From an uncultured Clostridia bacterium (lineage in GTDB: Bacteria > Bacillota > Clostridia > TANB77 > CAG-508), in NCBI GenBank assembly GCA_944387545.1, contig CALXFE010000005.1, positions 12,803-76,802 of the forward strand: a DNA stretch of 64,000 nucleotides, written 5' to 3'. Positions 1 through 64,000 of the stretch are shown piece by piece. The first letter of the stretch is position 1. The number at the start of each line of letters is the position of its first letter. The translations under genes and the position numbers were made by a program. Under the pieces are notes generated by a model, which searched no databases, had not been told where the DNA came from, and saw only the letters and a program-made list of their open reading frames with translations.

Positions 1-622
1 TTGCAATTGTATTTAATTCTAATATCGGTTCCGTGAATTTTTTACTAATAAAGGATACCACTACTGCTGATATTAAAATTGTAAACCCTGCAATTAAATA
101 TAAAAAGTTATTGGATATTTTTACACTTTCCTCTATTGATGAAACGGGTATCCTTATGTATAATAGATATCCATTATCTAATTTTGCAGATAGTAAAATA
201 TAAGATATGCCTGTTTTATTGTCTTTCAATTTTCTAATAATAAATTTTTCATTTTCTTCTATTAATTCTCCTATATTTATAATATTTGTCATTTGGTTCA
301 TCTCACCAAAAGTTGATAGAAAATCTTTGTTGGATGTAAATATATTTATATTATCATCATCTTTTATTAAGATATCAAAATTATTTTTCACAGCCAATTT
401 TTCTAGTTCTGCATTGATGTCTATATTTGATGGATTATTATAATAATCATTAATTCGTGAATATACTTCTTTTAAATCTTTCGTTTTACTATATAAATAA
501 AATTGTCCAAATACTAAGTTATTAATCAATATTAAAAATACAATTAATAAAATGATAATAAGTGATACCATTAAAAATAATTTAACTCTTACAGATTTTA
601 ACGCATTTTTTATTTTTTCCAT
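1..622 (-). CDS. Sensor histidine kinase, N-terminal part (TM-extracellular-TM-start of HAMP); runs off the window edge
   Basis: Not in the ORF track because it is open-ended. Manual translation from ATG 622 (RBS AGGATGG): MEKIKNA...two hydrophobic segments...SKKFTEPILELNTIA. Lies directly downstream of an OmpR-family regulator. Confidence 0.85.
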   Translation of the reverse strand, partial: MEKIKNALKSVRVKLFLMVSLIIILLIVFLILINNLVFGQFYLYSKTKDLKEVYSRINDYYNNPSNIDINAELEKLAVKNNFDILIKDDDNINIFTSNKDFLSTFGEMNQMTNIINIGELIEENEKFIIRKLKDNKTGISYILLSAKLDNGYLLYIRIPVSSIEESVKISNNFLYLIAGFTILISAVVVSFISKKFTEPILELNTIA

Positions 623-648
623 TTTTAATTACCATCCTTAGATAAATA

Positions 649-1326
649 CTACTTTACCTCAAATTTGTATCCTACACCTCTCATTGTTTGAATATATTTT
701 CCCTTTTTGCCTAATTTATGTCTTATTTTCTTTATATGACTATCAATTGTTCTTGAATCACCATAATAATCATAGTTCCATACATTATTCAATATTTTAT
801 CTCTTGATAAAGCTATATTTTCGTTATCCACTAAATATGTTAAAAGTTCATATTCTCTTAGACTCAATTCTATTGGCTTTCCATCAACTTTTACTGTTCT
901 TCCTTCTTTATCAATTTCTATTCCACCATAATCTTTCACTTCTTTTTCATCTTTACTTGTTCTTTTTAAGATGGCTTCTACACGAGCTACTAAGATTTTA
1001 GGACTAAACGGTTTTGAAATATATTCATCCACACCTAGTTCAAATCCAAATAGTTCATCTTGCTCTTCTCCCCTTGCTGTTAACATGATGATTGGTACTT
1101 TAGATTCTTGTCTAATCTGTCTTAACACTGACCATCCATCTAATTTAGGCATCATAACATCTAACAAAATAAGGCTAATTTTATTTTTATTTTCTTCAAA
1201 CACTTCTAATCCTTTTTCACCATCTTCTGCCTCTAAAATACTATATCCTTTTGCCGCCAAAAAATCTTTTATTAATTTTCTCATCCTTTGTTCATCATCT
1301 ACGACTAAAATACAGTTGTTAAGCAT
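649..1326 (-). CDS. OmpR/PhoB-family response regulator
   Basis: Receiver motifs ILVVDDE, LLDVMMP, MLTA and KPF; winged-helix C-terminus ending TMRGVGYKF. ATG 1326 follows AGGAG (ORF track starts at GTG 1335). Confidence 0.95.
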   Translation of the reverse strand: MLNNCILVVDDEQRMRKLIKDFLAAKGYSILEAEDGEKGLEVFEENKNKISLILLDVMMPKLDGWSVLRQIRQESKVPIIMLTARGEEQDELFGFELGVDEYISKPFSPKILVARVEAILKRTSKDEKEVKDYGGIEIDKEGRTVKVDGKPIELSLREYELLTYLVDNENIALSRDKILNNVWNYDYYGDSRTIDSHIKKIRHKLGKKGKYIQTMRGVGYKFEVK

Positions 1327-1492
1327 ATATATCACTCCTATTATTTATTATTTTTATTATATATTATACATGGGTTTTATGTCTATATTGTGAAAAGAAT
1401 TTATTTATTTTTCAAAAAAGCGCTACAATTCAAACTATATCTTATTTTTTCATAGATTCAAACATAAGATATATCCTCTGGATAATAACAAA

Positions 1493-1518
1493 AACTACAC
1501 TAATAGAATAGTGTAGTT
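1493..1518 (-). terminator. Intrinsic terminator after the mscS-family gene
   Basis: AACTACACTA-N6-TAGTGTAGTT inverted repeat followed by a T-tract on the minus strand. Confidence 0.75.
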
Positions 1519-1527
1519 ATCGTTTAT

Positions 1528-2592
1528 TTAATTTTTTACATATACTGTTTTTGTGTCATATGCCAATTCAATGTTTTCTTCTTTTAATATTTTCATTATT
1601 TTCATATTGATATCTTCTACTTCTTTTAAATAGCTTGCATAACTTACTGAATTTGTATATGTATATATTAATACATTGATTCCATTATCTGTTATTTGAT
1701 CAAATCTTACAATAATGGAATCATCATAAACACTTTCTCTTTCTTGTAACATTTTTTCAATACTTGTTTTCAATAATTCTAGTTTTTCTAATGGTGTATC
1801 CAATTCTACACACAAATTAGTTTTATATCTTCTTTTTTCCATTTTGCTCCAGTTAGTCACAGATGCATCTGCTATCTTTGCATTCGGAACATTAACTAAG
1901 GCATTTTCAAAAGTTCTTATTCTAGTTGTTCTAAATGTAATGTCTTCAATTGTCCCTTCATAATTATCCATTTCAATCCAATCGCCAACAGCAAATGGTT
2001 TATCAAGAAATATCACAAGTCCTCCAAATAAATTTTTAGCAGTATCTTGCGCAGCAAGTGTTACGATGACACCACCTAATCCTAAACCTGCAATTAATCC
2101 TGTTAGGTTAATTTCTAATATATTTAATACAAAAAATATAGCAACAATATATATAAGGACTCTTATCACTTTTAGCATAAATTCAAATACAGTATCATCC
2201 ATTTTTTGGCTTAAACTTTTTTTCAATTTTTTTCCGACAACTGTCTTTGATGTAAAACTATTGGCTAGTCCATATGCAATTTCTAATACACTGATTATTT
2301 TAAAAGCTTTTGTGACAATATCCATTACATAATCATGAATTTGTAAAGGCTCTTTCAAAAATACAATTGCTAAATAAATACCTAAAATGATAAAAAATAT
2401 CTTTAGCGGTTTGAAAAAAGCACTTTCCTTTATGTCTCTTGCTTTTTTACTTTTTATTTTAAATAGTCTAATAATCATATATGAAAATGTACCACTCAAT
2501 ACTCTAAATACGATAATAATTCCAATAGCTATTAAAATATCCACAATTTGTATAGATGTCAATCTTTCCCAAAATCCAACTAATTGTTCCAT
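1528..2592 (-). CDS. mscS: MscS-family mechanosensitive channel protein
   Basis: TM helices then LAAQDTAKNLFGG, KPFAVGDWI, GTIEDITFRTTRIRT and VPN motifs. ATG 2592 follows GGGGAAAG. Confidence 0.88.
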   Translation of the reverse strand: MEQLVGFWERLTSIQIVDILIAIGIIIVFRVLSGTFSYMIIRLFKIKSKKARDIKESAFFKPLKIFFIILGIYLAIVFLKEPLQIHDYVMDIVTKAFKIISVLEIAYGLANSFTSKTVVGKKLKKSLSQKMDDTVFEFMLKVIRVLIYIVAIFFVLNILEINLTGLIAGLGLGGVIVTLAAQDTAKNLFGGLVIFLDKPFAVGDWIEMDNYEGTIEDITFRTTRIRTFENALVNVPNAKIADASVTNWSKMEKRRYKTNLCVELDTPLEKLELLKTSIEKMLQERESVYDDSIIVRFDQITDNGINVLIYTYTNSVSYASYLKEVEDINMKIMKILKEENIELAYDTKTVYVKN

Positions 2593-2628
2593 ACTTTCCC
2601 CCAATATTAAAATTCATTATTTTTCAAT

Positions 2629-3861
2629 CTATCCCATGTAATCTCTAAGCTTCTTACTCCTACTTGGATGTCTTAATTTTCTTAATGCTTTTGCTTCTAT
2701 TTGTCTAATTCTCTCTCTGGTTACTTGAAATTCTCTTCCTACCTCTTCTAGCGTTCTTGATTTTCCATCTTCTAAACCAAATCTTAATTTTAAGACTTTT
2801 GCTTCTCTTGGCGTTAAGGTATTCATAACCTCTTCTAACTGTTCTCTAAGCATTGTATATGCTGCTGAATCTTGTGGCGCTGGAGAATCATCATCTTGTA
2901 TAAAATCTCCCAAATGGCTATCATCTTCTTCTCCTATAGGTGTCTCCAAAGATACTGGATCTTGCGCAATTTTTTGTATTTCGATTACTTTTTCAACTGG
3001 AATTTCCATTTCAGTTGCAATTTCTTCAGGGGTTGGTTCTCTTCCCAATTGTTGTAATAGATGTCTAGATGTTCTAATCAATTTATTAATCGTTTCTACC
3101 ATGTGAACTGGAATTCTAATTGTTCTAGCTTGGTCTGCAATAGCTCTTGTTATCGCTTGTCTAATCCACCATGTTGCATACGTACTAAATTTAAATCCTT
3201 TTGTATAATCAAATTTTTCAACTGCTTTAATTAATCCCATATTTCCTTCTTGGATTAAATCTAGAAATAGCATACCTCTTCCCACATATTTTTTGGCAAT
3301 ACTGACTACCAATCTTAAGTTAGATTCTGCTAGTTTTTGTTTTGCTTCTTCATCTCCTTGCAAAACTTTTTTAGCTAAATCTAGTTCTTCATCATATGTT
3401 AATAATGGAATTCTTCCTATTTCTCTTAGATACATTCTGACAGGATCATCAACATTAATTCCTTCATAACTGGTATCTGTGATTTCATCTAGTTTTAAAT
3501 CTTCTACTTCTTTTAAATCCTCAATATCTGGTTCTTCATCCATATCATCTTGCAATAAATCCACACCTAATTCTTCAAAAGCATCAAAAACTTTATCTAT
3601 TTGGTCTGGGTTCACATCATCTAATTCAGATGCCAAATCTCCATAGGTAATTTTTCCTTTTTCTTTGGCTTTTTTAAGTATATTATTTACTTTTTCTTGT
3701 TTTAATTTTTTTGTTTCCTCTGTTTCTTCTACTTCTTTTCCTTTTCTTGATTGTTCTGCTTCTTCTGATTTTTGATGTGCTTTTTTTCTTACTTTTTCAA
3801 TTTTTTCTTTCATTTCTTCTTGTTTTAACGCTTCATTTTTCTTTTCTTGCTTACTTGCCAT
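2629..3861 (-). CDS. rpoD: Primary sigma factor RpoD/SigA
   Basis: [43 protein letters not shown], region-4 [19 protein letters not shown]; downstream of dnaG. Confidence 0.98.
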
Positions 3862-3948
3862 CTATAAATCTCCTCCCTTTATTACAATATACATTAAGTT
3901 TGAAAAATTTTATATTTGTTTTTTGTAGATAAATAAAACATATATTTT

Positions 3949-5742
3949 TTATTTAATTTTAGCTAACTTGATAATGATATCATTTAGCTCTTTTTCTAAT
4001 TCTTTCTTTTTGTTTTCTTCTATTTGTCCTTCTAATAATTCTAGAATTTCAAATTTTCTTTCATTTAATTTTTCTTTTTCGTAACTTTGTATAATATCAT
4101 CTATTGCTTTTTCTATATCATCGATTCCATAATCTTCTGCCATTATCATGGTAATATGATTTTGTTCTTCTTCTGTTAAATTATCAATAATACTATTTAT
4201 ATTACTATTACTATTTCCATTTTCAAATTCTTCATACAATTTTCTAGCAATCTTGTTATCTATATCATATTTAAAGTCCTCTACTTTAATGTTTTGTTTT
4301 ATAATTTGATATATATTCATGTCTCCTGAAAGTAAAATGGCTAGAATCGTGTTTTCTCTTCGCTTAATCGCCTCAGAAACATTATTTTGATTTGTTTTCT
4401 CTAGATGTTTTATCACTGGCTTTGCCTTATTCAATATTTTTTCATCCGTATTTTCTTTATATGTCAATTTATTTACTTCTGCATAAATAGCTTCTTTTGA
4501 AACATCGTATTCTTTTGCTATTTTTTCTATATAAACTTCTCTTTCCATACTGTTATCAACTTTTGAAATTATTTTTGCAATTTCATTTAAGAATTTTATT
4601 TTATCATTTGTACTTTCTAAGTTCAAAGATTGTCTTAATATTTTGACTTTAAATTCAATAACCGAAATAGCTTTATCCACTAAATTTTGAAATCTTGCGT
4701 TTCCATATTTAATCACATATTCATCAGGATCTTTTGCACCTTCCATTTGTAAGACTCGAATATCACATCCCATATTTTGTAATATTTCCATTGCTCTTAC
4801 TTTCGCAGTTTGTCCAGCTTCATCTGAGTCATAACTAAGAATAATTTGTTCTGTATTGTTTCTTAATAAATATCCTTGTTGCTGTGTTAGTGCGGTTCCT
4901 AATGAAGCAACCACATTATGAATATCTCTTTGATGTAGAGAAACCACATCCATATAACCTTCTACAATCAGTAATCTTTTTTTGATATCATACTTTTTGG
5001 CAACATTTAACCCATATAAATGTCTACCTTTACTATATACAATATTTTCTGGCGAATTAATATACTTTGGTTTTGAATCATCTAGAACTCTTCCACCAAA
5101 AGCAATCACTCTACCTCTTACATCACATATAGGAAACATTAATCGATTTCTATATCTATCAATATATTGTCCTCTTTCATTTTTATTTACTAAGCCAGAC
5201 TCTAAAATTTCCCTATCTTCAAATCCCTGTTTTTTTAATTCTCTATACAATTCATCAAATTTTCCTGAAAATCCAATTTGAAAAGATTTTAATGTTTCAT
5301 TAGATAATTTTCTTTTTTTTATGTATTCTTGAGCCATTTTAGACTCTGGTTTATACAAATTTTCATGATAATATTTTGATGTAAATTCATTTACCTTATA
5401 CACCTTTGCTTTTAATGCTTCTTTTGCTGAATCTACATTATTTTCCAATGTCGGCAATTGTATATTGGCTCTTTCTGCCAAAATTTGTACAGCTTCCACA
5501 AAATTGATTCCTTCAATTTTGGTTAAAAAAGTAAATACATTTCCGCCCACACCACAACCGAAACAATGAAATATTTGTTTTTCTGGAGATACTGAAAAGG
5601 ATGGTGATTTTTCATTATGAAATGGGCATAAACCAAAATAATTCCTGCCACTTCTCTTTAGTCTGACATATTGTGATATCACATCTACAATATCATTTGA
5701 TTGTCTCACTTCATCAATGATTTCATCACTATATCTTGCCAC
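3949..5742 (-). CDS. dnaG: DNA primase
   Basis: Zinc-binding CPFH..CFGC, RYRNRLMFPI, KYINSPE, TOPRIM VEGYMDV and YDSDEAG. GTG 5742 follows AGGAGG. Confidence 0.98.
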   Translation of the reverse strand: MARYSDEIIDEVRQSNDIVDVISQYVRLKRSGRNYFGLCPFHNEKSPSFSVSPEKQIFHCFGCGVGGNVFTFLTKIEGINFVEAVQILAERANIQLPTLENNVDSAKEALKAKVYKVNEFTSKYYHENLYKPESKMAQEYIKKRKLSNETLKSFQIGFSGKFDELYRELKKQGFEDREILESGLVNKNERGQYIDRYRNRLMFPICDVRGRVIAFGGRVLDDSKPKYINSPENIVYSKGRHLYGLNVAKKYDIKKRLLIVEGYMDVVSLHQRDIHNVVASLGTALTQQQGYLLRNNTEQIILSYDSDEAGQTAKVRAMEILQNMGCDIRVLQMEGAKDPDEYVIKYGNARFQNLVDKAISVIEFKVKILRQSLNLESTNDKIKFLNEIAKIISKVDNSMEREVYIEKIAKEYDVSKEAIYAEVNKLTYKENTDEKILNKAKPVIKHLEKTNQNNVSEAIKRRENTILAILLSGDMNIYQIIKQNIKVEDFKYDIDNKIARKLYEEFENGNSNSNINSIIDNLTEEEQNHITMIMAEDYGIDDIEKAIDDIIQSYEKEKLNERKFEILELLEGQIEENKKKELEKELNDIIIKLAKIK

Positions 5743-5845
5743 TTTTTTACCTCCTCTCCTAAAATATTTCATATAACTATACATAATTATATTATTCGAC
5801 GTATTTTACATAAATCCTTCTCTTTGTTTAAAAAAATGTCCATTG

Positions 5846-5885
5846 GGGACGTGCCAAATTGGTCAAAATTTGACCAAAAGGGACA
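5846..5885 (+). repeat. GGGAC palindromic repeat, type I, copy A
   Basis: GGGACGTGCCAAATTGGTCAAAATTTGACCAAAAGGGACA; 35/40 identical to 18595-18634 (reverse complement). Confidence 0.85.
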
Positions 5886-5957
5886 GACCTACCAAAAAAG
5901 CTATGATAAAGGACATTATATTTCTTAATTTATAAAATAACGAATGTAAATAAATTT

Positions 5958-6041
5958 CTATAAAAAATTCAAACTATCAAATAGGAAAATCTTAACCTTG
6001 CGATTTCATAATTCTATCTGATAGTTTGAATCTTTCTATAG
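5958..6041 (-). other. Long stem-loop (candidate structured RNA or terminator)
   Basis: 18-bp arms at 5967-5984 and 6014-6031; the single mismatch is a G.U pair on the minus strand. Extendable to about 27 bp. Confidence 0.5.
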
Positions 6042-6098
6042 GATAATCTTATCTAAAAAATACTATACCTTTCTTATAATAGCTTTCATCATTCAATT

Positions 6099-6134
6099 CC
6101 TTTTGGACAAAAAATGTCCACTTTGGCACGTCCC
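6099..6134 (-). repeat. GGGAC palindromic repeat, type I, copy B
   Basis: Reverse complement GGGACGTGCCAAAGTGGACATTTTTTGTCCAAAAGG; begins in the TAG stop of the upstream gene. Confidence 0.85.
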
Positions 6135-6799
6135 TAAAGTTCATTCATCAGTGCGATTTTATTATCCATTTTATTAACAATTTTTGCATAATTGACTAAT
6201 TCTTTTGATGTTTTCTTATTAATTTCCTTGTCTGTTTTATATTTGATTTTATGTTCTAAACTAGCCCAAAAATCCATGGCCATTGTTCTTATCTGTATTT
6301 CTACTTTTACATATATGATTTGCTTTGATAACGTAATCGGCACCTTTACAATCATATGATAACTAGAATACCCACTTTCTTTTGGGTGATTTACATAGTC
6401 TTTTTCTTTTTCAATGTAGATACCTGGTATTTCTTTAACTAAAGTTCTGATTTTAAATATATCATCTTTTAATTGGCATACAATTCTAACACCAGCTATA
6501 TCATTGATGTTTTCTATCATTTCTTTATATGTAAGTTTATATCCTTTTTTCCTCATTTTGTTAATAATACTGTCTGGTTCTTTTATCCTTGTATTGATAT
6601 GGTCAATTAAGTCATAGTTATAAAATACTTTAAATTCTTTTTGTAATATATTTATCTTTGTTTCCAGTTCGGTAATGGCCATATCATAAATGGTCATGAT
6701 TTTTTCAAATGTATTTGTCTTTTCTTCTATTTTTTCATCATAGCTTAAAAAGTTTTTCATTTCTACAATTCCTAATTCTTTTCCTTTGTCTTTTTTCAT
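6134..6799 (-). CDS. Small alarmone synthetase (RelA/SpoT synthetase domain only; RelP/RelQ-like GTP pyrophosphokinase)
   Basis: RIKEPDSI, DIAGVRI, KESGYSSYH and VEIQIRTMAMDFWASLEHKIKYK motifs. Confidence 0.92.
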   Translation of the reverse strand: MKKDKGKELGIVEMKNFLSYDEKIEEKTNTFEKIMTIYDMAITELETKINILQKEFKVFYNYDLIDHINTRIKEPDSIINKMRKKGYKLTYKEMIENINDIAGVRIVCQLKDDIFKIRTLVKEIPGIYIEKEKDYVNHPKESGYSSYHMIVKVPITLSKQIIYVKVEIQIRTMAMDFWASLEHKIKYKTDKEINKKTSKELVNYAKIVNKMDNKIALMNEL

Positions 6800-6927
6800 A
6801 TCACATCACAACTCCTCATAGGATATTTATATTTGTTCCTATTTAGTATATGCATATCCTATCTCATAATTGTTTCTAAAAAATATTTATATTGTGTTTT
6901 TTTGATGAACTTGTAAAATAGTAAAAA

Positions 6928-6950
6928 ATAAAAGCCAAATTGGCTTTTAT
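6928..6950 (-). terminator. Intrinsic terminator
   Basis: ATAAAAGCC-AAATT-GGCTTTTAT overlapping the stop of the 409-aa ORF, followed by a T-tract on the minus strand. Confidence 0.7.
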
Positions 6951-8176
6951 CTATCCATATCTCCTTTAATTTCTGCTTTTTTTACTTTAGGAATTTCTTC
7001 CTTTGGAGCAATTTTTGTATTTTTAATCATTTGTATATGTTTCTCTTTTTGCAATCTTTTTTCTAATGAATTATTTATGGCAATTAAACTCTTTTTTCTT
7101 TCCTGTTCGCTCATTTCTCCTAATGTTTTTACTAATCCAGAATTTATACATTCTTGTATAATATCTATGTCTATATCTTTCCCCTCAATAATATTATCCT
7201 TTTTCTTTCCTTTAGACTCATATATAGATTCACTCTCTTCTCCTTTGGCTATTCTTAAAGTTTTTGTCATTTCTTTTTCACTTATATCCGGATTATATTT
7301 TTGTATATATTTTATTAAAACTTTAGATTGCTCCTCGTCTATTTCTCCTATATATTTCATAAATGTACTATCAGGTTGTCCCTCATCTTTTGCTTTTTTA
7401 TGTATTTCTTTTATCATTCTATCAAGAAATCTTTCTTTAACCTCTTTTAAATCAAAATGATTTGCTTCTCCTTCTTTTAATATATCCGCATATTCTTCTT
7501 CTATTTTTTCTGGCATTTTTACTCTTATCATTTCATGAATCGGTACCAATTGTTCCATTGGATATAAATCCAGACCTCCATTTGTCTTATGATACATGAA
7601 AGCAAGATTTCTAGCAACAATTTTATATAATTCTTCGTTGATTTTATCTGTTCTATTAGAAAGACCAATAATTTTTTTTATTCTTTCAACAAATTCGCTT
7701 TGTTGTTCTAGATTTTTCATTGTGCCATATGTCATGTTTAATTCTCTACAAATAGCATCTTCTTTTTTCTCATGATCCTTTAATGTTTTTATAATTGCCA
7801 ATCTATCTTCATCTGATATTTCCGCATTTTCTAAAATCCCCATTGCTGTTTTATCTGATGATTGTTTTGCCAAATCTACCGCTACTTCATCAGAAATTCC
7901 TTCTGAATCAGCTGCTTGTACAGCTGATCCAACTAATATATCTGAAGATATTTCCTCTGCCTTTCTTAATTCTTCTATAATTGCTCTTCTTCTTTCGTTT
8001 GAAGCTTTACTTAATAATATTATAATTTTCTTAATGATTTCTTCATCATTAATTTCTACATTCTCATCTTGAATTGGCTCAATAACTTCTTCTTTAACAA
8101 CTTCTTCTGGTGTCTTTTCTTTTCTCTTTCCAAGAAACTCTTCTTGAAATCTTTTTCCGAAATCTTTTAATCTCAT
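6947..8176 (-). CDS. Hypothetical protein, 409 aa, highly charged and helical
   Basis: Long ORF with RBS AGGAGAG, 11 nt downstream of the adhE stop; no motif recognised. Confidence 0.8.
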   Translation of the reverse strand: MRLKDFGKRFQEEFLGKRKEKTPEEVVKEEVIEPIQDENVEINDEEIIKKIIILLSKASNERRRAIIEELRKAEEISSDILVGSAVQAADSEGISDEVAVDLAKQSSDKTAMGILENAEISDEDRLAIIKTLKDHEKKEDAICRELNMTYGTMKNLEQQSEFVERIKKIIGLSNRTDKINEELYKIVARNLAFMYHKTNGGLDLYPMEQLVPIHEMIRVKMPEKIEEEYADILKEGEANHFDLKEVKERFLDRMIKEIHKKAKDEGQPDSTFMKYIGEIDEEQSKVLIKYIQKYNPDISEKEMTKTLRIAKGEESESIYESKGKKKDNIIEGKDIDIDIIQECINSGLVKTLGEMSEQERKKSLIAINNSLEKRLQKEKHIQMIKNTKIAPKEEIPKVKKAEIKGDMDR

Positions 8177-8187
8177 TTATCTCTCTC

Positions 8188-10800
8188 CTATTTTATTTCT
8201 TTTCCATAATAACTATCTAATAAGATTTGTTTTATTTCTGATACTAGTGGTACTCTTGGGTTAGCCGTTGTGCATTGATCTTCAAACGCTCTATCTGCTA
8301 ACATATCCACTTTTGCTAAAAAGTCTTGTTCATCAATTCCAGCATCTTTAAATGATTTTGGAATATTCATATGTGCATTCATTTCTTTGATTCTTTCAAT
8401 TAAACTACTAATTCCCTCTTCCACTGTTTTTGCTTTCAATCCTGCTTTTTTTGCTATTTCAGAATATTTTTGATCTGCTATAAAATATTCATATTTAGGG
8501 AATGAAACAAATTTAGTTGGTTTTGTAGCATTGTATCTTACAACATATGGTAACAATATGGCATTAATTCTTCCATGTGGTAAATGGAATTCAGCACCAA
8601 TTTTATGAGCTATTGAATGGTTAACACCTAAAAAGGCATTTGTGAAAGCCATACCAGCAATTGTACTTGCATTATGCATTTTTTCACGAGCCAGTTTATT
8701 TGTTCCATCATCATAGGCTTGTTCTAAATATTGGAACACCAATTCTACGGCTTTTTCAGCTAATCCATCCGTATAATCTGATGCCATATTTGAAACATAT
8801 GCTTCTAATGCATGTGTTAAAACATCCATTCCTGTATCTGCTGTAATAGATTTTGGCAGGCTCATAACTAAATCTGGATCTACGATTGCTACATCTGGAG
8901 TTAATTCATAATCCGCCAATGGATATTTTTTGTTTTTCTCTTTATCTGTGATAACGGCAAATGATGTAACTTCTGAACCTGTACCTGATGTTGTTGGAAT
9001 GGCTACCATTTGACATTTTTCTCCTAATTTAGGGAATTTGTATGTACGTTTTCTGATATCCATGAATTTTAGTTTTAATCCTTCTGGATCTGCTTCTGGA
9101 TGCTCATAGAATAACCACATTCCTTTAGCTGCATCGATTGGGCTTCCCCCTCCTAATGCGATAACCACATCTGGCTTGAAGTTTTTCATCGCTTCTACAC
9201 CTTTCATAATGGTATCAAATGATGGATCAGCTTCTACTTCACTGAAAATTTCTGAATGTACATAATGTTGTCTATTTCTTAAATGATATAAGATTTTATC
9301 TACATATCCTAATTTTACCATTCCTTGATCTGTTACAATAAATGCTCTTTCAATATTAGGCATTTTCTCTAAATAAGCAATTGAACCTGCTTCAAAATAT
9401 ATTTTTTCTGGAACTTTAAACCATTGCATATTAACCCTCCTATTTGCAACTCTTTTTATATTAATTAAGTTAACTGATGATACATTGGCTGTTGTAGAAT
9501 TTCCACCAAATGAACCACATCCTAATGTTAATGATGGCATATTGGTATTATATATATCACCAATTGCTCCATGTGTTGATGGAGAGTTTACAATGATTCT
9601 TCCTGCTTTCATCGTTTCTGAAAATCTTAAAATGGTATCTTTATTTTCAGAATGAATAACAGCTGAATGTCCTAATCCACCAAATTCTAGCAATTTTTCT
9701 GCTAGTGGTATTCCTTCATCTTCATCTTTCACAACATAATATGTTAGTACTGGACTTAATTTTTCTTTTGAGAATGGATATTCTTTTCCAACACCTGTTT
9801 CAGCAACAACAAGCACTTTTGTATCTTCTGGAATTTCAAATCCAGCTTCTTTTGCAATTGTATGAGGATATTGTCCTGGTACATGTGATTTTAATTTATA
9901 ATCTCCATTTTCTAATTTTTCAAACATGCTATTGGCTAATTTTTCTTTTTCTTCTTTATTAACAAAATAGCAACCTGCTTTTTTCATTAATTCTTCAAAT
10001 CTTTTTTGAATTTCTTTATCAATAATCACTGCTTGTTCTGATGCACAAATCATACCATTGTCAAATGCTTTTGACATTACTAAATCATTTACAGATGTTT
10101 CTAATTTTGCTGTTTTATCAATATAGCATGGTACATTTCCAGGTCCTACGCCTAATGCTGGTTTTCCACAAGAATACGCAGATTTTACCATGCCTGTCCC
10201 TCCTGTAGCTAAAATTAAGTTAACATCTGGATGGTTCATTAATAATCTTGTCGCTGTAATACTTGGTTTTTCAATCCATAAAATACAATTTTCTGGTGCA
10301 CCTGCTTTTACAGCTGCATCTCTTAAAATTTTCGCTGCTTCTACACTACATTTTTGTGCAGATGGATGAAATCCAAATATAATAACATTTCTCGTTTTTG
10401 CTGATATGATCGATTTAAACATCGTTGTTGATGTTGGGTTGGTAACAGGTGTAACTCCTGCTATAATTCCAATTGGTTCTGCAATTTCTACATAATCATC
10501 TTCTACATTTTCGTCAATAATTCCTACTGTTTTTTCATATTTGATACTATGATATATATATTCTGTTGCAAACATATTCTTTGTAATTTTATCCTCATAA
10601 ATTCCTCTTCCTGTTTCTTCCACTGCCATTTTGGCTAATCTCATATGATTTTCAAGACCTGCCATTGCCATTGCTTTTGTAATGTTATTTACAGTTTCTT
10701 GATCTAATTTTAAATACTCTTGAGATGCTACTTTTGCTTTTTCTACTAAGTCATTAATCATTTGTTCAATTTCTTTTTCTTCGTTTACATTATCACTCAT
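8188..10800 (-). CDS. adhE: Bifunctional acetaldehyde-CoA/alcohol dehydrogenase
   Basis: ALDH half (TPVTNPTST, GVGPGNVP, FDNGMICASEQ), linker LGCGSFGGNS, Fe-ADH half (ALGGGSPID, TTSGTGSEVT, HSIAH, HGRINA). ATG 10800 follows GGAGG. Confidence 0.97.
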   Translation of the reverse strand: MSDNVNEEKEIEQMINDLVEKAKVASQEYLKLDQETVNNITKAMAMAGLENHMRLAKMAVEETGRGIYEDKITKNMFATEYIYHSIKYEKTVGIIDENVEDDYVEIAEPIGIIAGVTPVTNPTSTTMFKSIISAKTRNVIIFGFHPSAQKCSVEAAKILRDAAVKAGAPENCILWIEKPSITATRLLMNHPDVNLILATGGTGMVKSAYSCGKPALGVGPGNVPCYIDKTAKLETSVNDLVMSKAFDNGMICASEQAVIIDKEIQKRFEELMKKAGCYFVNKEEKEKLANSMFEKLENGDYKLKSHVPGQYPHTIAKEAGFEIPEDTKVLVVAETGVGKEYPFSKEKLSPVLTYYVVKDEDEGIPLAEKLLEFGGLGHSAVIHSENKDTILRFSETMKAGRIIVNSPSTHGAIGDIYNTNMPSLTLGCGSFGGNSTTANVSSVNLINIKRVANRRVNMQWFKVPEKIYFEAGSIAYLEKMPNIERAFIVTDQGMVKLGYVDKILYHLRNRQHYVHSEIFSEVEADPSFDTIMKGVEAMKNFKPDVVIALGGGSPIDAAKGMWLFYEHPEADPEGLKLKFMDIRKRTYKFPKLGEKCQMVAIPTTSGTGSEVTSFAVITDKEKNKKYPLADYELTPDVAIVDPDLVMSLPKSITADTGMDVLTHALEAYVSNMASDYTDGLAEKAVELVFQYLEQAYDDGTNKLAREKMHNASTIAGMAFTNAFLGVNHSIAHKIGAEFHLPHGRINAILLPYVVRYNATKPTKFVSFPKYEYFIADQKYSEIAKKAGLKAKTVEEGISSLIERIKEMNAHMNIPKSFKDAGIDEQDFLAKVDMLADRAFEDQCTTANPRVPLVSEIKQILLDSYYGKEIK

Positions 10801-10985
10801 AAAAACCTCCATTCGAGCGACAGTTGCTCTAATAATTTTTATCAAAAGCCTCTAAAATTATGAAAATCATAGAGGTATTTCAATCAAATACATTATATAT
10901 GATTAAAAACAAATGTCAATAATAAAAAGCTTTTATTTTTCTAGTTTTTATCGACAAAAAATACAAGTACATTTGTACTTGTATT

Positions 10986-11993
10986 TTAATCATTATATAA
11001 ATAATCTTGTGGATTCACATGTTCTCCATTTATTCTTATTTCTAAATGTAGATGTGGTCCTGTCGAATTTCCTGTTGAACCAACTGCTGCAATAACATCG
11101 CCAGCTTTTACAGTCTCCCCTTTTTTTACATACATCTTACTGGTATGTGCATACCATGTTTCCACACCATTTCCATGGTCAACCTTTATTAAATTTCCAT
11201 AAGAACCATTATAGCTTGCAGCTGTCACTGTACCATCGGCTATAACTTTTATAGGTGTACCTTGTACTGCAGAAATATCTAATCCAGTATGTGTTGATTT
11301 TCTTAAATTGCTTCTAACGCCATATCTAGATGTGATTTTTCCTTCTATTGGTGCCACTGCTAATTTTATACCATTAACACTTGGTAATGCATTTAATCTT
11401 TCTTCCTCTTCTTTTTGTTGTGCAATTTCTTCTATAGCTGTCTGCACGGTTTCTTGAACATTTACCTTTGCGACTTCTAAATCTGATGTATTTACTTCTT
11501 CTTCATTTTGTGTATATTTTTCTACAATACTTAAATGAATATCTTCACTATTAGTTTCTTCTTTTATTTCATTTACCAATTCTTCTGCTTCTTCACTTGT
11601 ATCTACTTTTTCAATAACCGATTCTTTCACTGCTATTTCATAATATTTATAAGTAACTGTTATATCCTCTTTTAATTCTTCTACTAATGTTTTATCCTCT
11701 GTATCTTCTCCTCTATTTACTAATTTTAACTCATATTCTGGTTCGTTATCTAAACGAATATCTTCAATATTTTTACTTGTACTTTCAGTAATTTCTTGTT
11801 TTAAGGTTTCTTCTAAAGCTTGCTTATTTTCCACATATCCAATTTCCTCACCAGAAATACTTACTTTATACATTGGCTTATATTTTATCAATACAATCGC
11901 GATTATAAAACCAAAAGCTATAATCATGATGTTAAAAAATTTTAGAAACTCTTTTGTATAAAATTTTAGTTTCTTTTTTAAAATAAAATCCAC
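10986..11993 (-). CDS. M23-family murein endopeptidase with N-terminal TM anchor
   Basis: HTGLD, GSYGNLIKVDH, YAH and TGNSTGPHLHLE motifs. Confidence 0.9.
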   Translation of the reverse strand: MDFILKKKLKFYTKEFLKFFNIMIIAFGFIIAIVLIKYKPMYKVSISGEEIGYVENKQALEETLKQEITESTSKNIEDIRLDNEPEYELKLVNRGEDTEDKTLVEELKEDITVTYKYYEIAVKESVIEKVDTSEEAEELVNEIKEETNSEDIHLSIVEKYTQNEEEVNTSDLEVAKVNVQETVQTAIEEIAQQKEEEERLNALPSVNGIKLAVAPIEGKITSRYGVRSNLRKSTHTGLDISAVQGTPIKVIADGTVTAASYNGSYGNLIKVDHGNGVETWYAHTSKMYVKKGETVKAGDVIAAVGSTGNSTGPHLHLEIRINGEHVNPQDYLYND

Positions 11994-12028
11994 TCTCCTT
12001 TTTATGTTTTTTTACGCGACTAGATTAT

Positions 12029-12057
12029 ATTATACTATATATTCTGCCTTTTTTCAA
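12029..12057 (-). promoter_or_regulatory. Sigma-A promoter of the M23 gene
   Basis: TTGAAA-17-TATAAT on the minus strand. Confidence 0.65.
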
Positions 12058-12227
12058 ACTTTGTATACATAATTTGGAATAAAAAAATAAAATTATTTAG
12101 AATTTTTATTTTTTTCTCCTTTCTATTGGTATTTTTTCTCTCAAAATCTCTTTTTTACTTGTTTTTTCTTGATTTTACATATATTTCTAATTACACATCT
12201 CCTATATTAGCTTTTATTTCCAAAATC

Positions 12228-12273
12228 TTGACTTTTCCATTTTATTAGTATATAGTATTCTCGTAGACTATAT
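12228..12273 (+). promoter_or_regulatory. Sigma-A promoter of the XRE gene with an overlapping inverted repeat
   Basis: TTGACT-17-TATAGT; ATATAGT-N10-ACTATAT at 12250-12273. Confidence 0.6.
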
Positions 12274-12326
12274 GGTAAACATATACTTTATATTTATTTT
12301 GCAATAAAAATAGGAAGGTGATATAT

Positions 12327-12653
12327 ATGGCATTAGATTATACAATTATTGGGCAAAGAATTAAACAAGCAAGACTTGCTAAAAACTATACACAAGAGGA
12401 ATTATCTGAAAAGATTGATGTTTCAGTAGCATTTTTAAGTAGAGTTGAGAGAGGCAATTCTCATATCAATTTAAAAAGATTAACACAAATTTGTAATTTA
12501 TTAGATGTTTCAGAAGGCTATATTTTAAGTGGAACTTCAAGTGATTCAGAAAACTATTTATCAAAAGAATTTTCTGAATTATTAAGTAGTTGCCCTGCCC
12601 ATAAACAAAGATTAATTTATAAAATCGCAAAAATTATTGCAGAAGCTGAATAA
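12327..12653 (+). CDS. XRE-family HTH transcriptional regulator
   Basis: IGQRIKQARLAKNYTQEELSE..SRVERG helix-turn-helix pattern; RBS GGAAGGTG. Confidence 0.9.
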   Translation: MALDYTIIGQRIKQARLAKNYTQEELSEKIDVSVAFLSRVERGNSHINLKRLTQICNLLDVSEGYILSGTSSDSENYLSKEFSELLSSCPAHKQRLIYKIAKIIAEAE

Positions 12654-12662
12654 ATCTGTATG

Positions 12663-12692
12663 AAAACCAATATTAAAAAATATTGGTTTTTT
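12663..12692 (+). terminator. Intrinsic terminator
   Basis: 12-bp perfect inverted repeat AAAACCAATATT/AATATTGGTTTT plus a T-tract. Confidence 0.75.
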
Positions 12693-12823
12693 GTTGCATT
12701 TACAACAGCTTTTTTCTGTTTTTATGAATATGATTATTTTGCAGTTAATACTACAGATAAATGACAATATTAAAAAAACAAAAGATAATTTTGTAATTTC
12801 AAGAATTTTATTGTCGTTTTTGA

Positions 12824-12852
12824 TTGATTATATTTTATGAATATGGTATTAT
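12824..12852 (+). promoter_or_regulatory. Extended -10 sigma-A promoter of pflB
   Basis: TTGATT-17-TATTAT with TG at 12844-12845. Confidence 0.55.
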
Positions 12853-12967
12853 ATTATGTGGTCAAAATGATAATAATAATGAAAAGAAAAAATCAGATAA
12901 ATTATCTTTATCATCATGATTAATTGTATTTAATTTTATTTCTTAATTAAGGAGGGGTTTTAATATT

Positions 12968-15205
12968 ATGAAATTTGAACAATGGGATGGATTTGAAAAA
13001 GGTGATTGGCAAAGTGAAATTAATGTAAGAGATTTCATTCAAAAAAATTATACACCTTATGAAGGAGATGCAACATTTTTGGCTGGACCTACAGAAAAAA
13101 CAAAAAAATTATGGGATGAAGTACTAGAACTTTATAAAAAAGAAAAAGCTTCTGAAGGTAGTGTTTTAGATATAGACACAAAAACAATTTCAACCGTTAA
13201 TAGCCATGAGGCTGGATATATTGATAAAGATTTGGAAGAAATTGTTGGTCTTCAAACAGACGCACCTTTAAAAAGAGCCATTATGCCTTTTGGAGGAATC
13301 AGAATTGTAGAAAAATCTTGCGAAGCTTATGGTAGAAAAGTAGATGATGAAGTGGAAGAAATTTTCCATAAATATAGAAAAACACATAATGACGGAGTAT
13401 TTAGTGTATATACACCAGATATCAGAGCTGCTAGAAGTTCACACTTAATTACTGGATTACCTGATGGTTATGGTAGAGGAAGAATTATCGGTGATTACAG
13501 AAGAGTGGCACTTTATGGTGTTGATATTTTAATCGAAGAAAAGAAAAAAGATTTAGAAATATTAGATGTTGACTGTTTAACTGAAGAAATCATTCGTGAA
13601 AGAGAAGAAATCAGTGAGCAAATTAAAGCTTTAAATGATTTAAAATCTATGGCTTTAAAATATGGATATGATATTTCTAAACCTGCAAGTAATAGTAAAG
13701 AAGCTGTTCAATGGCTATATTTTGGATACTTAGGTGCTATAAAGGACCAAAATGGTGCTGCCATGAGTATTGGTAGAACTTCTACTTTCTTGGATATTTA
13801 TTTTGAAAGAGATTTAGAAAATGGAACAATTACAGAAGAAGAAGTTCAAGAAATTATGGACCATTTTGTTATGAAATTAAGATTAGTTCGTTTCTTAAGA
13901 ACACCTGAATATAATGAATTATTCAGTGGTGACCCTGTATGGGTAACAGAGAGTATTGCTGGTATGGGAATTGATGGAAGAACTTTAGTTACCAAAAACT
14001 CTTTTAGAATTCTTCATACTTTGGAAAATTTAGGACCAGCTCCAGAACCAAACTTAACTGTTTTATGGTCTGAATATTTACCAGAAGGCTTTAAGAGATA
14101 TACAACAGATTTATCTATAAAAACATCTTCTATTCAATATGAAAATGATGATTTAATGAGAATTACTTTAGGAGATGACTATGGAATTGCTTGTTGTGTT
14201 TCTCCAATGAAGATTGGTAAACAAATGCAATTCTTTGGTGCAAGAGCAAACTTAGCTAAAACTTTACTTTATGCTATTAATGGTGGTAGAGATGAAATCT
14301 CTGGAAAACAAATCACACCAAAATTTGCTCCAATCACATCTGAATATTTAAACTATGATGAAGTCATGGACAAATTCAAACAAATGATGGATTATGTAGC
14401 AAAAATTTATATTAAAGCTTTAAATGCTATTCATTATATGCATGATAAATATTCTTATGAAGCAATTGAAATGGCTCTTCATGATAAAGATATTTTAAGA
14501 ACAATGGCTTGTGGTATTGCTGGATTATCTGTTGTTGCTGACTCACTTTCTGCTATTAAATATGCAAAAGTAAAAGTTATCAGAGATGAGACAGGACTAG
14601 CTGTTGACTACGAAATCGAAGGAGATTTCCCTAAATTTGGTAATGATGATGATAGAGTTGACAGTATTGCAGTTGATATTGTAAAAACATTTATGAATAA
14701 ATTAAGAAGATATCCAACTTATAGAAATTCTAAACATACATTATCAATTCTTACCATTACATCAAATGTTGTTTATGGTAAAGCTACTGGAAATACACCT
14801 GACGGAAGAAGAATGGGTGCTCCATTTGGACCTGGTGCTAATCCATTACATGGAAGAGATACAAATGGTGCTTTAGCCGTTATGAACTCTATTGCAAAAT
14901 TACCATTTGATTTTGCAGAAGATGGTATTTCATATACTTTCTCAATTACACCTAAAACATTAGGAAAAGATGAAGAAACAAGAGTAACAAACTTAGTCAA
15001 TATGTTAGATGGATATTTTAAACAAACAGGTCATCATATCAATGTAAATGTTTTTGATAGAAGTTTACTAGAAGATGCTATGGAACATCCAGAAAATTAT
15101 CCTCAATTAACTATTAGAGTATCTGGATATGCTGTAAACTTTACAAAATTAACAAGAGAACAACAATTAGATGTTATTAATAGAACTATTCATGAAAGAA
15201 TTTAG
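12968..15205 (+). CDS. pflB: Pyruvate formate-lyase (formate C-acetyltransferase)
   Basis: [12 protein letters not shown], catalytic IACCVS and glycyl-radical [10 protein letters not shown] motifs. Confidence 0.98.
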
Positions 15206-15220
15206 TAATACACTATAAAG

Positions 15221-15254
15221 AAAGGGATTTCAAGATTTTTCTTAAAATCCCTTT
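15221..15254 (+). terminator. Terminator-like hairpin between pflB and pflA
   Basis: AAAGGGATTT...AAATCCCTTT inverted repeat. Confidence 0.65.
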
Positions 15255-15289
15255 TAAAAAGTAATTATGTACTAGAAAGAGGAAGGTTT

Positions 15290-16024
15290 ATGGAAGAAGA
15301 AAAAGATTTAAGATATTATGCAAAAGTACATTCAATAGAAACCTTTGGCGCTGTTGATGGTCCAGGAATTCGTTTTGTATTATTTCTTCAAGGTTGTCAT
15401 TTGCAGTGTAAATATTGTCATAATCGTGACACTTGGGATATGAAAGAAGGAAAATATCAATCTGTGGATGATATTTATAAGATGATTTTAAAGTATAAAA
15501 ATTATATTACTCCAAATGGTGGTGTGACCATTTCAGGTGGAGAACCTTTGTTACAAGTTAAATTTTTAATTGAATTATTTACAAAATTAAAAAAGAAAAA
15601 AATCCATACTTGTATTGATACTTCTGGGATGGTAGCTTTAACAGATGATATTAAACAATTATTAACATTAACAGATTTGGTTCTATTAGATATTAAACAT
15701 ATTGATAGTGAAAAATGTAAAGATTTAGTTGGTTTTGATAATAAGCTAGAATTAGCATTTGCTAAATATTTAAGTGATAACCATATACCAATTTGGATTC
15801 GTCAAGTATTGGTTCCAGGGCTTACAGATGATGAAAAAGATTTACAAAAATTAAAAGAATTTATTTCTACCTTAAATACAGTACAAAAAATAGAAATTCT
15901 ACCATATCACAGCATTGGTAAGTATAAATGGACAAAATTAGGTTTAAAATATGATTTAGAAACTATTAAAGATGCAAGTAACGAGGATGTCAAACGTGCA
16001 AAAGTAATTTTAGGGATAAGCTAA
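15290..16024 (+). CDS. pflA: Pyruvate formate-lyase activating enzyme (radical SAM)
   Basis: DGPGIRF, CHLQCKYCHNRDTW, SGGEPLLQ and LPYH motifs. Confidence 0.97.
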   Translation: MEEEKDLRYYAKVHSIETFGAVDGPGIRFVLFLQGCHLQCKYCHNRDTWDMKEGKYQSVDDIYKMILKYKNYITPNGGVTISGGEPLLQVKFLIELFTKLKKKKIHTCIDTSGMVALTDDIKQLLTLTDLVLLDIKHIDSEKCKDLVGFDNKLELAFAKYLSDNHIPIWIRQVLVPGLTDDEKDLQKLKEFISTLNTVQKIEILPYHSIGKYKWTKLGLKYDLETIKDASNEDVKRAKVILGIS

Positions 16025-16056
16025 AAAGAAAGAGAAATTTTACTCTCTTTCTTTTT
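16023..16056. terminator. Bidirectional terminator
   Basis: AAAAAGAAAGAG/CTCTTTCTTTTT between convergent genes. Confidence 0.75.
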
Positions 16057-16072
16057 ATTTTATAGCAAATTC

Positions 16073-17008
16073 TTACATTCCTAATAATTTTAATTCTACA
16101 TTTTCCATTTTATATTTTCCATCTACTAATTTAAAGTCCACTAATGTATCTTCTAGTGTTTCTTTGTTTTGTCTTAAATCAGTAGTAAAATATAATTTAA
16201 TTTGTGGAATTTCAAGTTTATTTTTTACAATTTCTTTAAATGTTTCTGCCATGTGTTTTTCATCTTCACATATTAATATCAATTGTGGCATTGCAGCAAA
16301 TCCAGAATCTCCTGGAACATAGTTTTCATAGAATTCTTTATATAGTCTCATTCTTTCTACTAATTTCTTTTCCCAATCTTGTTCTCTTCTAATAACCTCA
16401 AAAACAAATTGAATGGATTTTCCATTTTTCGTAAGTTTAACTGCACCACCACTTGCTTTAAAGATTTTTCCTGATACCTTTGCAGTAATTGCTGGTTTTA
16501 CAATGTAACTATCAAATGCTTTTACTTTTCTTAAATAAGCAATTAGTGTTTGATTTCCAGCTAACCTTTTTTTAATCATTGGAACTGGTTTTGTATTATC
16601 AGATGGTTGCCATTTACAATCAATTTCTTTAGAATTTAATAAATATTTTCCCATCTTTTCCAAACAATAAATTCTATAGATTCCTTTTCCTTCATCAGAA
16701 GTAAAGTAATATCTTGTTAAAATTTTAGATTTTACTAATTGATCTAATTTATTATTTAATTTGTCTTGTGATTTTGGGTCAATTCCCTTTATTTCTAACA
16801 TTTGGTACAATTGTCTTGATGTGATAAATTCAAACTCATTTACTAAATCTAAAATTGCAAAATGGATTTCATTAATATGTCCAATATTAATCTTATGTAC
16901 GATTTGATTCATTGACACATACCCATCTTTTCCATCAAAAGTTTTAATTTCACCTTCTCTGATAGCAAATGGAGATACTTGTGCCTTGATTTCATTATCT
17001 TCTACCAT
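16073..17008 (-). CDS. Hypothetical protein resembling the replication-relaxation family (winged helix plus restriction-endonuclease-like fold)
   Basis: ILDLVNEFEFITSRQL..KLDQLVKSKILTRYYF..RIYCL..GKYLL is wHTH-like; ..FVFEVIRR..RLYKEFY..PQLILICED is nuclease-like. ATG 17008 follows AGGGGG. Family assigned by eye. Confidence 0.5.
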   Translation of the reverse strand: MVEDNEIKAQVSPFAIREGEIKTFDGKDGYVSMNQIVHKINIGHINEIHFAILDLVNEFEFITSRQLYQMLEIKGIDPKSQDKLNNKLDQLVKSKILTRYYFTSDEGKGIYRIYCLEKMGKYLLNSKEIDCKWQPSDNTKPVPMIKKRLAGNQTLIAYLRKVKAFDSYIVKPAITAKVSGKIFKASGGAVKLTKNGKSIQFVFEVIRREQDWEKKLVERMRLYKEFYENYVPGDSGFAAMPQLILICEDEKHMAETFKEIVKNKLEIPQIKLYFTTDLRQNKETLEDTLVDFKLVDGKYKMENVELKLLGM

Positions 17009-17075
17009 TTTTCTTTTCCCCCTTAAATTTAATTTAGAATTATCTATATTTTTAAATTGTAAACTAAAAAAATAT

Positions 17076-17873
17076 TTATTTTTCAATCAATAATTTTACT
17101 TTTCTTTTTTCATTATCTATTTTTTTGATATATACATTTACTTTTTGTCCATATTCATATCCTTCAGAATATTCTGCCATACCTACTAAATTAGGCGTTA
17201 GTTCTATAAAGATACCATTTTTGTTTTTCTCAGTTTCGCGAATAATGCCTTGTACTTTCATTCCTGAAGAAAAATTTCTAGCATTTTCTTCCCATGTTCC
17301 TAACGTTTCTTTATATGACAAATTCACTCTTCCTGTATATCTATCTATAGATTTTACCACAACATTTACTTTTTGTCCAATATTTAATCTTTCAAATGGT
17401 GTTTTTATCCTTGCAACCGATAAATCCTCTATATGCGCTAGTCCAACAATTCCTCCTCCAATTTCGATAAAAGCTCCATAAGGTCTGATATTTTTTACTA
17501 TGCCTGTCACATGTTGACCAACTTTCATCTTGTCTTTTATATAATTTAGTGCTTCTTGTTGAACACTTTTTCTAGATAGAAGCACTTTTCTATCATTCTC
17601 TATATCTTGTATTTTAAATTGGACATATTTATGTACTTTTCCCACACATAATTTTTCGTTTGGTAGTTCTCCTTCAATATCTTCTACCTCGCTTCTTGGG
17701 ATGATTCCTTCTATGTTATTTCCTAAATTTATATGTAGATTATATTGTTCATCACAACTTTGTACAATTCCTTGTATTGTTTTATTTTCTTGTTGATATT
17801 CCTGTATCTTTTGTAAATTTAAGTTTTCTATTTCTTCATTCCATCCTTCTGGCACAAATTGAAATGTATTCAT
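17076..17873 (-). CDS. S1 RNA-binding domain protein (short ribosomal protein S1-like, about 3 S1 domains)
   Basis: VTGIVKNIRPYGAFIEIGGGIVGLAHIEDLS..IGQKVNVVVKSID is a canonical S1 repeat; two further degenerate repeats. Confidence 0.88.
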   Translation of the reverse strand: MNTFQFVPEGWNEEIENLNLQKIQEYQQENKTIQGIVQSCDEQYNLHINLGNNIEGIIPRSEVEDIEGELPNEKLCVGKVHKYVQFKIQDIENDRKVLLSRKSVQQEALNYIKDKMKVGQHVTGIVKNIRPYGAFIEIGGGIVGLAHIEDLSVARIKTPFERLNIGQKVNVVVKSIDRYTGRVNLSYKETLGTWEENARNFSSGMKVQGIIRETEKNKNGIFIELTPNLVGMAEYSEGYEYGQKVNVYIKKIDNEKRKVKLLIEK

Positions 17874-18021
17874 TTGTTTTCTCCTTTATCTTACGTGTTT
17901 TAGCATATTATATAGTTTATTTCAAAATTTTTCAACCTTTTTTATTTTTTTATAAAAAGAACTTTTTCTCGTATTTGCATTGTGTTATATGTTTACTAAA
18001 TTTCGTCTTTACTAGAAAATA

Positions 18022-18519
18022 CTAATCAAAATAATTACTAATTTCTTCTAAATCCTCAAAATCTTTCTGTCTGCATATGTCATATACAACGATAGCAACT
18101 GAATTCGATAAATTTAATGATCTTAACTCTGGTCTCATTGGAATTCGAATTGTTTTATCTATGTACTTTTGTAATATATCTTCTGGTAACCCCTTTGTCT
18201 CTTTTCCAAATAATACAAAAATTTCTTGCATATTTTTAAAGTCTGGTTCAGAATAAACGTGTTTTCCTTTAGTTGTCACAAAAAACATGTTATGCTCTTC
18301 TGGTTTATATGTATTTAAGAATTCTTTAAATGATATATGTTCCTCTATATCTAATTTGTCCCAATAATCTAAACCTGCTCTTTTGACAGCTTTTTCTGAA
18401 ATGCTAAAACCTAAAGGATGTACCAAATGTAATTTGGCACCAATGGCAGCACAGGTTCTTGCAATATTTCCTGTATTCTGAGGTATTTCTGGTTCTACTA
18501 ATACAACATGTAATTTCAT
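18022..18519 (-). CDS. trmL: tRNA (cytidine/uridine-34-2'-O)-methyltransferase
   Basis: VLVEPEIPQNTGNIARTC, KRAGLDYW, FGKETKGLP and RSLNLSNSV motifs. Confidence 0.95.
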   Translation of the reverse strand: MKLHVVLVEPEIPQNTGNIARTCAAIGAKLHLVHPLGFSISEKAVKRAGLDYWDKLDIEEHISFKEFLNTYKPEEHNMFFVTTKGKHVYSEPDFKNMQEIFVLFGKETKGLPEDILQKYIDKTIRIPMRPELRSLNLSNSVAIVVYDICRQKDFEDLEEISNYFD

Positions 18520-18545
18520 TTTTCCTCTCCTTTTATGTTCTTTTG

Positions 18546-18634
18546 GGGACAGGCCAAAATGGACATTTTTTATTTTATCTGGGACACGCTAGTGTGTCCC
18601 TTTTGGACATTTTTTGTCCATTTTGGCACGTCCC
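18546..18634. repeat. Composite GGGAC palindromic repeat: partial copy C1 (+), central hairpin, full type I copy C2 (-)
   Basis: C1 18546-18571 GGGACAGGCCAAAATGGACATTTTTT; hairpin GGGACAC-N6-GTGTCCC at 18581-18600; C2 reverse complement of 18595-18634 GGGACGTGCCAAAATGGACAAAAAATGTCCAAAAGGGACA. Confidence 0.85.
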
Positions 18635-19443
18635 TAATGGGTCATTTTTTGTCTTACATATTCATACAATATAATACCTGTTGCAACTGAAGCATTTAAG
18701 CTTTCTGTTTTTCCAAGCATTGGTATTTTTACTTTTTTATCTGCTAGTTTTTGTATTTTTTCTTCCACTCCATTTGCTTCATTTCCAATAACAATGACTT
18801 TTTTCTTGTAATCAATATCATAGATACTATTTTTGGTTTGTAGTGAGGTTACAACAATTTCAAATTTGTGTTTTTTGATTTCTTTTAATGTTTTTTCTAA
18901 ATCTTCACATTCTATGATTTTTACTCGAAATATAGCGCCCATTGTAGACCTTACAACTTTTGGATTATAACTGTCTGCTGTTCCTTTTGATACCAAGATT
19001 TGATTGATGCCTATACTATCTACTGTTCTTAAAATGGTTCCTAAATTTCCTGGGTCTTGAATATCATCTAAAGCTACAATTATGTCTTGATCATAATTAA
19101 TTTCTTCACTATCCATAATTGTTGATTTCATTGTGTTTTTTTCTACAATGGCTAATATTCCCTGTGGATTTGTAACATCTGTTAAACTTTCAAATAATTT
19201 GCTTGTTACATATACACATTCTTGTTTTGCTATCTCATACATTAAATCTTTAGGAATATTGGATGTTTTTTCGCAATCGTCACAAATAACGACTTGTTTA
19301 ATATTTCCTTTTTCATTGATGGCCTCTTCTATAATTTTAATCCCTTCAATAATATATTCGTTATTCAAGTCTCTATATTTTTTATCTTTTAATTTTTTAA
19401 TATGTTTGATAAATTCATTATCTTTACTTGATATTACTTGCAT
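18634..19443 (-). CDS. TrmH/SpoU-family RNA methyltransferase
   Basis: DPGNLGTILRT, KVVRSTMGA, IGNEANG and ESLNASVA motifs. Confidence 0.93.
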   Translation of the reverse strand: MQVISSKDNEFIKHIKKLKDKKYRDLNNEYIIEGIKIIEEAINEKGNIKQVVICDDCEKTSNIPKDLMYEIAKQECVYVTSKLFESLTDVTNPQGILAIVEKNTMKSTIMDSEEINYDQDIIVALDDIQDPGNLGTILRTVDSIGINQILVSKGTADSYNPKVVRSTMGAIFRVKIIECEDLEKTLKEIKKHKFEIVVTSLQTKNSIYDIDYKKKVIVIGNEANGVEEKIQKLADKKVKIPMLGKTESLNASVATGIILYEYVRQKMTH

Positions 19444-19480
19444 ACTATCTCCTTAAATTCATTTTTTATAGTATATCCAC

Positions 19481-20599
19481 TTATTTCATTTCTATTAATT
19501 CATATTCAGAACTTCCCAAACCAATTTTTTCTCCATGTTCAATTTGACTTTCCCAATTGGTATCTGGATGATTGATATGGAAATGGTCATGTCCTTCTAC
19601 TTTTTTCTTGATATTTTCTCCTAATGCACTATTTTGGAATACTTCTTGTTTATTCACTAAATCTGCACAAGCTTTGTCTAAGGCTACCATATCAAATGAA
19701 GCTAACATTCCAATGTTAGGAACAATTGGCGCGTCATTTTCTGCATGACAATCACAGTTTGGAGAAACATCACAAATTAAACTAATATGGAATTGTGGTC
19801 TATCTTTTACAACAGCTAATGCATATTCTGCCATCTTTTTATTTAAAATATCTGCTGCCTCATCATTTGGTGATTTAATAGCATCAAAATTACAAATTCC
19901 AATACATCTGCCACAACCAACACATTTATTATGGTCGATAACTGCTTTTCCTTCTTCATTGTAGGAAATAGCACCATGTGCACAAATTTTGATACACTGT
20001 TTACATTTTTTACATTTTTCTAAAATGACATTTGGTTTTCCACTACTATGCATTTCCATTTTTCCAGCTCTGGAACCACAACCCATCCCAATATTCTTAA
20101 TAGCTCCACCAAATCCTGTTCCTTCATGTCCTTTAAAATGGTTTAAAGATATAACAATATCGGCATCCATAATCGCTCTTCCAATTTTTGCTGTTTTTAC
20201 ATATTCTCCATCAATATCTACATAAGCTTCATCTGTTCCTTTTAGTCCATCTGCAATAATCACATGACAACCTGTTGAAAATGGACTAAATCCATTTACA
20301 TATGCTGCATCTAAATGGTCAATAGCATTTTTTCTTCCACCAACATATAATGTGTTACAATCTGTTAAAAATGGTTTTCCTCCTAATTCTTTTACAACAT
20401 CTGCAACTACTTTTGCATAATTTGGTCTTAAATATGCTAAGTTTCCTGGTTCTCCAAAATGGATTTTTATAGCTACATATTTATTTTGAAAGTCAATGTT
20501 TTCAATTCCTGCTTTTTTCATTAATTTTTCTAATTTTTGTAATAAATTATATCCTGGTCTTGCTCTGAAGTCTGTAAAATATACTTTTGATTTTTCCAT
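19481..20599 (-). CDS. DUF362-domain iron-sulfur protein with a 2x[4Fe-4S] ferredoxin domain
   Basis: VAIKIHFGEPG, HFKGH..GFGGAIKNIGMG, CKKCKQCIKIC and CVGCGRCIGIC motifs. Confidence 0.85.
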   Translation of the reverse strand: MEKSKVYFTDFRARPGYNLLQKLEKLMKKAGIENIDFQNKYVAIKIHFGEPGNLAYLRPNYAKVVADVVKELGGKPFLTDCNTLYVGGRKNAIDHLDAAYVNGFSPFSTGCHVIIADGLKGTDEAYVDIDGEYVKTAKIGRAIMDADIVISLNHFKGHEGTGFGGAIKNIGMGCGSRAGKMEMHSSGKPNVILEKCKKCKQCIKICAHGAISYNEEGKAVIDHNKCVGCGRCIGICNFDAIKSPNDEAADILNKKMAEYALAVVKDRPQFHISLICDVSPNCDCHAENDAPIVPNIGMLASFDMVALDKACADLVNKQEVFQNSALGENIKKKVEGHDHFHINHPDTNWESQIEHGEKIGLGSSEYELIEMK

Positions 20600-20670
20600 C
20601 TTTTTCCCTCTTTCTTTATTATAATGATATTTTTATATTAATAAATATGGTCGTGTATATGAAATAAAAA

Positions 20671-20695
20671 CAACCATACATTTTTTGTATGATTG
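20671..20695 (-). terminator. Intrinsic terminator of the pilin-like gene
   Basis: CAATCATACA-loop-TGTATGGTTG plus a T-tract on the minus strand. Confidence 0.65.
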
Positions 20696-20736
20696 TATTT
20701 TATAACTTTTTTTCAGTTTTAGCAATATATTTCATA

Positions 20737-20770
20737 ACTTTTCGACTCAAGCTCTGCTCGAACGAAAAGT
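20737..20770 (-). other. GC-containing hairpin downstream of the putative DGR variable region
   Basis: ACTTTTCG-T-TCGAGC-AGA-GCTTGA-GT-CGAAAAGT, about 74 nt after the stop, without a U-tract. Confidence 0.45.
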
Positions 20771-20843
20771 ATATAATTTTAAATTGTTTACTTTCTTTTT
20801 ATGTTATTCATACTTTTTTATTGCTCAGATAACAGATTTCACA

Positions 20844-21008
20844 TTACTGTACTGCGAGACTTACACGGAAGCTAAGGTAGTAGCGATCTTTTCCATAGTT
20901 GGCGTTAACGTAGAATACTCCAGCCTTAGCTCCCTCGATATAGTAGCCTCCTCGCAAGAAGAAAGGATCCTCCACCCCCACAAATGCGACGTTATCTCCA
21001 TTCCACCC
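20844..21008 (-). other. Putative DGR variable region (VR)
   Basis: Hand count: 80/165 nt GC and 18 of 54 sense codons ending in C, versus 4 of 59 in 21063-21239 of the same gene. Confidence 0.7.
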
Positions 21009-22514
21009 ACTAGTTTCATATGTGGCATCTCCATATTTATAGTCACTACTTGCTGTTGTTCCTGTATACACTGTTGAATATGCATCATTGGTCCCATCTG
21101 CAAATGAACTTCCGTTAGTTAAACTCGGACTTTCTCCATAATATCCTGCCACATATTCAAGTGTTCCTCCTGATAAATCATAAACTCCAAAAATGTTTCC
21201 TGTGCTACTCTGCTTTATATTCGTTACATAAGCAGTTCCAGAACCTCCGCCTGTATAATAATTACTATTTGAATTTACTGTTATTTCCGTTCCATTTCTT
21301 CCATATTTGCTTTCTGTTAAGTATGCTACTGCTCCCCATTCACTATTTTTCATTAAATGGCTACTTAATGTCGTATTATAGTTTTGCGCATTTGTAAATA
21401 CATTTCCTATTGCAATATATCTCCAACTGCTCACTCCTGCTACAAATTTAGGTTTATTATTCCCTGCACTACTTGCTTCATATTTTGCTACCCAGATTCC
21501 TTCTAGTTTACTATTCCATCCTCCATAGTTGACATCTGCATCAAATGCAGGATGTGTTTTGAAATATTTATCATTTACGGATATAGCTGTTTGTACAGAC
21601 ACCCCACTTTTCGTTCTTCCTTCTGTATCCACAATTCCTCTTGCATCACTATATCCTACTATTTGCTCATTTACTAATGCTTCTTCTTCTGTCAATGTTC
21701 CTGCTCTATATGCATTTTCACTATCTTGTGAGTCAAAATATATTATCCTATAAGCATATCTTGGTATCCATACAAAATAACTATCTACATTATCTACTGT
21801 TACTTTTGCATTTGCCCAATGACTATCTCCTCCATTTGTTGTTCCTCCATCTGACATATCACTATCTGTTGTTTCTACATAACTATACCAATCTGTTCCA
21901 TTACTATTACTTACATTTGTTGTTTCTCCTGTTGCTTCATTATATGTGATTGCTGTCATTCCTTGTTTTAATACTGGGTGATTTGGTGTAGTTGTTGTAT
22001 TATGGCTTGTTCCACTTAAAAATTCTACTTCTATTACACCATAAGCCATGTTAAAGTTTGTTCCTGTTCCCTCTGTTGGTTTTTCTGGCTCTCTTTCTGT
22101 ATAATCCTCTACATTTCCATTTTTATCTACAAAATATTTTCTTCCATTTGCATCATTTTCTGTTATCGTTACGATATATCCTTCTGTTCCATCCTCATTT
22201 GTCCCTGGTTTTACTGCGTATTTTCCAGTTTCAAAATACTTTCCTAATTCTTCATCTAAATTATCTTGCATGATTTCTTCACCATTATTTTTTGTCAATG
22301 CACCTAATGCCGATAATTTTACTTTTTCTTTTTCTTCTGCTAATTTTGTTTGTTCACTTGCATCTGTTGCTCTTCTTAAGATTCCATTATCTCCTGTCAA
22401 GGTTGCAATGGTTACTCCTGCTAATATTAATAACACGATGATAGTTATGATTAATGCTATTAAGGTAATACCAGTATTCCTTTTTTTTATATAAGCTATT
22501 TGATCATTCTTCAT
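20844..22514 (-). CDS. Type IV pilin-like surface protein with a C-terminal C-type-lectin-fold (FGE/Mtd-like) domain; putative DGR target
   Basis: KKRNTG|ITLIALIITIIVLLILAGVTIATLTGDNGI class III signal-like N-terminus; WIPRY, GIWVAKYEAS, MKNSEWGAVAYL, GVYDLSGG..EYV, and RGG..AGVF..SFRV at the C-terminus. ATG 22514 follows AAAGGAAG. Confidence 0.8.
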   Translation of the reverse strand: MKNDQIAYIKKRNTGITLIALIITIIVLLILAGVTIATLTGDNGILRRATDASEQTKLAEEKEKVKLSALGALTKNNGEEIMQDNLDEELGKYFETGKYAVKPGTNEDGTEGYIVTITENDANGRKYFVDKNGNVEDYTEREPEKPTEGTGTNFNMAYGVIEVEFLSGTSHNTTTTPNHPVLKQGMTAITYNEATGETTNVSNSNGTDWYSYVETTDSDMSDGGTTNGGDSHWANAKVTVDNVDSYFVWIPRYAYRIIYFDSQDSENAYRAGTLTEEEALVNEQIVGYSDARGIVDTEGRTKSGVSVQTAISVNDKYFKTHPAFDADVNYGGWNSKLEGIWVAKYEASSAGNNKPKFVAGVSSWRYIAIGNVFTNAQNYNTTLSSHLMKNSEWGAVAYLTESKYGRNGTEITVNSNSNYYTGGGSGTAYVTNIKQSSTGNIFGVYDLSGGTLEYVAGYYGESPSLTNGSSFADGTNDAYSTVYTGTTASSDYKYGDATYETSGWNGDNVAFVGVEDPFFLRGGYYIEGAKAGVFYVNANYGKDRYYLSFRVSLAVQ

Positions 22515-22643
22515 GTGTCTTTCTTCCTTTCTTTTTCCATTTTTCTTTTGCATTATAATATTTCACTTTGCTTTCACCATATATCTATACTTTACTATAA
22601 GTATCATACCTTTTCAAGTATATTTTTAAATTTATTTTATCAT

Positions 22644-25600
22644 TTATTTTTTGTATTTCATTAATGTCTTCAAAAACGCTGTCACATCATTTAAAACTTT
22701 CATTTCATTATCTGTACCAATCTCTAAAGTTATCATTGGTTTAATACCTGCTGAAAATTTTAATCTATTGCCATATTCTTTTACAAGTTTTGTTACATCA
22801 TAATCAAATTGTCCTTCTTCAAATGTAAAGACAACAGCTGTTTTTTTGCTTGCAATTTTTGATATATTTAACGTTTTTGCTAAATATTTAATTCTTGCAA
22901 TATCAATTAAATTCTCTAATTCTCCTGGCATATTCCCAAACCTATCAATAATTTCATCAATGACATTTTGGATATCTTCTTCATTTTTACATAAAGCAAT
23001 ATCTTGATAAATTTCGATTTTTTGATTGGCATCTGAAATATAGTCATCTGGAATATAGCTAGTGACATTTAAGTCTATTTGGATATCGACTTCTGGTTTT
23101 ACTTCAATTCCCTTCATTTCTTTTATCACTTCATCTAACAAGTTACAATACGTATCATATCCAACTTGTTCTAAATGTCCTGATTGAATTTCACCAAGCA
23201 GACTTCCAGCTCCTCTGATTTCTAAATCACGCATCGCAATTTTAAATCCTGACCCAAATTCTGTAAATTCTTTTATCGCTTTTAACCTCTTATCTGCCAC
23301 TTCTGATAACAATTTATCTCGTTTATAGGTAATATATGCATAGGCTTGCCTATCACTTCTACCTACTCTTCCTCGTATTTGATATAACTGTGCTAATCCC
23401 ATTCTATCTGCATTTTCAACAATAATGGTATTGGCATTTGGAATATCAATTCCCGATTCCAAAATGGTTGTACAAACTAATACATTAGATTTCTTTTGTA
23501 TGAAATCATTCATAATTTCTTCAATTTGGTTTCCTGACATTTGTCCATGTGCATAAGAAACTTCTGCTTCTGGCACTAGTCTTGATATTTCATCCGCTTT
23601 TCGTTGGATATTTTCCACATTATTAAAGATGTAAAATACTTGCCCGTCTCTTTCTAATTCTTTTGTAATCGCTTCTTTTATCACTTCTCTATCATATTCT
23701 AATACATAGGTTTGTACAGGTCTTCTATTATGTGGTGGCTCATAAATAACAGACATATCCCTTACACCAACAATAGACATGTGTAAAGTTCTAGGAATTG
23801 GTGTTGCCGTCATCGTTAACACATCTACATTGGTTTTGTATTGCTTTATTTTTTCTTTATCTTTTACACCAAATCGATGCTCTTCATCAATAATTAATAA
23901 GCCTAAATCTTTAAATTCCACATCTTTACTAAGAACTCTATGGGTTCCAATGACAATATCCACTTCTCCTAATTTCAAACCTTTGATGACTTCTTTTTGA
24001 TATTTAGCAGATTTAAATCTGTTTAAAATTTCTACTTTAATCGGATAATCTTTCATTCTTTCTTTAAATTCTTGATATTGTTGTTCTGCTAAAACCGTTG
24101 TCGGTGCTAAATACGCTACTTGTTTTTGGTCCATAACCGCTTTAAAAGCTGCTCTTATTGCAACTTCTGTTTTACCATATCCAACATCTCCACATAGCAA
24201 TCTATCCATTGGTTTACTAGCTTCCATATCTTTTTTGACCTCTTCAATACAACGTAATTGATCATCTGTTTCTTGATATGGAAATTTCGCTTCAAACTCA
24301 TTTTGCCAAGGGGTGTCTTTGCTAAAACTAAACCCTTGTGATTTCTCTCTTTTGGCATATAACTCAATTAACTCTTTTGCCACTTCTCTTAAATTTTTCT
24401 TTACTCTTGTTTTTGTATTTTCCCAGTCTTTGCTTCCTAATCGATTGATTTTAGGATTGATTTTATCTCCACCAACATATTTTCGAATCATATCCATCTG
24501 ATTGGTTGGCACATATAAGATATCATCATTTTTATATTTGATTTTGACATAGTCCTTAATCGTTCCATCTGCTTTAATAGTATTGACACCAATATAGATA
24601 CCAATCCCATAAGTTTTATGAACGACATAATCTCCAATTTTCAAATCGGCAAAGACAACTTTTTCTCCTTCTGTATAAGCAGAATGAACCGTCTTTCTTT
24701 TTCTCTTTTCTCCACTAATTAATTCATCTGCTGAAATAACTAACTGATTGATTTCATAATTTTCAAATCCTGCTGATATCTTCCCAATTCCAATAGTAAC
24801 CACTTTTTCTACTGTTTTTACGACAATGGTTTTATCTAATTTTTCTTCAAGCTTACAAATAATGTCTTCTTTTTCTAATATTTCTTTTAATTTTTTTGCC
24901 TTTTCTTTATTCTCGACTAAAATATATACACTCTTTTTTTGCTTTAAGGCTTCTTTTAATTCTTCAAATAAATTTTCAATCTCGCTTTTATAAAAATTAA
25001 CTTCTCTATATTCAAAAACATATTTCTCTGCTTGTTTATTGGTTACGCTATCTTGTTTTTCTAAATAGATTACATTTCTTTTTCCCTTTTCTAAAATGTC
25101 TTCGATTTCTTGATATTCAATCACGTTCTCTAAACTTTGTGGGATTATTTTTTCTTTCTCCACCAAAGCATTGATTAAATGTTTTCTATCTTGCTTTATA
25201 TTTTCTGTTCTTTGTTCTATTTTTCTTTCTTCATCTAATGCGATGATATATTTATCAGATAAATAATCTAATAAGGTAGAAGATTTTGTATAAAAACAAT
25301 CAAAATATTTATCCATTTTGCTAATATAGTTTCCACCTATAATTTGCTCTATATCTTCTTCTACAATCTCTTTTTGTTTTTCATTAATACTTAAGTTTCT
25401 AATATTGTTACATACTTGTTCTATCGATTGTTCCAATATGTATTCATGTGCTGGGTAAATTTCTACTTTTTCTAATGTATTAATTGATCTTTGGCTAACA
25501 ATCGCAAAATTTCTAATAGAATCTATTTCGTCTCCCCAAAATTCAATTCTAACCCCTATTTTTTCAGAAACAGAAATATCTAAAATACCACCTCTAATGC

Positions 25601-26117
25601 TAAATTGTCCTCTTGCTTCTATTAAATCACATCTCACATATCCTAAATTGACTAATTTTTTCTTGATTTCTTCTAATGAACATACATCACCTATTTTAAA
25701 GTGTAAAATATTTTTGAATAAGAGTTCTTTTGGTGGTAGTTTTTGCATGAAAGCTTCAATCGTTGTCACAATAATTGGATGTCTTTTTTCTTTAATTTTA
25801 CTTAACACTTCTATTCTTTCATATGGTAAGTCTTTACTTTCTGCAATATAGTCATAAGTTACAATTTCTTTTTTGGGGAAGATGTATCCCTTATCTATAA
25901 ATGCTTTTAGGTTTTCTGATATTTCTTTTGCCTGAATTTCATTGTATGTAACAATTAAGATTGGCTTTTTAGCATATTCATTAATACTAGCTAATAACTC
26001 TATCATTCCCACGCCAGTTAAGCCCGATAACATAATCGGGCTTTTTTCTTTTTCTATTTGATTTACCAATGTTACAAACTTTTGGGATTTCCCAAGCTCT
26101 CCTAGTATGGTATTCAT
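22644..26117 (-). CDS. mfd: Transcription-repair coupling factor
   Basis: UvrB-like N-terminus, CarD-like RID (GDYVVHKTYGIG), CGDVGYGKTEVA, DEEHRFG, TATPIPRTL, QIRGRVGRS and TRCF C-terminus. Confidence 0.98.
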   Translation of the reverse strand: MNTILGELGKSQKFVTLVNQIEKEKSPIMLSGLTGVGMIELLASINEYAKKPILIVTYNEIQAKEISENLKAFIDKGYIFPKKEIVTYDYIAESKDLPYERIEVLSKIKEKRHPIIVTTIEAFMQKLPPKELLFKNILHFKIGDVCSLEEIKKKLVNLGYVRCDLIEARGQFSIRGGILDISVSEKIGVRIEFWGDEIDSIRNFAIVSQRSINTLEKVEIYPAHEYILEQSIEQVCNNIRNLSINEKQKEIVEEDIEQIIGGNYISKMDKYFDCFYTKSSTLLDYLSDKYIIALDEERKIEQRTENIKQDRKHLINALVEKEKIIPQSLENVIEYQEIEDILEKGKRNVIYLEKQDSVTNKQAEKYVFEYREVNFYKSEIENLFEELKEALKQKKSVYILVENKEKAKKLKEILEKEDIICKLEEKLDKTIVVKTVEKVVTIGIGKISAGFENYEINQLVISADELISGEKRKRKTVHSAYTEGEKVVFADLKIGDYVVHKTYGIGIYIGVNTIKADGTIKDYVKIKYKNDDILYVPTNQMDMIRKYVGGDKINPKINRLGSKDWENTKTRVKKNLREVAKELIELYAKREKSQGFSFSKDTPWQNEFEAKFPYQETDDQLRCIEEVKKDMEASKPMDRLLCGDVGYGKTEVAIRAAFKAVMDQKQVAYLAPTTVLAEQQYQEFKERMKDYPIKVEILNRFKSAKYQKEVIKGLKLGEVDIVIGTHRVLSKDVEFKDLGLLIIDEEHRFGVKDKEKIKQYKTNVDVLTMTATPIPRTLHMSIVGVRDMSVIYEPPHNRRPVQTYVLEYDREVIKEAITKELERDGQVFYIFNNVENIQRKADEISRLVPEAEVSYAHGQMSGNQIEEIMNDFIQKKSNVLVCTTILESGIDIPNANTIIVENADRMGLAQLYQIRGRVGRSDRQAYAYITYKRDKLLSEVADKRLKAIKEFTEFGSGFKIAMRDLEIRGAGSLLGEIQSGHLEQVGYDTYCNLLDEVIKEMKGIEVKPEVDIQIDLNVTSYIPDDYISDANQKIEIYQDIALCKNEEDIQNVIDEIIDRFGNMPGELENLIDIARIKYLAKTLNISKIASKKTAVVFTFEEGQFDYDVTKLVKEYGNRLKFSAGIKPMITLEIGTDNEMKVLNDVTAFLKTLMKYKK

Positions 26118-26244
26118 TTTATTGCATTCCTTCCTTGAAATGTAAATGATTCGATTTCTATATTATACTACTTTTTTTCGGAAATAGAAATAGTTTTGTG
26201 AATATTTATTCAAATACCACGGTTATTGATTATTGTTTATACAG

Positions 26245-26275
26245 GCATAAAAATAAAAGTATCGCATATACTAAA
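26245..26275 (+). promoter_or_regulatory. Sporulation-sigma-like promoter (SigE/SigG type)
   Basis: GCATA at 26245-26249 and CATATACTA at 26265-26273, fitting B. subtilis-type SigG (17 nt to TATACTA) or SigE consensus. Confidence 0.4.
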
Positions 26276-26308
26276 ACTATTATATATGCATAAAGGAGAA
26301 ATTTTATT

Positions 26309-27208
26309 ATGAATGATTATCCATTTATTCCCTATTATAATTTTGAAACTATTTGTAATCAACAGCCAATTACTTTTCCACCTCAACATCAGTCTGTGCA
26401 ACCAGGAATGGAAAATGAAATGAATCCACTTCCTATCTTTGATAATCAAAATTATGTGCCAAGTGGGAAGTTACAAGGAAGAGTTGCCATTATTTCTGGT
26501 GGTGATAGTGGTATTGGAAGAGCTGTAGGGGTTTTATTTGCTAAAGAAGGTTGCGATATTGTTATTGCTTACTTAAATGAACATGAAGATGCTAACTATA
26601 CCAAAGAAATCATCGAATATTATGGTAGAAAATGTTTACTAATAGCATGCGATTTACGAAAAGAAGACGCTTCCACTCAAGTCATTATTGAAACTTTAAA
26701 AACTTTTGGGAAAGTCGACATTTTAGTCAATAATTGTGGTGTGCAATTCCCACAAAATAGTATACTAGATATTACAGCAGAACAATTAAAAAACACATTT
26801 GAGACCAATATTTTTTCATTTTTCTATTTAACGAAAGCCGTGCTTCCTTACTTAGAAGCAAATGCTAGTATTATTAATACATCTTCTATTACTGCTTTTG
26901 GTGGAAAGAAAAACTTAATAGATTACTCTTCTACCAAAGGTGCTATTACTGTATTTACAAAATCCTTAGCTTTATCCCTAGCAGATAGTAAAATAAGAGT
27001 TAATGCTGTTGCACCAGGTCCTATTTGGACTCCACTCATTCCTGCTTCTTTTACAGCAGAAGAAGTTTCTATTTTTGGCACAGAAACGCCATTAAAAAGA
27101 GCAGGTCAACCTTTTGAACTTGCCCCTGCTTATTTATATTTAGCTTCTGATGATTCTCGCTATGTTACTGGTCAAATTATTCATGTCAATGGTGGAACCA
27201 TTGTTTAA
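26309..27208 (+). CDS. SDR oxidoreductase (YdaD/YhdF general-stress type)
   Basis: PPQHQSVQPG N-terminus, SGGDSGIGRAV, YSSTKGA and RVNAVAPGPIWTPLI motifs. Confidence 0.92.
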   Translation: MNDYPFIPYYNFETICNQQPITFPPQHQSVQPGMENEMNPLPIFDNQNYVPSGKLQGRVAIISGGDSGIGRAVGVLFAKEGCDIVIAYLNEHEDANYTKEIIEYYGRKCLLIACDLRKEDASTQVIIETLKTFGKVDILVNNCGVQFPQNSILDITAEQLKNTFETNIFSFFYLTKAVLPYLEANASIINTSSITAFGGKKNLIDYSSTKGAITVFTKSLALSLADSKIRVNAVAPGPIWTPLIPASFTAEEVSIFGTETPLKRAGQPFELAPAYLYLASDDSRYVTGQIIHVNGGTIV

Positions 27209-27231
27209 AAGCAGAGTTTTTTCTCTGCTTT
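27208..27231. terminator. Bidirectional terminator
   Basis: AAAGCAGAG-T6-CTCTGCTTT between convergent stop codons. Confidence 0.8.
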
Positions 27232-29227
27232 ACATTTTGACAACTAATTTATTAAATTTACTATTGATATAGTTTTCCAATTTTGTCATAAACTCTTCAG
27301 GTTTAATTTCTTTTTTCGCTACCATATCTAATCCCTTTTCCCAACTCGCTGTTAATTTTGGGTTTAACATATCTGGCATAGATTGCATTACAATATCATA
27401 GATATATTCTCCTTTTTGACTTGGTGTAATGATTTGGGTTTTATTATTAATTTCTATGTAATTAATTTTTTCTAATTTTTTAATAATTTCTCCTCTTGTT
27501 GCACTTGTTCCAATTCCCGCACCTTTTATTTGTTCTCTTAATTCCTCTTCTTCAATTAATTTTCCTGCATTTTCCATCGCTAGAATAATCGAACCAGAAT
27601 TATATCTGTTTGGTGGAGACGTTTCTGCTTCTTTAATTTCAAAATTTTTAATTAAAATTTCCTGTCCCTTTTTTAATTTTTTTAGAATTTCTAAATCTGA
27701 TGATTTGTTTTCACTATTTTCCTTTTCTTCGTCTTTATTTTCCACATCTTGCACACTATTTGTGGATTTCTTCTTTTTATTTTCTTGTTTATCCACTGGT
27801 TTTAAAATTTCTAAAAATCCTTGATTCACACATACTCTTCCACTTGTTGTAAAAGTTTCTTTTTTTTCTTCATCCATTTCCACTTCAATCGTTAACTGAA
27901 TTTTATTGTATTCTGCTGGTGGATAAAAAATGGCTAAAAAACGTTTTACAATCACCAGATAAATATCTTTTTGTAATTGTGGTAAACTATTGAAATTTTC
28001 ATAACCTTGCCCTGTTGGAATAATGGCATAGTGATCTGTAATTTTACTGTCATTAACATATTTGGTTTTTGTCAAATTCGTAGAATATTTTTCTTCTACC
28101 ATTTTCTTAATATATCCTTGAATTTCTTCGTCTTTACATCCTTTAGCAATTCCATTTAAGTTCTTGTTAATTTCTTTACTAACCGCTGTTGATAATACTC
28201 TGGCATCTGTTCTAGGATAGGTAACCAATTTCTTTTCATACAAATTTTGGATAATCTCTAATGTTTCATCTGGTTTGATTTTAAATCGTTTAGTACACTC
28301 ATTTTGAATTTCTGCTAAATTGAATAATAATGGTGCATTTTCTTTTTGTTTTGATTTTTTTAGTTCTGTTATGATTGCTTTTTTATTACTTAAGCTTAAA
28401 ATAAAATCTTTTGCATCTTTTTCCTTCTTAAATCCAGTTTCATTATATAATTTAGGAGATTCCCATACAGTAGATGTTTCTGTTGCCTTCCAATCTGCTT
28501 TAAAAGATGCTTGTTCTTCTCCAAATTCTCCAATAATCTTATAATATTTTGTTTTGACAAAATTTCGAATTTCTCTTTCGCGAGATACAACCATTCCTAA
28601 TACACAAGTCATGACTCTTCCCACAGAAATAGAAGCTCTATCTTCATGAATATTTTGTGCTAATCTTCTACCAAATATGATAGATAATAATCTGGAAAAA
28701 TTGATTCCTATTAAGTAATCCTCTTTTGCTCTTAAATACGCACTATCTGATAAACTATCATATTCTGACATATCTTTGGCTTCTCGAATACCTCTTAGAA
28801 TTTCTTCTTCTGTTTGAGAATCTATCCATACTCTTTTCATTTTGGCTTTTGGATTTGGTTTTGCCATCATAAAGACAAGTCTTTGTATATATTCTCCTTC
28901 TCTTCCAGAGTCTCCTGCATTATATATTTCTTCTATGTCTTCTCTTTGTAGTAATTGTTGCACAATCTGAAATTGATTTTGCACTTGTGGTATAATTTCA
29001 TATTTCCATTCCTCTGGAATAAATGGTAATGTATCTAATCTCCAAAACTTTAGTTTTTCATCATATTTTTCTGGATAACTCATCGTAACTAAATGTCCTA
29101 CACACCAAGTGATAATCCAGTCATTCGATTCTAAATACCCATTCTTTCTACTGGTTGTTATTTTTAATGCCTTTGCAAATTCCATTGCTACTGATGGCTT
29201 TTCTGTTATAATTAATTTCTTGCTCAA
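27230..29227 (-). CDS. topB: Type IA topoisomerase, topoisomerase III-like
   Basis: TOPRIM ITEKPSVA, WCVGHL, AGDSGREGE, SVGRVMT, catalytic LVTYPRTD, DHYAIIPT and GIGTSATR; no zinc ribbons. TTG 29227 follows AAAGGA. Confidence 0.88.
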   Translation of the reverse strand: MSKKLIITEKPSVAMEFAKALKITTSRKNGYLESNDWIITWCVGHLVTMSYPEKYDEKLKFWRLDTLPFIPEEWKYEIIPQVQNQFQIVQQLLQREDIEEIYNAGDSGREGEYIQRLVFMMAKPNPKAKMKRVWIDSQTEEEILRGIREAKDMSEYDSLSDSAYLRAKEDYLIGINFSRLLSIIFGRRLAQNIHEDRASISVGRVMTCVLGMVVSREREIRNFVKTKYYKIIGEFGEEQASFKADWKATETSTVWESPKLYNETGFKKEKDAKDFILSLSNKKAIITELKKSKQKENAPLLFNLAEIQNECTKRFKIKPDETLEIIQNLYEKKLVTYPRTDARVLSTAVSKEINKNLNGIAKGCKDEEIQGYIKKMVEEKYSTNLTKTKYVNDSKITDHYAIIPTGQGYENFNSLPQLQKDIYLVIVKRFLAIFYPPAEYNKIQLTIEVEMDEEKKETFTTSGRVCVNQGFLEILKPVDKQENKKKKSTNSVQDVENKDEEKENSENKSSDLEILKKLKKGQEILIKNFEIKEAETSPPNRYNSGSIILAMENAGKLIEEEELREQIKGAGIGTSATRGEIIKKLEKINYIEINNKTQIITPSQKGEYIYDIVMQSMPDMLNPKLTASWEKGLDMVAKKEIKPEEFMTKLENYINSKFNKLVVKM

Positions 29228-29232
29228 CACGA

Positions 29233-30006
29233 TCATCCTTTTATTTTTTCTTCTATATATTGATTTAAAAATGCTTGTACTTCTTTCATTTTATTTCTAG
29301 TATGTGCATCTTCAAAGTGAAATCTTTCAAATATTTTATTGATATAGTTTTCACTTTGAATAATTTCAAAAGATGCTTTGTAGTTAATATCAAATAAAAA
29401 TGTTAACATGATTAATACACTTATCAATTTTCCTTTTTCGTTAATTTCATTTCTATTTATTAGGTTTTTCTGATATATTTTATTTATAATTTCTTCATGT
29501 ATTGTTGATTGATTGATTTCTTGTATCTCTTTATCATCATAAAAGATTTCTGATGCTTCATAAAAAATATCTACTTTATCAGCATCTCTTATGATTTTAC
29601 AAAACATTTCTTGTTTTGGATTACATCCATTTTCTATTTTAAATTTATTATGATTTTTGATTGCTAAATAGATGATATCTATGTATGTTTCATTATCTAC
29701 ATAGTTTTTTATATAATCATCCTTCTTTAAAATTTCTACAGCTAAATCTCCATGATCAATACTGTCTCTATCTCTAAAAGTAGCATATTTCGTAAATTGC
29801 TCAAATCTTGCTATATCATGTAACAAACCAATTAAAGTTGCTATTTGTATTTCTTCATCACTTAAATTTAAATTCTTAGCAATCTTATTAGATACTTTCA
29901 TAACCCTTAATGAATGTAATTGTTTTCTTTTTAAATTGTCATTTTCTAAATCAAATTTTCTAATATATTTTAAAAATTCATTTTCTGCCTTCTCTAAGTC
30001 TATCAT
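29233..30006 (-). CDS. HD-domain phosphohydrolase (paralog 2)
   Basis: HSLRV, GLLHDIARFEQ, DHG, NHNK and IIRDADKVD motifs. Confidence 0.88.
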   Translation of the reverse strand: MIDLEKAENEFLKYIRKFDLENDNLKRKQLHSLRVMKVSNKIAKNLNLSDEEIQIATLIGLLHDIARFEQFTKYATFRDRDSIDHGDLAVEILKKDDYIKNYVDNETYIDIIYLAIKNHNKFKIENGCNPKQEMFCKIIRDADKVDIFYEASEIFYDDKEIQEINQSTIHEEIINKIYQKNLINRNEINEKGKLISVLIMLTFLFDINYKASFEIIQSENYINKIFERFHFEDAHTRNKMKEVQAFLNQYIEEKIKG

Positions 30007-30045
30007 CTTCAACGCCTTACCTCTCTATATTTCTTTTACTATTTT

Positions 30046-30822
30046 TTATTTAATTGTCTTCATATACTCTACTATCTTATTATATATATTTTTATATCGC
30101 TTCATTGTTTCTGAATCATGAAACTCAAATCGATTATATATTTTTTCTATATAATTTTGTTGTTTTATATATTGAATACTCTCTGGAAAATTAAAATCAA
30201 AAATATATGCAAAATGTCCTACTAAGCTATCTGCATTTGATTTCCTTTTTTCATAGTCTATCCTTCCATTTTTCATAAATTCTTCGTATATTTCTTCACT
30301 AATCACATCATCTGCTAAATCCGCTTTCTCCCAAGCAGTTTCCTTTTTTTCATAAGTCAATATATATAATATATCCATTTTGTCACTATCTCTAATTATT
30401 TTTGTATGTAATAGTTCTCGTGTTGTTAAATTGTCTGGAATATCAGATACATTTTTATTATGATTTAGGATTGCCTTTTTTATAATTTCATCATATTGAT
30501 TATCTTCTATAAATTCCCTAATAATTCTATCTTTTTTATCAAATAAAATATGTACACCTAATTCTCCATGATTAACACTTTTTTTATCATTAAAGGTATT
30601 AAATTTTTTTACTTGTTCAAATCTTCCAATATCATGAAGCAAACCAATTAATTCAGCTAATTTAATATCTTCCTCCTTTAACTTCAAATTTATTGCTAAT
30701 TTTTTAGCTATCTGTGATACTCTTTCTATATGCGCAACTTTTAATTTTATTTTATCATTTTTTATATCATATTTTTTTACATATTCTGCAAATGCCTTTT
30801 TCGCTTTTAGCATGTCTATCAT
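30046..30822 (-). CDS. HD-domain phosphohydrolase (paralog 1)
   Basis: HIERV, GLLHDIGRFEQ, NHG, NHNK and IIRDSDKMD motifs. ATG 30822 follows GAGGTG. Confidence 0.88.
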   Translation of the reverse strand: MIDMLKAKKAFAEYVKKYDIKNDKIKLKVAHIERVSQIAKKLAINLKLKEEDIKLAELIGLLHDIGRFEQVKKFNTFNDKKSVNHGELGVHILFDKKDRIIREFIEDNQYDEIIKKAILNHNKNVSDIPDNLTTRELLHTKIIRDSDKMDILYILTYEKKETAWEKADLADDVISEEIYEEFMKNGRIDYEKRKSNADSLVGHFAYIFDFNFPESIQYIKQQNYIEKIYNRFEFHDSETMKRYKNIYNKIVEYMKTIK

Positions 30823-30924
30823 ATTTTCCACCTCATTTTGCATTCTATCATTTTTCATTTTTTATTTCAAGTTTGGATTTTATATCGTTATACCTGTAAT
30901 TCTCTATGAATTCGTGATTTTCTC

Positions 30925-30953
30925 TTGAAACTCATACCTTTTTGTTATATAAT
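30925..30953 (+). promoter_or_regulatory. Sigma-A promoter of leuS
   Basis: TTGAAA-17-TATAAT. Confidence 0.7.
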
Positions 30954-30990
30954 ACGGCTTATATAAGATTTGAAAGGACGGATTAGAAGC

Positions 30991-33414
30991 ATGAGTTATA
31001 ACTTTAAAGAAACCGAAAAAAAATGGCAGGATAAATGGTATGCCGAAGGAACTTTTAATGCCAAAAATGATTTTACTATGAAAAAATGGTATGGATTAAT
31101 TGAATTTCCTTATCCATCAGGTCAAGGACTTCATGTAGGACATCCTAGAAGCTATACCGCATTAGATATTATTGCTAGAAAAAGAAGAATGCAAGGATAT
31201 AATGTGTTATTCCCAATTGGATTTGATGCTTTTGGACTACCTGCTGAAAACTATGCTATTAAAAATCATATTCATCCAAAAATTACAACTGAAAAAAATA
31301 TTAATCATTTTAGAGAACAATTAAAATCTATCGGTTTTTCTTTTGATTGGTCAAGAGAAATTAATACCACTGACCCAGAATATTATAAATGGACACAATG
31401 GATTTTTATCCAATTATATAAACATGGATTAGCCTATAAAGCTACCATGCCAATCAATTTCTGTACAGGCTGCAAGGTAGGACTTGCAAATGAGGAAGTG
31501 GTAAACGGTGTTTGTGAAAGATGTGGCAGTCCAGTTGTTCAAAAAGAGAAAAGCCAATGGATGTTAAGAATTACAAAATATGCCCAAAGATTAATTGATG
31601 ATTTAGATGATGTAGATTACTTAGATAAAATTAAAGCACAACAAAAAAATTGGATTGGCCGTTCTGAAGGTGCAGAAGTTACTTTTAAAATTGCTGATTC
31701 TAATGAAACTTTAACTGTCTACACAACTAGGCCGGATACTTTATTTGGTGCAACATACATGGTAGTTGCTCCAGAACACCATATAATTGATAAATTATCA
31801 GATAAAATCACCAATATGGATGAAATTGAAGAATATAAACACCAAGCTTCTTTAAAATCTGATTTTGAAAGAGCCGAATTAAATAAAGAAAAAACAGGTT
31901 GTGAAATTAAAGGCATTAAAGCCATTAATCCATTAACAAATGAAGAAATTCCTATATGGATTTCTGATTATGTTTTAATTACTTATGGTACAGGTAGCAT
32001 TATGGCTGTACCTGGACATGATACACGTGACCACGAATTTGCAAAAAAATTTCATTTACCAATTGTTCAAGTTATTAGACCCGCTGATGAAACAATTCAA
32101 TGCGATATTGATAAAGAAGCTTTTACAGATGTTGAAACTGGTATATTAATGAATTCTGGATTTTTAAATGATTTACCAGTTGTAGAAGCCAAGAAAAAAG
32201 TCATTAGCTATTTAGAAGATCATCACATTGGTAAAAAACAAGTAAATTATAAATTACGTGATTGGGTATTTTCTAGGCAACGTTATTGGGGTGAACCAAT
32301 TCCTATGGTTTATTGTGAAAAATGTGGTTGGGTTCCTATTCCAGAAGAAGAATTACCTTTAAAATTACCTGAAGTTGAAGATTATGAACCAAGTGAAAAT
32401 GGTGAATCACCTCTTGCAAGACATGAAGAATGGGTGAATACAACTTGTCCTCATTGTGGTGGAAAAGCAAGAAGAGAAACAGATACAATGCCTCAATGGG
32501 CTGGTTCTTCTTGGTATTACCTAAGATACATGGATGCTCATAATGATAAAGCATTAGCTTCAAAAGAAGCTCTAGAATACTGGTCACCTGTTGATTGGTA
32601 TAATGGTGGTATGGAACATACAACACTTCACTTACTATACTCAAGATTTTGGCATAAATTCTTATATGATATTGGTGTTGTTCCAACCAAAGAACCATAT
32701 CAAAAACGTACTTCTCATGGAATGATTTTAGGAAGCAATGGAGAAAAAATGTCTAAATCAAAAGGAAATGTTGTGAATCCAGATGACATTGTCAATGAGT
32801 TTGGTGCAGACGCTTTTAGAGTTTATGAAATGTTCATGGGACCTTTTGACCAAACAGCACCATGGTCTATGGAAAGTATTAGAGGTTGTGCAAAATTCCT
32901 AGACAGAGTTTGGAATCTTCAAACTTTACTAGTAGATGGTGAAGAATATTCTCCAAAATTTGAAAAAGCAATGCATAGAGCCATTAAAAAAGTATCTTCT
33001 GATATCGAAGAAATGAAATTTAACACAGCTGTTTCAACCTTTATGACTTTAGTAAATGATTTTTATAAAGAAAAGACAATTAACAAAGCAGAATTTAAAA
33101 CTTTCTTACAATTATTAAATCCTTTTGCACCACATATAACAGAAGAACTTTGGCAAACAGTATTGGGTGGCACAGAAATGCTAGCGTATATGGAATGGCC
33201 TACATATGAGGAAGCCAAAACAATCGCTGATGAAATTACTTTACCTATACAATTTAATGGTAAATTAAAAGCAACCATTACAATCTCTTTAGATGAACCT
33301 GAAGAAAGTGTTAAGGAAAAAGTACATCAAGCTGTTGAAGATAAATTGGGAAATAAAACGATTGTAAAAGAAATTTATGTTAAGAATAAAATTTATAATA
33401 TTGTTGTAAAATAA
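30991..33414 (+). CDS. leuS: Leucine--tRNA ligase
   Basis: [13 protein letters not shown] (HIGH), [10 protein letters not shown], editing domain [13 protein letters not shown], and KMSKSKGN motifs. Confidence 0.98.
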
Positions 33415-33429
33415 ATCATTACATTCATG

Positions 33430-33468
33430 AAAAGCCTATTAGTTATAAAAGCTTACTAGTAGGCTTTT
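33430..33468. terminator. Bidirectional terminator after leuS
   Basis: AAAAGCCTATTAGT...ACTAGTAGGCTTTT inverted repeat. Confidence 0.7.
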
Positions 33469-34058
33469 ATGTATTTTGAATTTTTGAGTTTAAAATATAC
33501 AATTGATCATCATGTTTTTCTAATATATTTTCACATTTTGTTACTCGATTATCCTGTTCTTTTATTTTTTCTGTATTTACCTTAAATGCATCAAATAAGG
33601 CAACTAATTTTTCTCCATGTTCCACTTCTATTCTTGCTACAGAACCACTAATATTTCGTAATTCTTGTTTTATTTTTGGTATTTCTTCCAGCTGTTTTTT
33701 TGATTTTTGGTATCTCTTCCAGCTGTTTTTTGATTTTTGGTATTTCTTCCAGCTGTTTTTTGATTTTTGGTATCTCTTCCAGCTGTTTTTTGATTTTTGG
33801 TATCTCTTCCAGCTGTTTTTTGATTTTTGGTATTTCATCCAGCTGTTTTCTGATTTCTGGTATCTCTTCCAACTGCTTTTTCATTTTCGGTATCTCTTCC
33901 AGCTGCTTTTTGATTTCTGGTATCTCTTCCAGCTGTTTTTTGATTTCTGGTATTCCATCCAATTGTTTTTTCATTTCTGGTATATCTTTTACTTTGTCTT
34001 TTGTTTCTTGCAATTCTTCATATATTTTCAAAAGTAGATCTCGGTTTGTGTTACGCAT
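33467..34058 (-). pseudogene. Coiled-coil 10-aa repeat protein split by a +1 nt frameshift (pseudogene, phase-variable allele or sequencing error)
   Basis: ORF-track pieces 33648-34085 and 33467-33838 join in frame if one A is removed from the A7 run at 33695-33701 (A6 in sister repeats), giving about 196 aa from ATG 34058 (RBS AGGAGG). Confidence 0.75.
33678..33985. repeat. 30-nt tandem repeat, 10 full units plus a partial unit (encodes IPKIKKQLEE)
   Basis: Unit GGTATCTCTTCCAGCTGTTTTTTGATTTTT repeated head to tail without spacers; the unit at 33678 is 31 nt. Confidence 0.95.
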
Positions 34059-34292
34059 TCTTTCCCTCCTTTCTTTTTTTGACATTATATATTCTAAAAC
34101 TTATAATGTCAACAAAAACATTTCGACAAAATTCTACATTTATACGATTCTTATTTTACTTTTCTCAGATTTATCATTTTATCATCAACTTTTGTCATGA
34201 AACTGTAAAGAAGATTTAATCATATTGAAATATTCTTTATTCTTTCTTATAGTATAATATGGTTAGATAATTATAGACTAAGGAGAACAGAA

Positions 34293-35396
34293 ATGAGTAT
34301 AAAATCTGATTTAAAAAAAGATGGAATCGAAATAACTCAAAAATTAGATACCCTAAAGATTAATTCTATTGCTAAAAATATTGCATCTAAATTATGTCAA
34401 ACCTTTCCTTCTTATGGATTAAATGAAAATGACTTATTTATAAAATTATCCAGACTAGATATGTATAAAGCGAAAATGCCTGAAGGAATGGCAGAGGCAA
34501 ATTATTATTATAAAAATACGTCTATTTATTTTAATGAACATATTCCGGAAGAAGATATGGAAGAATTTGCTATTCATGAATGTATTCACTATCTTCAAGA
34601 AATAAAAGATAAAAGAAATTATTTATTAAAAATGGGATTATGCGATTATACAGAATTTAAAATCTATGGATTAGGATTAAATGAAGCAGCTGTTCAATTA
34701 ATGTCATCAAAAGTCATTGGTATACCAAAGGATTATGTAAAATATTTTGGAATTAGCTTTGAAACAACAAGTCCTTCTTACTATCCTTTAGAATGTTGTT
34801 TAGTAAATCAATTAGCATATATTACAGGTGAAGATGTTTTATTTAAAAGTACACTAAATAGTGATGATAATTTTAAAATGAAATTTTCTGAATTAACATC
34901 ACAAAAAACATTTATGGCTATTCAAAATGCTATTGACGATATTTTATTCGCAGAAGAAGATATCATCAAATTAAATAATAAAATTGCTTTAATTGATGAT
35001 AGAAACAAAAAAGTAGATGACATGGTAAAAAAGATTGATAATTTAAAGGAAAAAATCAAATTGACATTTTTAAGAACACAAAATTTGATCATATCTAGTT
35101 ATTTTGATAAAGCATTTTTACATATACAAAATTTAGAACAATTGGAAAATTATAGAAAGAAATTATATAATTTTAAATCTTATTTAGGATTTGCTGAAGG
35201 CTATACATTTTTTAATGACTATTATGTTGAAAAAATGTCACAATTAGAACATAAATACAATATCTTAGAAAACGGTGGAATCGAAACGGCTATTAATATT
35301 AGAACCAAAAAAGAAAGTAAAATAATTTCTTTATTTAAAGCTATTAAAAGACTAATATTGGGAAATTCATCTGAAGCAGAAAATAACGACATATAA
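34293..35396 (+). CDS. Hypothetical protein, putative cytoplasmic zincin-type metallopeptidase
   Basis: AIHECIHYLQE (HEXXH) followed about 25 aa later by GLNEAAV; no signal peptide. Confidence 0.6.
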   Translation: MSIKSDLKKDGIEITQKLDTLKINSIAKNIASKLCQTFPSYGLNENDLFIKLSRLDMYKAKMPEGMAEANYYYKNTSIYFNEHIPEEDMEEFAIHECIHYLQEIKDKRNYLLKMGLCDYTEFKIYGLGLNEAAVQLMSSKVIGIPKDYVKYFGISFETTSPSYYPLECCLVNQLAYITGEDVLFKSTLNSDDNFKMKFSELTSQKTFMAIQNAIDDILFAEEDIIKLNNKIALIDDRNKKVDDMVKKIDNLKEKIKLTFLRTQNLIISSYFDKAFLHIQNLEQLENYRKKLYNFKSYLGFAEGYTFFNDYYVEKMSQLEHKYNILENGGIETAINIRTKKESKIISLFKAIKRLILGNSSEAENNDI

Positions 35397-35483
35397 ACGC
35401 AGTACATCATAAGCAAAAACACTTTAATGAAAAATATATTCATTAAAGTGTTTTATTTTCTAATTGCATGTCTTTAATATATA

Positions 35484-36737
35484 TTATATATTTTTTATTA
35501 TGTTTTTTGCAGCTTCTCTTCCTGAGTTTGCGGCCCAAGCAACTGTACCTTTGATTCCTGCTAAATCTCCACCTGAGTAAATTTTAGAATTCGAAGTTTT
35601 ATATTCATCATCTATTTGAATATTTCCCCATTTATTTAAATCTAGCCCCAAATCTTTTACATATTCTTGTGGTTTTGAACCTAATGCCATAACAATATAA
35701 TCTACATCTACTTGATAGTTACTATTTTCAATATTTACAGGAGATAATCTACTTTCTCCTTCTTTTTGAATTAATTTTGTTTTAATTAATTCAACTTTTT
35801 CAACTTTATTTTCTCCCAATATTTTCACAATATTATTTTGAAAAGCAAATTTTACCCCTTCCTTTTTAGCATCTAAAATTTCTTTTCTTTCTGCTGGCAT
35901 TTGTTCTTCTGCTCTTCTATAAACAACTGTTACCTCTTTTGCTCCTAATTTGTTTATCGTTCTAGCGCAGTCCATTGCCACATTTCCGCCACCTACGACA
36001 ATCACTTTTTTATTTGTGTAATCGGGATGTAAATTATATTCTAATAATTCATTTCCGCCATAAACGCCACTTAGCTCTTCACCTTCTACTCCCATTTTAG
36101 AAGAAACATTGGCACCTATACTCAAAAATATTGCATCATACTTTTCTTCTATTTCATTTAATGTAAAATCTTTTCCCAATTCTGTATGATACTTTACTGT
36201 AATTCCTAAATCTAAAATGTCTTTTACTGTTTGTTCTACTATTTCTTTTGGTAATCTAAAATTGGGTATCCCAAATATTAATAAACCACCTAAATAGTCA
36301 TACTTTTCGTATATAGTAACTTGTATTCCTGCTTTTGCTAAAAAAGCTGCACATGTTAATCCTGCAGGTCCCCCTCCAATAACTGCTACTTTTGTATTAT
36401 TCTTTTCTATCTTTTCATAACAATCTGATAAACGATATCCTAATGTATGAGCTGTATCAAAAGTATAAGCTTCTAATTCTCCTATGGAAACAGGTTCACC
36501 TTTTATTCCTCTAACACATGAACCTTGACATTGTTTTTCATGCGGACATATTCTGCCACACACTCCTGGTAAAACTGTCGTTTCTGATAAGATTTTATAA
36601 GCTTCTAAATATTCCTCACTTTTTAAAGCTTGTATAAAACCTGGAATATTATTATTTAATGGACAGCCTTTTTGTGAACATGGCTTTACTTTACAATTTA
36701 AACAATACTTTGTTTTTTCTGCTATTTCCCTTATCAC
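35484..36737 (-). CDS. FAD/NAD(P)-dependent Fe-S oxidoreductase (GltD/NfnB/PreT-like)
   Basis: CLNC..PC..GCP, GRICP.E.QC..SC, GGGPAGL, GGGNVAMDCAR, YRR and GGDL motifs. Confidence 0.88.
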   Translation of the reverse strand: MIREIAEKTKYCLNCKVKPCSQKGCPLNNNIPGFIQALKSEEYLEAYKILSETTVLPGVCGRICPHEKQCQGSCVRGIKGEPVSIGELEAYTFDTAHTLGYRLSDCYEKIEKNNTKVAVIGGGPAGLTCAAFLAKAGIQVTIYEKYDYLGGLLIFGIPNFRLPKEIVEQTVKDILDLGITVKYHTELGKDFTLNEIEEKYDAIFLSIGANVSSKMGVEGEELSGVYGGNELLEYNLHPDYTNKKVIVVGGGNVAMDCARTINKLGAKEVTVVYRRAEEQMPAERKEILDAKKEGVKFAFQNNIVKILGENKVEKVELIKTKLIQKEGESRLSPVNIENSNYQVDVDYIVMALGSKPQEYVKDLGLDLNKWGNIQIDDEYKTSNSKIYSGGDLAGIKGTVAWAANSGREAAKNIIKNI

Positions 36738-36787
36738 TTTTATTCCTCTTTTCTTTATTTATATCTTTTAATTTATCCATTCATATT

Positions 36788-36824
36788 TAGAAAAAGAATT
36801 GATTACGATCAATTCCTTTTTCTA
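36788..36824 (-). terminator. Terminator-like hairpin between the UDG gene and the oxidoreductase
   Basis: TAGAAAAAG-AATTGAT / ATCAATT-C-CTTTTTCTA. Confidence 0.65.
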
Positions 36825-36839
36825 TCTTTTATCAAAAAT

Positions 36840-36868
36840 ATTTTACATTTTTTATTGTATTTCGTCAA
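36840..36868 (-). promoter_or_regulatory. Sigma-A promoter
   Basis: TTGACG-17-TAAAAT on the minus strand. Confidence 0.6.
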
Positions 36869-36928
36869 TAGAACTGACTTAATAGATTAACGATTTCACC
36901 AATTTTTTTATTTCTATTGAATGATTAT

Positions 36929-37483
36929 TTACATGAAATGCATTTCTTCCACTACTTTTTGTAAGTCTTTTATAAAATCAATTTTTTTTGTTTCATCTCT
37001 TAATAATGCTGCTGGATGCCAAGTAGGCATATATTTTATTCCCTTTTTTTCTATCCACTTTCCTCTAGATGCTGTGATACCATATTCTTGTCCCAAAATA
37101 TTTTTTAATGCAACACTTCCTAGTAAAACAATTATTTCTGGTTGTACAAGTATGACTTGATTTCTTAAATAATTCAGACATGCAGTTGCTTCATCTTCTT
37201 CTGGATTTCTATTAGCTGGTGGTCTACATTTTACGACATTTGCAATATATACATCGTTTCTGTTTATTCCTAAAGTCTCAAATGCCAAATTCATTAATTT
37301 TCCAGCTCTTCCTACAAAAGGTTCTCCCAATCTATCCTCGTCTGCTCCTGGACCTTCTCCAATAAACATTAACTTGGCATGCTTATTTCCGGTTCCAAAT
37401 ACGATATTTTGTCTTGTCTTACATAACTTACATTTGTTACAATCTTTAATTGATTCTTCTAATTCTTCCCATGTTTTAAACAT
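36929..37483 (-). CDS. Uracil-DNA glycosylase, family 4 (Fe-S)
   Basis: CNKCKLC, IGEGPG..ED..G.PFVGRAG, NVVKCRPP.NR and WHPAALLR motifs. Confidence 0.93.
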   Translation of the reverse strand: MFKTWEELEESIKDCNKCKLCKTRQNIVFGTGNKHAKLMFIGEGPGADEDRLGEPFVGRAGKLMNLAFETLGINRNDVYIANVVKCRPPANRNPEEDEATACLNYLRNQVILVQPEIIVLLGSVALKNILGQEYGITASRGKWIEKKGIKYMPTWHPAALLRDETKKIDFIKDLQKVVEEMHFM

Positions 37484-37611
37484 TTTTTCTTACATCCTTT
37501 ATTTATTATTTTTTATAAACGTTATATTTCTCCTTCTGTGTAAGCCATAATATCTATAAATTATTTCATTGCGAATATGATTGGAAAGCATATTGGAAAA
37601 TTTTATAATTT

Positions 37612-38502
37612 CTATTTTAATTCTATAATAGCTGTCTCTGTGTTATATGCTTTCTTTTCAATTCGATAGGAATGTATCCTATCTGAATGACAAACACTAC
37701 AAATTCCTGAATCAATAATATTTTGTGCCATTACTCCTTCTTGTTGAAGAAGAATTTTATTAATTAAAACCGTATCTATATTCCATTTTACATTCTTTAT
37801 TTTTTCTTCTATAAAGTCTGTTAACTGAATTGTTGTTTCTTGATTTTCTTTTTCTATATCGAAAAATTTAACATTTTTTAAATCGTAAAACTCTTTTTCA
37901 AACATATCTTTAACATCTTTATCTACTTCAAAATGACATTTTCTAATACTTGGGCAGATACAACATATGATATCTTGTGGGGCACATCCAAATTCTTTAA
38001 CCATGTTTCGAACAGTTTTTACTGAAATTCTTTGTAAAGTTCCTCTCCACCCAGAATGTGTATTGGCAATCACCTTTTTTACAGGGTCAAAAAACAATAA
38101 TAAAATACAATCTGCATTTGTTGTTGCTAACATTAACTGTGTTTTATTGGTCATTAATCCATCTTCTATTCCTTCTTCTGCCAAACTAAAATCCGGTTCA
38201 TTTATATTTACTTTTTTTTGAACATGTTTTATGATATCTGTATGATTTTGATTGGCTTGCACAATATGTGCATCATTACTTCCAATGCAATGACATAATT
38301 TCTTATATGATTCTCTTGCCAATTCTATTCTTTCTGGTGATGCTGGTTTTTGTTCCGCTGTTGTTGTCTTAAATCCTACATTTAATCCTAACGCATATGC
38401 ATGATGAATCACATCTTTGTATTCTAATAGTTTTCTAAATTGTAAATATTCTACTCCTCCATCCTTTATATGCACTACATTTTTATTGGATAAATCTTTC
38501 AT
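37612..38502 (-). CDS. pgeF: PgeF/YfiH/YlmD-family (laccase-domain) protein
   Basis: QNH, DGLMT, TNADCILL, HSGWRGT, PSIRKCHFEV and CSVC motifs. ATG 38502 follows GAGGTG. Confidence 0.85.
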   Translation of the reverse strand: MKDLSNKNVVHIKDGGVEYLQFRKLLEYKDVIHHAYALGLNVGFKTTTAEQKPASPERIELARESYKKLCHCIGSNDAHIVQANQNHTDIIKHVQKKVNINEPDFSLAEEGIEDGLMTNKTQLMLATTNADCILLLFFDPVKKVIANTHSGWRGTLQRISVKTVRNMVKEFGCAPQDIICCICPSIRKCHFEVDKDVKDMFEKEFYDLKNVKFFDIEKENQETTIQLTDFIEEKIKNVKWNIDTVLINKILLQQEGVMAQNIIDSGICSVCHSDRIHSYRIEKKAYNTETAIIELK

Positions 38503-38552
38503 ATCGTCACCTCTTAAAATAAACATATTGTTCATTTTATTTTTATTTTTCT

Positions 38553-39854
38553 TTACTCTTTTACTTGATTTAACTCATCATATTTTCTTTCTTCTTTAGA
38601 ATATTCTTCTGGTTTTAAACCAACTCTTCTTTTCATATATTTTCCTAATAAAATATAGATAATCGTAAATAAAACACCAATAATAATCATGCAATAAACC
38701 GTTGTCATTTTATCTAACAAGAAGGATGCTAGTAATCCTGCTAACATTCTAAAAACGCTTCTAAATAAATTATATGCCGCAAATATTTTGGTATCTATTT
38801 TTTCATTCGAAAAGTTTCTAAGATATCTATCTATAATTGTATAAAACATTCCCATCCCAAAATTATATATAAAGAATGATACTATAACAATTAGCAATAA
38901 AAATATATATTGTTTTGCTTCTATTCCAAATATCCCAGCAATAATTGTACTGATGGAAAGTATCATACAAATAGTAAATAAGGACTGATTTCTAAATTTA
39001 TTATGAAATTTTGCTTGTGTTTTAGAAGCATAAGAACTTACTAAACCACCAATTGCTGCAATAATTCCTATAATAAAAGAGGATAATCCTATATCTTCTT
39101 GTAAACTGACATGATATGTTTGTAATATGGATAGTAATGCATAGATTAGTGATGCACATAGTATTAAAGCTTTTAATCTTTCTGATTTTAATACAAATGT
39201 AAATCCTTCTTTTACATTTCGTATTTCTGTTTTATACATGAGTACAGCATTACCCTTTTTCTTTTTCTTGATTGGCTCTATAAATCCGATAGATAATATT
39301 GTAACAATAATTAATACAACTAAAGATAATGCAACTGGTAGGTATCCATTAATCGTAAATAAAGCACCTGCTATTACTTTTGAAATGGCATTAAACAAAT
39401 AGTATCCTGATGCTCCTTTAGCACTGATTTTAGAATATATTTGACTTTTATATCTTGATGGTGGAATGGATTCATTTAATAGACTCGGTTCTGCTACATT
39501 TTTAATGGTAAAAGACATTGCACTAAAAAATTCCGCTACAATCAAATCGAATAAGTTTCTACTCATCATGATGATAACCATATACAAGCAACTTAAAATA
39601 TTTCCTAATATAAGACTATTTTTTCTTCCTAAAAACTCTACAATTACATTAGCAGGAAGTTGTAATACAATACTAAAAAATGCATAAAATGTACTTTTTA
39701 ACATAACATCTGAAGCACTGATTCCTTTTACTTGGGTTAAAAACAAGAAATCAATTGTATAGAAAAATAAATAATCCCAAGCAAGTTTCTTATATGTTGG
39801 AAATATTCTCATATTTGTCTTTCTCATCATTTGTACATCTTCTTTATTCCCCAT
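38553..39854 (-). CDS. MFS transporter (paralog 2)
   Basis: About 12 hydrophobic segments; EFLGRKNSL MFS motif A-like. ATG 39854 follows AGGAGG. Confidence 0.85.
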   Translation of the reverse strand: MGNKEDVQMMRKTNMRIFPTYKKLAWDYLFFYTIDFLFLTQVKGISASDVMLKSTFYAFFSIVLQLPANVIVEFLGRKNSLILGNILSCLYMVIIMMSRNLFDLIVAEFFSAMSFTIKNVAEPSLLNESIPPSRYKSQIYSKISAKGASGYYLFNAISKVIAGALFTINGYLPVALSLVVLIIVTILSIGFIEPIKKKKKGNAVLMYKTEIRNVKEGFTFVLKSERLKALILCASLIYALLSILQTYHVSLQEDIGLSSFIIGIIAAIGGLVSSYASKTQAKFHNKFRNQSLFTICMILSISTIIAGIFGIEAKQYIFLLLIVIVSFFIYNFGMGMFYTIIDRYLRNFSNEKIDTKIFAAYNLFRSVFRMLAGLLASFLLDKMTTVYCMIIIGVLFTIIYILLGKYMKRRVGLKPEEYSKEERKYDELNQVKE

Positions 39855-39871
39855 GTTTCTCCTCCTTTTTT

Positions 39872-41158
39872 TCATTTGTTTTCTAATTCATCAAACTGAA
39901 GTTCCTCTTTTGCGTATTCTTCTGGTTTTAGACCAACTCTCGATTTCATATATCGGCTCATCAGTATCGTAAATAGAATTGCTAAAATACCTACAATAAG
40001 CATACAATACGATATATTCATTCTATCTAATAAAAATGAACCCATGATACCAATCACAGCACTTAATATACTTTTTAAGAAATTTTTTGCAGTAAATATT
40101 TTTGTATCAATCTTTTCATTTGAAAAATTTCTTAAATATCTTTCTGTTAATGGATAGTATATTCCTTGACAAGAATATCGAATTATATATGTAATAACAA
40201 TACCTATAACCAATACACTATACTGTTTTGCTATGATACCACATAGTCCTGCTATTAAAATGGTTCCTCCTATCATCGCAAATAATGTACATAAAGATTT
40301 ATTTCTATATTTTTCATGAAAAGCTTCTTGTTTGTTAGCTAATATTCCTGAAATAATTCCTAATATAGCAAAAACCATGCATAAGTATTTTGCTGATATG
40401 TCAAAATCTTCTAATAAACTTACTTCATAAGTTGCCATGAGACTTATCACACCACCTGATATTGCAGAAAATAAAATTAATGCTTTTAATCTTTCTGACT
40501 TTAGAATAAACTTAAAAGAATCTTTTATTTCCTTTAATTGATTAAATTCTTGTACTTTGTGTTTTTTCTTTTCATTTTGTGGTTCTATAAATCCTGTTGA
40601 TATCATTGTTACCAATATAGTTATGATGAGAGATAATATAATTGGTATATAGGGATTCATGTCGTAGAAAAACCCTGCCAATACAGTTGCTATTGCATTG
40701 ATTATATAATAGTTTGCCATTCCCTTTTGACTAATTTTTGCAAAAATTTTGCTTTTATATCTTGAAGGCGGTATTGATTCATTTAATAGTGCTGGATCCA
40801 CAGTTTCTTTAATACCAAATGCCAATGAAGACAATAACTCTGCTGTTATTAAGTTGAATAAATTGGTACTAAACATGACCACTAACATATAGATGCAATT
40901 CAAAAAATTAGCCAAAATCATGCTTCTTTTTCTTCCTAAATATTCTATAATAAATGTTGCTGGAACTTGCATAATAATTCCAAATAACGCATAGGAAGAA
41001 TCTATTAATACAACATCTGCTGGATTGATACCTTTTACTTGTGTTAAAAATAAGAAATTAGTCGTGTAAAAAAATATATAATCCCAGCTAAGCATTTTAT
41101 ATAAAGGAAATAATTTCATATTTCGCTTTCTCATTTGTACTTTTTCTTTTTCTACCAT
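39872..41158 (-). CDS. MFS transporter (paralog 1)
   Basis: About 12 hydrophobic segments; EYLGRKRSM; shares SIPPSRYKS and RVGLKPEEY with its neighbour. Confidence 0.85.
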   Translation of the reverse strand: MVEKEKVQMRKRNMKLFPLYKMLSWDYIFFYTTNFLFLTQVKGINPADVVLIDSSYALFGIIMQVPATFIIEYLGRKRSMILANFLNCIYMLVVMFSTNLFNLITAELLSSLAFGIKETVDPALLNESIPPSRYKSKIFAKISQKGMANYYIINAIATVLAGFFYDMNPYIPIILSLIITILVTMISTGFIEPQNEKKKHKVQEFNQLKEIKDSFKFILKSERLKALILFSAISGGVISLMATYEVSLLEDFDISAKYLCMVFAILGIISGILANKQEAFHEKYRNKSLCTLFAMIGGTILIAGLCGIIAKQYSVLVIGIVITYIIRYSCQGIYYPLTERYLRNFSNEKIDTKIFTAKNFLKSILSAVIGIMGSFLLDRMNISYCMLIVGILAILFTILMSRYMKSRVGLKPEEYAKEELQFDELENK

Positions 41159-41186
41159 AATCTTTCATTTCCTCTTCTGTTTTTAT

Positions 41187-44100
41187 TTATAAATTGTACC
41201 GAATTTCTTTTTCCATTTTTCTTATTATATCATCTTTTGTCAATTTGTGAACATAGTTGTATGTATTTTCTTTTTTTCTTGGATCAAAATGACAAATTGA
41301 TTTATATTCACAATATTCACATGGTGTTTTACCTTCTTTATAATATGGTTTCAAATCAATATTTCCATCAAAAATTTCTTTTCCAATTTCTTTTATTGTT
41401 TGATAAATATATTTTTGTAATATGTTAAATTCTTCTTGTTTCACCCCATTTGTCCATTTTTCAATAACCTCTCCTGATTTGCTAATCGCTGCTGGAACCA
41501 TTTTGGAAATACCAGTTGTTAAAGAATGATCATTCATTTTAATCACTTTTACATCTGCAATAATTAAGCCTTTCATTTTAAAATTTTTTCTAATTAATTC
41601 TTCTATTTCTTCATCTGATATTTTTTTATCTGCTTTTATCATCTGTTCTAAAAGTGAAAAGTAAAATATACCCGCTGGAATCAAATCCTCTTCTTTACAT
41701 ACGGCATCTGCATATGTTAATAGTTGTATTTGTAAGCCTGCATATACTTCATTTAAATCAATATTTTTGCTTGAAGACTTATAATCAATAATTCGTAAAT
41801 AATTTCCATCTTCTTCTTTTGCAATATCAATTCTATCAATCTTACCTGTAATTTCAATTCTTTTTCCATCTTGTAATTCTAATCGGATTGGCTGATATTC
41901 TCCTTTTGTATCAAATTCCACCTCTGTTCCTTTAATCGTAAAATCACTATAAATTAAGGTTTGAATAATGTATTTTAAAGCTTTGCTCACAATCTTTTTT
42001 AATCTTCTTACAAGAATCGTATATTTTACAGTTGCTTTAAACATATAATTTTTAGATAATTCTAAATCTTCGTCAATGATTTTAGAAACAATCTTTTGAA
42101 TATCTATTTCTTCTAGCTCAGCTAAATTTAAACCATTTTCATGTACATACTTAAAAAACTCGTCAATTGTTTCATGCATGAAAGAACCTGTATTAAAACT
42201 CTGAATTTTTAATTCTTCTTTTGGTTTAATTTTTAACCCATATTGTAAATAATAGGAAAATGGGCATCTTCTATATTGTTCTAATCTAGATACGCTTGTA
42301 TGTAACGTATTTCCATATAACTTATTCATATTCTGTTTTTTTAGTTTTTCAGGCATATTGGTATACTCAAATCCTTCCATATCTTGTTCTAATCTTGTAT
42401 TCCATGTAGGATTTTGTTTATACCAATCATATACGGCATACCATAATGTTTCTATATCTTCTTTGTTTTTTAGTTGATATAATTTTTCTAATAGCTCTTC
42501 ATATGTAATATTTTGATTTACAATCTCATACTTTTTATGAATAACATCACTTTGTTCTTCTAATTTGGGAAACATCTTCTTGATTTTATGAATGAAAATA
42601 GATGGTCTTAAAGCTTTTCCTTCGCTATCTGATGAAGCATATGATAAATACATCTCTTGTTCTGCAGTTGTTAAAACTTTATATATGTTAAAGTTTTCTT
42701 CATATAAATTTTCTAATGTTCCATTCGCCAATTCCATCCCATCATTTTTTAGTTGTTCCCTATCTGCATCATTTAAAAATCCTTCATCTTTATTCACACT
42801 TGGAAAAACACCATCATTTAGTCCAATCACAAATACAATCTCCACTTTATGGCTTCTTGTTCTATCTACATCTCCTAATGTGACTTGATCTTGTGTTGCT
42901 GGAATTTTGCCCAATTCGCTATTTTTTAATCCGATTTTTAAAATTTTGCTATAGGTATCTATACGCATTTTATCTTCTTGAAATACCAAAACAATTTCAT
43001 CTAAAATTTCTAGAATAATATTATAACTTTCAATATATTCATTTGCTAAATCGATTAGTCCATGTTCTTCTAGCCATTTCACTTTTTTAGCAATCTTTTC
43101 TTCTATCTTTTGTTCTTGCAAAAATGTATAGATTTGTTTGGTTATATTGATGGCTGTCTTTTCCTTATCTATATTTTGTTTTAATGTAACTAATGGCTCT
43201 ATGATTTGTTTTCTAATCTCATTTAGCCTTTCAACTTCTTGTTTTTTCGTCTCATCTTCCATTTCATATTTGAAATCTTCTTTCCATTTATTTCGTTTAA
43301 TTCCCCATTTTGTACAATAATTTTCTAATCGAAAGATTTCGTCTTCTTCTATATCTAAAAAACCTAATTTGATATAGTTAAACATTGCTTCATTTGTATA
43401 GTAATTTGTAAAAATTTCAAAGATAGAAAGTAAATATTGCACAATGATGTTTTGATTTAAGTCTCTTTTTTCATCAATAAATACTGGTATATCATATTTC
43501 GCAAAAATACTTCTGACTAAAGAAGAATACATATCTATATTCTTTGTAATAATGGCTATATCTTTATATCTCAAATTTTTTTCTCTTATCATTTTACAAA
43601 TGGTTTTTGCTACATATTCAATCTCTGAATATCTATTTTTAGATAAAAATAGATGTATGTTTTCCACATTTTTAGAATATTTTGTGGATTTTGTACTAAT
43701 GAAATTTTGACTTAAGACCTGTAATTCTTCATTTTTTAATCGATATTGCTTTTCTAAATGGATAGGCTCTTCTAACTTAAAGTGATTTTCATCAATCATT
43801 CTAATTAACTTTTTTAATGTTTGTTTATTCGAATAAAACACATCGATATCGTGATTGGTTTCCATCTCTAAATTATCAATACATATTGTAATATTCACTT
43901 GTTTTGCATATTTGATAAATTGCTTTATTACTTCATATTCTTGTGCTGTATAACCTGAAAATTCATCAATATAAATAACGCTATTTTTTATCCAACTTAA
44001 ATGCTCTATATTTTGTGCCAAGAAATCCAACAAATCAGTTTCTTCAATATAATTTTCCGCAATCTGTTCTTCATAATTTTGATAAATCAATCGGATATCT

Positions 44101-44552
44101 TCTAATTTGGTTTTTAAATATTTGTCTTCTATATTTCCAATTTCTTTATCTAATATCTCTAGTGTAATCCCATGTTTTTTTAATTCTGTAATACTTTGCA
44201 TCCCAATTTCAATATTTTCATCACTTTTCCCTAAAAATCGAAAATCATTTTGATGTTTTGACAAAATGGAATATATAAGCATGGCTTTTCCACATTTGGA
44301 TAAATTGGTTTTACTATTTCCTCCAATTTCATTTAAAGCTCTATTGGCCATTCTACTAAATGTAATGACCTCTGCATTCATCACAGCTTTTTCTTTTAAA
44401 AATCCCATTAAATTTTTCTCAGCTGTAAAGGAAAACTGTTCTGGCGTGATATAATATATATTTTCTTCTTTTTCTATTAAATTTGCAATTTCTGAAAAAC
44501 ACAAACTACTTTTCCCTGTTCCTGTTTTTCCATAAATCAACCTTAAACCCAT
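41187..44552 (-). CDS. addB: ATP-dependent helicase/nuclease subunit B
   Basis: GKTGTGKS, TPEQFSF, RCPF..GKIDRID..IIDYKSS..QLLTY and PCEYC..IC Fe-S cysteines. ATG 44552 follows AGGAG; the ORF-track extension lies in a repeat. Confidence 0.95.
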   Translation of the reverse strand: MGLRLIYGKTGTGKSSLCFSEIANLIEKEENIYYITPEQFSFTAEKNLMGFLKEKAVMNAEVITFSRMANRALNEIGGNSKTNLSKCGKAMLIYSILSKHQNDFRFLGKSDENIEIGMQSITELKKHGITLEILDKEIGNIEDKYLKTKLEDIRLIYQNYEEQIAENYIEETDLLDFLAQNIEHLSWIKNSVIYIDEFSGYTAQEYEVIKQFIKYAKQVNITICIDNLEMETNHDIDVFYSNKQTLKKLIRMIDENHFKLEEPIHLEKQYRLKNEELQVLSQNFISTKSTKYSKNVENIHLFLSKNRYSEIEYVAKTICKMIREKNLRYKDIAIITKNIDMYSSLVRSIFAKYDIPVFIDEKRDLNQNIIVQYLLSIFEIFTNYYTNEAMFNYIKLGFLDIEEDEIFRLENYCTKWGIKRNKWKEDFKYEMEDETKKQEVERLNEIRKQIIEPLVTLKQNIDKEKTAINITKQIYTFLQEQKIEEKIAKKVKWLEEHGLIDLANEYIESYNIILEILDEIVLVFQEDKMRIDTYSKILKIGLKNSELGKIPATQDQVTLGDVDRTRSHKVEIVFVIGLNDGVFPSVNKDEGFLNDADREQLKNDGMELANGTLENLYEENFNIYKVLTTAEQEMYLSYASSDSEGKALRPSIFIHKIKKMFPKLEEQSDVIHKKYEIVNQNITYEELLEKLYQLKNKEDIETLWYAVYDWYKQNPTWNTRLEQDMEGFEYTNMPEKLKKQNMNKLYGNTLHTSVSRLEQYRRCPFSYYLQYGLKIKPKEELKIQSFNTGSFMHETIDEFFKYVHENGLNLAELEEIDIQKIVSKIIDEDLELSKNYMFKATVKYTILVRRLKKIVSKALKYIIQTLIYSDFTIKGTEVEFDTKGEYQPIRLELQDGKRIEITGKIDRIDIAKEEDGNYLRIIDYKSSSKNIDLNEVYAGLQIQLLTYADAVCKEEDLIPAGIFYFSLLEQMIKADKKISDEEIEELIRKNFKMKGLIIADVKVIKMNDHSLTTGISKMVPAAISKSGEVIEKWTNGVKQEEFNILQKYIYQTIKEIGKEIFDGNIDLKPYYKEGKTPCEYCEYKSICHFDPRKKENTYNYVHKLTKDDIIRKMEKEIRYNL

Positions 44553-44574
44553 AATTCTCTCCTTTTTGTCCTTT

Positions 44575-44608
44575 TGTCCTTTTGGGGACGTTTCCTGATG
44601 GGACATTT
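44575..44608 (+). repeat. GGGAC repeat, type II, copy D
   Basis: TGTCCTTTTGGGGACGTTTCCTGATGGGACATTT; 30/34 identical to the reverse complement of 44722-44755. Confidence 0.85.
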
Positions 44609-44687
44609 CTACGTTACGCTTTTTTAAGTTTATTCATTTTACTATATTTTCTTTATTAGTCTTTTACAAATTGTATTATACAATAAA

Positions 44688-44717
44688 AAAAATAGCAAGA
44701 TTTTTCTTGCTATTTTT
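44688..44717 (-). terminator. Intrinsic terminator after ptsI
   Basis: 13-bp inverted repeat AAAAATAGCAAGA/TCTTGCTATTTTT. Confidence 0.75.
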
Positions 44718-44721
44718 CTAT

Positions 44722-44755
44722 AAATGTCCCAAACAGAAACGTCCCCAAAAGGACA
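44722..44755 (-). repeat. GGGAC repeat, type II, copy E
   Basis: Reverse complement TGTCCTTTTGGGGACGTTTCTGTTTGGGACATTT, starting immediately after the ptsI TAA. Confidence 0.85.
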
Positions 44756-46447
44756 TTATTGTTTTAATCTTTTTTCTACTTCTTCTGCAGATGCCATCTG
44801 TAAAATTTCTTCACTAAGTTTGACACATGCTTCTTTGTCTAAGTTATTAATTGTTTTTCTAGCTCTTAATATATTATTAGCGTTCATTGAAAATTCATCT
44901 AATCCTAGCCCAACTAGAAGTGGTATAAAAGTTGGATCTCCTGCTGCTTCTCCACACATTCCACAGATAATATTTGCTGAATGTGCTCCATCTATTGCTT
45001 GTTTTATTAATTTTATGACTGCAGGATGATATTTGGTATATAGTTTAGAAATCTTTTCATTTCCTCTTTCTACTGCCACAGTATATTGAATCAAATCATT
45101 TGTTCCTATACTAAAGAAATCACATTCTTTGGCTAATTTGTCTGCTATTAAGGCTGCTGATGGAATTTCAATCATAATTCCTACTTGAATATCTTTGTCA
45201 TATAAAATATTTTCATTGTCTAATTCTTGTTTACATTCTTCTAATACTTGTTTTGCAGATCTTAATTCTTCTACAGAAGATATCATTGGAAACATGATGG
45301 CTAGTTTTCCAAATGCACTTGCTCTTAATATAGCTCTTAATTGTGTTTTAAATATTGTTGGATTATCTAAACATAGTCTGATTGCTCTATATCCTAAAAA
45401 TGGATTTGCTTCTTTTTCTAGTTTTAGATATTTTAGTTCTTTATCTCCTCCAATATCTAATGTTCTGATGATTGCTTCTTTATCTTTCATAATTTCTGCT
45501 ACTTGTTTATATGCTTCAAATTGACTTTCTTCTGATGGCATGGTATCACTATCCATATATAAGAATTCACTTCTTAACAGCCCAACACCTTCTGCCGTAT
45601 TATTTACGGCAATTTCAGCATCTGCCGGAAGTCCAATATTAGCATATAATTTTACTTTTGTTCCATCTTTTGTCATACTTTCTGTATTTTTATATTTTTC
45701 TAGTTCTGTTTTTTCTTCTTCTAACTGTTTTTCTAAATCTAGTAACTTTTGTTTTTCTTCCTCAGTTGGATTTACATAGATTTCTCCTGATGTACCATTA
45801 ATAGCAACACTTTCACCATCTTTAAAGATCTTGGTAGCATCTTCTACTTTTGTAATTGCTGGAATTGTATGCGTTCTTGCCATAATAGAAGTATGTGAAT
45901 TTTCTCCGCCTACTTCTGTGATAATTCCAGATACATTTTTAAAATCTAATTTTGCAGTTTCAGAAGTTGTTAGTTCTGTCGTTACGATAATTGTATTTAG
46001 ATTTAGATTCGTTAAATCAATGGTTTCTTCGTTTAACAATTTTCCTAATACTCTATCTTTTATATCTAAAATATCTCTCGACCTTGAAGCCATATATGCA
46101 TCATCCATATTTTCAAAAATCTGTATCACACTATTAAATCCAACTTCTACAGCATATTCTGCATTATACTTGGAATTTTTAATCGCATTTTCTGTTTCTG
46201 AAATTAATGAAGGATCTTGCATAATCATTAAATATGCTTGCATAATATCTGCTTCTGTCCCACTCAAATTTTTCATTTGTATTTCTGTTTCATGGATAAC
46301 TTGGTTTAATGCTTTATGAAGTCTTTCTAATTCATCCGCTACTTGTTCATTTTCTATCGTTTTCTTTTCTATTTTTCTTTCTACTTTTTTTAAAACAACT
46401 ATATTTCCAAATCCTATACCACTTGAAATACCTTTTCCTTTTAGCAT
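44756..46447 (-). CDS. ptsI: PEP-protein phosphotransferase (PTS enzyme I)
   Basis: GGENSHTSIMAR (phospho-His), GVGLLRSEF, IRTLDIGGDK, SIGTNDLIQY and GMCGE motifs. Confidence 0.97.
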   Translation of the reverse strand: MLKGKGISSGIGFGNIVVLKKVERKIEKKTIENEQVADELERLHKALNQVIHETEIQMKNLSGTEADIMQAYLMIMQDPSLISETENAIKNSKYNAEYAVEVGFNSVIQIFENMDDAYMASRSRDILDIKDRVLGKLLNEETIDLTNLNLNTIIVTTELTTSETAKLDFKNVSGIITEVGGENSHTSIMARTHTIPAITKVEDATKIFKDGESVAINGTSGEIYVNPTEEEKQKLLDLEKQLEEEKTELEKYKNTESMTKDGTKVKLYANIGLPADAEIAVNNTAEGVGLLRSEFLYMDSDTMPSEESQFEAYKQVAEIMKDKEAIIRTLDIGGDKELKYLKLEKEANPFLGYRAIRLCLDNPTIFKTQLRAILRASAFGKLAIMFPMISSVEELRSAKQVLEECKQELDNENILYDKDIQVGIMIEIPSAALIADKLAKECDFFSIGTNDLIQYTVAVERGNEKISKLYTKYHPAVIKLIKQAIDGAHSANIICGMCGEAAGDPTFIPLLVGLGLDEFSMNANNILRARKTINNLDKEACVKLSEEILQMASAEEVEKRLKQ

Positions 46448-46538
46448 CTGTATCCTTCCTTATCTTATATATGTATTTAGGTTTTATGGATAAACCTATA
46501 AACCTTTATGTTTCATAAAAACTGTAACTAAAATTTTA

Positions 46539-46811
46539 TTATTTTTGTTCTTCACCAAAATTATTTTCAAACCCTTTTATGATTTCTGACAAAGCTTTTT
46601 CTTCATCTTCTCCATCACATTCTATTTCAATTTCTGTATTATATTTGATTCCTGCTGACATGATACCTAATATAGATTTTGCATCAACAGTTTTGCCATT
46701 CACATGCAATTTTATTGTACTTGTAAATGATCCGGCAAGTTTTGCAAGTTCACTTGCTGGTCTTGCATGTAATCCTGTTTCATTTTTTAGTGTAATTTTT
46801 TCTTTTACCAT
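46539..46811 (-). CDS. ptsH: Phosphocarrier protein HPr
   Basis: GLHARPA (His15) and DAKSILGIM (Ser46). Confidence 0.95.
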   Translation of the reverse strand: MVKEKITLKNETGLHARPASELAKLAGSFTSTIKLHVNGKTVDAKSILGIMSAGIKYNTEIEIECDGEDEEKALSEIIKGFENNFGEEQK

Positions 46812-46903
46812 AATGATTCACGTTCCTTTCCCAAAGCATAATCTGGTTGTCCAGTTGGAAAAATAATTGCATCTTCCATCTTTTTTAATCTTTACCTTAT
46901 TTC

Positions 46904-48826
46904 TTATGCTTGCTTTTCATATTCAGGCAAATTCTTTTTTAATTTTGCCATAATTAGTGTTGAGACGATTGCACCTACTGCAATTGCTAATAAATATTTT
47001 ATAGGATGTCCAATGGTTGCTATTACAAAGATTCCTCCATGAGGAGCCATTAATGTACAACTAAATAACATTGAAAGTGCTCCTGTCACTGCTGATCCAA
47101 TGACAAATGCTAGTATTGTTCTTAATGGATCTGCTGACGCAAAAGGAATTGCACCTTCTGATATAAAAGATAATCCCATAATATAATTGACATAGGCTGC
47201 TTGTTTATCTTTTTTAGGAATTTTTCTTGGAAATGCTGTTGCTAAAAATGCAATTGCTAGTGGTGGAACCATTCCCCCAGCCATAACCGCTGCCATGATT
47301 TCATATTGTCCTGACGCTAACATTCCTGTTCCAAATGTATAGGCTGCTTTATTGATAGGTCCTCCTAAATCTACAGCCATCATTCCTCCTAATATAGCTC
47401 CTAATATAATTTTATTTGCATTACTCATTGAAGATAGATAATCGTTAATTCCTGTATTAATGGCTGCCACATAAGGATTTATCAATAACATAAATGCTCC
47501 CATGATTAAGATTCCAAATACAGGATATAAAAGAATTGTTTTAATACCTTCTATACTATCTGGTAGATAACTACATAATTTCTTCAATCCTAAAACAATA
47601 TATCCTCCAGCAAATCCTGCAATTAATGCGCCTAAAAATCCAGAACTTACTAAAGTGATATCTCCATTTGTCAATGATTCAAATGTTGTCCCTTGTACTG
47701 CTAAAATTCCTCCAACAAAACCAACTGCTAAGCCTGGTCTGTCTGCAATACTCATAGCAATATAACCTGCAAGTATATATAACATGACATTAAATGCCGC
47801 ATTTCCTATTGTTTTAAAGAATGCTGCAATCGGCGTATTCATACCAAAATTTGATGGGTCTATTGAATAATCATCTAGTAAAAATGCGATTGCAATTAAA
47901 ATTCCTCCACCAACAACAAATGGCAACATATGTGTAACACCATTCATTAAATGTTTATATATTTTTGTTCCTATCTTTTCTTTTTCTTCATCATTTTCCT
48001 CAGTTGTATGTTTAGTATTTGCATGATATGTTTTTGCATTTGGAGACAATACATGTTCTATTAGTTCTTTTGGCTTATTGATTCCATCTGCTACTTTTGC
48101 CTTTACCAACTTTTTACCATCAAATCTTGATAAATCAATTTTTGTATCTGATGCGATAATAATTCCTTTTGCGTTTTTAATTTCTTCTTTTGTGAATTTA
48201 TTTTTCACGCCTGATGATCCATGTGTCTCTACTTTCACTTTATGCCCTAATTGTTCTCCCATTTGCTCTAAAGCCTCTGCTGCCATATACGTATGTGCAA
48301 TACCTGTTGGGCAACTAGTGATTGCTAAGATTTCATATTGATCATTTGATTTTGTTTCTTCTCCTAATTTTTCCATTTCTGCCTTGTCTATGCATTCTAA
48401 AAATTCTTTTGGTGTTCTAGCATTATATAATGCTTGTCTAAATTCTGTATCCATTAATAGTGTAGATAATCTACTCAAAACATCTAAGTGTACATTATCT
48501 TTTGTATTAGGTGCTGCTATTAAAAATAGCAATTTTGCTGGATTTCCATCTAATGATTGAAAATCAACTCCATCTGGAATAACCATAGCAGCTAGACCAG
48601 GTCTTGAAACTGCTTCTGTCTTACCATGAGGAATCGCAATTCCTTCACCAATGCCTGTTGTTCCTTCTTTCTCCCTTTTTAAAACTACTTGTTTGTAAGT
48701 CTCCTTATCTTTAATGTTTCCATTTTCCATCATTAAGTCTACCAATTGGTCAATGGCTTCCGCTTTGCTATTGGCTTTTCCTTGTAGTGTGATGGCCTTT
48801 TCGCTAAGTAAATCTGTAATTTTCAT
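46904..48826 (-). CDS. fruA: PTS fructose-specific EIIABC
   Basis: EIIA GIAIPHG, EIIB SCPTGIAHTYMAAE and EIIC DLGGPINKAAY/EGAIPF motifs. Confidence 0.95.
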   Translation of the reverse strand: MKITDLLSEKAITLQGKANSKAEAIDQLVDLMMENGNIKDKETYKQVVLKREKEGTTGIGEGIAIPHGKTEAVSRPGLAAMVIPDGVDFQSLDGNPAKLLFLIAAPNTKDNVHLDVLSRLSTLLMDTEFRQALYNARTPKEFLECIDKAEMEKLGEETKSNDQYEILAITSCPTGIAHTYMAAEALEQMGEQLGHKVKVETHGSSGVKNKFTKEEIKNAKGIIIASDTKIDLSRFDGKKLVKAKVADGINKPKELIEHVLSPNAKTYHANTKHTTEENDEEKEKIGTKIYKHLMNGVTHMLPFVVGGGILIAIAFLLDDYSIDPSNFGMNTPIAAFFKTIGNAAFNVMLYILAGYIAMSIADRPGLAVGFVGGILAVQGTTFESLTNGDITLVSSGFLGALIAGFAGGYIVLGLKKLCSYLPDSIEGIKTILLYPVFGILIMGAFMLLINPYVAAINTGINDYLSSMSNANKIILGAILGGMMAVDLGGPINKAAYTFGTGMLASGQYEIMAAVMAGGMVPPLAIAFLATAFPRKIPKKDKQAAYVNYIMGLSFISEGAIPFASADPLRTILAFVIGSAVTGALSMLFSCTLMAPHGGIFVIATIGHPIKYLLAIAVGAIVSTLIMAKLKKNLPEYEKQA

Positions 48827-48901
48827 ATCTTACCCCTTTCTTTTGTATTATTTTTTTATTTCTGTGCATAGAAATGTTTGATTTCATTTCTGCACACTTT
48901 C

Positions 48902-49819
48902 TTATAATTGTTTTAAAAGTGTATTCACATCCTCTTTGGTTGCTAATTGTGTAGAAAATGCACTTGCGCTTCCTGCTGCCACTCCTGTTTTTAATGCATA
49001 TTCATAATCTTTTGTTTGATCATATCCTGCTAAAAATCCTGCTACCATAGAATCTCCAGATCCAACGGTATTTACCACTTGTCCTTTAGGTGCTTTTGAA
49101 TAATAGGTTTTATCCTCTTTTGTTAACAATAGTGCCCCATCATTTCCCAAAGATACTAGTACATTTTGTGCTCCCAATTTTTTTAGTTCTTTAGCAGCAT
49201 TGATTATATCTTCCTTTGTTGATATTTTGCAATTTAATGTTTCTTCTAATTCTTCTTTATTGGGTTTTATTAAAAAAGGATGATACTTTAATACATTCAT
49301 CAGTAACTCTTGTGTAGAATCTACTATAAATGTGATTCCTTTTTCCTTAAGTTTTTCACATATGTTTTCATATATATCCTTATTAATATTTTTCGGTACA
49401 CTTCCAGCTAAAATGACTATATCTTTTGTAGACATCTTTTGTATCTTTTCCATTAATGTTTCAACATCGTTTTTCGTAATTAGTGGCCCTATTCCATTTA
49501 ACGCTGTTTCTTCTACTTTTTTTTCATTCATTGAACTAATTTTAACATTAATTCTTGTAAGGCCTTCTTTTACTTTAACAAAACCTGTTTTTATGCCTTG
49601 TGCTTCTATTTTTCGTTTTAACTCTTCTCCTGTAAATCCCGCTATAAAACCAAGTGCTGTGTTTTCAATTTCTAAGTTTTTTAATACAATAGAAACATTA
49701 AGTCCTTTTCCTCCTGGTAATATTGTTTCCGTTTTTGTTCTATTTATTTCACCAATTTTAAAATTTTTAACTTGCGTAATATAATCTAGTGCAGGATTAA
49801 ATGTTATTGTATAAATCAT
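48902..49819 (-). CDS. fruK: 1-phosphofructokinase
   Basis: TFNPALDY, GGKGLNVS, IKPNKEEL and NTVGSGDSMVAGF motifs; upstream of fruA. Confidence 0.93.
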   Translation of the reverse strand: MIYTITFNPALDYITQVKNFKIGEINRTKTETILPGGKGLNVSIVLKNLEIENTALGFIAGFTGEELKRKIEAQGIKTGFVKVKEGLTRINVKISSMNEKKVEETALNGIGPLITKNDVETLMEKIQKMSTKDIVILAGSVPKNINKDIYENICEKLKEKGITFIVDSTQELLMNVLKYHPFLIKPNKEELEETLNCKISTKEDIINAAKELKKLGAQNVLVSLGNDGALLLTKEDKTYYSKAPKGQVVNTVGSGDSMVAGFLAGYDQTKDYEYALKTGVAAGSASAFSTQLATKEDVNTLLKQL

Positions 49820-49882
49820 TTTTCCCTCCTTGTTTCAAATTCTATCATACCTGGTTTTTTTTTACAATATGTTTTTGCCCAA

Positions 49883-49909
49883 TTGGGGACGTTTCTTTTT
49901 GGGACATTT
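49883..49909 (+). repeat. GGGAC repeat, type II, copy F
   Basis: TTGGGGACGTTTCTTTTTGGGACATTT; 26/27 identical to copy E. Confidence 0.8.
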
Positions 49910-49967
49910 TGAAGAATTTTGGAGACAGATTTATTTTCTCTTAAATCTATTTCACATTGCTAAAATA

Positions 49968-50837
49968 TTATGCTTCTCTTCTCCAATAAAACAAATATTG
50001 CTGTGCTAACCCCGCTAAGTCTCCAAATTTTGCTTTTGCTAACTTTTCAATTTGTTTTTTATTTACTTTTGTTTCGTCCTCTTCTTTTATATATAAGTCA
50101 TTCATCACTCTTCTTACCCATACATCTATTGGAAATACCTCTAAACGTTTTAAATCAGAAAATAGTAATATACAATCTGCAACTTTTGGACCAACACCTG
50201 AAAGTGTTAATAATTTTTCTCTAACTTCTATTGTGTTTGGATTTTCTTCTAATTCTTTTAAATTCACTTCTCCATTTCGTATCATTTTTGTTGTTTCATA
50301 TAATCGAATATCTCTAAACCCTAACCCTAATTTTCTATATTCTTCTATTGTTACATTTTTTAACTGTTCAGGCGTAGGAAATGTATAATATTCTTCCCCA
50401 TTCCATTCTATTTTATTCCCATATGTCTTTGATAGTCTTTCAATAATTCCTTTAATTCTTGGTATATTGTTGTTAGCAGATATGATAAAAGAAATAATAG
50501 TTTCCCATAAATCTTGGTTTAAAATTCGAATACCTTTACCATATTGAATACTTGTTTTCATATATTTATCTTTTTTTGATAATTCATTTTTGATTTGTTC
50601 ATAGTTTCTATCTAAATCAAAATACTTTTGTATTTCCTCTTCAAAATTTTCATTTTTACATATTCCAGTAAAAACATAATTTTGTCCTTCTTTTTTAATA
50701 TTGACAACATTTTCTTTCCATATACCTGTATAACTTCCATTTTCTTGTTTATTCCATCGAAAACATTGTCCACACTCAAATATATCTTTTAAATCAAAGG
50801 TTTCTGGTTTTTTTAATATATATTGTTGTTCTTGCAT
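49968..50837 (-). CDS. 8-oxoguanine DNA glycosylase (OGG1-like HhH-GPD family)
   Basis: FECGQCFRW, GIRILNQD, ISANNNIPRI, LSGVGPKVADC, FPIDVW and AQQYLF motifs. Confidence 0.92.
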   Translation of the reverse strand: MQEQQYILKKPETFDLKDIFECGQCFRWNKQENGSYTGIWKENVVNIKKEGQNYVFTGICKNENFEEEIQKYFDLDRNYEQIKNELSKKDKYMKTSIQYGKGIRILNQDLWETIISFIISANNNIPRIKGIIERLSKTYGNKIEWNGEEYYTFPTPEQLKNVTIEEYRKLGLGFRDIRLYETTKMIRNGEVNLKELEENPNTIEVREKLLTLSGVGPKVADCILLFSDLKRLEVFPIDVWVRRVMNDLYIKEEDETKVNKKQIEKLAKAKFGDLAGLAQQYLFYWRREA

Positions 50838-51045
50838 TTTTTATGTATTCCTTTCTTAAGGCACAAACCTGCTTAAAAAATTTAAATTTGTCCCACAAAA
50901 ATTGTCATTATTTTTTAAACACTTATTTCTGTTTGATTATATCATATAAAGAAAAATTACTCTACACTTTCGTATAAAGTAATTTTCTCTTTTTTCTAGT
51001 TCCAACTCAATACTACCTTTTTCCCTTCTATTGGTTTTTCTTTAA

Positions 51046-52575
51046 TTAATGTATCCTTTTATTTCTAATTTTTTCATTCTTCCTTATATTAAATTTATGA
51101 ATATGAATTGTTGCAACAGGAATTAATACCACAATATATGGAATAATATATCTAGACTTTGCTTCCCATAATATGTGAAATGCAAATCCGCCTACAAAAA
51201 TAGTCATTAAGAATATCAGCTCTATAGAAAGATTTTTTCTCTTTTGTATGAAAACAATGATGCTACAAAGGCATATTACCAATAATAAAACTTTTTGATA
51301 AAAAGTTAATGGATTAATAAAATCTTCTAATATATCCTCTTCTCCTACTGTATTATTTCTGATTGCTGCATATGTATTTTCCGTCCACATAGATGCAATT
51401 TTTCTACTATAAAATTGAAATGTATATCCTAAATTTTCTGAAAAATATGTTAATCTATCTTTTATGTTTTGCATATATTCTATTTTCATTTCTTCTGGAT
51501 TTTTTAATGCTGGTCCTGCTATATTTTCATTATACCATCCATTTCCTCTTGGTCCTTCTTCCATTGCCATAAGGAAATAACTCTCATTCGGATAGATTTT
51601 ATTTTTATCTAAATCATATTTTTGAAAATAATAATTTTTCACCAATGATGCTGGAGCTATAGATATTATGCTATATGTAATTATAATTGCCATTTGTAAT
51701 GTTCTATTTTTCCATTCTTCTTTTGACCATTCTTCCCATATATTTAATAACAAGTATATAACAGTTGCAATTATAAAAATTAAACTATTCATTCGCATCA
51801 TATAGGCTATCATTGTCAAAATAGATGCTATTATTGGATAAATAATCTTTTTTGTTTCTGTATATCTCATCATAAAATAAACTGAAAACAAACATAATGC
51901 TAAACTTGGAATATCTCCATAAATGTAAGTTGAAAGCATTGGCAAAGATATGAAAGTAAAAATGAATATGCCTAATCGTACTTTATTAGTTTTATATTTT
52001 TTAGATATTTGCTGATTCATTTTGTATAAAGCCATAACAATGCCTATGTTTCCAAGCACATTTAATATTCTTAAAATTTCCATAATATCAAAATGAATGA
52101 TTCTAAAAAAGATACTATATACAAATGCTAATGTTATTTGATGTGGATAGGCTTGCATATATTCTTTTAATGTCACTCCCACATAAGTTGGATTTTGTAA
52201 AAATTCTTCTGGGTTATTTCTATAAAATGTTTGTGCTAAATTACAAACATGAACAGAATCTCCTATTACTTTGGGATTTACAAAAATGACCCATAGTATA
52301 TTAAATAGGATATATAAGGTGAAAGCACTTATCCATAATCTTTTTCTAAGTTTCTTCTTTAATTCTAAATTTCCATCTTTATACAGATATTTATAGATGA
52401 TTTCTGCAATGAAATATATCAGGATTCCTATAATCACAAGGCCAATGACATATACCAAATGATTTACATGAATTACTGCCTGTTCTGATGCATTTAAATA
52501 AGTCGTATATATGATATTTAAAATTATAATCATTCCTAAAAATAGAATGGCAAATCCATATATTATTTTTTTCAT
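51046..52575 (-). CDS. Polytopic membrane protein, probable GT-C (PMT-like) glycosyltransferase
   Basis: Many TM segments with GD..H, YPHQ, YGDIP and RMN patterns and a large external loop. Confidence 0.55.
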   Translation of the reverse strand: MKKIIYGFAILFLGMIIILNIIYTTYLNASEQAVIHVNHLVYVIGLVIIGILIYFIAEIIYKYLYKDGNLELKKKLRKRLWISAFTLYILFNILWVIFVNPKVIGDSVHVCNLAQTFYRNNPEEFLQNPTYVGVTLKEYMQAYPHQITLAFVYSIFFRIIHFDIMEILRILNVLGNIGIVMALYKMNQQISKKYKTNKVRLGIFIFTFISLPMLSTYIYGDIPSLALCLFSVYFMMRYTETKKIIYPIIASILTMIAYMMRMNSLIFIIATVIYLLLNIWEEWSKEEWKNRTLQMAIIITYSIISIAPASLVKNYYFQKYDLDKNKIYPNESYFLMAMEEGPRGNGWYNENIAGPALKNPEEMKIEYMQNIKDRLTYFSENLGYTFQFYSRKIASMWTENTYAAIRNNTVGEEDILEDFINPLTFYQKVLLLVICLCSIIVFIQKRKNLSIELIFLMTIFVGGFAFHILWEAKSRYIIPYIVVLIPVATIHIHKFNIRKNEKIRNKRIH

Positions 52576-52649
52576 TCATTTTCCCCTTTTATATATTACA
52601 AATTTCACATTCATATTAGCATAAAAACATATATTTCACAATAAAAATA

Positions 52650-52674
52650 AAGAAACTTGCAATTCAAGTCTCTT
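52650..52674 (-). terminator. Intrinsic terminator
   Basis: AAGAGACTTG-loop-CAAGTTTCTT plus a T-tract on the minus strand. Confidence 0.6.
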
Positions 52675-52688
52675 AATGCTATTTAAAT

Positions 52689-53549
52689 TTATTCATTTTT
52701 GAATCCCAATCCTAACACCTCTCTAGAATTGGTAATAATGACAAAACTTCTTTTATCTATTTTTTTGATAATTTGTATGGTTCTTGCTATATCTTTTCTA
52801 GTAACAGCACACATTAAGATTAATTTATCTGTACTAGTATACATACCTTTTCCATAAATCCCCGTTGTTCCTCTACCAATATTTTCTCCAATTTCTTTGG
52901 CGATTGTTTCTGCTTTATCAGAAACAATATAAATTAGTTTTGTAAAATAGATACCTTCAAATAAAATGTCAATAATTTTCCCCATTAAATAAATAGCAAT
53001 GGCAGAATATAAACCAATTTCAATTTCTCTTAAAAAAATCATATTTAGAGCTACAATAACGATATCGATTAAAAAAATAATTTCTCCCACTTTTACTGTC
53101 GGTTTATATATTTTAGCTATATAACTAAATAAATCTGTTCCTCCTGTTGAGCTATTTACTTTTAATAAAATAGCTGTTCCTACCCCCATTAAAATTCCTC
53201 CATAAATACACGCTAAAAACTTATCATTTGTCAAGGGCGCTAACTTATCCAATATATCAATAAAAAATGATAAACTAACAGTTCCTATAATTGACTTTAC
53301 AAAAAATATTTTTCCTATTTTTAATATAGACATCAAGAATAGCGGAACATTTATAATTAACATACTAATTCCCATTGGTATGTTTAATAAATAATACGTT
53401 ATAGTTGCAATTCCTGCAACGCCTCCTGAAGATAGTTTGTTTGGTAATAAAAATAAAGACACAGCAATTGCAATAATAAAAGCTCCTAAAATTGTTCCTA
53501 AAATCTCTAAAATTATAGTTTTTATGATTCCTTTTTCTTTTACTTGCAT
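52689..53549 (-). CDS. YitT-family membrane protein
   Basis: SGGVAG, INVPLF, SSTGGTD and C-terminal DUF2179-like GTTGIYGKGMYT motifs. Confidence 0.9.
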   Translation of the reverse strand: MQVKEKGIIKTIILEILGTILGAFIIAIAVSLFLLPNKLSSGGVAGIATITYYLLNIPMGISMLIINVPLFLMSILKIGKIFFVKSIIGTVSLSFFIDILDKLAPLTNDKFLACIYGGILMGVGTAILLKVNSSTGGTDLFSYIAKIYKPTVKVGEIIFLIDIVIVALNMIFLREIEIGLYSAIAIYLMGKIIDILFEGIYFTKLIYIVSDKAETIAKEIGENIGRGTTGIYGKGMYTSTDKLILMCAVTRKDIARTIQIIKKIDKRSFVIITNSREVLGLGFKNE

Positions 53550-53684
53550 AACAAAAATCACCTTTATTACTAGTATTGGTAATTTCAGGTGATTTTATTC
53601 TATGATTCCATACAATTTGTCATTTATATCAAGTATATAACTATCTTTTCCAGTTTACGAATCTTCATTTTATTTTAATCATCT

Positions 53685-54776
53685 TTATTTTTTACTGACA
53701 ACTTTTTTCTCTTCTTCTTTTTCTTCATAGATAAAATCTTTAAATGTTTTGGTTACTTCAATTTTGGATTTTCCTTGTTTGATTGTTTCATCTTGTTTTA
53801 AAACTAAGTCCACATCATAGATTTCTTTTAGTTTTTTAACATTTTCTTTTTTATGACCAATCACATTATTGGCATCAATTGGATTTACTTTAACTTCTAC
53901 CTCTTTTACTTTTACATTCAATTTTTTAATTTTTCCAACAATGGCATCATACCACATAGCTGATTCCACTAATTGCCTAAATGCAGGATGATATGGTCCT
54001 GCAACCACTTCACTTTTTTCTTTGCTTGGATCTGCAATTTCATCTGTACTTTGCAATCCAACTCTTATAATGTCAATTTTTTTATCAGCAAACATTCTAA
54101 CCAATTCTTTACAAGTTTCAATGGCTTGTGGTAATGGTAATGGTTCATAAATTCCTTCTTTATATTCTTTTTCTAATTTTGTATTTTTTACAACTAATAC
54201 CGGATAAATTCTTACCATCTTAGGTTTTAATTTTATCAACGCTTTTGCTGTATTAATTTCATCAATTCTTGTACTTTCTGGTAACCCTACCATCATTTGA
54301 TGTCCTAGCTTAAATCCATAAAATCGGATTAATTTCGATGCTTTTTTTACATCTTTAAATGTATGCCCTCTATTGGCTCTTTTTAAGATATAATCATTTG
54401 AAGATTGGACACCCAATTCAATGGTCTTTACTTTATATTTTTTTAACCTTTTTAAAATATCTTTATTAATACAATCTGGTCTGGTAGATATTCTGATACT
54501 TTCTACGTTTCCATTTTTTACATATTCATAGGCTAGTTCTAATAATTCATTTTGCAATGTTTCTTCTATTGCTGTGAAACTTCCTCCAAAAAATGCAATT
54601 TCAATTTGTGCTTCATCATCTTTTATATTTTGTAGGTAATTATCTATTATTTCTTTTGCTTCTTCTTTTGTCATATTCTTTTTTTGACCACTGATAGATT
54701 TCTGATTGCAAAAAATACAATCATTTGGACATCCTAAATGTGGTACAAATATCGGTATTATGTATTGATGTTTCAT
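53685..54776 (-). CDS. Radical SAM protein (Elp3-like)
   Basis: GCPNDCIFC, FFGGSFT, STRPD, IELGVQS and AGPYHPAF motifs; typical neighbour of rnc. Confidence 0.88.
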   Translation of the reverse strand: MKHQYIIPIFVPHLGCPNDCIFCNQKSISGQKKNMTKEEAKEIIDNYLQNIKDDEAQIEIAFFGGSFTAIEETLQNELLELAYEYVKNGNVESIRISTRPDCINKDILKRLKKYKVKTIELGVQSSNDYILKRANRGHTFKDVKKASKLIRFYGFKLGHQMMVGLPESTRIDEINTAKALIKLKPKMVRIYPVLVVKNTKLEKEYKEGIYEPLPLPQAIETCKELVRMFADKKIDIIRVGLQSTDEIADPSKEKSEVVAGPYHPAFRQLVESAMWYDAIVGKIKKLNVKVKEVEVKVNPIDANNVIGHKKENVKKLKEIYDVDLVLKQDETIKQGKSKIEVTKTFKDFIYEEKEEEKKVVSKK

Positions 54777-54791
54777 AGATTTACCTCTTTT

Positions 54792-55466
54792 CTATTTTAA
54801 ATTTTCTAAAGCTTTTTTAGCAGCCTGCATTTCTGCCCCTTTTTTACTTTTGCCTGAACCTTTTGCTAACACATCACCATTAAAACGCACTTGTGCTTCA
54901 AAGCTTTTATCATGATCTGGTCCACTTTCGTTTATAATTTCATATTCTATTTTGACATCTCCACCTTCTTGTAATTTTTCTTGTAATACAGTTTTATAAT
55001 CTTTATCTCCCACATGTTGGCTAGCTTGTCTAATCTCATCTTCTAAATTTTTTATAATGAATGTATCTACTGGTTCTAATCCTCCATCTAAATACATAGC
55101 TGCAATCACTGCTTCTACACTATCTGCTAAAATAGCTGGTCTCTTATTTCCTCCATTTTGTTTCTCTGATTTTCCTAAGTATAAATAATCTCCAAAATGA
55201 TGCTTTATAGCTATTTTATACAAACTCTTTTCACAAACCACTGTTGCTCTAACTTTTGTCATTTCTCCTTCTTTTAGGTTTGTATAATTTTCATATAAAT
55301 ATCTACTAGATAAAAATTCTAAGATACTATCTCCTAAAAATTCTAATTTTTCATTACTTTCTATATGTTTTTCATAAGCATAAGAGGTATGTGTCAATGC
55401 TGTTTTTAATAATGCTTTATTTTTAAATGTATATCCTAATTCTTTTTCTACACCTTCTAAATTCAT
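54792..55466 (-). CDS. rnc: Ribonuclease III
   Basis: ALTHTS, NEKLEFLGDSIL, ADSVEAVIAA and dsRBD DYKTVLQE..GPDH..AAKKAL motifs. Confidence 0.97.
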   Translation of the reverse strand: MNLEGVEKELGYTFKNKALLKTALTHTSYAYEKHIESNEKLEFLGDSILEFLSSRYLYENYTNLKEGEMTKVRATVVCEKSLYKIAIKHHFGDYLYLGKSEKQNGGNKRPAILADSVEAVIAAMYLDGGLEPVDTFIIKNLEDEIRQASQHVGDKDYKTVLQEKLQEGGDVKIEYEIINESGPDHDKSFEAQVRFNGDVLAKGSGKSKKGAEMQAAKKALENLK

Positions 55467-55725
55467 GTTTATTATCCTTCCCTTCTAAGTCAAATCTATT
55501 TTCGAAAAGAATTGGTATTTTGCAATTATTTTCTAAACTTTCGTTTCTGATTTTTTACGTCTTTATTATATACTATTTTACAGATTTTGCAAGTAAATTA
55601 AGGATTTATTCATCTATTTTTAGAAATTTTTTCTACTTTACTATTTTTTATATTTTTTTGTAGACAAGTTTATTTTGTTATTGTATAATAGGGTTGTAGA
55701 AATTTAAGAAAGTGAGGAAATTAAG

Positions 55726-57138
55726 ATGTTAGATGATAAGAATAACTCTATGAATAAAAATCAAGATAACAGAAATTTGTCTGATGTTTTTAGAGAGTTA
55801 CAAGAAATTCGATATTCTCAAGCAAATAAAGTACATACAACTTCAAAATCTAAGACAACGAAACAAACTAGACCAAAAGCTAAAGTTTCTTTCATTGAGA
55901 ATAACAATATATCGTTTGATAATAAAAAAGGGGTTAAACTTTCTAACTTAATTATTGTTTTTGTTATACTCGTTTTAGTGATTATCGCTATCTTTCCATT
56001 GAATGTCTTTTCAGTAGAAACTAGCTCAAACGAAGATCATTCTGATGAAGTTGTAGAAACAGCATCTATTCCTACTAATATTGAAATAAATAGAAAAGCA
56101 TTAAATATGCAAAAGATAATTTCTGAAAACTCAAGTTTTGAAAAAGTAAAAGAACAAGTTTCTGAAGAAAGAGAAATTGAATACGAAATCCAAACTAAGG
56201 AAAACCCAACCCTTCCAAGAGGTGAACAAGTCCTTCTACAAGAAGGTATTATGGGAAAAGAAAATGTTTCTTTGGTTAAAACATATGAAAATGGAGAATT
56301 TATAGAAGAAATCATTTTAGCAAAACAAACTGTTGAAGAACCAACACCTGAAATTTTGGACATTGGAACATCAGATTTCTTAGCAGATTTAAAAATACAT
56401 ATTGGTGATACAGTTTATCTAAATACAACTGCAAAACTAAGAAAAGAAGCTTCTGAAAGTTCAGAAGAAGTTGCTGAAATAAAAAATTACTTAGATGTTA
56501 AACTTCTTGAATTACCAAATGAAGATTGGTGTAAAGTATCTTTTGATTCTGTTGAAGGATATTTACCAACAGATGTATTAACATCATCTTCTAAAACACC
56601 AAGTATTATAGAGAAAAACAGAATTCAAAGAATTTTAATACATGTTAACATCAAAATGGAATTAAATAAATCTACTGGTTTAACTTTAAAAGATTATCAA
56701 AAAATCTTTAAAGATTTGCCAAATGATACAAATGGAATTTTTGAAGAAAACGCTGAAGTCTTTTATAACATGGACAAGAAATACAATGTAAATGGTATCT
56801 TCATTGCTTCGATTGCTATACATGAAAGTGCATGGGGTACATCACAAATTGCTAATGACAAAAACAACCTATTTGGTTATGGTTCTTATGATGAAACGCC
56901 TTATGAATCATCTTATGACTTTATTTCATTTGCAGACGGAATTGAAACTGTAAGTAAATCATTAGTTAAATACTATTTAAATCCAGCCGGAACAAAGATA
57001 TATGATGGAGAAACAGCAAGTGCATGGTATTATAATGGACCTACACTAGAAGGTGTTAACCAAAGATATGCAAGTGATCCAGATTGGCATACAAAAGTTT
57101 ATTCTTATATGGAAATGTTATATAATAGACTTAGCTAA
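55726..57138 (+). CDS. Membrane-anchored cell-wall hydrolase: G5 domain, SH3-like domain, GH73 glucosaminidase
   Basis: TM at about aa 75-95; G5 (YEIQTKENPTLPRGEQVLLQEG..G); SH3-like WCKVSFDSVEGY; AIHESAWGTS..KNNLFG..YASDP.W. Confidence 0.8.
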   Translation: MLDDKNNSMNKNQDNRNLSDVFRELQEIRYSQANKVHTTSKSKTTKQTRPKAKVSFIENNNISFDNKKGVKLSNLIIVFVILVLVIIAIFPLNVFSVETSSNEDHSDEVVETASIPTNIEINRKALNMQKIISENSSFEKVKEQVSEEREIEYEIQTKENPTLPRGEQVLLQEGIMGKENVSLVKTYENGEFIEEIILAKQTVEEPTPEILDIGTSDFLADLKIHIGDTVYLNTTAKLRKEASESSEEVAEIKNYLDVKLLELPNEDWCKVSFDSVEGYLPTDVLTSSSKTPSIIEKNRIQRILIHVNIKMELNKSTGLTLKDYQKIFKDLPNDTNGIFEENAEVFYNMDKKYNVNGIFIASIAIHESAWGTSQIANDKNNLFGYGSYDETPYESSYDFISFADGIETVSKSLVKYYLNPAGTKIYDGETASAWYYNGPTLEGVNQRYASDPDWHTKVYSYMEMLYNRLS

Positions 57139-57149
57139 AAGGAGTCATT

Positions 57150-57986
57150 ATGAAGAAAATTAAAATTAAACATCCTAAGATTGTTTTTACAATTTTGATA
57201 TTAATATTATGTATATTAGCAATTTTGTACTATGATTTGATTTTCAAAAAAACCTATGCAAAAGATGAATTCACAAACCAAGTGGTAAAAATTGCTGAAC
57301 AAAATGAAAATCCTATATTTAAAATTCAAAAGATACTTATATATAGTAGTGCAAATGCAATTGATAAAAGTGAAAATGAATCTTTACAAGATTTAAGTAT
57401 TTTTCAATATAGCGATATTGCAATAACCTTAGATAATACAAGTACTGTATATGATATTACAAATGAAAACACAATAAAAGAATTATATATTGACAATATC
57501 AGTATATCTACTGGTTCTGATAAAGGAAATCAATATGTAGTGTATAAAAATCCGTTAGACTTTGCCAAATATAAAGAAATCAAAAAATCAGATAGTGATA
57601 AAATAGAATATAATATTGTCAATACCAATGAACAAAATAACAATACGGATTATTCAACTCCCACTTTTTACGCAGATTGCTCTAATCCAATCTCTTTAGA
57701 ATATATGAATCAAGATATTATAACAAATTATGCTGCATCATCTGATTCTAATACCATTTCATTCAATGGAAAGGTATTGCAAGAAGCTGGGATTGATTTA
57801 AACGATATAAATTATACGTTGAATTTCACGATTAATATTGTTAATAATGTAAATGAAAAATTTATTTGTCCTGTAAGACTTAAAGTAGATTTAAGTGGTG
57901 ATGATGGTGGTATTTATAAAGGATATAAATATGAGAATACAAGTGTTTCGGGATATGAATATAATTTTATTAAGATTGTAAAATAG
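57150..57986 (+). CDS. Hypothetical membrane-anchored extracellular protein
   Basis: N-terminal TM then an Asn/Ser/Thr-rich beta-type domain; RBS AGGAG 11 nt after the hydrolase stop. Confidence 0.75.
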   Translation: MKKIKIKHPKIVFTILILILCILAILYYDLIFKKTYAKDEFTNQVVKIAEQNENPIFKIQKILIYSSANAIDKSENESLQDLSIFQYSDIAITLDNTSTVYDITNENTIKELYIDNISISTGSDKGNQYVVYKNPLDFAKYKEIKKSDSDKIEYNIVNTNEQNNNTDYSTPTFYADCSNPISLEYMNQDIITNYAASSDSNTISFNGKVLQEAGIDLNDINYTLNFTINIVNNVNEKFICPVRLKVDLSGDDGGIYKGYKYENTSVSGYEYNFIKIVK

Positions 57987-58011
57987 TTTATAATCAATTA
58001 ATTATATAAGA

Positions 58012-58048
58012 GAGCCCATGATATTTATTTATAAAATATCATGGGTTC
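58012..58048. terminator. Terminator between convergent genes
   Basis: GAGCCCATGATATTT/AAATATCATGGGTTC inverted repeat. Confidence 0.7.
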
Positions 58049-58137
58049 TTATTTAAAAATCTATTCCATTATGCAACTTTCAATTTCATTATAATTTTTT
58101 ATCATTATCTATCATTAGCATAATCTTTATTTTAGGT

Positions 58138-60006
58138 CTAGTTTTGTTTCAATGCTCTAAATGAATTTAAAACTGCTAAAACAGTAACACCTACATCTGC
58201 AAAAACAGCTGCCCACATTGAAGCTAAACCAAAAGCACTTAATATTAAAACGCCTATTTTTACGATTAATGCAAAACTAATATTTTGGTATACAATCTTT
58301 AACGTCTTTCTTGATATTTTAATTGCTGTTGCAATCTTGGATGGTTCATCTGTCATAATAACAATATCTGCCGCTTCTATTGCTGCATCTGACCCCAATC
58401 CGCCCATTGCAATACCAATATCTGCTCTTGCCAATACTGGCGCATCATTGATACCGTCACCAATAAATGCTAATTTTGTATCTTCGTTTTTATTTTTCAA
58501 CAATTCTTCAAGTTTATTTACTTTATCTACTGGAAGCAATTCACTATATACTTCATCTAACTTTAATTCCTGATTTACTTTTTCTGCTACATCTTTATTA
58601 TCTCCTGTTAACATTACTGTTTTTTGTATACCTACTTTTTTCAATTCTTGAATGGCTTTTCTAGAATCTTCTTTAATCTTATCACTTATCAAAATATATC
58701 CTGCATATTGCTTACCAATAGCAACATATACAGCTGTTCCAATTTCATCTACTTGATTTATATTCTTTAAACCGATTGTTTCCATTAATTTTATATTTCC
58801 ACAAGCAATTTCTTTATTATCAATCTTACTAATAATTCCCTTTCCAGAAAATTCTTTACTATCTTCTATCCTATTTTTATCAATTTCTTTCCCATAAGCT
58901 TTTTGGATAGAACTTGATATTGGATGATTTGAATAACTTTCACAATAAGCTGCTAATTCTAATAACTCTTCTTTTGTTATCTCTTTTTCATTCGCAATCT
59001 TTTGTACTTCAAAGACACCTTCTGTCAAAGTACCTGTTTTATCAAATACCGCTATTTCTGTTTTAGATAATAACTCTAAATAATTACTTCCCTTTACTAA
59101 TATTCCTTTTTTGGATGCTGCTCCTATTCCACTAAAGAAGCTAAGTGGAACAGAAATAACTAATGCACATGGACATGATACCACTAAAAATGTAAGTGCT
59201 CTGTATACCCATTCTAGCATATCTGTTTTTGTTACCATCGGTGGGATAAATGCTATAAGTAAGGCTAAAAATACAACTATTGGTGTATAATATTTTGAAA
59301 ATTTTGTAATAAAGTTTTCTGTTTTTGCTTTTTTGTTTGTTGCATTTTCTACTAAATCTAATATTTTGCTGACAGTGGATTCTCCAAATTCCTTTTCTAC
59401 TTTTACTTCTAAAACGCCATTTACATTAATACATCCACTTAATATCTTATCATTTACCTTTATCTCTCTTGGAACAGACTCCCCTGTTAATGCTGATGTA
59501 TCTAACATGGAATTTCCATCGATTACCACTCCATCTAAAGGAACTTTTTCTCCTGGTTTTATAACAATTGTATCCCCAATTTTTACTTCTTCAGGTGATT
59601 TTTTTTCTATATTTCCATTTACTTTTAAATTTGCATAGTCTGGTCTTATATCCATTAAACTCGCAATAGATTTTCTAGATTTTTTTACAGCATAACTTTG
59701 GAAATACTCTCCCACTTGATAAAATAGCATAACCGCTACTGCTTCAGGAAATTCTTGTATTGCAAATGCACCAATTGTTGCAATACTCATTAAAAAGTTT
59801 TCATCAAATAATTCTCCATGAAAAATATTAATTACGGCTTTTTTTACAATTTCGAATCCTACAATTAAATAACTTAGTACATATAAAACTATTTGTATGA
59901 TAGATAGTATATTCTCATCTAAATTTATAAAATTAAATTTTCCAATACATATTGCTATTAAAAAGATGATAGCAGATATAACTATTTTTATTAATCTTTT
60001 TTTCAT
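58138..60006 (-). CDS. cadA: Cd/Zn-translocating P1B-type ATPase
   Basis: TGES, SCPCAL, DKTGTLT, SNHP, MLTGD and GDGINDAP motifs. Confidence 0.93.
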   Translation of the reverse strand: MKKRLIKIVISAIIFLIAICIGKFNFINLDENILSIIQIVLYVLSYLIVGFEIVKKAVINIFHGELFDENFLMSIATIGAFAIQEFPEAVAVMLFYQVGEYFQSYAVKKSRKSIASLMDIRPDYANLKVNGNIEKKSPEEVKIGDTIVIKPGEKVPLDGVVIDGNSMLDTSALTGESVPREIKVNDKILSGCINVNGVLEVKVEKEFGESTVSKILDLVENATNKKAKTENFITKFSKYYTPIVVFLALLIAFIPPMVTKTDMLEWVYRALTFLVVSCPCALVISVPLSFFSGIGAASKKGILVKGSNYLELLSKTEIAVFDKTGTLTEGVFEVQKIANEKEITKEELLELAAYCESYSNHPISSSIQKAYGKEIDKNRIEDSKEFSGKGIISKIDNKEIACGNIKLMETIGLKNINQVDEIGTAVYVAIGKQYAGYILISDKIKEDSRKAIQELKKVGIQKTVMLTGDNKDVAEKVNQELKLDEVYSELLPVDKVNKLEELLKNKNEDTKLAFIGDGINDAPVLARADIGIAMGGLGSDAAIEAADIVIMTDEPSKIATAIKISRKTLKIVYQNISFALIVKIGVLILSAFGLASMWAAVFADVGVTVLAVLNSFRALKQN

Positions 60007-60021
60007 CTTTGCACCTCTTTT

Positions 60022-60243
60022 CTAAATTGCTTTTAAAATTGTATCTGGCTCAATTTTTTTCACCAGTTTTTTTATTTGTTTTTCGATTTCTTTTTCTTTA
60101 TCTTCTTCTATTTCAATAATCATTTTCTCTGTAATAAAACTTACAGAGCATTCTTTAACCCCTTCTATATTTTTAACAGCATCTTCTATTTTTGCTGCAC
60201 AATTTGCACAATCTAAATCTTCTAATCTGTACTCCTTTTTCAT
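60022..60243 (-). CDS. Heavy-metal-associated (HMA) domain protein
   Basis: LDCANCAAKIE metal-binding motif. Confidence 0.9.
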   Translation of the reverse strand: MKKEYRLEDLDCANCAAKIEDAVKNIEGVKECSVSFITEKMIIEIEEDKEKEIEKQIKKLVKKIEPDTILKAI

Positions 60244-60309
60244 AAAATCTCTTTCCTTTCTCTTTATTTTATCTTCTCCTTTTTTTATTTTCTGAAATAT
60301 ATTTCTATC

Positions 60310-60672
60310 TTATTCTTTATTAATTGTGTGTAAAATACCATTTTCTATAATATGACGCGCACAAGTATCTGCTAATGAATAATATACATTTTTTCCCTCT
60401 CTTCTATATTTCACCAAGTTTGCCTCTTTTAGTATTTTTAGTTGATGTGATATTGCTGATTTTGTCATATTGATTAGTACTGCTAAATCACACACACACA
60501 TTTCATGAACATCTAAAGCCCATAATATTTTTATTTTTGTATTATCACTAAATATTTTATAAAAATTTGATAGAGCATCTATTTTTTTTTCAGATAACAT
60601 ATGCTCTTTTACAGTATCAACAACATCCTGATGAATACTATTGCAATCACACATTTCAATTCTTGCTACCAT
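60310..60672 (-). CDS. ArsR/SmtB-family metal-sensing repressor (CadC-like)
   Basis: CDCNSIH, MCVCDLA, SAISHQLKIL and EGKNVYYSL motifs. ATG 60672 follows AAAGGAG. Confidence 0.9.
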   Translation of the reverse strand: MVARIEMCDCNSIHQDVVDTVKEHMLSEKKIDALSNFYKIFSDNTKIKILWALDVHEMCVCDLAVLINMTKSAISHQLKILKEANLVKYRREGKNVYYSLADTCARHIIENGILHTINKE

Positions 60673-60695
60673 GCTTTTCTCCTTTCTATATACAG

Positions 60696-60756
60696 TTGAA
60701 TGCATATTCAATTATTTTTTTACTATATTATAGTTGAATTATCATTCAATTGTCAA
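60696..60756 (-). promoter_or_regulatory. cad operon promoter with two identical-core operators
   Basis: TTGACA (60751-60756)-18-TATAAT (60727-60732); TTGAAT-N4-ATTCAA at 60734-60749 and 60696-60711. Confidence 0.75.
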
Positions 60757-60840
60757 CACTTTTTATATTTTTTCTATTGAAATTTACGATATTTATGATT
60801 AAAATTTATTCTTTTTAATGGTAAGTTTAAAAAATAAAAT

Positions 60841-60870
60841 AAAGAATAAATGCACTAGCACTTATTCTTT
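60841..60870 (-). terminator. Intrinsic terminator after the small ORF
   Basis: AAAGAATAA..TGC/GCA..TTATTCTTT inverted repeat. Confidence 0.6.
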
Positions 60871-60898
60871 AAATGAATCGTTTTTTTATATTTTTAAT

Positions 60899-61117
60899 TT
60901 ACCACCATGTTTGCTCATCTAAAATATATCCCATACTTTTCATTTCTCTTTCAATTATTTCAGGTGTAGACTCTGTTGTATGCATCTGAACATTTCTTCC
61001 TTGTTTTATTAACTCGCAACATCTTTTTGTTTCTCTAGTATCATCATTAGTTAACCCTGAATATGAAAATGTTTTTTTATCATTATCTTTAAAAACAATT
61101 CTAAATAAATTTCGCAT
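60899..61117 (-). CDS. Small hypothetical protein, 72 aa
   Basis: Strong RBS AGGAGGTG before ATG 61117, with a downstream terminator. Confidence 0.65.
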   Translation of the reverse strand: MRNLFRIVFKDNDKKTFSYSGLTNDDTRETKRCCELIKQGRNVQMHTTESTPEIIEREMKSMGYILDEQTWW

Positions 61118-61669
61118 TTTAACACCTCCTAATAACATAATTATACTATTTCTATCTACCATAATTTTTGTTTTCTCATAATGCCTGTATAATATATCCA
61201 ATTCTAAATATTTTTTTAATCACAATTAGAATGAAATAAAAGCTAAAAAATTCTGAACAAAAGCATATTATTTAATGTAACTATATAATAACACCTTTTT
61301 ATATTTATCAAATATTTTCTAAACACATATAATATTTCAGGTTTTAATACTAACCATTTGTTTACGAATTTTCAATATTGAATGAAAATGTCTATTTTTT
61401 ATTATTTTATCTAATTCTATTTCTGTTTCTTTTACAAAAATTGCTAATATCAACAGGAATTTATATATTAATAATTTGATTTTTTAATTTTTTTATTGCA
61501 TCAATTTTGCTATCATTTGTTGCTGTTTCTATCTCAGTTTACCTTTATCGTTATTTCATTTTCTTGTTTTAAACTATACAACATTTTTTTATAAAAAACA
61601 AGTAAATATGTAAAATTTTATTTATAAATATTATTTAATCGTATTAAAATGGCATTTACCTATAAAAAT

Positions 61670-61715
61670 AAAAAATCTTGTAACTTAAATAATTTGAATA
61701 GTTACAAGATTTTTT
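61670..61715 (-). terminator. Terminator of the tRNA operon
   Basis: 16-bp inverted repeat AAAAAATCTTGTAACT/AGTTACAAGATTTTTT immediately after tRNA-Cys. Confidence 0.8.
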
Positions 61716-61718
61716 CAT

Positions 61719-61793
61719 TGGAGGCGACACCCGGATTCGAACCGGGGATCAGAGTTTTGCAGACTCGTGCCTTAGCCACTTGGCTATGTCGCC
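61719..61793 (-). tRNA. tRNA-Cys (GCA)
   Basis: GGCGACATAGCCAAGTGGCTAAGGCACGAGTCTGCAAAACTCTGATCCCCGGTTCGAATCCGGGTGTCGCCTCCA; cloverleaf with encoded CCA. Confidence 0.95.
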
Positions 61794-61835
61794 ATATATT
61801 AAATTATATGCTCTAATTTAAAAAATAGAACAAAT

Positions 61836-61911
61836 TGGAGCGGGAAACGGGGCTCAAACCCGCGACCTCTGCCTTGGCAAGGCAGCGCTCTATCAACTGA
61901 GCTATTCCCGC
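61836..61911 (-). tRNA. tRNA-Gly (GCC)
   Basis: GCGGGAATAGCTCAGTTGATAGAGCGCTGCCTTGCCAAGGCAGAGGTCGCGGGTTTGAGCCCCGTTTCCCGCTCCA. Confidence 0.95.
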
Positions 61912-61925
61912 ATTTCGCAAGTAAT

Positions 61926-61954
61926 ATGATAACAAATATATTGATAAAAGTCAA
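61926..61954 (-). promoter_or_regulatory. Sigma-A promoter of the tRNA operon
   Basis: TTGACT-17-TATCAT. Confidence 0.7.
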
Positions 61955-62126
61955 GACTTTTTAATGATATTGTCTTGACTTCCTCTAATTCATTTATGAT
62001 AATATCTTGACTTATCTGTAGTTTTGTCGATCATATGTCACACTTAGTTAATATTTATGCTGTTTAAAATCTTTCTTTATGACTACTGTTTTACTTTATA
62101 CATATATTCTTCATAGATATATTCTT

Positions 62127-63593
62127 CTAATCCCCTATAGGAGCAAAGTCATCTGTAACAATTGGCTTATCACTTGAAAAATCTTTTATTTCATAGCGTA
62201 ATAATTGGTTATATTCTTCTTCTTTATCTTTATTGATAGCTAAATTTCCTTTTATTCCCACTAAAATCAAGTTTTGTTCTTCGTCATTTTGACGGTCTGG
62301 ATTTACTTGAAAGATTCTTACATCATCAAATATTGCTCTATATGTGCTATATTCATATTTAATAAAATCCGAATCGTCCCCCTCAATTGAAGATAAAATA
62401 TTGGTAATTACAATCCCATTATCATTTAAGGCATTATATGCCTCTTGCATAGCCTCATAAGTTGTCAATTCAAATGGTGCATTTAACCCTTTAAAGGCAT
62501 CTATAAAAATCGTATCATATTTCTTTTTATTATAATTTAAATAACTTCTTCCATCTTGTGTAATCAAACCCAAATTGGGATTACTCTTATTTAAACCAAA
62601 TTCCTCTTCTGCGATTTTCGTCATTTTATCATCTATTTCTACGACATCTATTTTTTTATCTTCATATTTTTTTAAATAATGCATTGGATAGGTATATGCC
62701 GCTCCTCCTATCATCAATGCATCTTTTGCGTCTTTGTTATAATATTCAAATAAATCATAGTAGTATAAATATTTTGCTCCCATCTCTCCTGTTTCTTGGT
62801 TCATATAGGATTCTAGCCCAGTATCTACTTGTAGCGTTTTATATTGATTTTCCCCCACATTTATTTCTTTAACCCATATTCTGCTATATTCAGAATCTAC
62901 ATCACTTATAATTTCTGGATGTGAACTGCTAAAAAAGTATCCTCCTAATATATTCAATCCAACAATTACAATTAGTTCTAATATCATTAATGCATAGTAT
63001 TTTTTATCTTTTTTATTAAATAGATATGCAGATAAAATCCATAATAGCAATGTACATCCTAATATAATATTTCTTACACCTAAATTTGGTATTAGAACAA
63101 ATCCAGCAAAAAATGTTCCAAAAATGCTACCTATTGTAGATAATGATGATATTTTTCCTGAGGTTGTTCCTACATTATCTATACTATTGTTTTTGATTTT
63201 GACTGCTATGGGAGATACCGTAGCTAATAAAAAGCTTGGTATTCCAAAAGTTACTGTTGCACAGATAATTGCTACTAATACCAAATTATCTGATAATTGT
63301 GATAATACATCTATAAATTTTACCTCTAATATGGGTATACAGCTAGTAGCAATTGCTGATATTAGCAAATAATTCGATAAAATATTAATATCATTATCTT
63401 TGTTTTTGTCAGCTACTTTTCCTCCAAACCAATACCCTATACTCATACTTGTTAGCATAATTCCTATGATTGTTGTCCATATTAAATTCGAGCTTCCTAC
63501 ATATGGCGACAATATTCTTGCTGCTATTAATTCTAGCATCATTGTTAATGCACCACTTAAAAATACCGTTATTTCTAGTTTATATTTCTTCAT
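62127..63593 (-). CDS. Fused membrane domain / spermidine synthase-like methyltransferase
   Basis: N-terminal TM bundle (MMLELIAARIL, WTTIIG, GSIFG); C-terminal GGAAYT, VVEID, QDGRSYL and DAF; ends TDDFAP. Confidence 0.85.
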   Translation of the reverse strand: MKKYKLEITVFLSGALTMMLELIAARILSPYVGSSNLIWTTIIGIMLTSMSIGYWFGGKVADKNKDNDINILSNYLLISAIATSCIPILEVKFIDVLSQLSDNLVLVAIICATVTFGIPSFLLATVSPIAVKIKNNSIDNVGTTSGKISSLSTIGSIFGTFFAGFVLIPNLGVRNIILGCTLLLWILSAYLFNKKDKKYYALMILELIVIVGLNILGGYFFSSSHPEIISDVDSEYSRIWVKEINVGENQYKTLQVDTGLESYMNQETGEMGAKYLYYYDLFEYYNKDAKDALMIGGAAYTYPMHYLKKYEDKKIDVVEIDDKMTKIAEEEFGLNKSNPNLGLITQDGRSYLNYNKKKYDTIFIDAFKGLNAPFELTTYEAMQEAYNALNDNGIVITNILSSIEGDDSDFIKYEYSTYRAIFDDVRIFQVNPDRQNDEEQNLILVGIKGNLAINKDKEEEYNQLLRYEIKDFSSDKPIVTDDFAPIGD

Positions 63594-63614
63594 ATTTTCC
63601 TCTTCTTACCCTAT

Positions 63615-64000
63615 TTATTTTTTCTTACTTGTAGCTTTTTTAGTTTTTGTCTTTTTCGTATTCTTTGTTGCCTCTTTGTTTTTTGTGATATCTGATTTTT
63701 CAAATTCAAGTTTTTCTTCTGGATTCCATTTCTCTCCCTTTTTAGGTTTATTCCATGAGATATAATCACATGATTTAGGATTATTTTCACAAATATAGTA
63801 ATTTCTTTTTCTTTTTGTTTTTCTTACTTGAACTTTTGCTCCACATTTAGGACATGGTACATCTATGGTTTCAATAATTGGTTTTGCATTTTTACATTCT
63901 GGATATCCTGGACATGCCAAAAACTTTCCATATCTTCCATATTTATATACCATCATTCTTCCGCATTTTTCGCATTTTACATCTGAAACCTCATCCACCA
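63615..64000 (-). CDS. topA: DNA topoisomerase I, C-terminal zinc ribbons and Lys-rich tail (5' part outside the window)
   Basis: CEKCGRMM..GRYGKFLACPGYPEC and CPKCG..YYICENNPKSCDY. Confidence 0.85.
   Translation of the reverse strand, partial: VDEVSDVKCEKCGRMMVYKYGRYGKFLACPGYPECKNAKPIIETIDVPCPKCGAKVQVRKTKRKRNYYICENNPKSCDYISWNKPKKGEKWNPEEKLEFEKSDITKNKEATKNTKKTKTKKATSKKK

Follow-up and report, generated by a model that had tools for sequence, protein, structure and literature searches.

REP/REPIN-RAYT systems (REPtrons) are known from Proteobacteria, where they include TnpA-REP with REP/BIME sequences in E. coli and the REPINs of Pseudomonas fluorescens (PMC3116915, PMC3337134, PMC5581495). 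TIRYT/TIRtron elements were described by Di Nocera et al. 2013 (PMC3733652). TIRYT is considered the same as subclass 2.1 of TnpA-Y1 (Quentin et al. 2018, PMC6006769) and as RAYT Group 1 (Bertels et al. 2017, PMC5581495), a group with reported members in Clostridia. Genes of subclass 2.1 are described as having no adjacent REP-like secondary structure (Quentin et al. 2018, PMC6006769). The REP/RAYT/TIRYT literature cited here describes no Firmicute repeat family of the TIRYT/REP type.

Here we analysed a window of 64 kb, the whole stretch of DNA presented above, together with the 1.63-Mb genome of the uncultured gut Clostridia bacterium that carries it (G000) and related genomes. A dispersed hairpin repeat was found, very probably composed of REP-type elements that are tied to one RAYT-like gene and moved as proposed for REP/RAYT systems. 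The family is a fresh example of known REP/RAYT (TIRYT-like) mobile DNA and not a new kind of system.

Much of its organisation is shared with REPtrons. The single-copy Y1 HUH gene encodes a Y---NP motif and is bracketed by inverted short hairpin repeats; tens of intergenic copies lie mostly 3' of genes; and inverted doublets form the co-evolving unit. The enzyme gene keeps its synteny and is inherited with the host, and the repeat sequence diverges along with the enzyme. Unlike REPtrons, however, the Clostridia units lack a 5' GT[AG]G tag, and their conserved parts are two 13-nt boxes around a short hairpin of free sequence. An additional domain of about 100 aa extends the enzyme at its C-terminus, some doublets contain about 190 bp of cargo, and the host belongs to a low-GC Clostridia lineage.

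In its features the system may also resemble TIRYT: its RAYT-like enzyme is long, with a putative C-terminal HTH-type extension, and the gene sits between long inverted repeats that seem rich in a motif like GGGG[AT][CG]A[CG], here GGGGACGT and GGGACAGA. The former agrees with the TIRYT motif at 6 of 8 positions, while GGGACAGA, in the 3' box, fits with one G dropped. The flanking repeats are likewise moderately abundant dispersed families, often dimers. In contrast to subclass 2.1, the Clostridia flanking repeat has a hairpin with clear compensatory evolution. With IS200/IS605 elements (IS608, ISDra2) and the palindrome-associated sequences derived from them, the system shares the catalytic fold (Foldseek ranks 2-30), a hairpin plus short 5' flanking motif as the likely recognition unit, and an apparent insertion after a short motif, TTR in this case, without target duplication. 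It differs from them in having Y---NP instead of Y---Q, symmetric ends, a single-copy and immobile enzyme gene, and no tnpB partner noted beside it.

Copies of the repeat in the window

A motif search of the window found GGGACGTGCCAAA exactly at 5846-5858 (+), 6122-6134 (-) and 18622-18634 (-), and with 2 mismatches at 18546-18558 (+). When up to 2 mismatches were allowed, 5 matches were obtained against a chance expectation of 0.34, and the fifth, at 63909, seems to be due to chance. All four copies listed in the initial annotation are thus present at their positions, the one at 6099-6134 without its 3' box. The repeat of about 40 bp that it described is real, but the complete unit is longer, about 55 nt, as it includes a 10-nt leader and a 3' box running to GACCT (Table 1).

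Table 1. Features of the class-1 repeat family in the 64-kb window
Feature	Position	Strand	Composition or structure	nhmmer score (bits)
Class-1 REP-like unit, distal arm of doublet	5836..5890	+	Leader ATGTCCATTG, then GGGACGTGCCAAAT, hairpin TGGTCA-AAATT-TGACCA, AAAGGGACAGACCT	64.5
Class-1 unit, proximal arm	6094..6144	-	Leader, GGGACGTGCCAAAG, hairpin TGGACA-TTTTT-TGTCCA; 3' box degenerate (AAAGGAATTG)	49.5
Inverted doublet (REPIN-like composite), 289 bp	5846..6134		Takes up the spacer that separates dnaG from the alarmone synthetase gene	
Doublet interior ('cargo')	5891..6093		Central stem 5958-6041	
Class-1 unit, complete	18587..18647	-		55.9
Partial class-1 unit	18537..18571	+	GGGACAGGCCAAAATGGACA plus leader	23.0
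Doublet, 89 bp	18546..18634		Single long hairpin by DNA fold (-24.3 kcal/mol, z = -7.65); outer stem GGGACGTGCCAAAATGGACA / TGTCCATTTTGGCCTGTCCC, inner stem GGGACAC/GTGTCCC (18581-18600)	

At the first locus, the distal arm is oriented toward the dnaG start, and the first G (G1, 6134) of the proximal arm is the G in the TAG stop of a RelA_SpoT-type alarmone synthetase gene (6134-6799, -). The cargo between the arms is a diverged copy of a long-palindrome sequence of about 190 bp, which is also found inside other class-1 and class-2 doublets. At the second locus, G1 (18634) of the complete unit is the G in the TAG stop of a SpoU/RlmB-like methyltransferase gene (18634-19443, -). The partial unit is a decayed distal arm; it ends beside the RBS of the following gene (18022-18519, -), 17 nt before the start of that gene.

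Structure and covariation of the unit

Each unit consists of the leader, GGGACGTGYCAAA, a hairpin with a 6-7 bp stem and a 5-nt loop, and AAAGGGACASACC; the hairpin foot is CCAAAWY. The leader is semi-conserved (T-R-R-a-C-c-a-T-T-R), positions -2 (T) and -1 (R) being invariant in all 47 units, and may be part of the element or reflect a target preference. The canonical REP tag is absent, as neither GTAG nor GTGG occurs in the unit consensus.

At 5861-5877 the inner stem consists of TGGTCA/TGACCA, and in the other window copies of TGGACA/TGTCCA, a difference that had been read as a compensatory change. This reading proved correct: across G000 and G010, 89.4% of the cells were paired and 20 were changed on both sides, values attained by 0 of 500 shuffles. 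Between species, 48 cells were altered on both sides, and the covariation score was 0.624, compared with 0.233 for the shuffles. The covariation of the inner hairpin is therefore significant both within G000 and G010 and between species. Both boxes are fixed between species, while the stem changes in sequence and keeps its pairing. Hence, the boxes are probably read as sequence and the stem as shape.

The window copies have A-rich or T-rich 5-mers as loops, and the proposed flip of the stem-loop is real, T-type and A-type loops being about equally frequent. In units abutting a gene, loop type was independent of gene sense (17 T and 15 A). Guide pairing of the IS608 kind, between the leader and positions 14-21, was also considered and rejected; the mutual information was weak and unconvincing after about 200 tests. 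Rfam gave no match at the gathering threshold, only chance matches to miRNA hairpins (E 0.07-0.9), and a literature search with the core 10-mer GGGACGTGCC returned nothing but unrelated primers and similar sequences.

Genome-wide copies, doublets and boundaries

Allowing up to 1 mismatch, GGGACGTGCCAAA has 47 matches in the genome, compared with 0 for the reversed control, so the family is not limited to the few copies of the window; nhmmer gave about 50 copies over the whole genome. The units are laid out as 13 inward-facing pairs (REPIN-like doublets), an arrangement already noted in the window, and 21 single units. Arms of one pair are more alike than random units (identity 0.869 vs 0.751, p = 0.0004). 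Interior length varies among the doublets, between 0 and about 450 bp. Two copies of 317 bp share 96.5% identity between G1 and G1', and their similarity ends exactly at GGGAC...GTCCC. Their flanks are unrelated, and no target-site duplication was found at these near-identical copies.

A RAYT-like gene bracketed by the repeat

As proposed in the initial annotation, a transposase gene flanked by these repeats exists. The only RAYT-like gene of the genome, single-copy and outside the window (contig C9, 25971-26723), lies between two inverted units at 25630-25693 (+) and 26829-26884 (-), with the core pair at 25642/26874. Its product of 250 aa is a Y1 HUH enzyme, which matches Pfam Y1_Tnp with 32.8 bits (cut-off 23) and contains NHAHIL (HUH) and Y120-IFY-N124-P125 (class-2 Y---NP), positions that are invariant in 14 paralogs. 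The best NCBIfam match is REP-associated tyrosine transposase (63.6 bits; IS200 18.6 bits), although the score is below the curated cut-off of 80 bits for the RayT equivalog NF047646. A profile search of the PDB placed E. coli TnpA-REP (4er8_A) on top with E 1.1e-4. The AlphaFold2 model (pLDDT 81.6) gave the same structure at rank 1 in Foldseek (E 9e-6, TMt 0.74). In this model residues ~150-250 are helical, and this C-terminal domain is probably an HTH; HTH_23, HTH_60 and HTH_24 matched weakly and in some paralogs only.

In G000, G010 and G006 the gene has a syntenic position, between ileS and an ABC-transporter gene. As to the other RAYT-like genes in the genus, 9 of the 10 tested are flanked by their own inverted repeat of 30-65 nt, and 6 of these 9 repeats contain a GGGGACG core.

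Co-occurrence and presence/absence

Among 41 related genomes, orthologs with at least 63% identity were found only in G000, G006 and G010, and the same three alone carry the repeat (47, 31 and 48 copies, respectively). All 3 carrier genomes thus have both the repeat and the cognate gene, and none of the other 38 genomes has this combination. In 17 further-sampled species the ortholog is flanked by units in all 17, on both sides in 15 and on the one available side at 2 truncated loci. No units flank the more distant RAYT-like genes at 9 loci. Because G010 has 48 copies and its cognate gene is without the first ~72 codons, copies persist without an intact enzyme. No enzyme-gene remnants were recognisable at the syntenic ileS-ABC spacer of G022.

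Orthologous spacers differ from species to species. The 289-bp doublet is missing from the spacer in G010, G019, G006 and G022, and G010 has a plain terminator (hairpin and T-run) at the dnaG locus instead. The T-run 3' of the G000 doublet is a leftover of the older terminator. The rlmB-trmL spacer is empty in G019, and G006 carries an independent insertion three codons upstream. Some sites are occupied in G010 only, and some of the differences between species could be losses, not gains. Since many sites are common to G000 and G010, repeat turnover is slow. Copy number, the bracketed transposase gene, presence/absence and covariation had been named as checks on the idea that a REP/REPIN-like family is moved by an HUH (RAYT-like) transposase acting in trans; all came out favourably, and the proposal is supported.

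All 47 core matches are intergenic or overlap just the last codons of a gene, and 32 of the 47 units begin at, or no more than 10 nt from, a same-strand stop codon. A terminator scan found none in the dnaG-locus copies and one weak, chance-level match at the second window locus, on the strand opposite the genes. As a separate observation, a possible origin of the leader from the stem of an older terminator into which the unit inserted is compatible with the convergent-gene locus C2:53416 and with L016 of G010 but not with the dnaG locus.

Alternative explanations

The position of most units next to a stop raises the question of whether they mainly serve the host, as selected 3'-end RNA or DNA hairpins (terminators, mRNA stabilisers or translation-termination context), with an incidental RAYT link. 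The strong folding of the doublets and the replacement of a G010-type terminator at the dnaG locus, with its T-run kept, agree with this. However, the family is found in just 3 of 25 species of the genus, where it exactly tracks one transposase ortholog, and orthologous genes manage without it. The indifference of loop orientation to gene sense, the terminator scan at both window loci and the lack of an Rfam match also speak against it. We therefore regard such an origin as improbable, while an acquired secondary RNA role of the units is quite possible. Static protein-binding sites or cruciforms, for example for a reader of near-palindromic GGSACGTSCC, with copies that arose otherwise, would explain why the boxes are invariant across species around a variable stem, and why GGGACGTGCC and its reverse complement agree at 8 of 10 positions. 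Such sites would hardly be expected at gene 3' ends instead of promoters, to differ in presence between close species or to be copied as whole doublets with cargo, and the transposase link would be left unexplained. This origin is highly unlikely; binding of a protein to a cruciform is possible as a side property.

Two other explanations keep mobility and name another enzyme. The doublets could be MITEs, that is, deletion derivatives of a DDE-type insertion sequence mobilised via terminal inverted repeats, given the inward pairs with inverted ends of ~45 nt, the variable interior length and the near-identical copies of the 317-bp form. But target-site duplications are absent, as the two copies that share 96.5% identity have unrelated flanks, inverted rather than direct. 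In addition, 21 units are single. No DDE gene or parent insertion sequence with these ends was found; the sole unit-bracketed gene is Y1 HUH, single-copy and syntenic. The MITE-like option of the initial annotation was thus dropped in its DDE sense as highly unlikely too. Slightly less remote, though still very improbable, is that the units are palindrome-associated IS200/IS605 derivatives moved by an IS200-type TnpA (contig C5, 6014-6370) and not by the RAYT-like gene. A strong TnpA of this type (137 bits) is present in G000 and G010, and the same chemistry would be expected. Yet no unit lies near it (nhmmer was blank on C5 below 18,637), the repeat distribution tracks the RAYT ortholog, and the unit ends are symmetric, in contrast to IS200/IS605 elements with their distinct left and right ends.

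Proposed mechanism and implications

Movement by the RAYT-like enzyme is the preferred reading, in which both the catalysis and the mobilisation are inferred. The enzyme would bind the hairpin and boxes on single-stranded DNA, and would cut and rejoin it at the edge of the unit, the probable site lying 3' of the invariant TTR and 5' of GGGAC. Units or doublets would thereby be excised and inserted in trans while the enzyme gene stays put. Insertions would survive only within the tiny spacers of the compact genome, and units would therefore stand right after stops, often supplying the stop or last codons. Those after stop codons probably double as 3' RNA hairpins.

It is further suggested, tentatively and with slightly less than even confidence, that HTH-bearing RAYT-like enzymes (TIRYT / subclass 2.1 / Group 1) run true REP/REPIN populations in this Clostridia lineage. 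If so, about 10 enzyme paralogs would exist genus-wide, each with a cognate repeat on a shared boundary between TTR and GGGGACG; doublets would carry cargo of about 190 bp; and insertions would fall exactly at stop codons, rewriting the stop and last codons of host genes. As REP/RAYT biology is almost wholly based on Proteobacteria, the Clostridia family offers a clean case outside them. The genome is small and has a single enzyme gene and about 50 units, and there are several sister species. The ~10 enzyme-repeat pairs of the genus that share the GGGGACG core represent a natural panel for DNA choice by Y1 HUH enzymes. For annotation, it should be pointed out that the units overlap with stop codons and, at some loci, also code for the C-terminal residues of a protein.

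Two observations concern such gene ends: of the 17 genes that end in TAG, 7 have His as the final residue, and in G006 one ORF extends 9 codons into a unit.

Copies and structure of the repeat

The genome of the uncultured Clostridia bacterium (G000) comprises 1.63 Mb in 54 contigs, and the window covers C5:12803-76802, with a G+C content of about 28% and most of its genes on the minus strand. All four copies of the palindromic repeat reported by the initial annotation were found in the window, as listed in the table. With at most two mismatches, the 13-mer GGGACGTGCCAAA occurred five times in the window against 0.34 expected; the fifth match, at 63909, looks like a chance occurrence. The genome-wide count that had been suggested gave 47 units across G000 with at most one mismatch (24 forward and 23 reverse), versus 0 occurrences of the reversed 13-mer as a control, and an nhmmer profile of the unit recovered about 50 copies in G000 at E < 1e-3. 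The repeat is real and structured.

Coordinates of the repeats and adjoining genes (window positions unless a G000 contig is named)
Feature	Location	Strand	Detail
13-mer of unit	5846	+	exact
13-mer of unit	6122-6134	-	exact
13-mer of unit	18546	+	two mismatches
13-mer of unit	18622-18634	-	exact
Doublet	5846-6134		289 bp, with interior DNA
Doublet	18546-18634		89 bp, decayed distal arm
Alarmone-synthetase gene	6134-6799		ends in unit-overlapping TAG
SpoU/RlmB-like gene	18634-19443		ends in unit-overlapping TAG
Long-palindrome sequence (~190 bp)	5891-6093
Long-palindrome sequence, G000	C2:19184-19383, C10:246-446, C8:23013-23195, C22:21576-21769
Long-palindrome sequence, also	C2:96570-96757, C21:9167-9335, C22:188-338, C27:7709-7891, C8:19061-19226
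Second-class unit	44575-44611	+
Second-class unit	44722-44755	-
Second-class unit	49876-49912	+

Counting bases by position in the 47 units showed that the conserved stretch extends from -10 to +45. It opens with a leader (-10 to -1, T-R-R-a-C-c-a-T-T-R) in which positions -2 (T) and -1 (R) never vary. The 5' box GGGACGTGCCAAA and two variable bases come next, then a hairpin with a 6-bp stem and a 5-nt loop (TGGACA-W5-TGTCCA), and finally the 3' box AAAGGGACAGACCT. At 8 of 10 positions, the core GGGACGTGCC agrees with its own reverse complement. The A-type and T-type loops, earlier likened to inverted versions of each other, were both common (TTTTT in 18 units, AAAAA in 10, AAAAT in 9 and ATTTT in 4), and the majority of doublets carried the same type on both arms. 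Among the gene-abutting units, loop type was independent of gene sense (T 17, A 15). Thus the loop flip seems to be a feature of perfectly palindromic DNA and not a signal in RNA.

The compensatory stem change noted in the window proved to be part of a wider covariation. In G000 together with the related genome G010, 89.4% of the inner-helix cells were paired and both-side changes were observed at five of the six pairs (20 cells); none of 500 shuffles reached the observed values. Across species, the units flanking the enzyme gene kept both boxes unchanged, and the stem occurred as TGGACA/TGTCCA, TCGTTCA/TGAACGA, TCGTTCC/GGAACGA and CGTTTC/GAAACG; 89.1% of cells were paired, 48 cells with both-side change, and the covariation score was 0.624 versus 0.233 in shuffles, all slid controls being far lower. 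A few CGTTCA-type units were present in G000 as well.

Doublets and their interior

The inward-facing pairing seen in the window was the rule for pairs across G000 as a whole: 13 such pairs were found, with end-to-end lengths of 45 to 1233 bp, and no tandem pairs, and 21 units stand alone. Core identity was higher between the arms of a pair than between random units (0.869 versus 0.751, permutation p = 0.0004). The 89-bp doublet is predicted to form a single long hairpin as single-stranded DNA (-24.3 kcal/mol, z = -7.65). At C17:4062-4106, one hairpin is common to two left halves, giving a perfect 45-bp palindrome with convergent genes on either side. Five composites of about 310 bp had a common interior. 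Two of them, C2:19124-19440 and C10:187-503, were 96.5% identical over 316 bp; the likeness had the outer GGGAC and GTCCC as its exact limits, and the flanks were unrelated and not direct repeats. By these boundaries the copied unit spans G1, the first G of GGGAC, to G1', the same base on the opposite arm, with no target duplication.

The leader may reflect a preferred target, or it may be the terminal part of the element. Its likeness within pairs did not significantly exceed that between pairs (0.54 versus 0.49, p = 0.13), leaders were identical in three pairs, and the leader pattern was fixed in a second repeat class as well. The long-palindrome sequence of about 190 bp (core AAGGTATCTAATAGG...CCTATTAGATACCTT), which was found inside class 1 and class 2 doublets alike, may be cargo common to both classes or a third, independent repeat family. 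A shorter free-standing form lies at C8:12342-12427. A class-1 pair at C7:45163-45697 encloses a ymxH/ylmC-like gene (PRC-barrel type, 78 aa) in full, RBS included.

Registration with stop codons

Gene ends were taken from crude ORF calls, and the stop-codon pattern is independent of exact gene starts. Of the 47 units, 32 adjoin an ORF on the same strand at its 3' end. For 17 units the ORF stops with a TAG that shares its G with the first G of GGGAC, and for 11 the stop codon lies at -10 to -8. A further 11 units are far arms of doublets, oriented towards the start and RBS of the following gene. A C-terminal His, encoded by the CAT of the leader, occurs in seven of the 17 TAG-terminated proteins. 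Two unrelated genes that converge at G000 C2:53403-53670, and likewise at about 1495-1531 of the G010 locus L016 (G010:C7), share the C-terminal residues NLNH, for which the arms of a single palindromic stem, TTGAACCATT/AATGGTTCAA, provide the codons; between these arms G010 has just a 12-nt loop with one core, and G000 a full 242-bp doublet.

Presence and absence between species

Comparison of orthologous spacers, another check proposed by the initial annotation, revealed filled and empty sites between species. The 289-bp doublet of G000 has no counterpart in G010 (DnaG 90% identical), whose alarmone synthetase-dnaG spacer contains just a terminator made of a hairpin and a T-run; the doublet was likewise absent from this spacer in G019, G006 and G022. 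Three sites were filled in G010 only (loci L011, L018 and L021, versus G000 contigs C3, C30 and C22, respectively), and some other sites common to both genomes had differing forms in each. The rlmB-trmL spacer is a bare 20 nt in G019 and holds a decayed remnant (TAGGACTTGCCAAAAT) in G010. In G006 the unit lies three codons further upstream, so the RlmB-like ORF reads into it (…RQLGTGQNVSK*). This ORF (L073, G006:C32, about 150-200) stops at a TGA within the REP hairpin, and the unit thus encodes the last nine residues of the protein, LGTGQNVSK.

The RAYT-like enzyme and its association with the repeat

A Pfam Y1_Tnp search of G000 gave two matches. One is a typical IS200-type TnpA (C5:6014-6370, minus strand, 137 bits) that lies about 6.4 kb ahead of the window, with no class-1 unit near it; G010:C23 has a copy with a near-identical score. 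The other (C9:26013-26333, 34.9 bits) lies within the pair C9:25642(+)/26874(-). A RAYT-like gene between repeats, as had been anticipated, is present at C9:25971-26723, and its 250-aa product carries NHAHIL and RYIFYNPVRAKMV. Among NCBIfam families, the model for REP-associated tyrosine transposases scored highest (63.6 bits, E 1.7e-17); this is short of its curated cut-off of 80 and far above the 18.6 bits of the IS200 model. H60, H62, Y120, N124 and P125 are kept in 14 paralogs and orthologs of the genus, and the last three form the Y---NP signature of class 2 (TnpA-REP-like) proteins (PMC6006769). The top solved structure for a profile of the 14 sequences was 4er8_A (TnpA-REP), which was also closest to the AlphaFold2 model (pLDDT 81.6), at E 9e-6 and TMt 0.74; the IS608 and ISDra2 transposases came next. 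Residues 150-250 or so are helical in the model, with weak HTH matches there in some paralogs.

Repeat and enzyme were surveyed in G000 and 40 relatives. The repeat was abundant only in G000 (47), G010 (48) and G006 (31), with 0-2 near-matches in every other genome, and orthologs of at least 63% identity occurred only in the same three genomes, all other matches being at most 47%. There its neighbours are ileS on one side and an ABC-transporter gene on the other, both far more conserved than the enzyme gene itself. The G010 gene (L027, G010:C54, 1598-2119) has lost its first 72 or so codons and kept the flanking units; the copy number of G010 stands despite this 5'-shortened gene. When a single genome was scanned for each species, orthologs at 63-85% identity were found in 17 species of uncultured Clostridia/Eubacteriales MAGs, and units adjoined the gene in all 17: 15 had them on both sides, and two on the one side that their sequence covers. 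No units were found at nine loci of more distant RAYT relatives. Ten further RAYT-like genes of the genus were tested, and nine of them (L039, L042, L041, L032, L036, L031, L037, L038 and L034) each had their own inverted flanking repeat of 30-65 nt, six of these flank sets with a GGGGACG core, and TT(A/G) preceded the core in most. The repeat is tied to the RAYT-like gene.

With a dispersed hairpin repeat and a co-occurring cognate gene, the REP/REPIN-like assignment of the initial annotation held, and the repeat is best filed with the REP/RAYT (TIRYT-like) kind, the activity of the enzyme being predicted. In its layout the system matches a REPtron with REPINs (PMC3116915, PMC3337134). It differs in that the repeat has no GT[AG]G tag and that the enzyme appears to belong to the long type with an HTH. 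TIRYT/TIRtron elements are RAYT-like genes whose long inverted flanking repeats contain a GGGGWSAS motif, some of these repeats having moderately abundant dispersed copies (Di Nocera et al., PMC3733652); neither 'Firmicutes' nor 'Clostridi' occurs in that text. Quentin et al. (PMC6006769) equated them with subclass 2.1, reported finding no REP-like structures beside such genes, and mentioned Clostridia only for the IS200-type subclass 1.1. Group 1 RAYTs are present in Clostridia, with flanking 16-mers occurring about 12 times (Bertels et al., PMC5581495). The core 10-mer was absent in a repeat context from the searchable literature. The system is notable for its covarying hairpin, several sister classes, doublets with cargo and tight stop-codon registration.

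A second REP-like class, TGTCCAATTG|GGGACGTTTCTGTTTGGGACATTTTT, has 34 copies in G000, mostly directly after stop codons. No cognate RAYT-like gene for it was found in G000, and RAYT-like genes with matching flanks are present in G010:C90 and G006:C21; the second class thus looks orphaned in G000.

Follow-up and report, generated by a model that had tools for sequence, protein, structure and literature searches.

A variable region of a chromosomal DGR that has probably lost its cassette in an uncultured Clostridia bacterium

The GC-rich 3' end of a gene for a lectin-fold protein in an uncultured Clostridia bacterium is probably the variable region (VR) of a chromosomal DGR whose module of template repeat (TR), avd and RT is gone from the locus, leaving behind a VR that would have been frozen and would since have drifted by ordinary mutation. 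The gene lies in the window, by which we mean the whole 64-kb stretch of DNA that was analyzed, and the features on which the argument turns are collected in Table 1. Sequence comparison supports a DGR origin of the segment. The preliminary description of this DNA had placed a DGR-type VR at the C-terminus of a lectin-fold protein, and that placement is borne out by a match of the predicted fold to the DGR variable protein TaqVP and by sister orthologues that sit beside TR-avd-RT, their VR and TR differing almost only at adenines. Its further proposal, that a DGR elsewhere in the genome acts on the gene in trans, did not fare as well and is weighed with the other explanations below.

Table 1. 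Features of the target locus, in window coordinates
Feature	Position	Strand	Basis or remark
Variable region, 147 nt, gapless alignment to sister TRs	20850..20996	-	mismatch counts and composition
Conserved VR 3' flank CAGTAATGTGAAATCTGTTATCTGAGCAAT (last codon, stop codon, 24 nt)	20820..20849	-	sequence comparison
Hairpin CTTTTCGTTCGAGCAGAGCTTGAGTCGAAAAG	20738..20769	-	alignments to L002, L008 and L011; fold; last sequence kept before the missing cassette
Segment that follows the RT stop codon in sisters	20665..20737	-	91% identical to L002 13488-13560, directly after the RT stop
Target (variable-protein) gene	20844..22553	-	ORF intact; 569 aa from first ATG; >7,400 homologues; orthologous to DGR targets in L002, L008, L010 and L014
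C-type-lectin/FGE-like domain, VR at its end	20847..21812 (approx. aa 248-569)	-	AlphaFold2 model, Foldseek, PDB sequence profile
Hydrophobic pilin-like N-terminal segment GITLIALIITIIVLLILAGVTIAT, aa 28-51	22401..22472	-	membrane anchor or possible class III signal peptide

Composition of the gene end and the protein that it encodes

The terminal segment of the target gene (20844-21008, minus strand) contains 80 G+C in 165 nt, in a window that is 28.5% GC overall. Codons ending in C make up 18 of its 54 sense codons, compared to 4 of 59 directly upstream; outside of the segment as a whole they account for 34 of 515 codons of the gene (Fisher p = 1e-7 for the segment versus these 515), and the TAT:TAC ratio of Tyr codons is 2:4 within the segment versus 33:2 elsewhere in the target gene. 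Adenines also become scarcer toward the gene end, their fraction declining from ~0.40 to ~0.25 over the final 180 nt. A content of at least 75 G+C per 165 nt is reached at just two spots in the 64 kb, namely this segment and positions 61705-61928; the latter is ordinary, consisting of two adjoining tRNA genes on the minus strand (61722-61793 and 61839-61911). A search of Rfam matched no family at the target locus. The compositional anomaly of the segment is real and highly non-random, and the counts on which the preliminary description had relied (80/165 G+C, and 18/54 versus 4/59 C-ending codons), together with its peptide, were all reproduced.

Homologues of the target number more than 7,400, almost all of them in ENA gut-type metagenome assemblies, and they have in common a C-terminal scaffold (GWN.D.A.FV....PFF.RGG......AGVF......G......SFRVCLAVQ) with hypervariable positions interspersed. 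The gene caller's version of the window protein, P0001, begins at an ATG at 22514 and comprises 556 aa. No paralogues of the target gene were found within the 64-kb window. Homologues P0010, P0025, P0046, P0161 and P0166 end in ...RFPCMSRSTVM in place of ...SFRVCLAVQ, an ending that represents a frameshift within the VR and that is fixed in its cluster (the P0010 cluster, with 8 members).

Structure prediction bears on the fold. The AlphaFold2 model of the target (77 homologues) attained a pLDDT of 86.4 and a pTM of 0.82, and its top Foldseek match in the PDB was TaqVP (5vf4; E=9e-9, probability 1.0), which was likewise the sole significant match of a sequence profile run against PDB sequences (E=8e-4). 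Pfam returned FGE-sulfatase at a sub-threshold E=0.0035, and the viral matches to the target were tail-fibre proteins with an FGE domain. Structure prediction, the check that had been proposed for the fold, thus gave a C-type-lectin/FGE-fold with a DGR variable protein as best match. With an uninterrupted reading frame and intact fold-determining scaffold residues, the target protein probably still works as a surface binder; it is probably a membrane-anchored protein that would bind a ligand with one fixed specificity.

The N-terminus of the protein reads KRNTG followed by ITLIALIITIIVLLILAG and resembles a class III (prepilin) signal; the family consensus at this pilin-like motif is NGITLIALVITIIVLLILAGV. 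Within KRNTG-ITLIALIITIIV, a Gly at -1 and a hydrophobic helix are present, and Ala occupies position +5, where pilins have Glu. The Pfam N_methyl model scored below threshold on the target (14.0 bits against a cut-off of 21.2, E=0.038), TIGR02532 gave no match, and the GspG model reached 14.1 bits against a cut-off of 88.9 (E=0.036). Comparison of the PDB sequence profile with pilins (geopilin and MshA) yielded E values of 0.4-0.8 only, and no pilin was among the Foldseek matches of the target model, in which helices at residues 16-40 and 45-75 are followed by beta strands, residues 1-50 being of low confidence. No prepilin peptidase or pilus assembly genes were found in the window, whose genes are housekeeping only. 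The sole pilus-type locus near the window lies on the contig beyond window position 1 (L016 10175-12003), where a sortase gene adjoins the gene for a TED/SpaA-domain protein; as a pair they make up a pilus or adhesin of the sortase-dependent kind, which has no relation to the type IV label of the target.

The preliminary description had spoken of a type IV pilin in a gut Clostridium. The pilin-like hydrophobic N-terminus (ITLIAL... after the Gly) stands, whereas the Glu at +5 is absent, N_methyl is sub-threshold and there are no pilus genes nearby. The evidence extends to a membrane-anchored protein with a pilin-like N-terminus, and type IV pilin is a weak label for it. As to the organism, it is documented just as an uncultured Clostridia MAG.

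Sister loci and their template repeats

Orthologues of the window gene at the mfd-target-DUF362 locus (L002, L008, L010 and L014) are 74-82% identical to it. The gene order mfd - target - TR - avd - RT - DUF362 is found in L002-L005, L010, L008, L009 and L014-L015, whereas the window reads mfd - target - DUF362, with flanking genes at ~90-94% nucleotide identity to those of the cassette-bearing loci; the flanks of L008 (BRZ_PC__bin97) are 91.7% identical to the window. P0018, a homologue at 74% identity, is surrounded by the same genes as the window target (topoisomerase - SDR - mfd - target - ... - DUF362 - SpoU - SpoU - S1 - PFL activase - PFL) and has a bAvd gene and a 340-aa RVT_1 gene 3' of the target (L002-L005). 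Both components are recognizable as parts of a DGR: the sister Avd passes NCBIfam NF033474 (91.8 bits, cut-off 80), and the sister RT carries the DGR-type IGNYTSQ motif together with YMDD.

The template repeat of L002 spans 147 nt (11786-11932) between the target stop codon and avd, and the TR scaffold is 41% GC. TRs of four species differ from one another at 2-6 of 147 nt, compared to differences of 22-39% at the 4-fold degenerate sites of those species. A scaffold pattern that matches all of the VRs and TRs seen was scanned against 185,579 GTDB species representatives, a set outside of which the window's own genome lies, and it was found in three MAGs, all of them sister species labelled 'uncultured Clostridia bacterium' and all with cassettes.

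Several of the sister loci have been rearranged. L013 (8525-10187) retains its TR and avd, while insertion of an AAA_14/DUF4143 ATPase gene has shortened its RT to 47 aa; its VR is clean, with 1 non-adenine mismatch, and the element looks to have been disabled recently and independently. In L002 the segment of ~74 bp after the RT stop codon is present twice (13488-13560 and 14936-15010), and the two copies flank an inserted gene for a PemK-family toxin (14373-14852). PemK genes also adjoin the cassette in L014 and L015, there upstream of the target. Elsewhere in the neighbourhood, the window bears a 337-aa ORF (16073-17086, minus strand) between the S1-domain gene and the PFL activase gene, with a weak match to Replic_Relax (PF13814; 27.0 bits, cut-off 25.3), and at that position the sister loci have a 311-aa ORF without a Pfam match.

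Mismatches between VR and TR were counted separately at template adenines and at all other positions. In the five cis VR/TR pairs, 22-30 mismatches fell at template adenines, and those at non-adenine positions numbered 0/96 in L008, 1/94 in L009, 1/96 in L014, 1/98 in L013 and 5/96 in L002. The window VR, when compared to four sister TRs, mismatched at 24-25 of 51-53 adenines and at 21-23 of 94-96 non-adenine positions. Its non-adenine divergence of 22-24% approximates the divergence between window and sisters at 4-fold sites in flanking genes (0.23-0.33). Moreover, 15 of 23 non-adenine changes map to codon position 3; changes that are mostly at third positions are the signature of ordinary substitution rather than of adenine mutagenesis, which affects positions 1-2 of AAC codons. 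By type of change, 6 of the same 23 are T>G, unlike the AT-biased spectrum of drift, and the TR that last wrote the window VR may therefore have differed from those seen.

Residues at the variable positions also set the window VR apart. Two Glu (GAG) and two Lys (AAG, AAA) occur there, residues that lie outside the repertoire of NNC/NNT codons. Among the 101 homologues parsed, 58 have no residue of this kind and 19 have one, compared to four in the window; four are otherwise found only in the cassette-less P0022/P0125 (L011-type) lineage, where all members have them, and in the distant homologue P0069. The cassette-less copies form a gradient of non-adenine mismatches, with 9 in L007, 12-13 in L006, 17-19 in L011 and 21-23 in the window. 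The VRs of the window and L011 differ at 43% of template-adenine positions.

Two specific scenarios were considered for these differences and rejected. That the window and L011 froze one ancestral VR is unsupported, as the two have at most one derived non-adenine change in common. A second TR type behind the non-adenine changes common to the window and P0013 (Val at codon 3, 'GVFYV') was discarded: Val/Ala is an ordinary point polymorphism in the P0013 cluster, and an L013-like 'FVGI' template as donor would remove only ~2 mismatches, as judged by manual codon comparison with the L013 TR.

Variation among alleles was read from a protein database clustered at 90% identity, at which level alleles that differ just in the VR land in one cluster. 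Within cassette-bearing clusters, 28 of the last 55 columns were variable in P0050 and 22 of 55 in P0002/P0171. In contrast, the cassette-less P0022/P0125 cluster, with 13 distinct alleles and 30 variable columns elsewhere in the protein, was variable at 0 of 55 columns in the VR, and the cassette-less paralogues P0009 (L006) and P0013 (L007) were fixed save for one Val/Ala point change at a non-adenine position. The window protein is represented by one allele from one strain and is the single member of its cluster; three ONAT22-1 scaffolds that are 100% identical to the window at the DNA level belong to the same strain, and are hence uninformative on variation. Cassette-bearing P0018 likewise displayed no variants, over 27 contigs; absence of allelic variation thus carries little weight as evidence.

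The cassette junction and alternative readings

The window is colinear with L008 up to L008 position 4320, the end of the hairpin (CTTTTCGTTCGAGC...CGAAAAG), and colinearity resumes at L008 6042-6045, the RT stop codon. The interval absent from the window, L008 4321-6041 (1.7 kb), is exactly TR-avd-RT, and the junction falls between window positions 20738 and 20737. At its edges the L008 cassette bears a short imperfect direct repeat, GAAAAG-CATAGGGATAT and AAGAAG-TAGGAAACATAT (GAAAAG or AAGAAG, then TAGG.A.ATAT). Neither blastn (word size 7) nor an ungapped scan blind to template adenines detected a TR-like copy in the window; only chance matches and A-rich noise were returned. Likewise, phmmer and tblastn with sister queries found no RT or Avd in the 64-kb window or in an extension of ~17 kb, while the positive control was recovered; the extension was reached via the window's end genes and lies on contig BRZ_GL__NODE_269_length_86772, bringing the coverage to ~81 kb in all. 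The statement in the preliminary description that the window holds no RT, Avd or second copy was upheld by blastn, the adenine-agnostic scan, phmmer and tblastn alike.

Homology between VR and TR stops at ...GTCTCGCA(G/A)TA, and the VR boundary of the window (...TTCCGTGTAAGTCTCGCAGTA, then CAGTAATGTGAAATCTGTTATCTGAG) is identical or nearly so to that of bona fide VRs, with an IMH-like end and the downstream flank. The 3' flank is common to cassette-bearing and cassette-less copies at three different loci, and on the strength of these sequence comparisons it is a candidate target-recognition element. Perfect conservation of this boundary and flank at the 3' end of the VR means that cDNA might still be taken up here, given a matching TR. 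The hairpin lies directly upstream of the TR in sister species and may act as terminator for the target gene or belong to the DGR RNA. It is conserved with G-U-compatible changes in L002, L008, L011 and L006, that is, in cassette-bearing and cassette-less loci and in a paralogue at another locus.

The course of events that we consider probable can be outlined as follows. In an ancestor or donor allele, the RT would have copied an A-rich TR with errors at adenines, and the cDNA would have replaced the 3' end of the target gene, with AAC/AAT template codons becoming NNC/NNT. Such a history of TR copying, combined with the 41% GC of the TR scaffold, would account for the C-ending codons, low A and high GC of the segment. 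The 1.7-kb TR-avd-RT block would then have been lost, with a clean junction right after the conserved hairpin. Following this loss there would have been no rewriting, and the VR would have evolved as ordinary coding sequence, acquiring substitutions at ~22% of non-adenine positions, mostly at the third codon position, in the course of a drift lasting roughly since the separation of these species. We infer that the present state arose by loss rather than by never gaining the cassette, and that homing into the window VR does not occur at present.

A single loss does not explain every observation equally well. A second cassette-less lineage (P0125/P0022) occupies the same locus (L011 7698-7960 and L012 6501-6805; L012 is also without the DUF362 gene). 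In L011 as in L012 the junction is that of the window, CGAAAAG directly followed by TTA(A/T)GAAATATATTGC, yet cassette-bearing species are at least as close to the window and to L011/L012 as these two are to each other. A junction shared with L011 together with different VRs is a poor fit to a single old deletion followed by drift alone, and requires that the loss recurred (through the same microhomology), that recombination spread the empty allele, or that some diversification followed the loss. The VRs of these two lineages look independently diversified. A broader version of this idea is that TR-avd-RT is a discrete unit lost and gained at fixed boundaries, after the hairpin and after the RT stop, such that lineages would switch between diversifying and locked-in states by recurrent or site-directed removal, or the empty allele would spread by recombination, possibly with trans diversification after loss; we regard it as conceivable, albeit doubtful.

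The preliminary description had instead favored active diversification in trans, whereby a DGR elsewhere would use its own TR to rewrite the VR, making the gene one of several dispersed targets in a network. For some chromosomal DGRs remote targets are established, with 45 of 372 DGRs having non-adjacent targets (PMC5758913), and cassette-less paralogues do occur in relatives, next to DAP epimerase in L006 and next to hrcA in L007. The conservation of the VR 3' flank in all copies and the combination of one junction with different VRs in the window and L011 would also be in keeping with rewriting from afar, and a remote, very divergent TR elsewhere in the genome is conceivable, given that the data here cover ~81 kb. 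However, the TR of four species is almost invariant, and a donor in trans would need at least 21 differences from it; homing, moreover, would erase non-adenine differences, whereas those in the window VR have reached the neutral level seen between species. The cassette-less copies in L006, L007 and L011, with 9-19 non-adenine mismatches, have VRs that within lineages are invariant or single point changes apart. Furthermore, three TR-bearing MAGs are all that the GTDB representatives yielded for the scaffold pattern that any cognate TR must match, a relaxed pattern found 0 matches in JGI metagenomes and IMG/VR, and no RT was found across the ~81 kb. Taken together, the clean absence of the cassette from the gene's own locus, the 21-23 non-adenine differences from the TR, and the contrast between invariant cassette-less and hypervariable cassette-bearing relatives speak against the network, and make current rewriting in trans quite unlikely.

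Alternatively, the empty site could be ancestral, with TR-avd-RT inserted at a fixed point in the sisters and the window VR either the earlier work of a DGR at another place or brought in along with the gene. The L006 paralogue lends this some weight, as it consists of target and hairpin spacer up to the TR edge, without a cassette, at an unrelated locus, and so does the identical empty junction in two lineages that are mutually no closer than to cassette-bearing species. Nevertheless, we judge an ancestral empty site unlikely: no fewer than five diverged lineages, among them the more distant L013 type, have the cassette at this locus, imperfect direct repeats at both cassette edges are typical of deletion, and the truncation of the L013 RT to 47 aa represents independent partial decay elsewhere. 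Whether the cassette was lost or was never there, the practical conclusion is the same, namely that the VR is not being rewritten now. Least of all do we credit an explanation without any DGR, in which the GC-rich tail would be a compositional island from horizontal transfer or from selection on the tip of the lectin domain. Although the window is without TR or RT and its VR has many non-adenine differences from known TRs, the 147-nt gapless alignment to TRs of the orthologous locus, in which 73-75 of 96 non-adenine positions are identical, the end boundary and 3' flank as in bona fide VRs, and the coincidence of hypervariable columns with AAC/AAT codons of the TR render it extremely improbable.

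Relation to known systems

With loss of the cassette as the probable history, the locus offers a clean natural example of DGR loss, in which the target keeps a compositional scar (NNC codons, low A and high GC) and its target-site flank while ordinary evolution has resumed. It serves also as a caution, since a screen by composition alone would mistake relics of this kind for sites of active hypermutation. Live targets and fossils can be told apart by counting non-adenine mismatches to the conserved TRs of relatives, of which the former have 0-5 and the latter 9-23. In these uncultured low-GC Clostridia, a single family of surface lectin-fold proteins mixes actively diversified and frozen copies, a finding that bears on how frequently specificities generated by DGRs become fixed. 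Lectin/FGE-fold DGR targets, pilin-type N-termini on some of them (PMC11661182), remote targets and non-canonical mismatches have already been described, and no new mechanism is involved here.

The closest structural counterpart is TaqVP of Thermus aquaticus (5VF4), which has the same C-type-lectin/FGE-like fold with the VR as a C-terminal binding surface. The two are only 14-15% identical, and TaqVP lacks both the pilin-like anchor and the additional helical and beta region that the window protein has at its N-terminus; the DGR of TaqVP is intact. Treponema denticola TvpA and its remote targets (PMC4891356, PMC5758913) are similar in being FGE-sulfatase-type variable proteins of chromosomal DGRs, with a family dispersed away from the RT. 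Some chromosomal DGRs are known to act on remote targets (PMC5758913, PMC8144416), and such targets are defined by near adenine-only differences from the TR, the maximum reported for a single target being 11 non-adenine differences (PMC5758913). The window VR exceeds that maximum with its 21-23, and its cassette is adjacent in relatives and probably deleted here.

The element of the relatives is built on the plan of the prototype DGR, mtd-avd-TR-brt of Bordetella phage BPP-1: its VR is C-terminal, AAC codons dominate its A-rich TR, and it encodes Avd as well as an RT bearing the I/LGxxxSQ motif. It differs in being chromosomal rather than phage-borne, in a housekeeping neighbourhood and in the order target-TR-avd-RT, while the window keeps the target only. 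In Bacteroides, DGRs diversify the adhesive tips of type V pili (bioRxiv 10.1101/2024.11.15.621889), and a G-type pilin domain has been noted among rare DGR targets (PMC11661182). The Bacteroides systems resemble the present one in that gut-associated bacteria direct a DGR at surface- or pilus-associated, adhesin-like proteins. They belong to another phylum and to another pilus system, whereas for the window protein the pilin assignment is not established and the DGR is gone.
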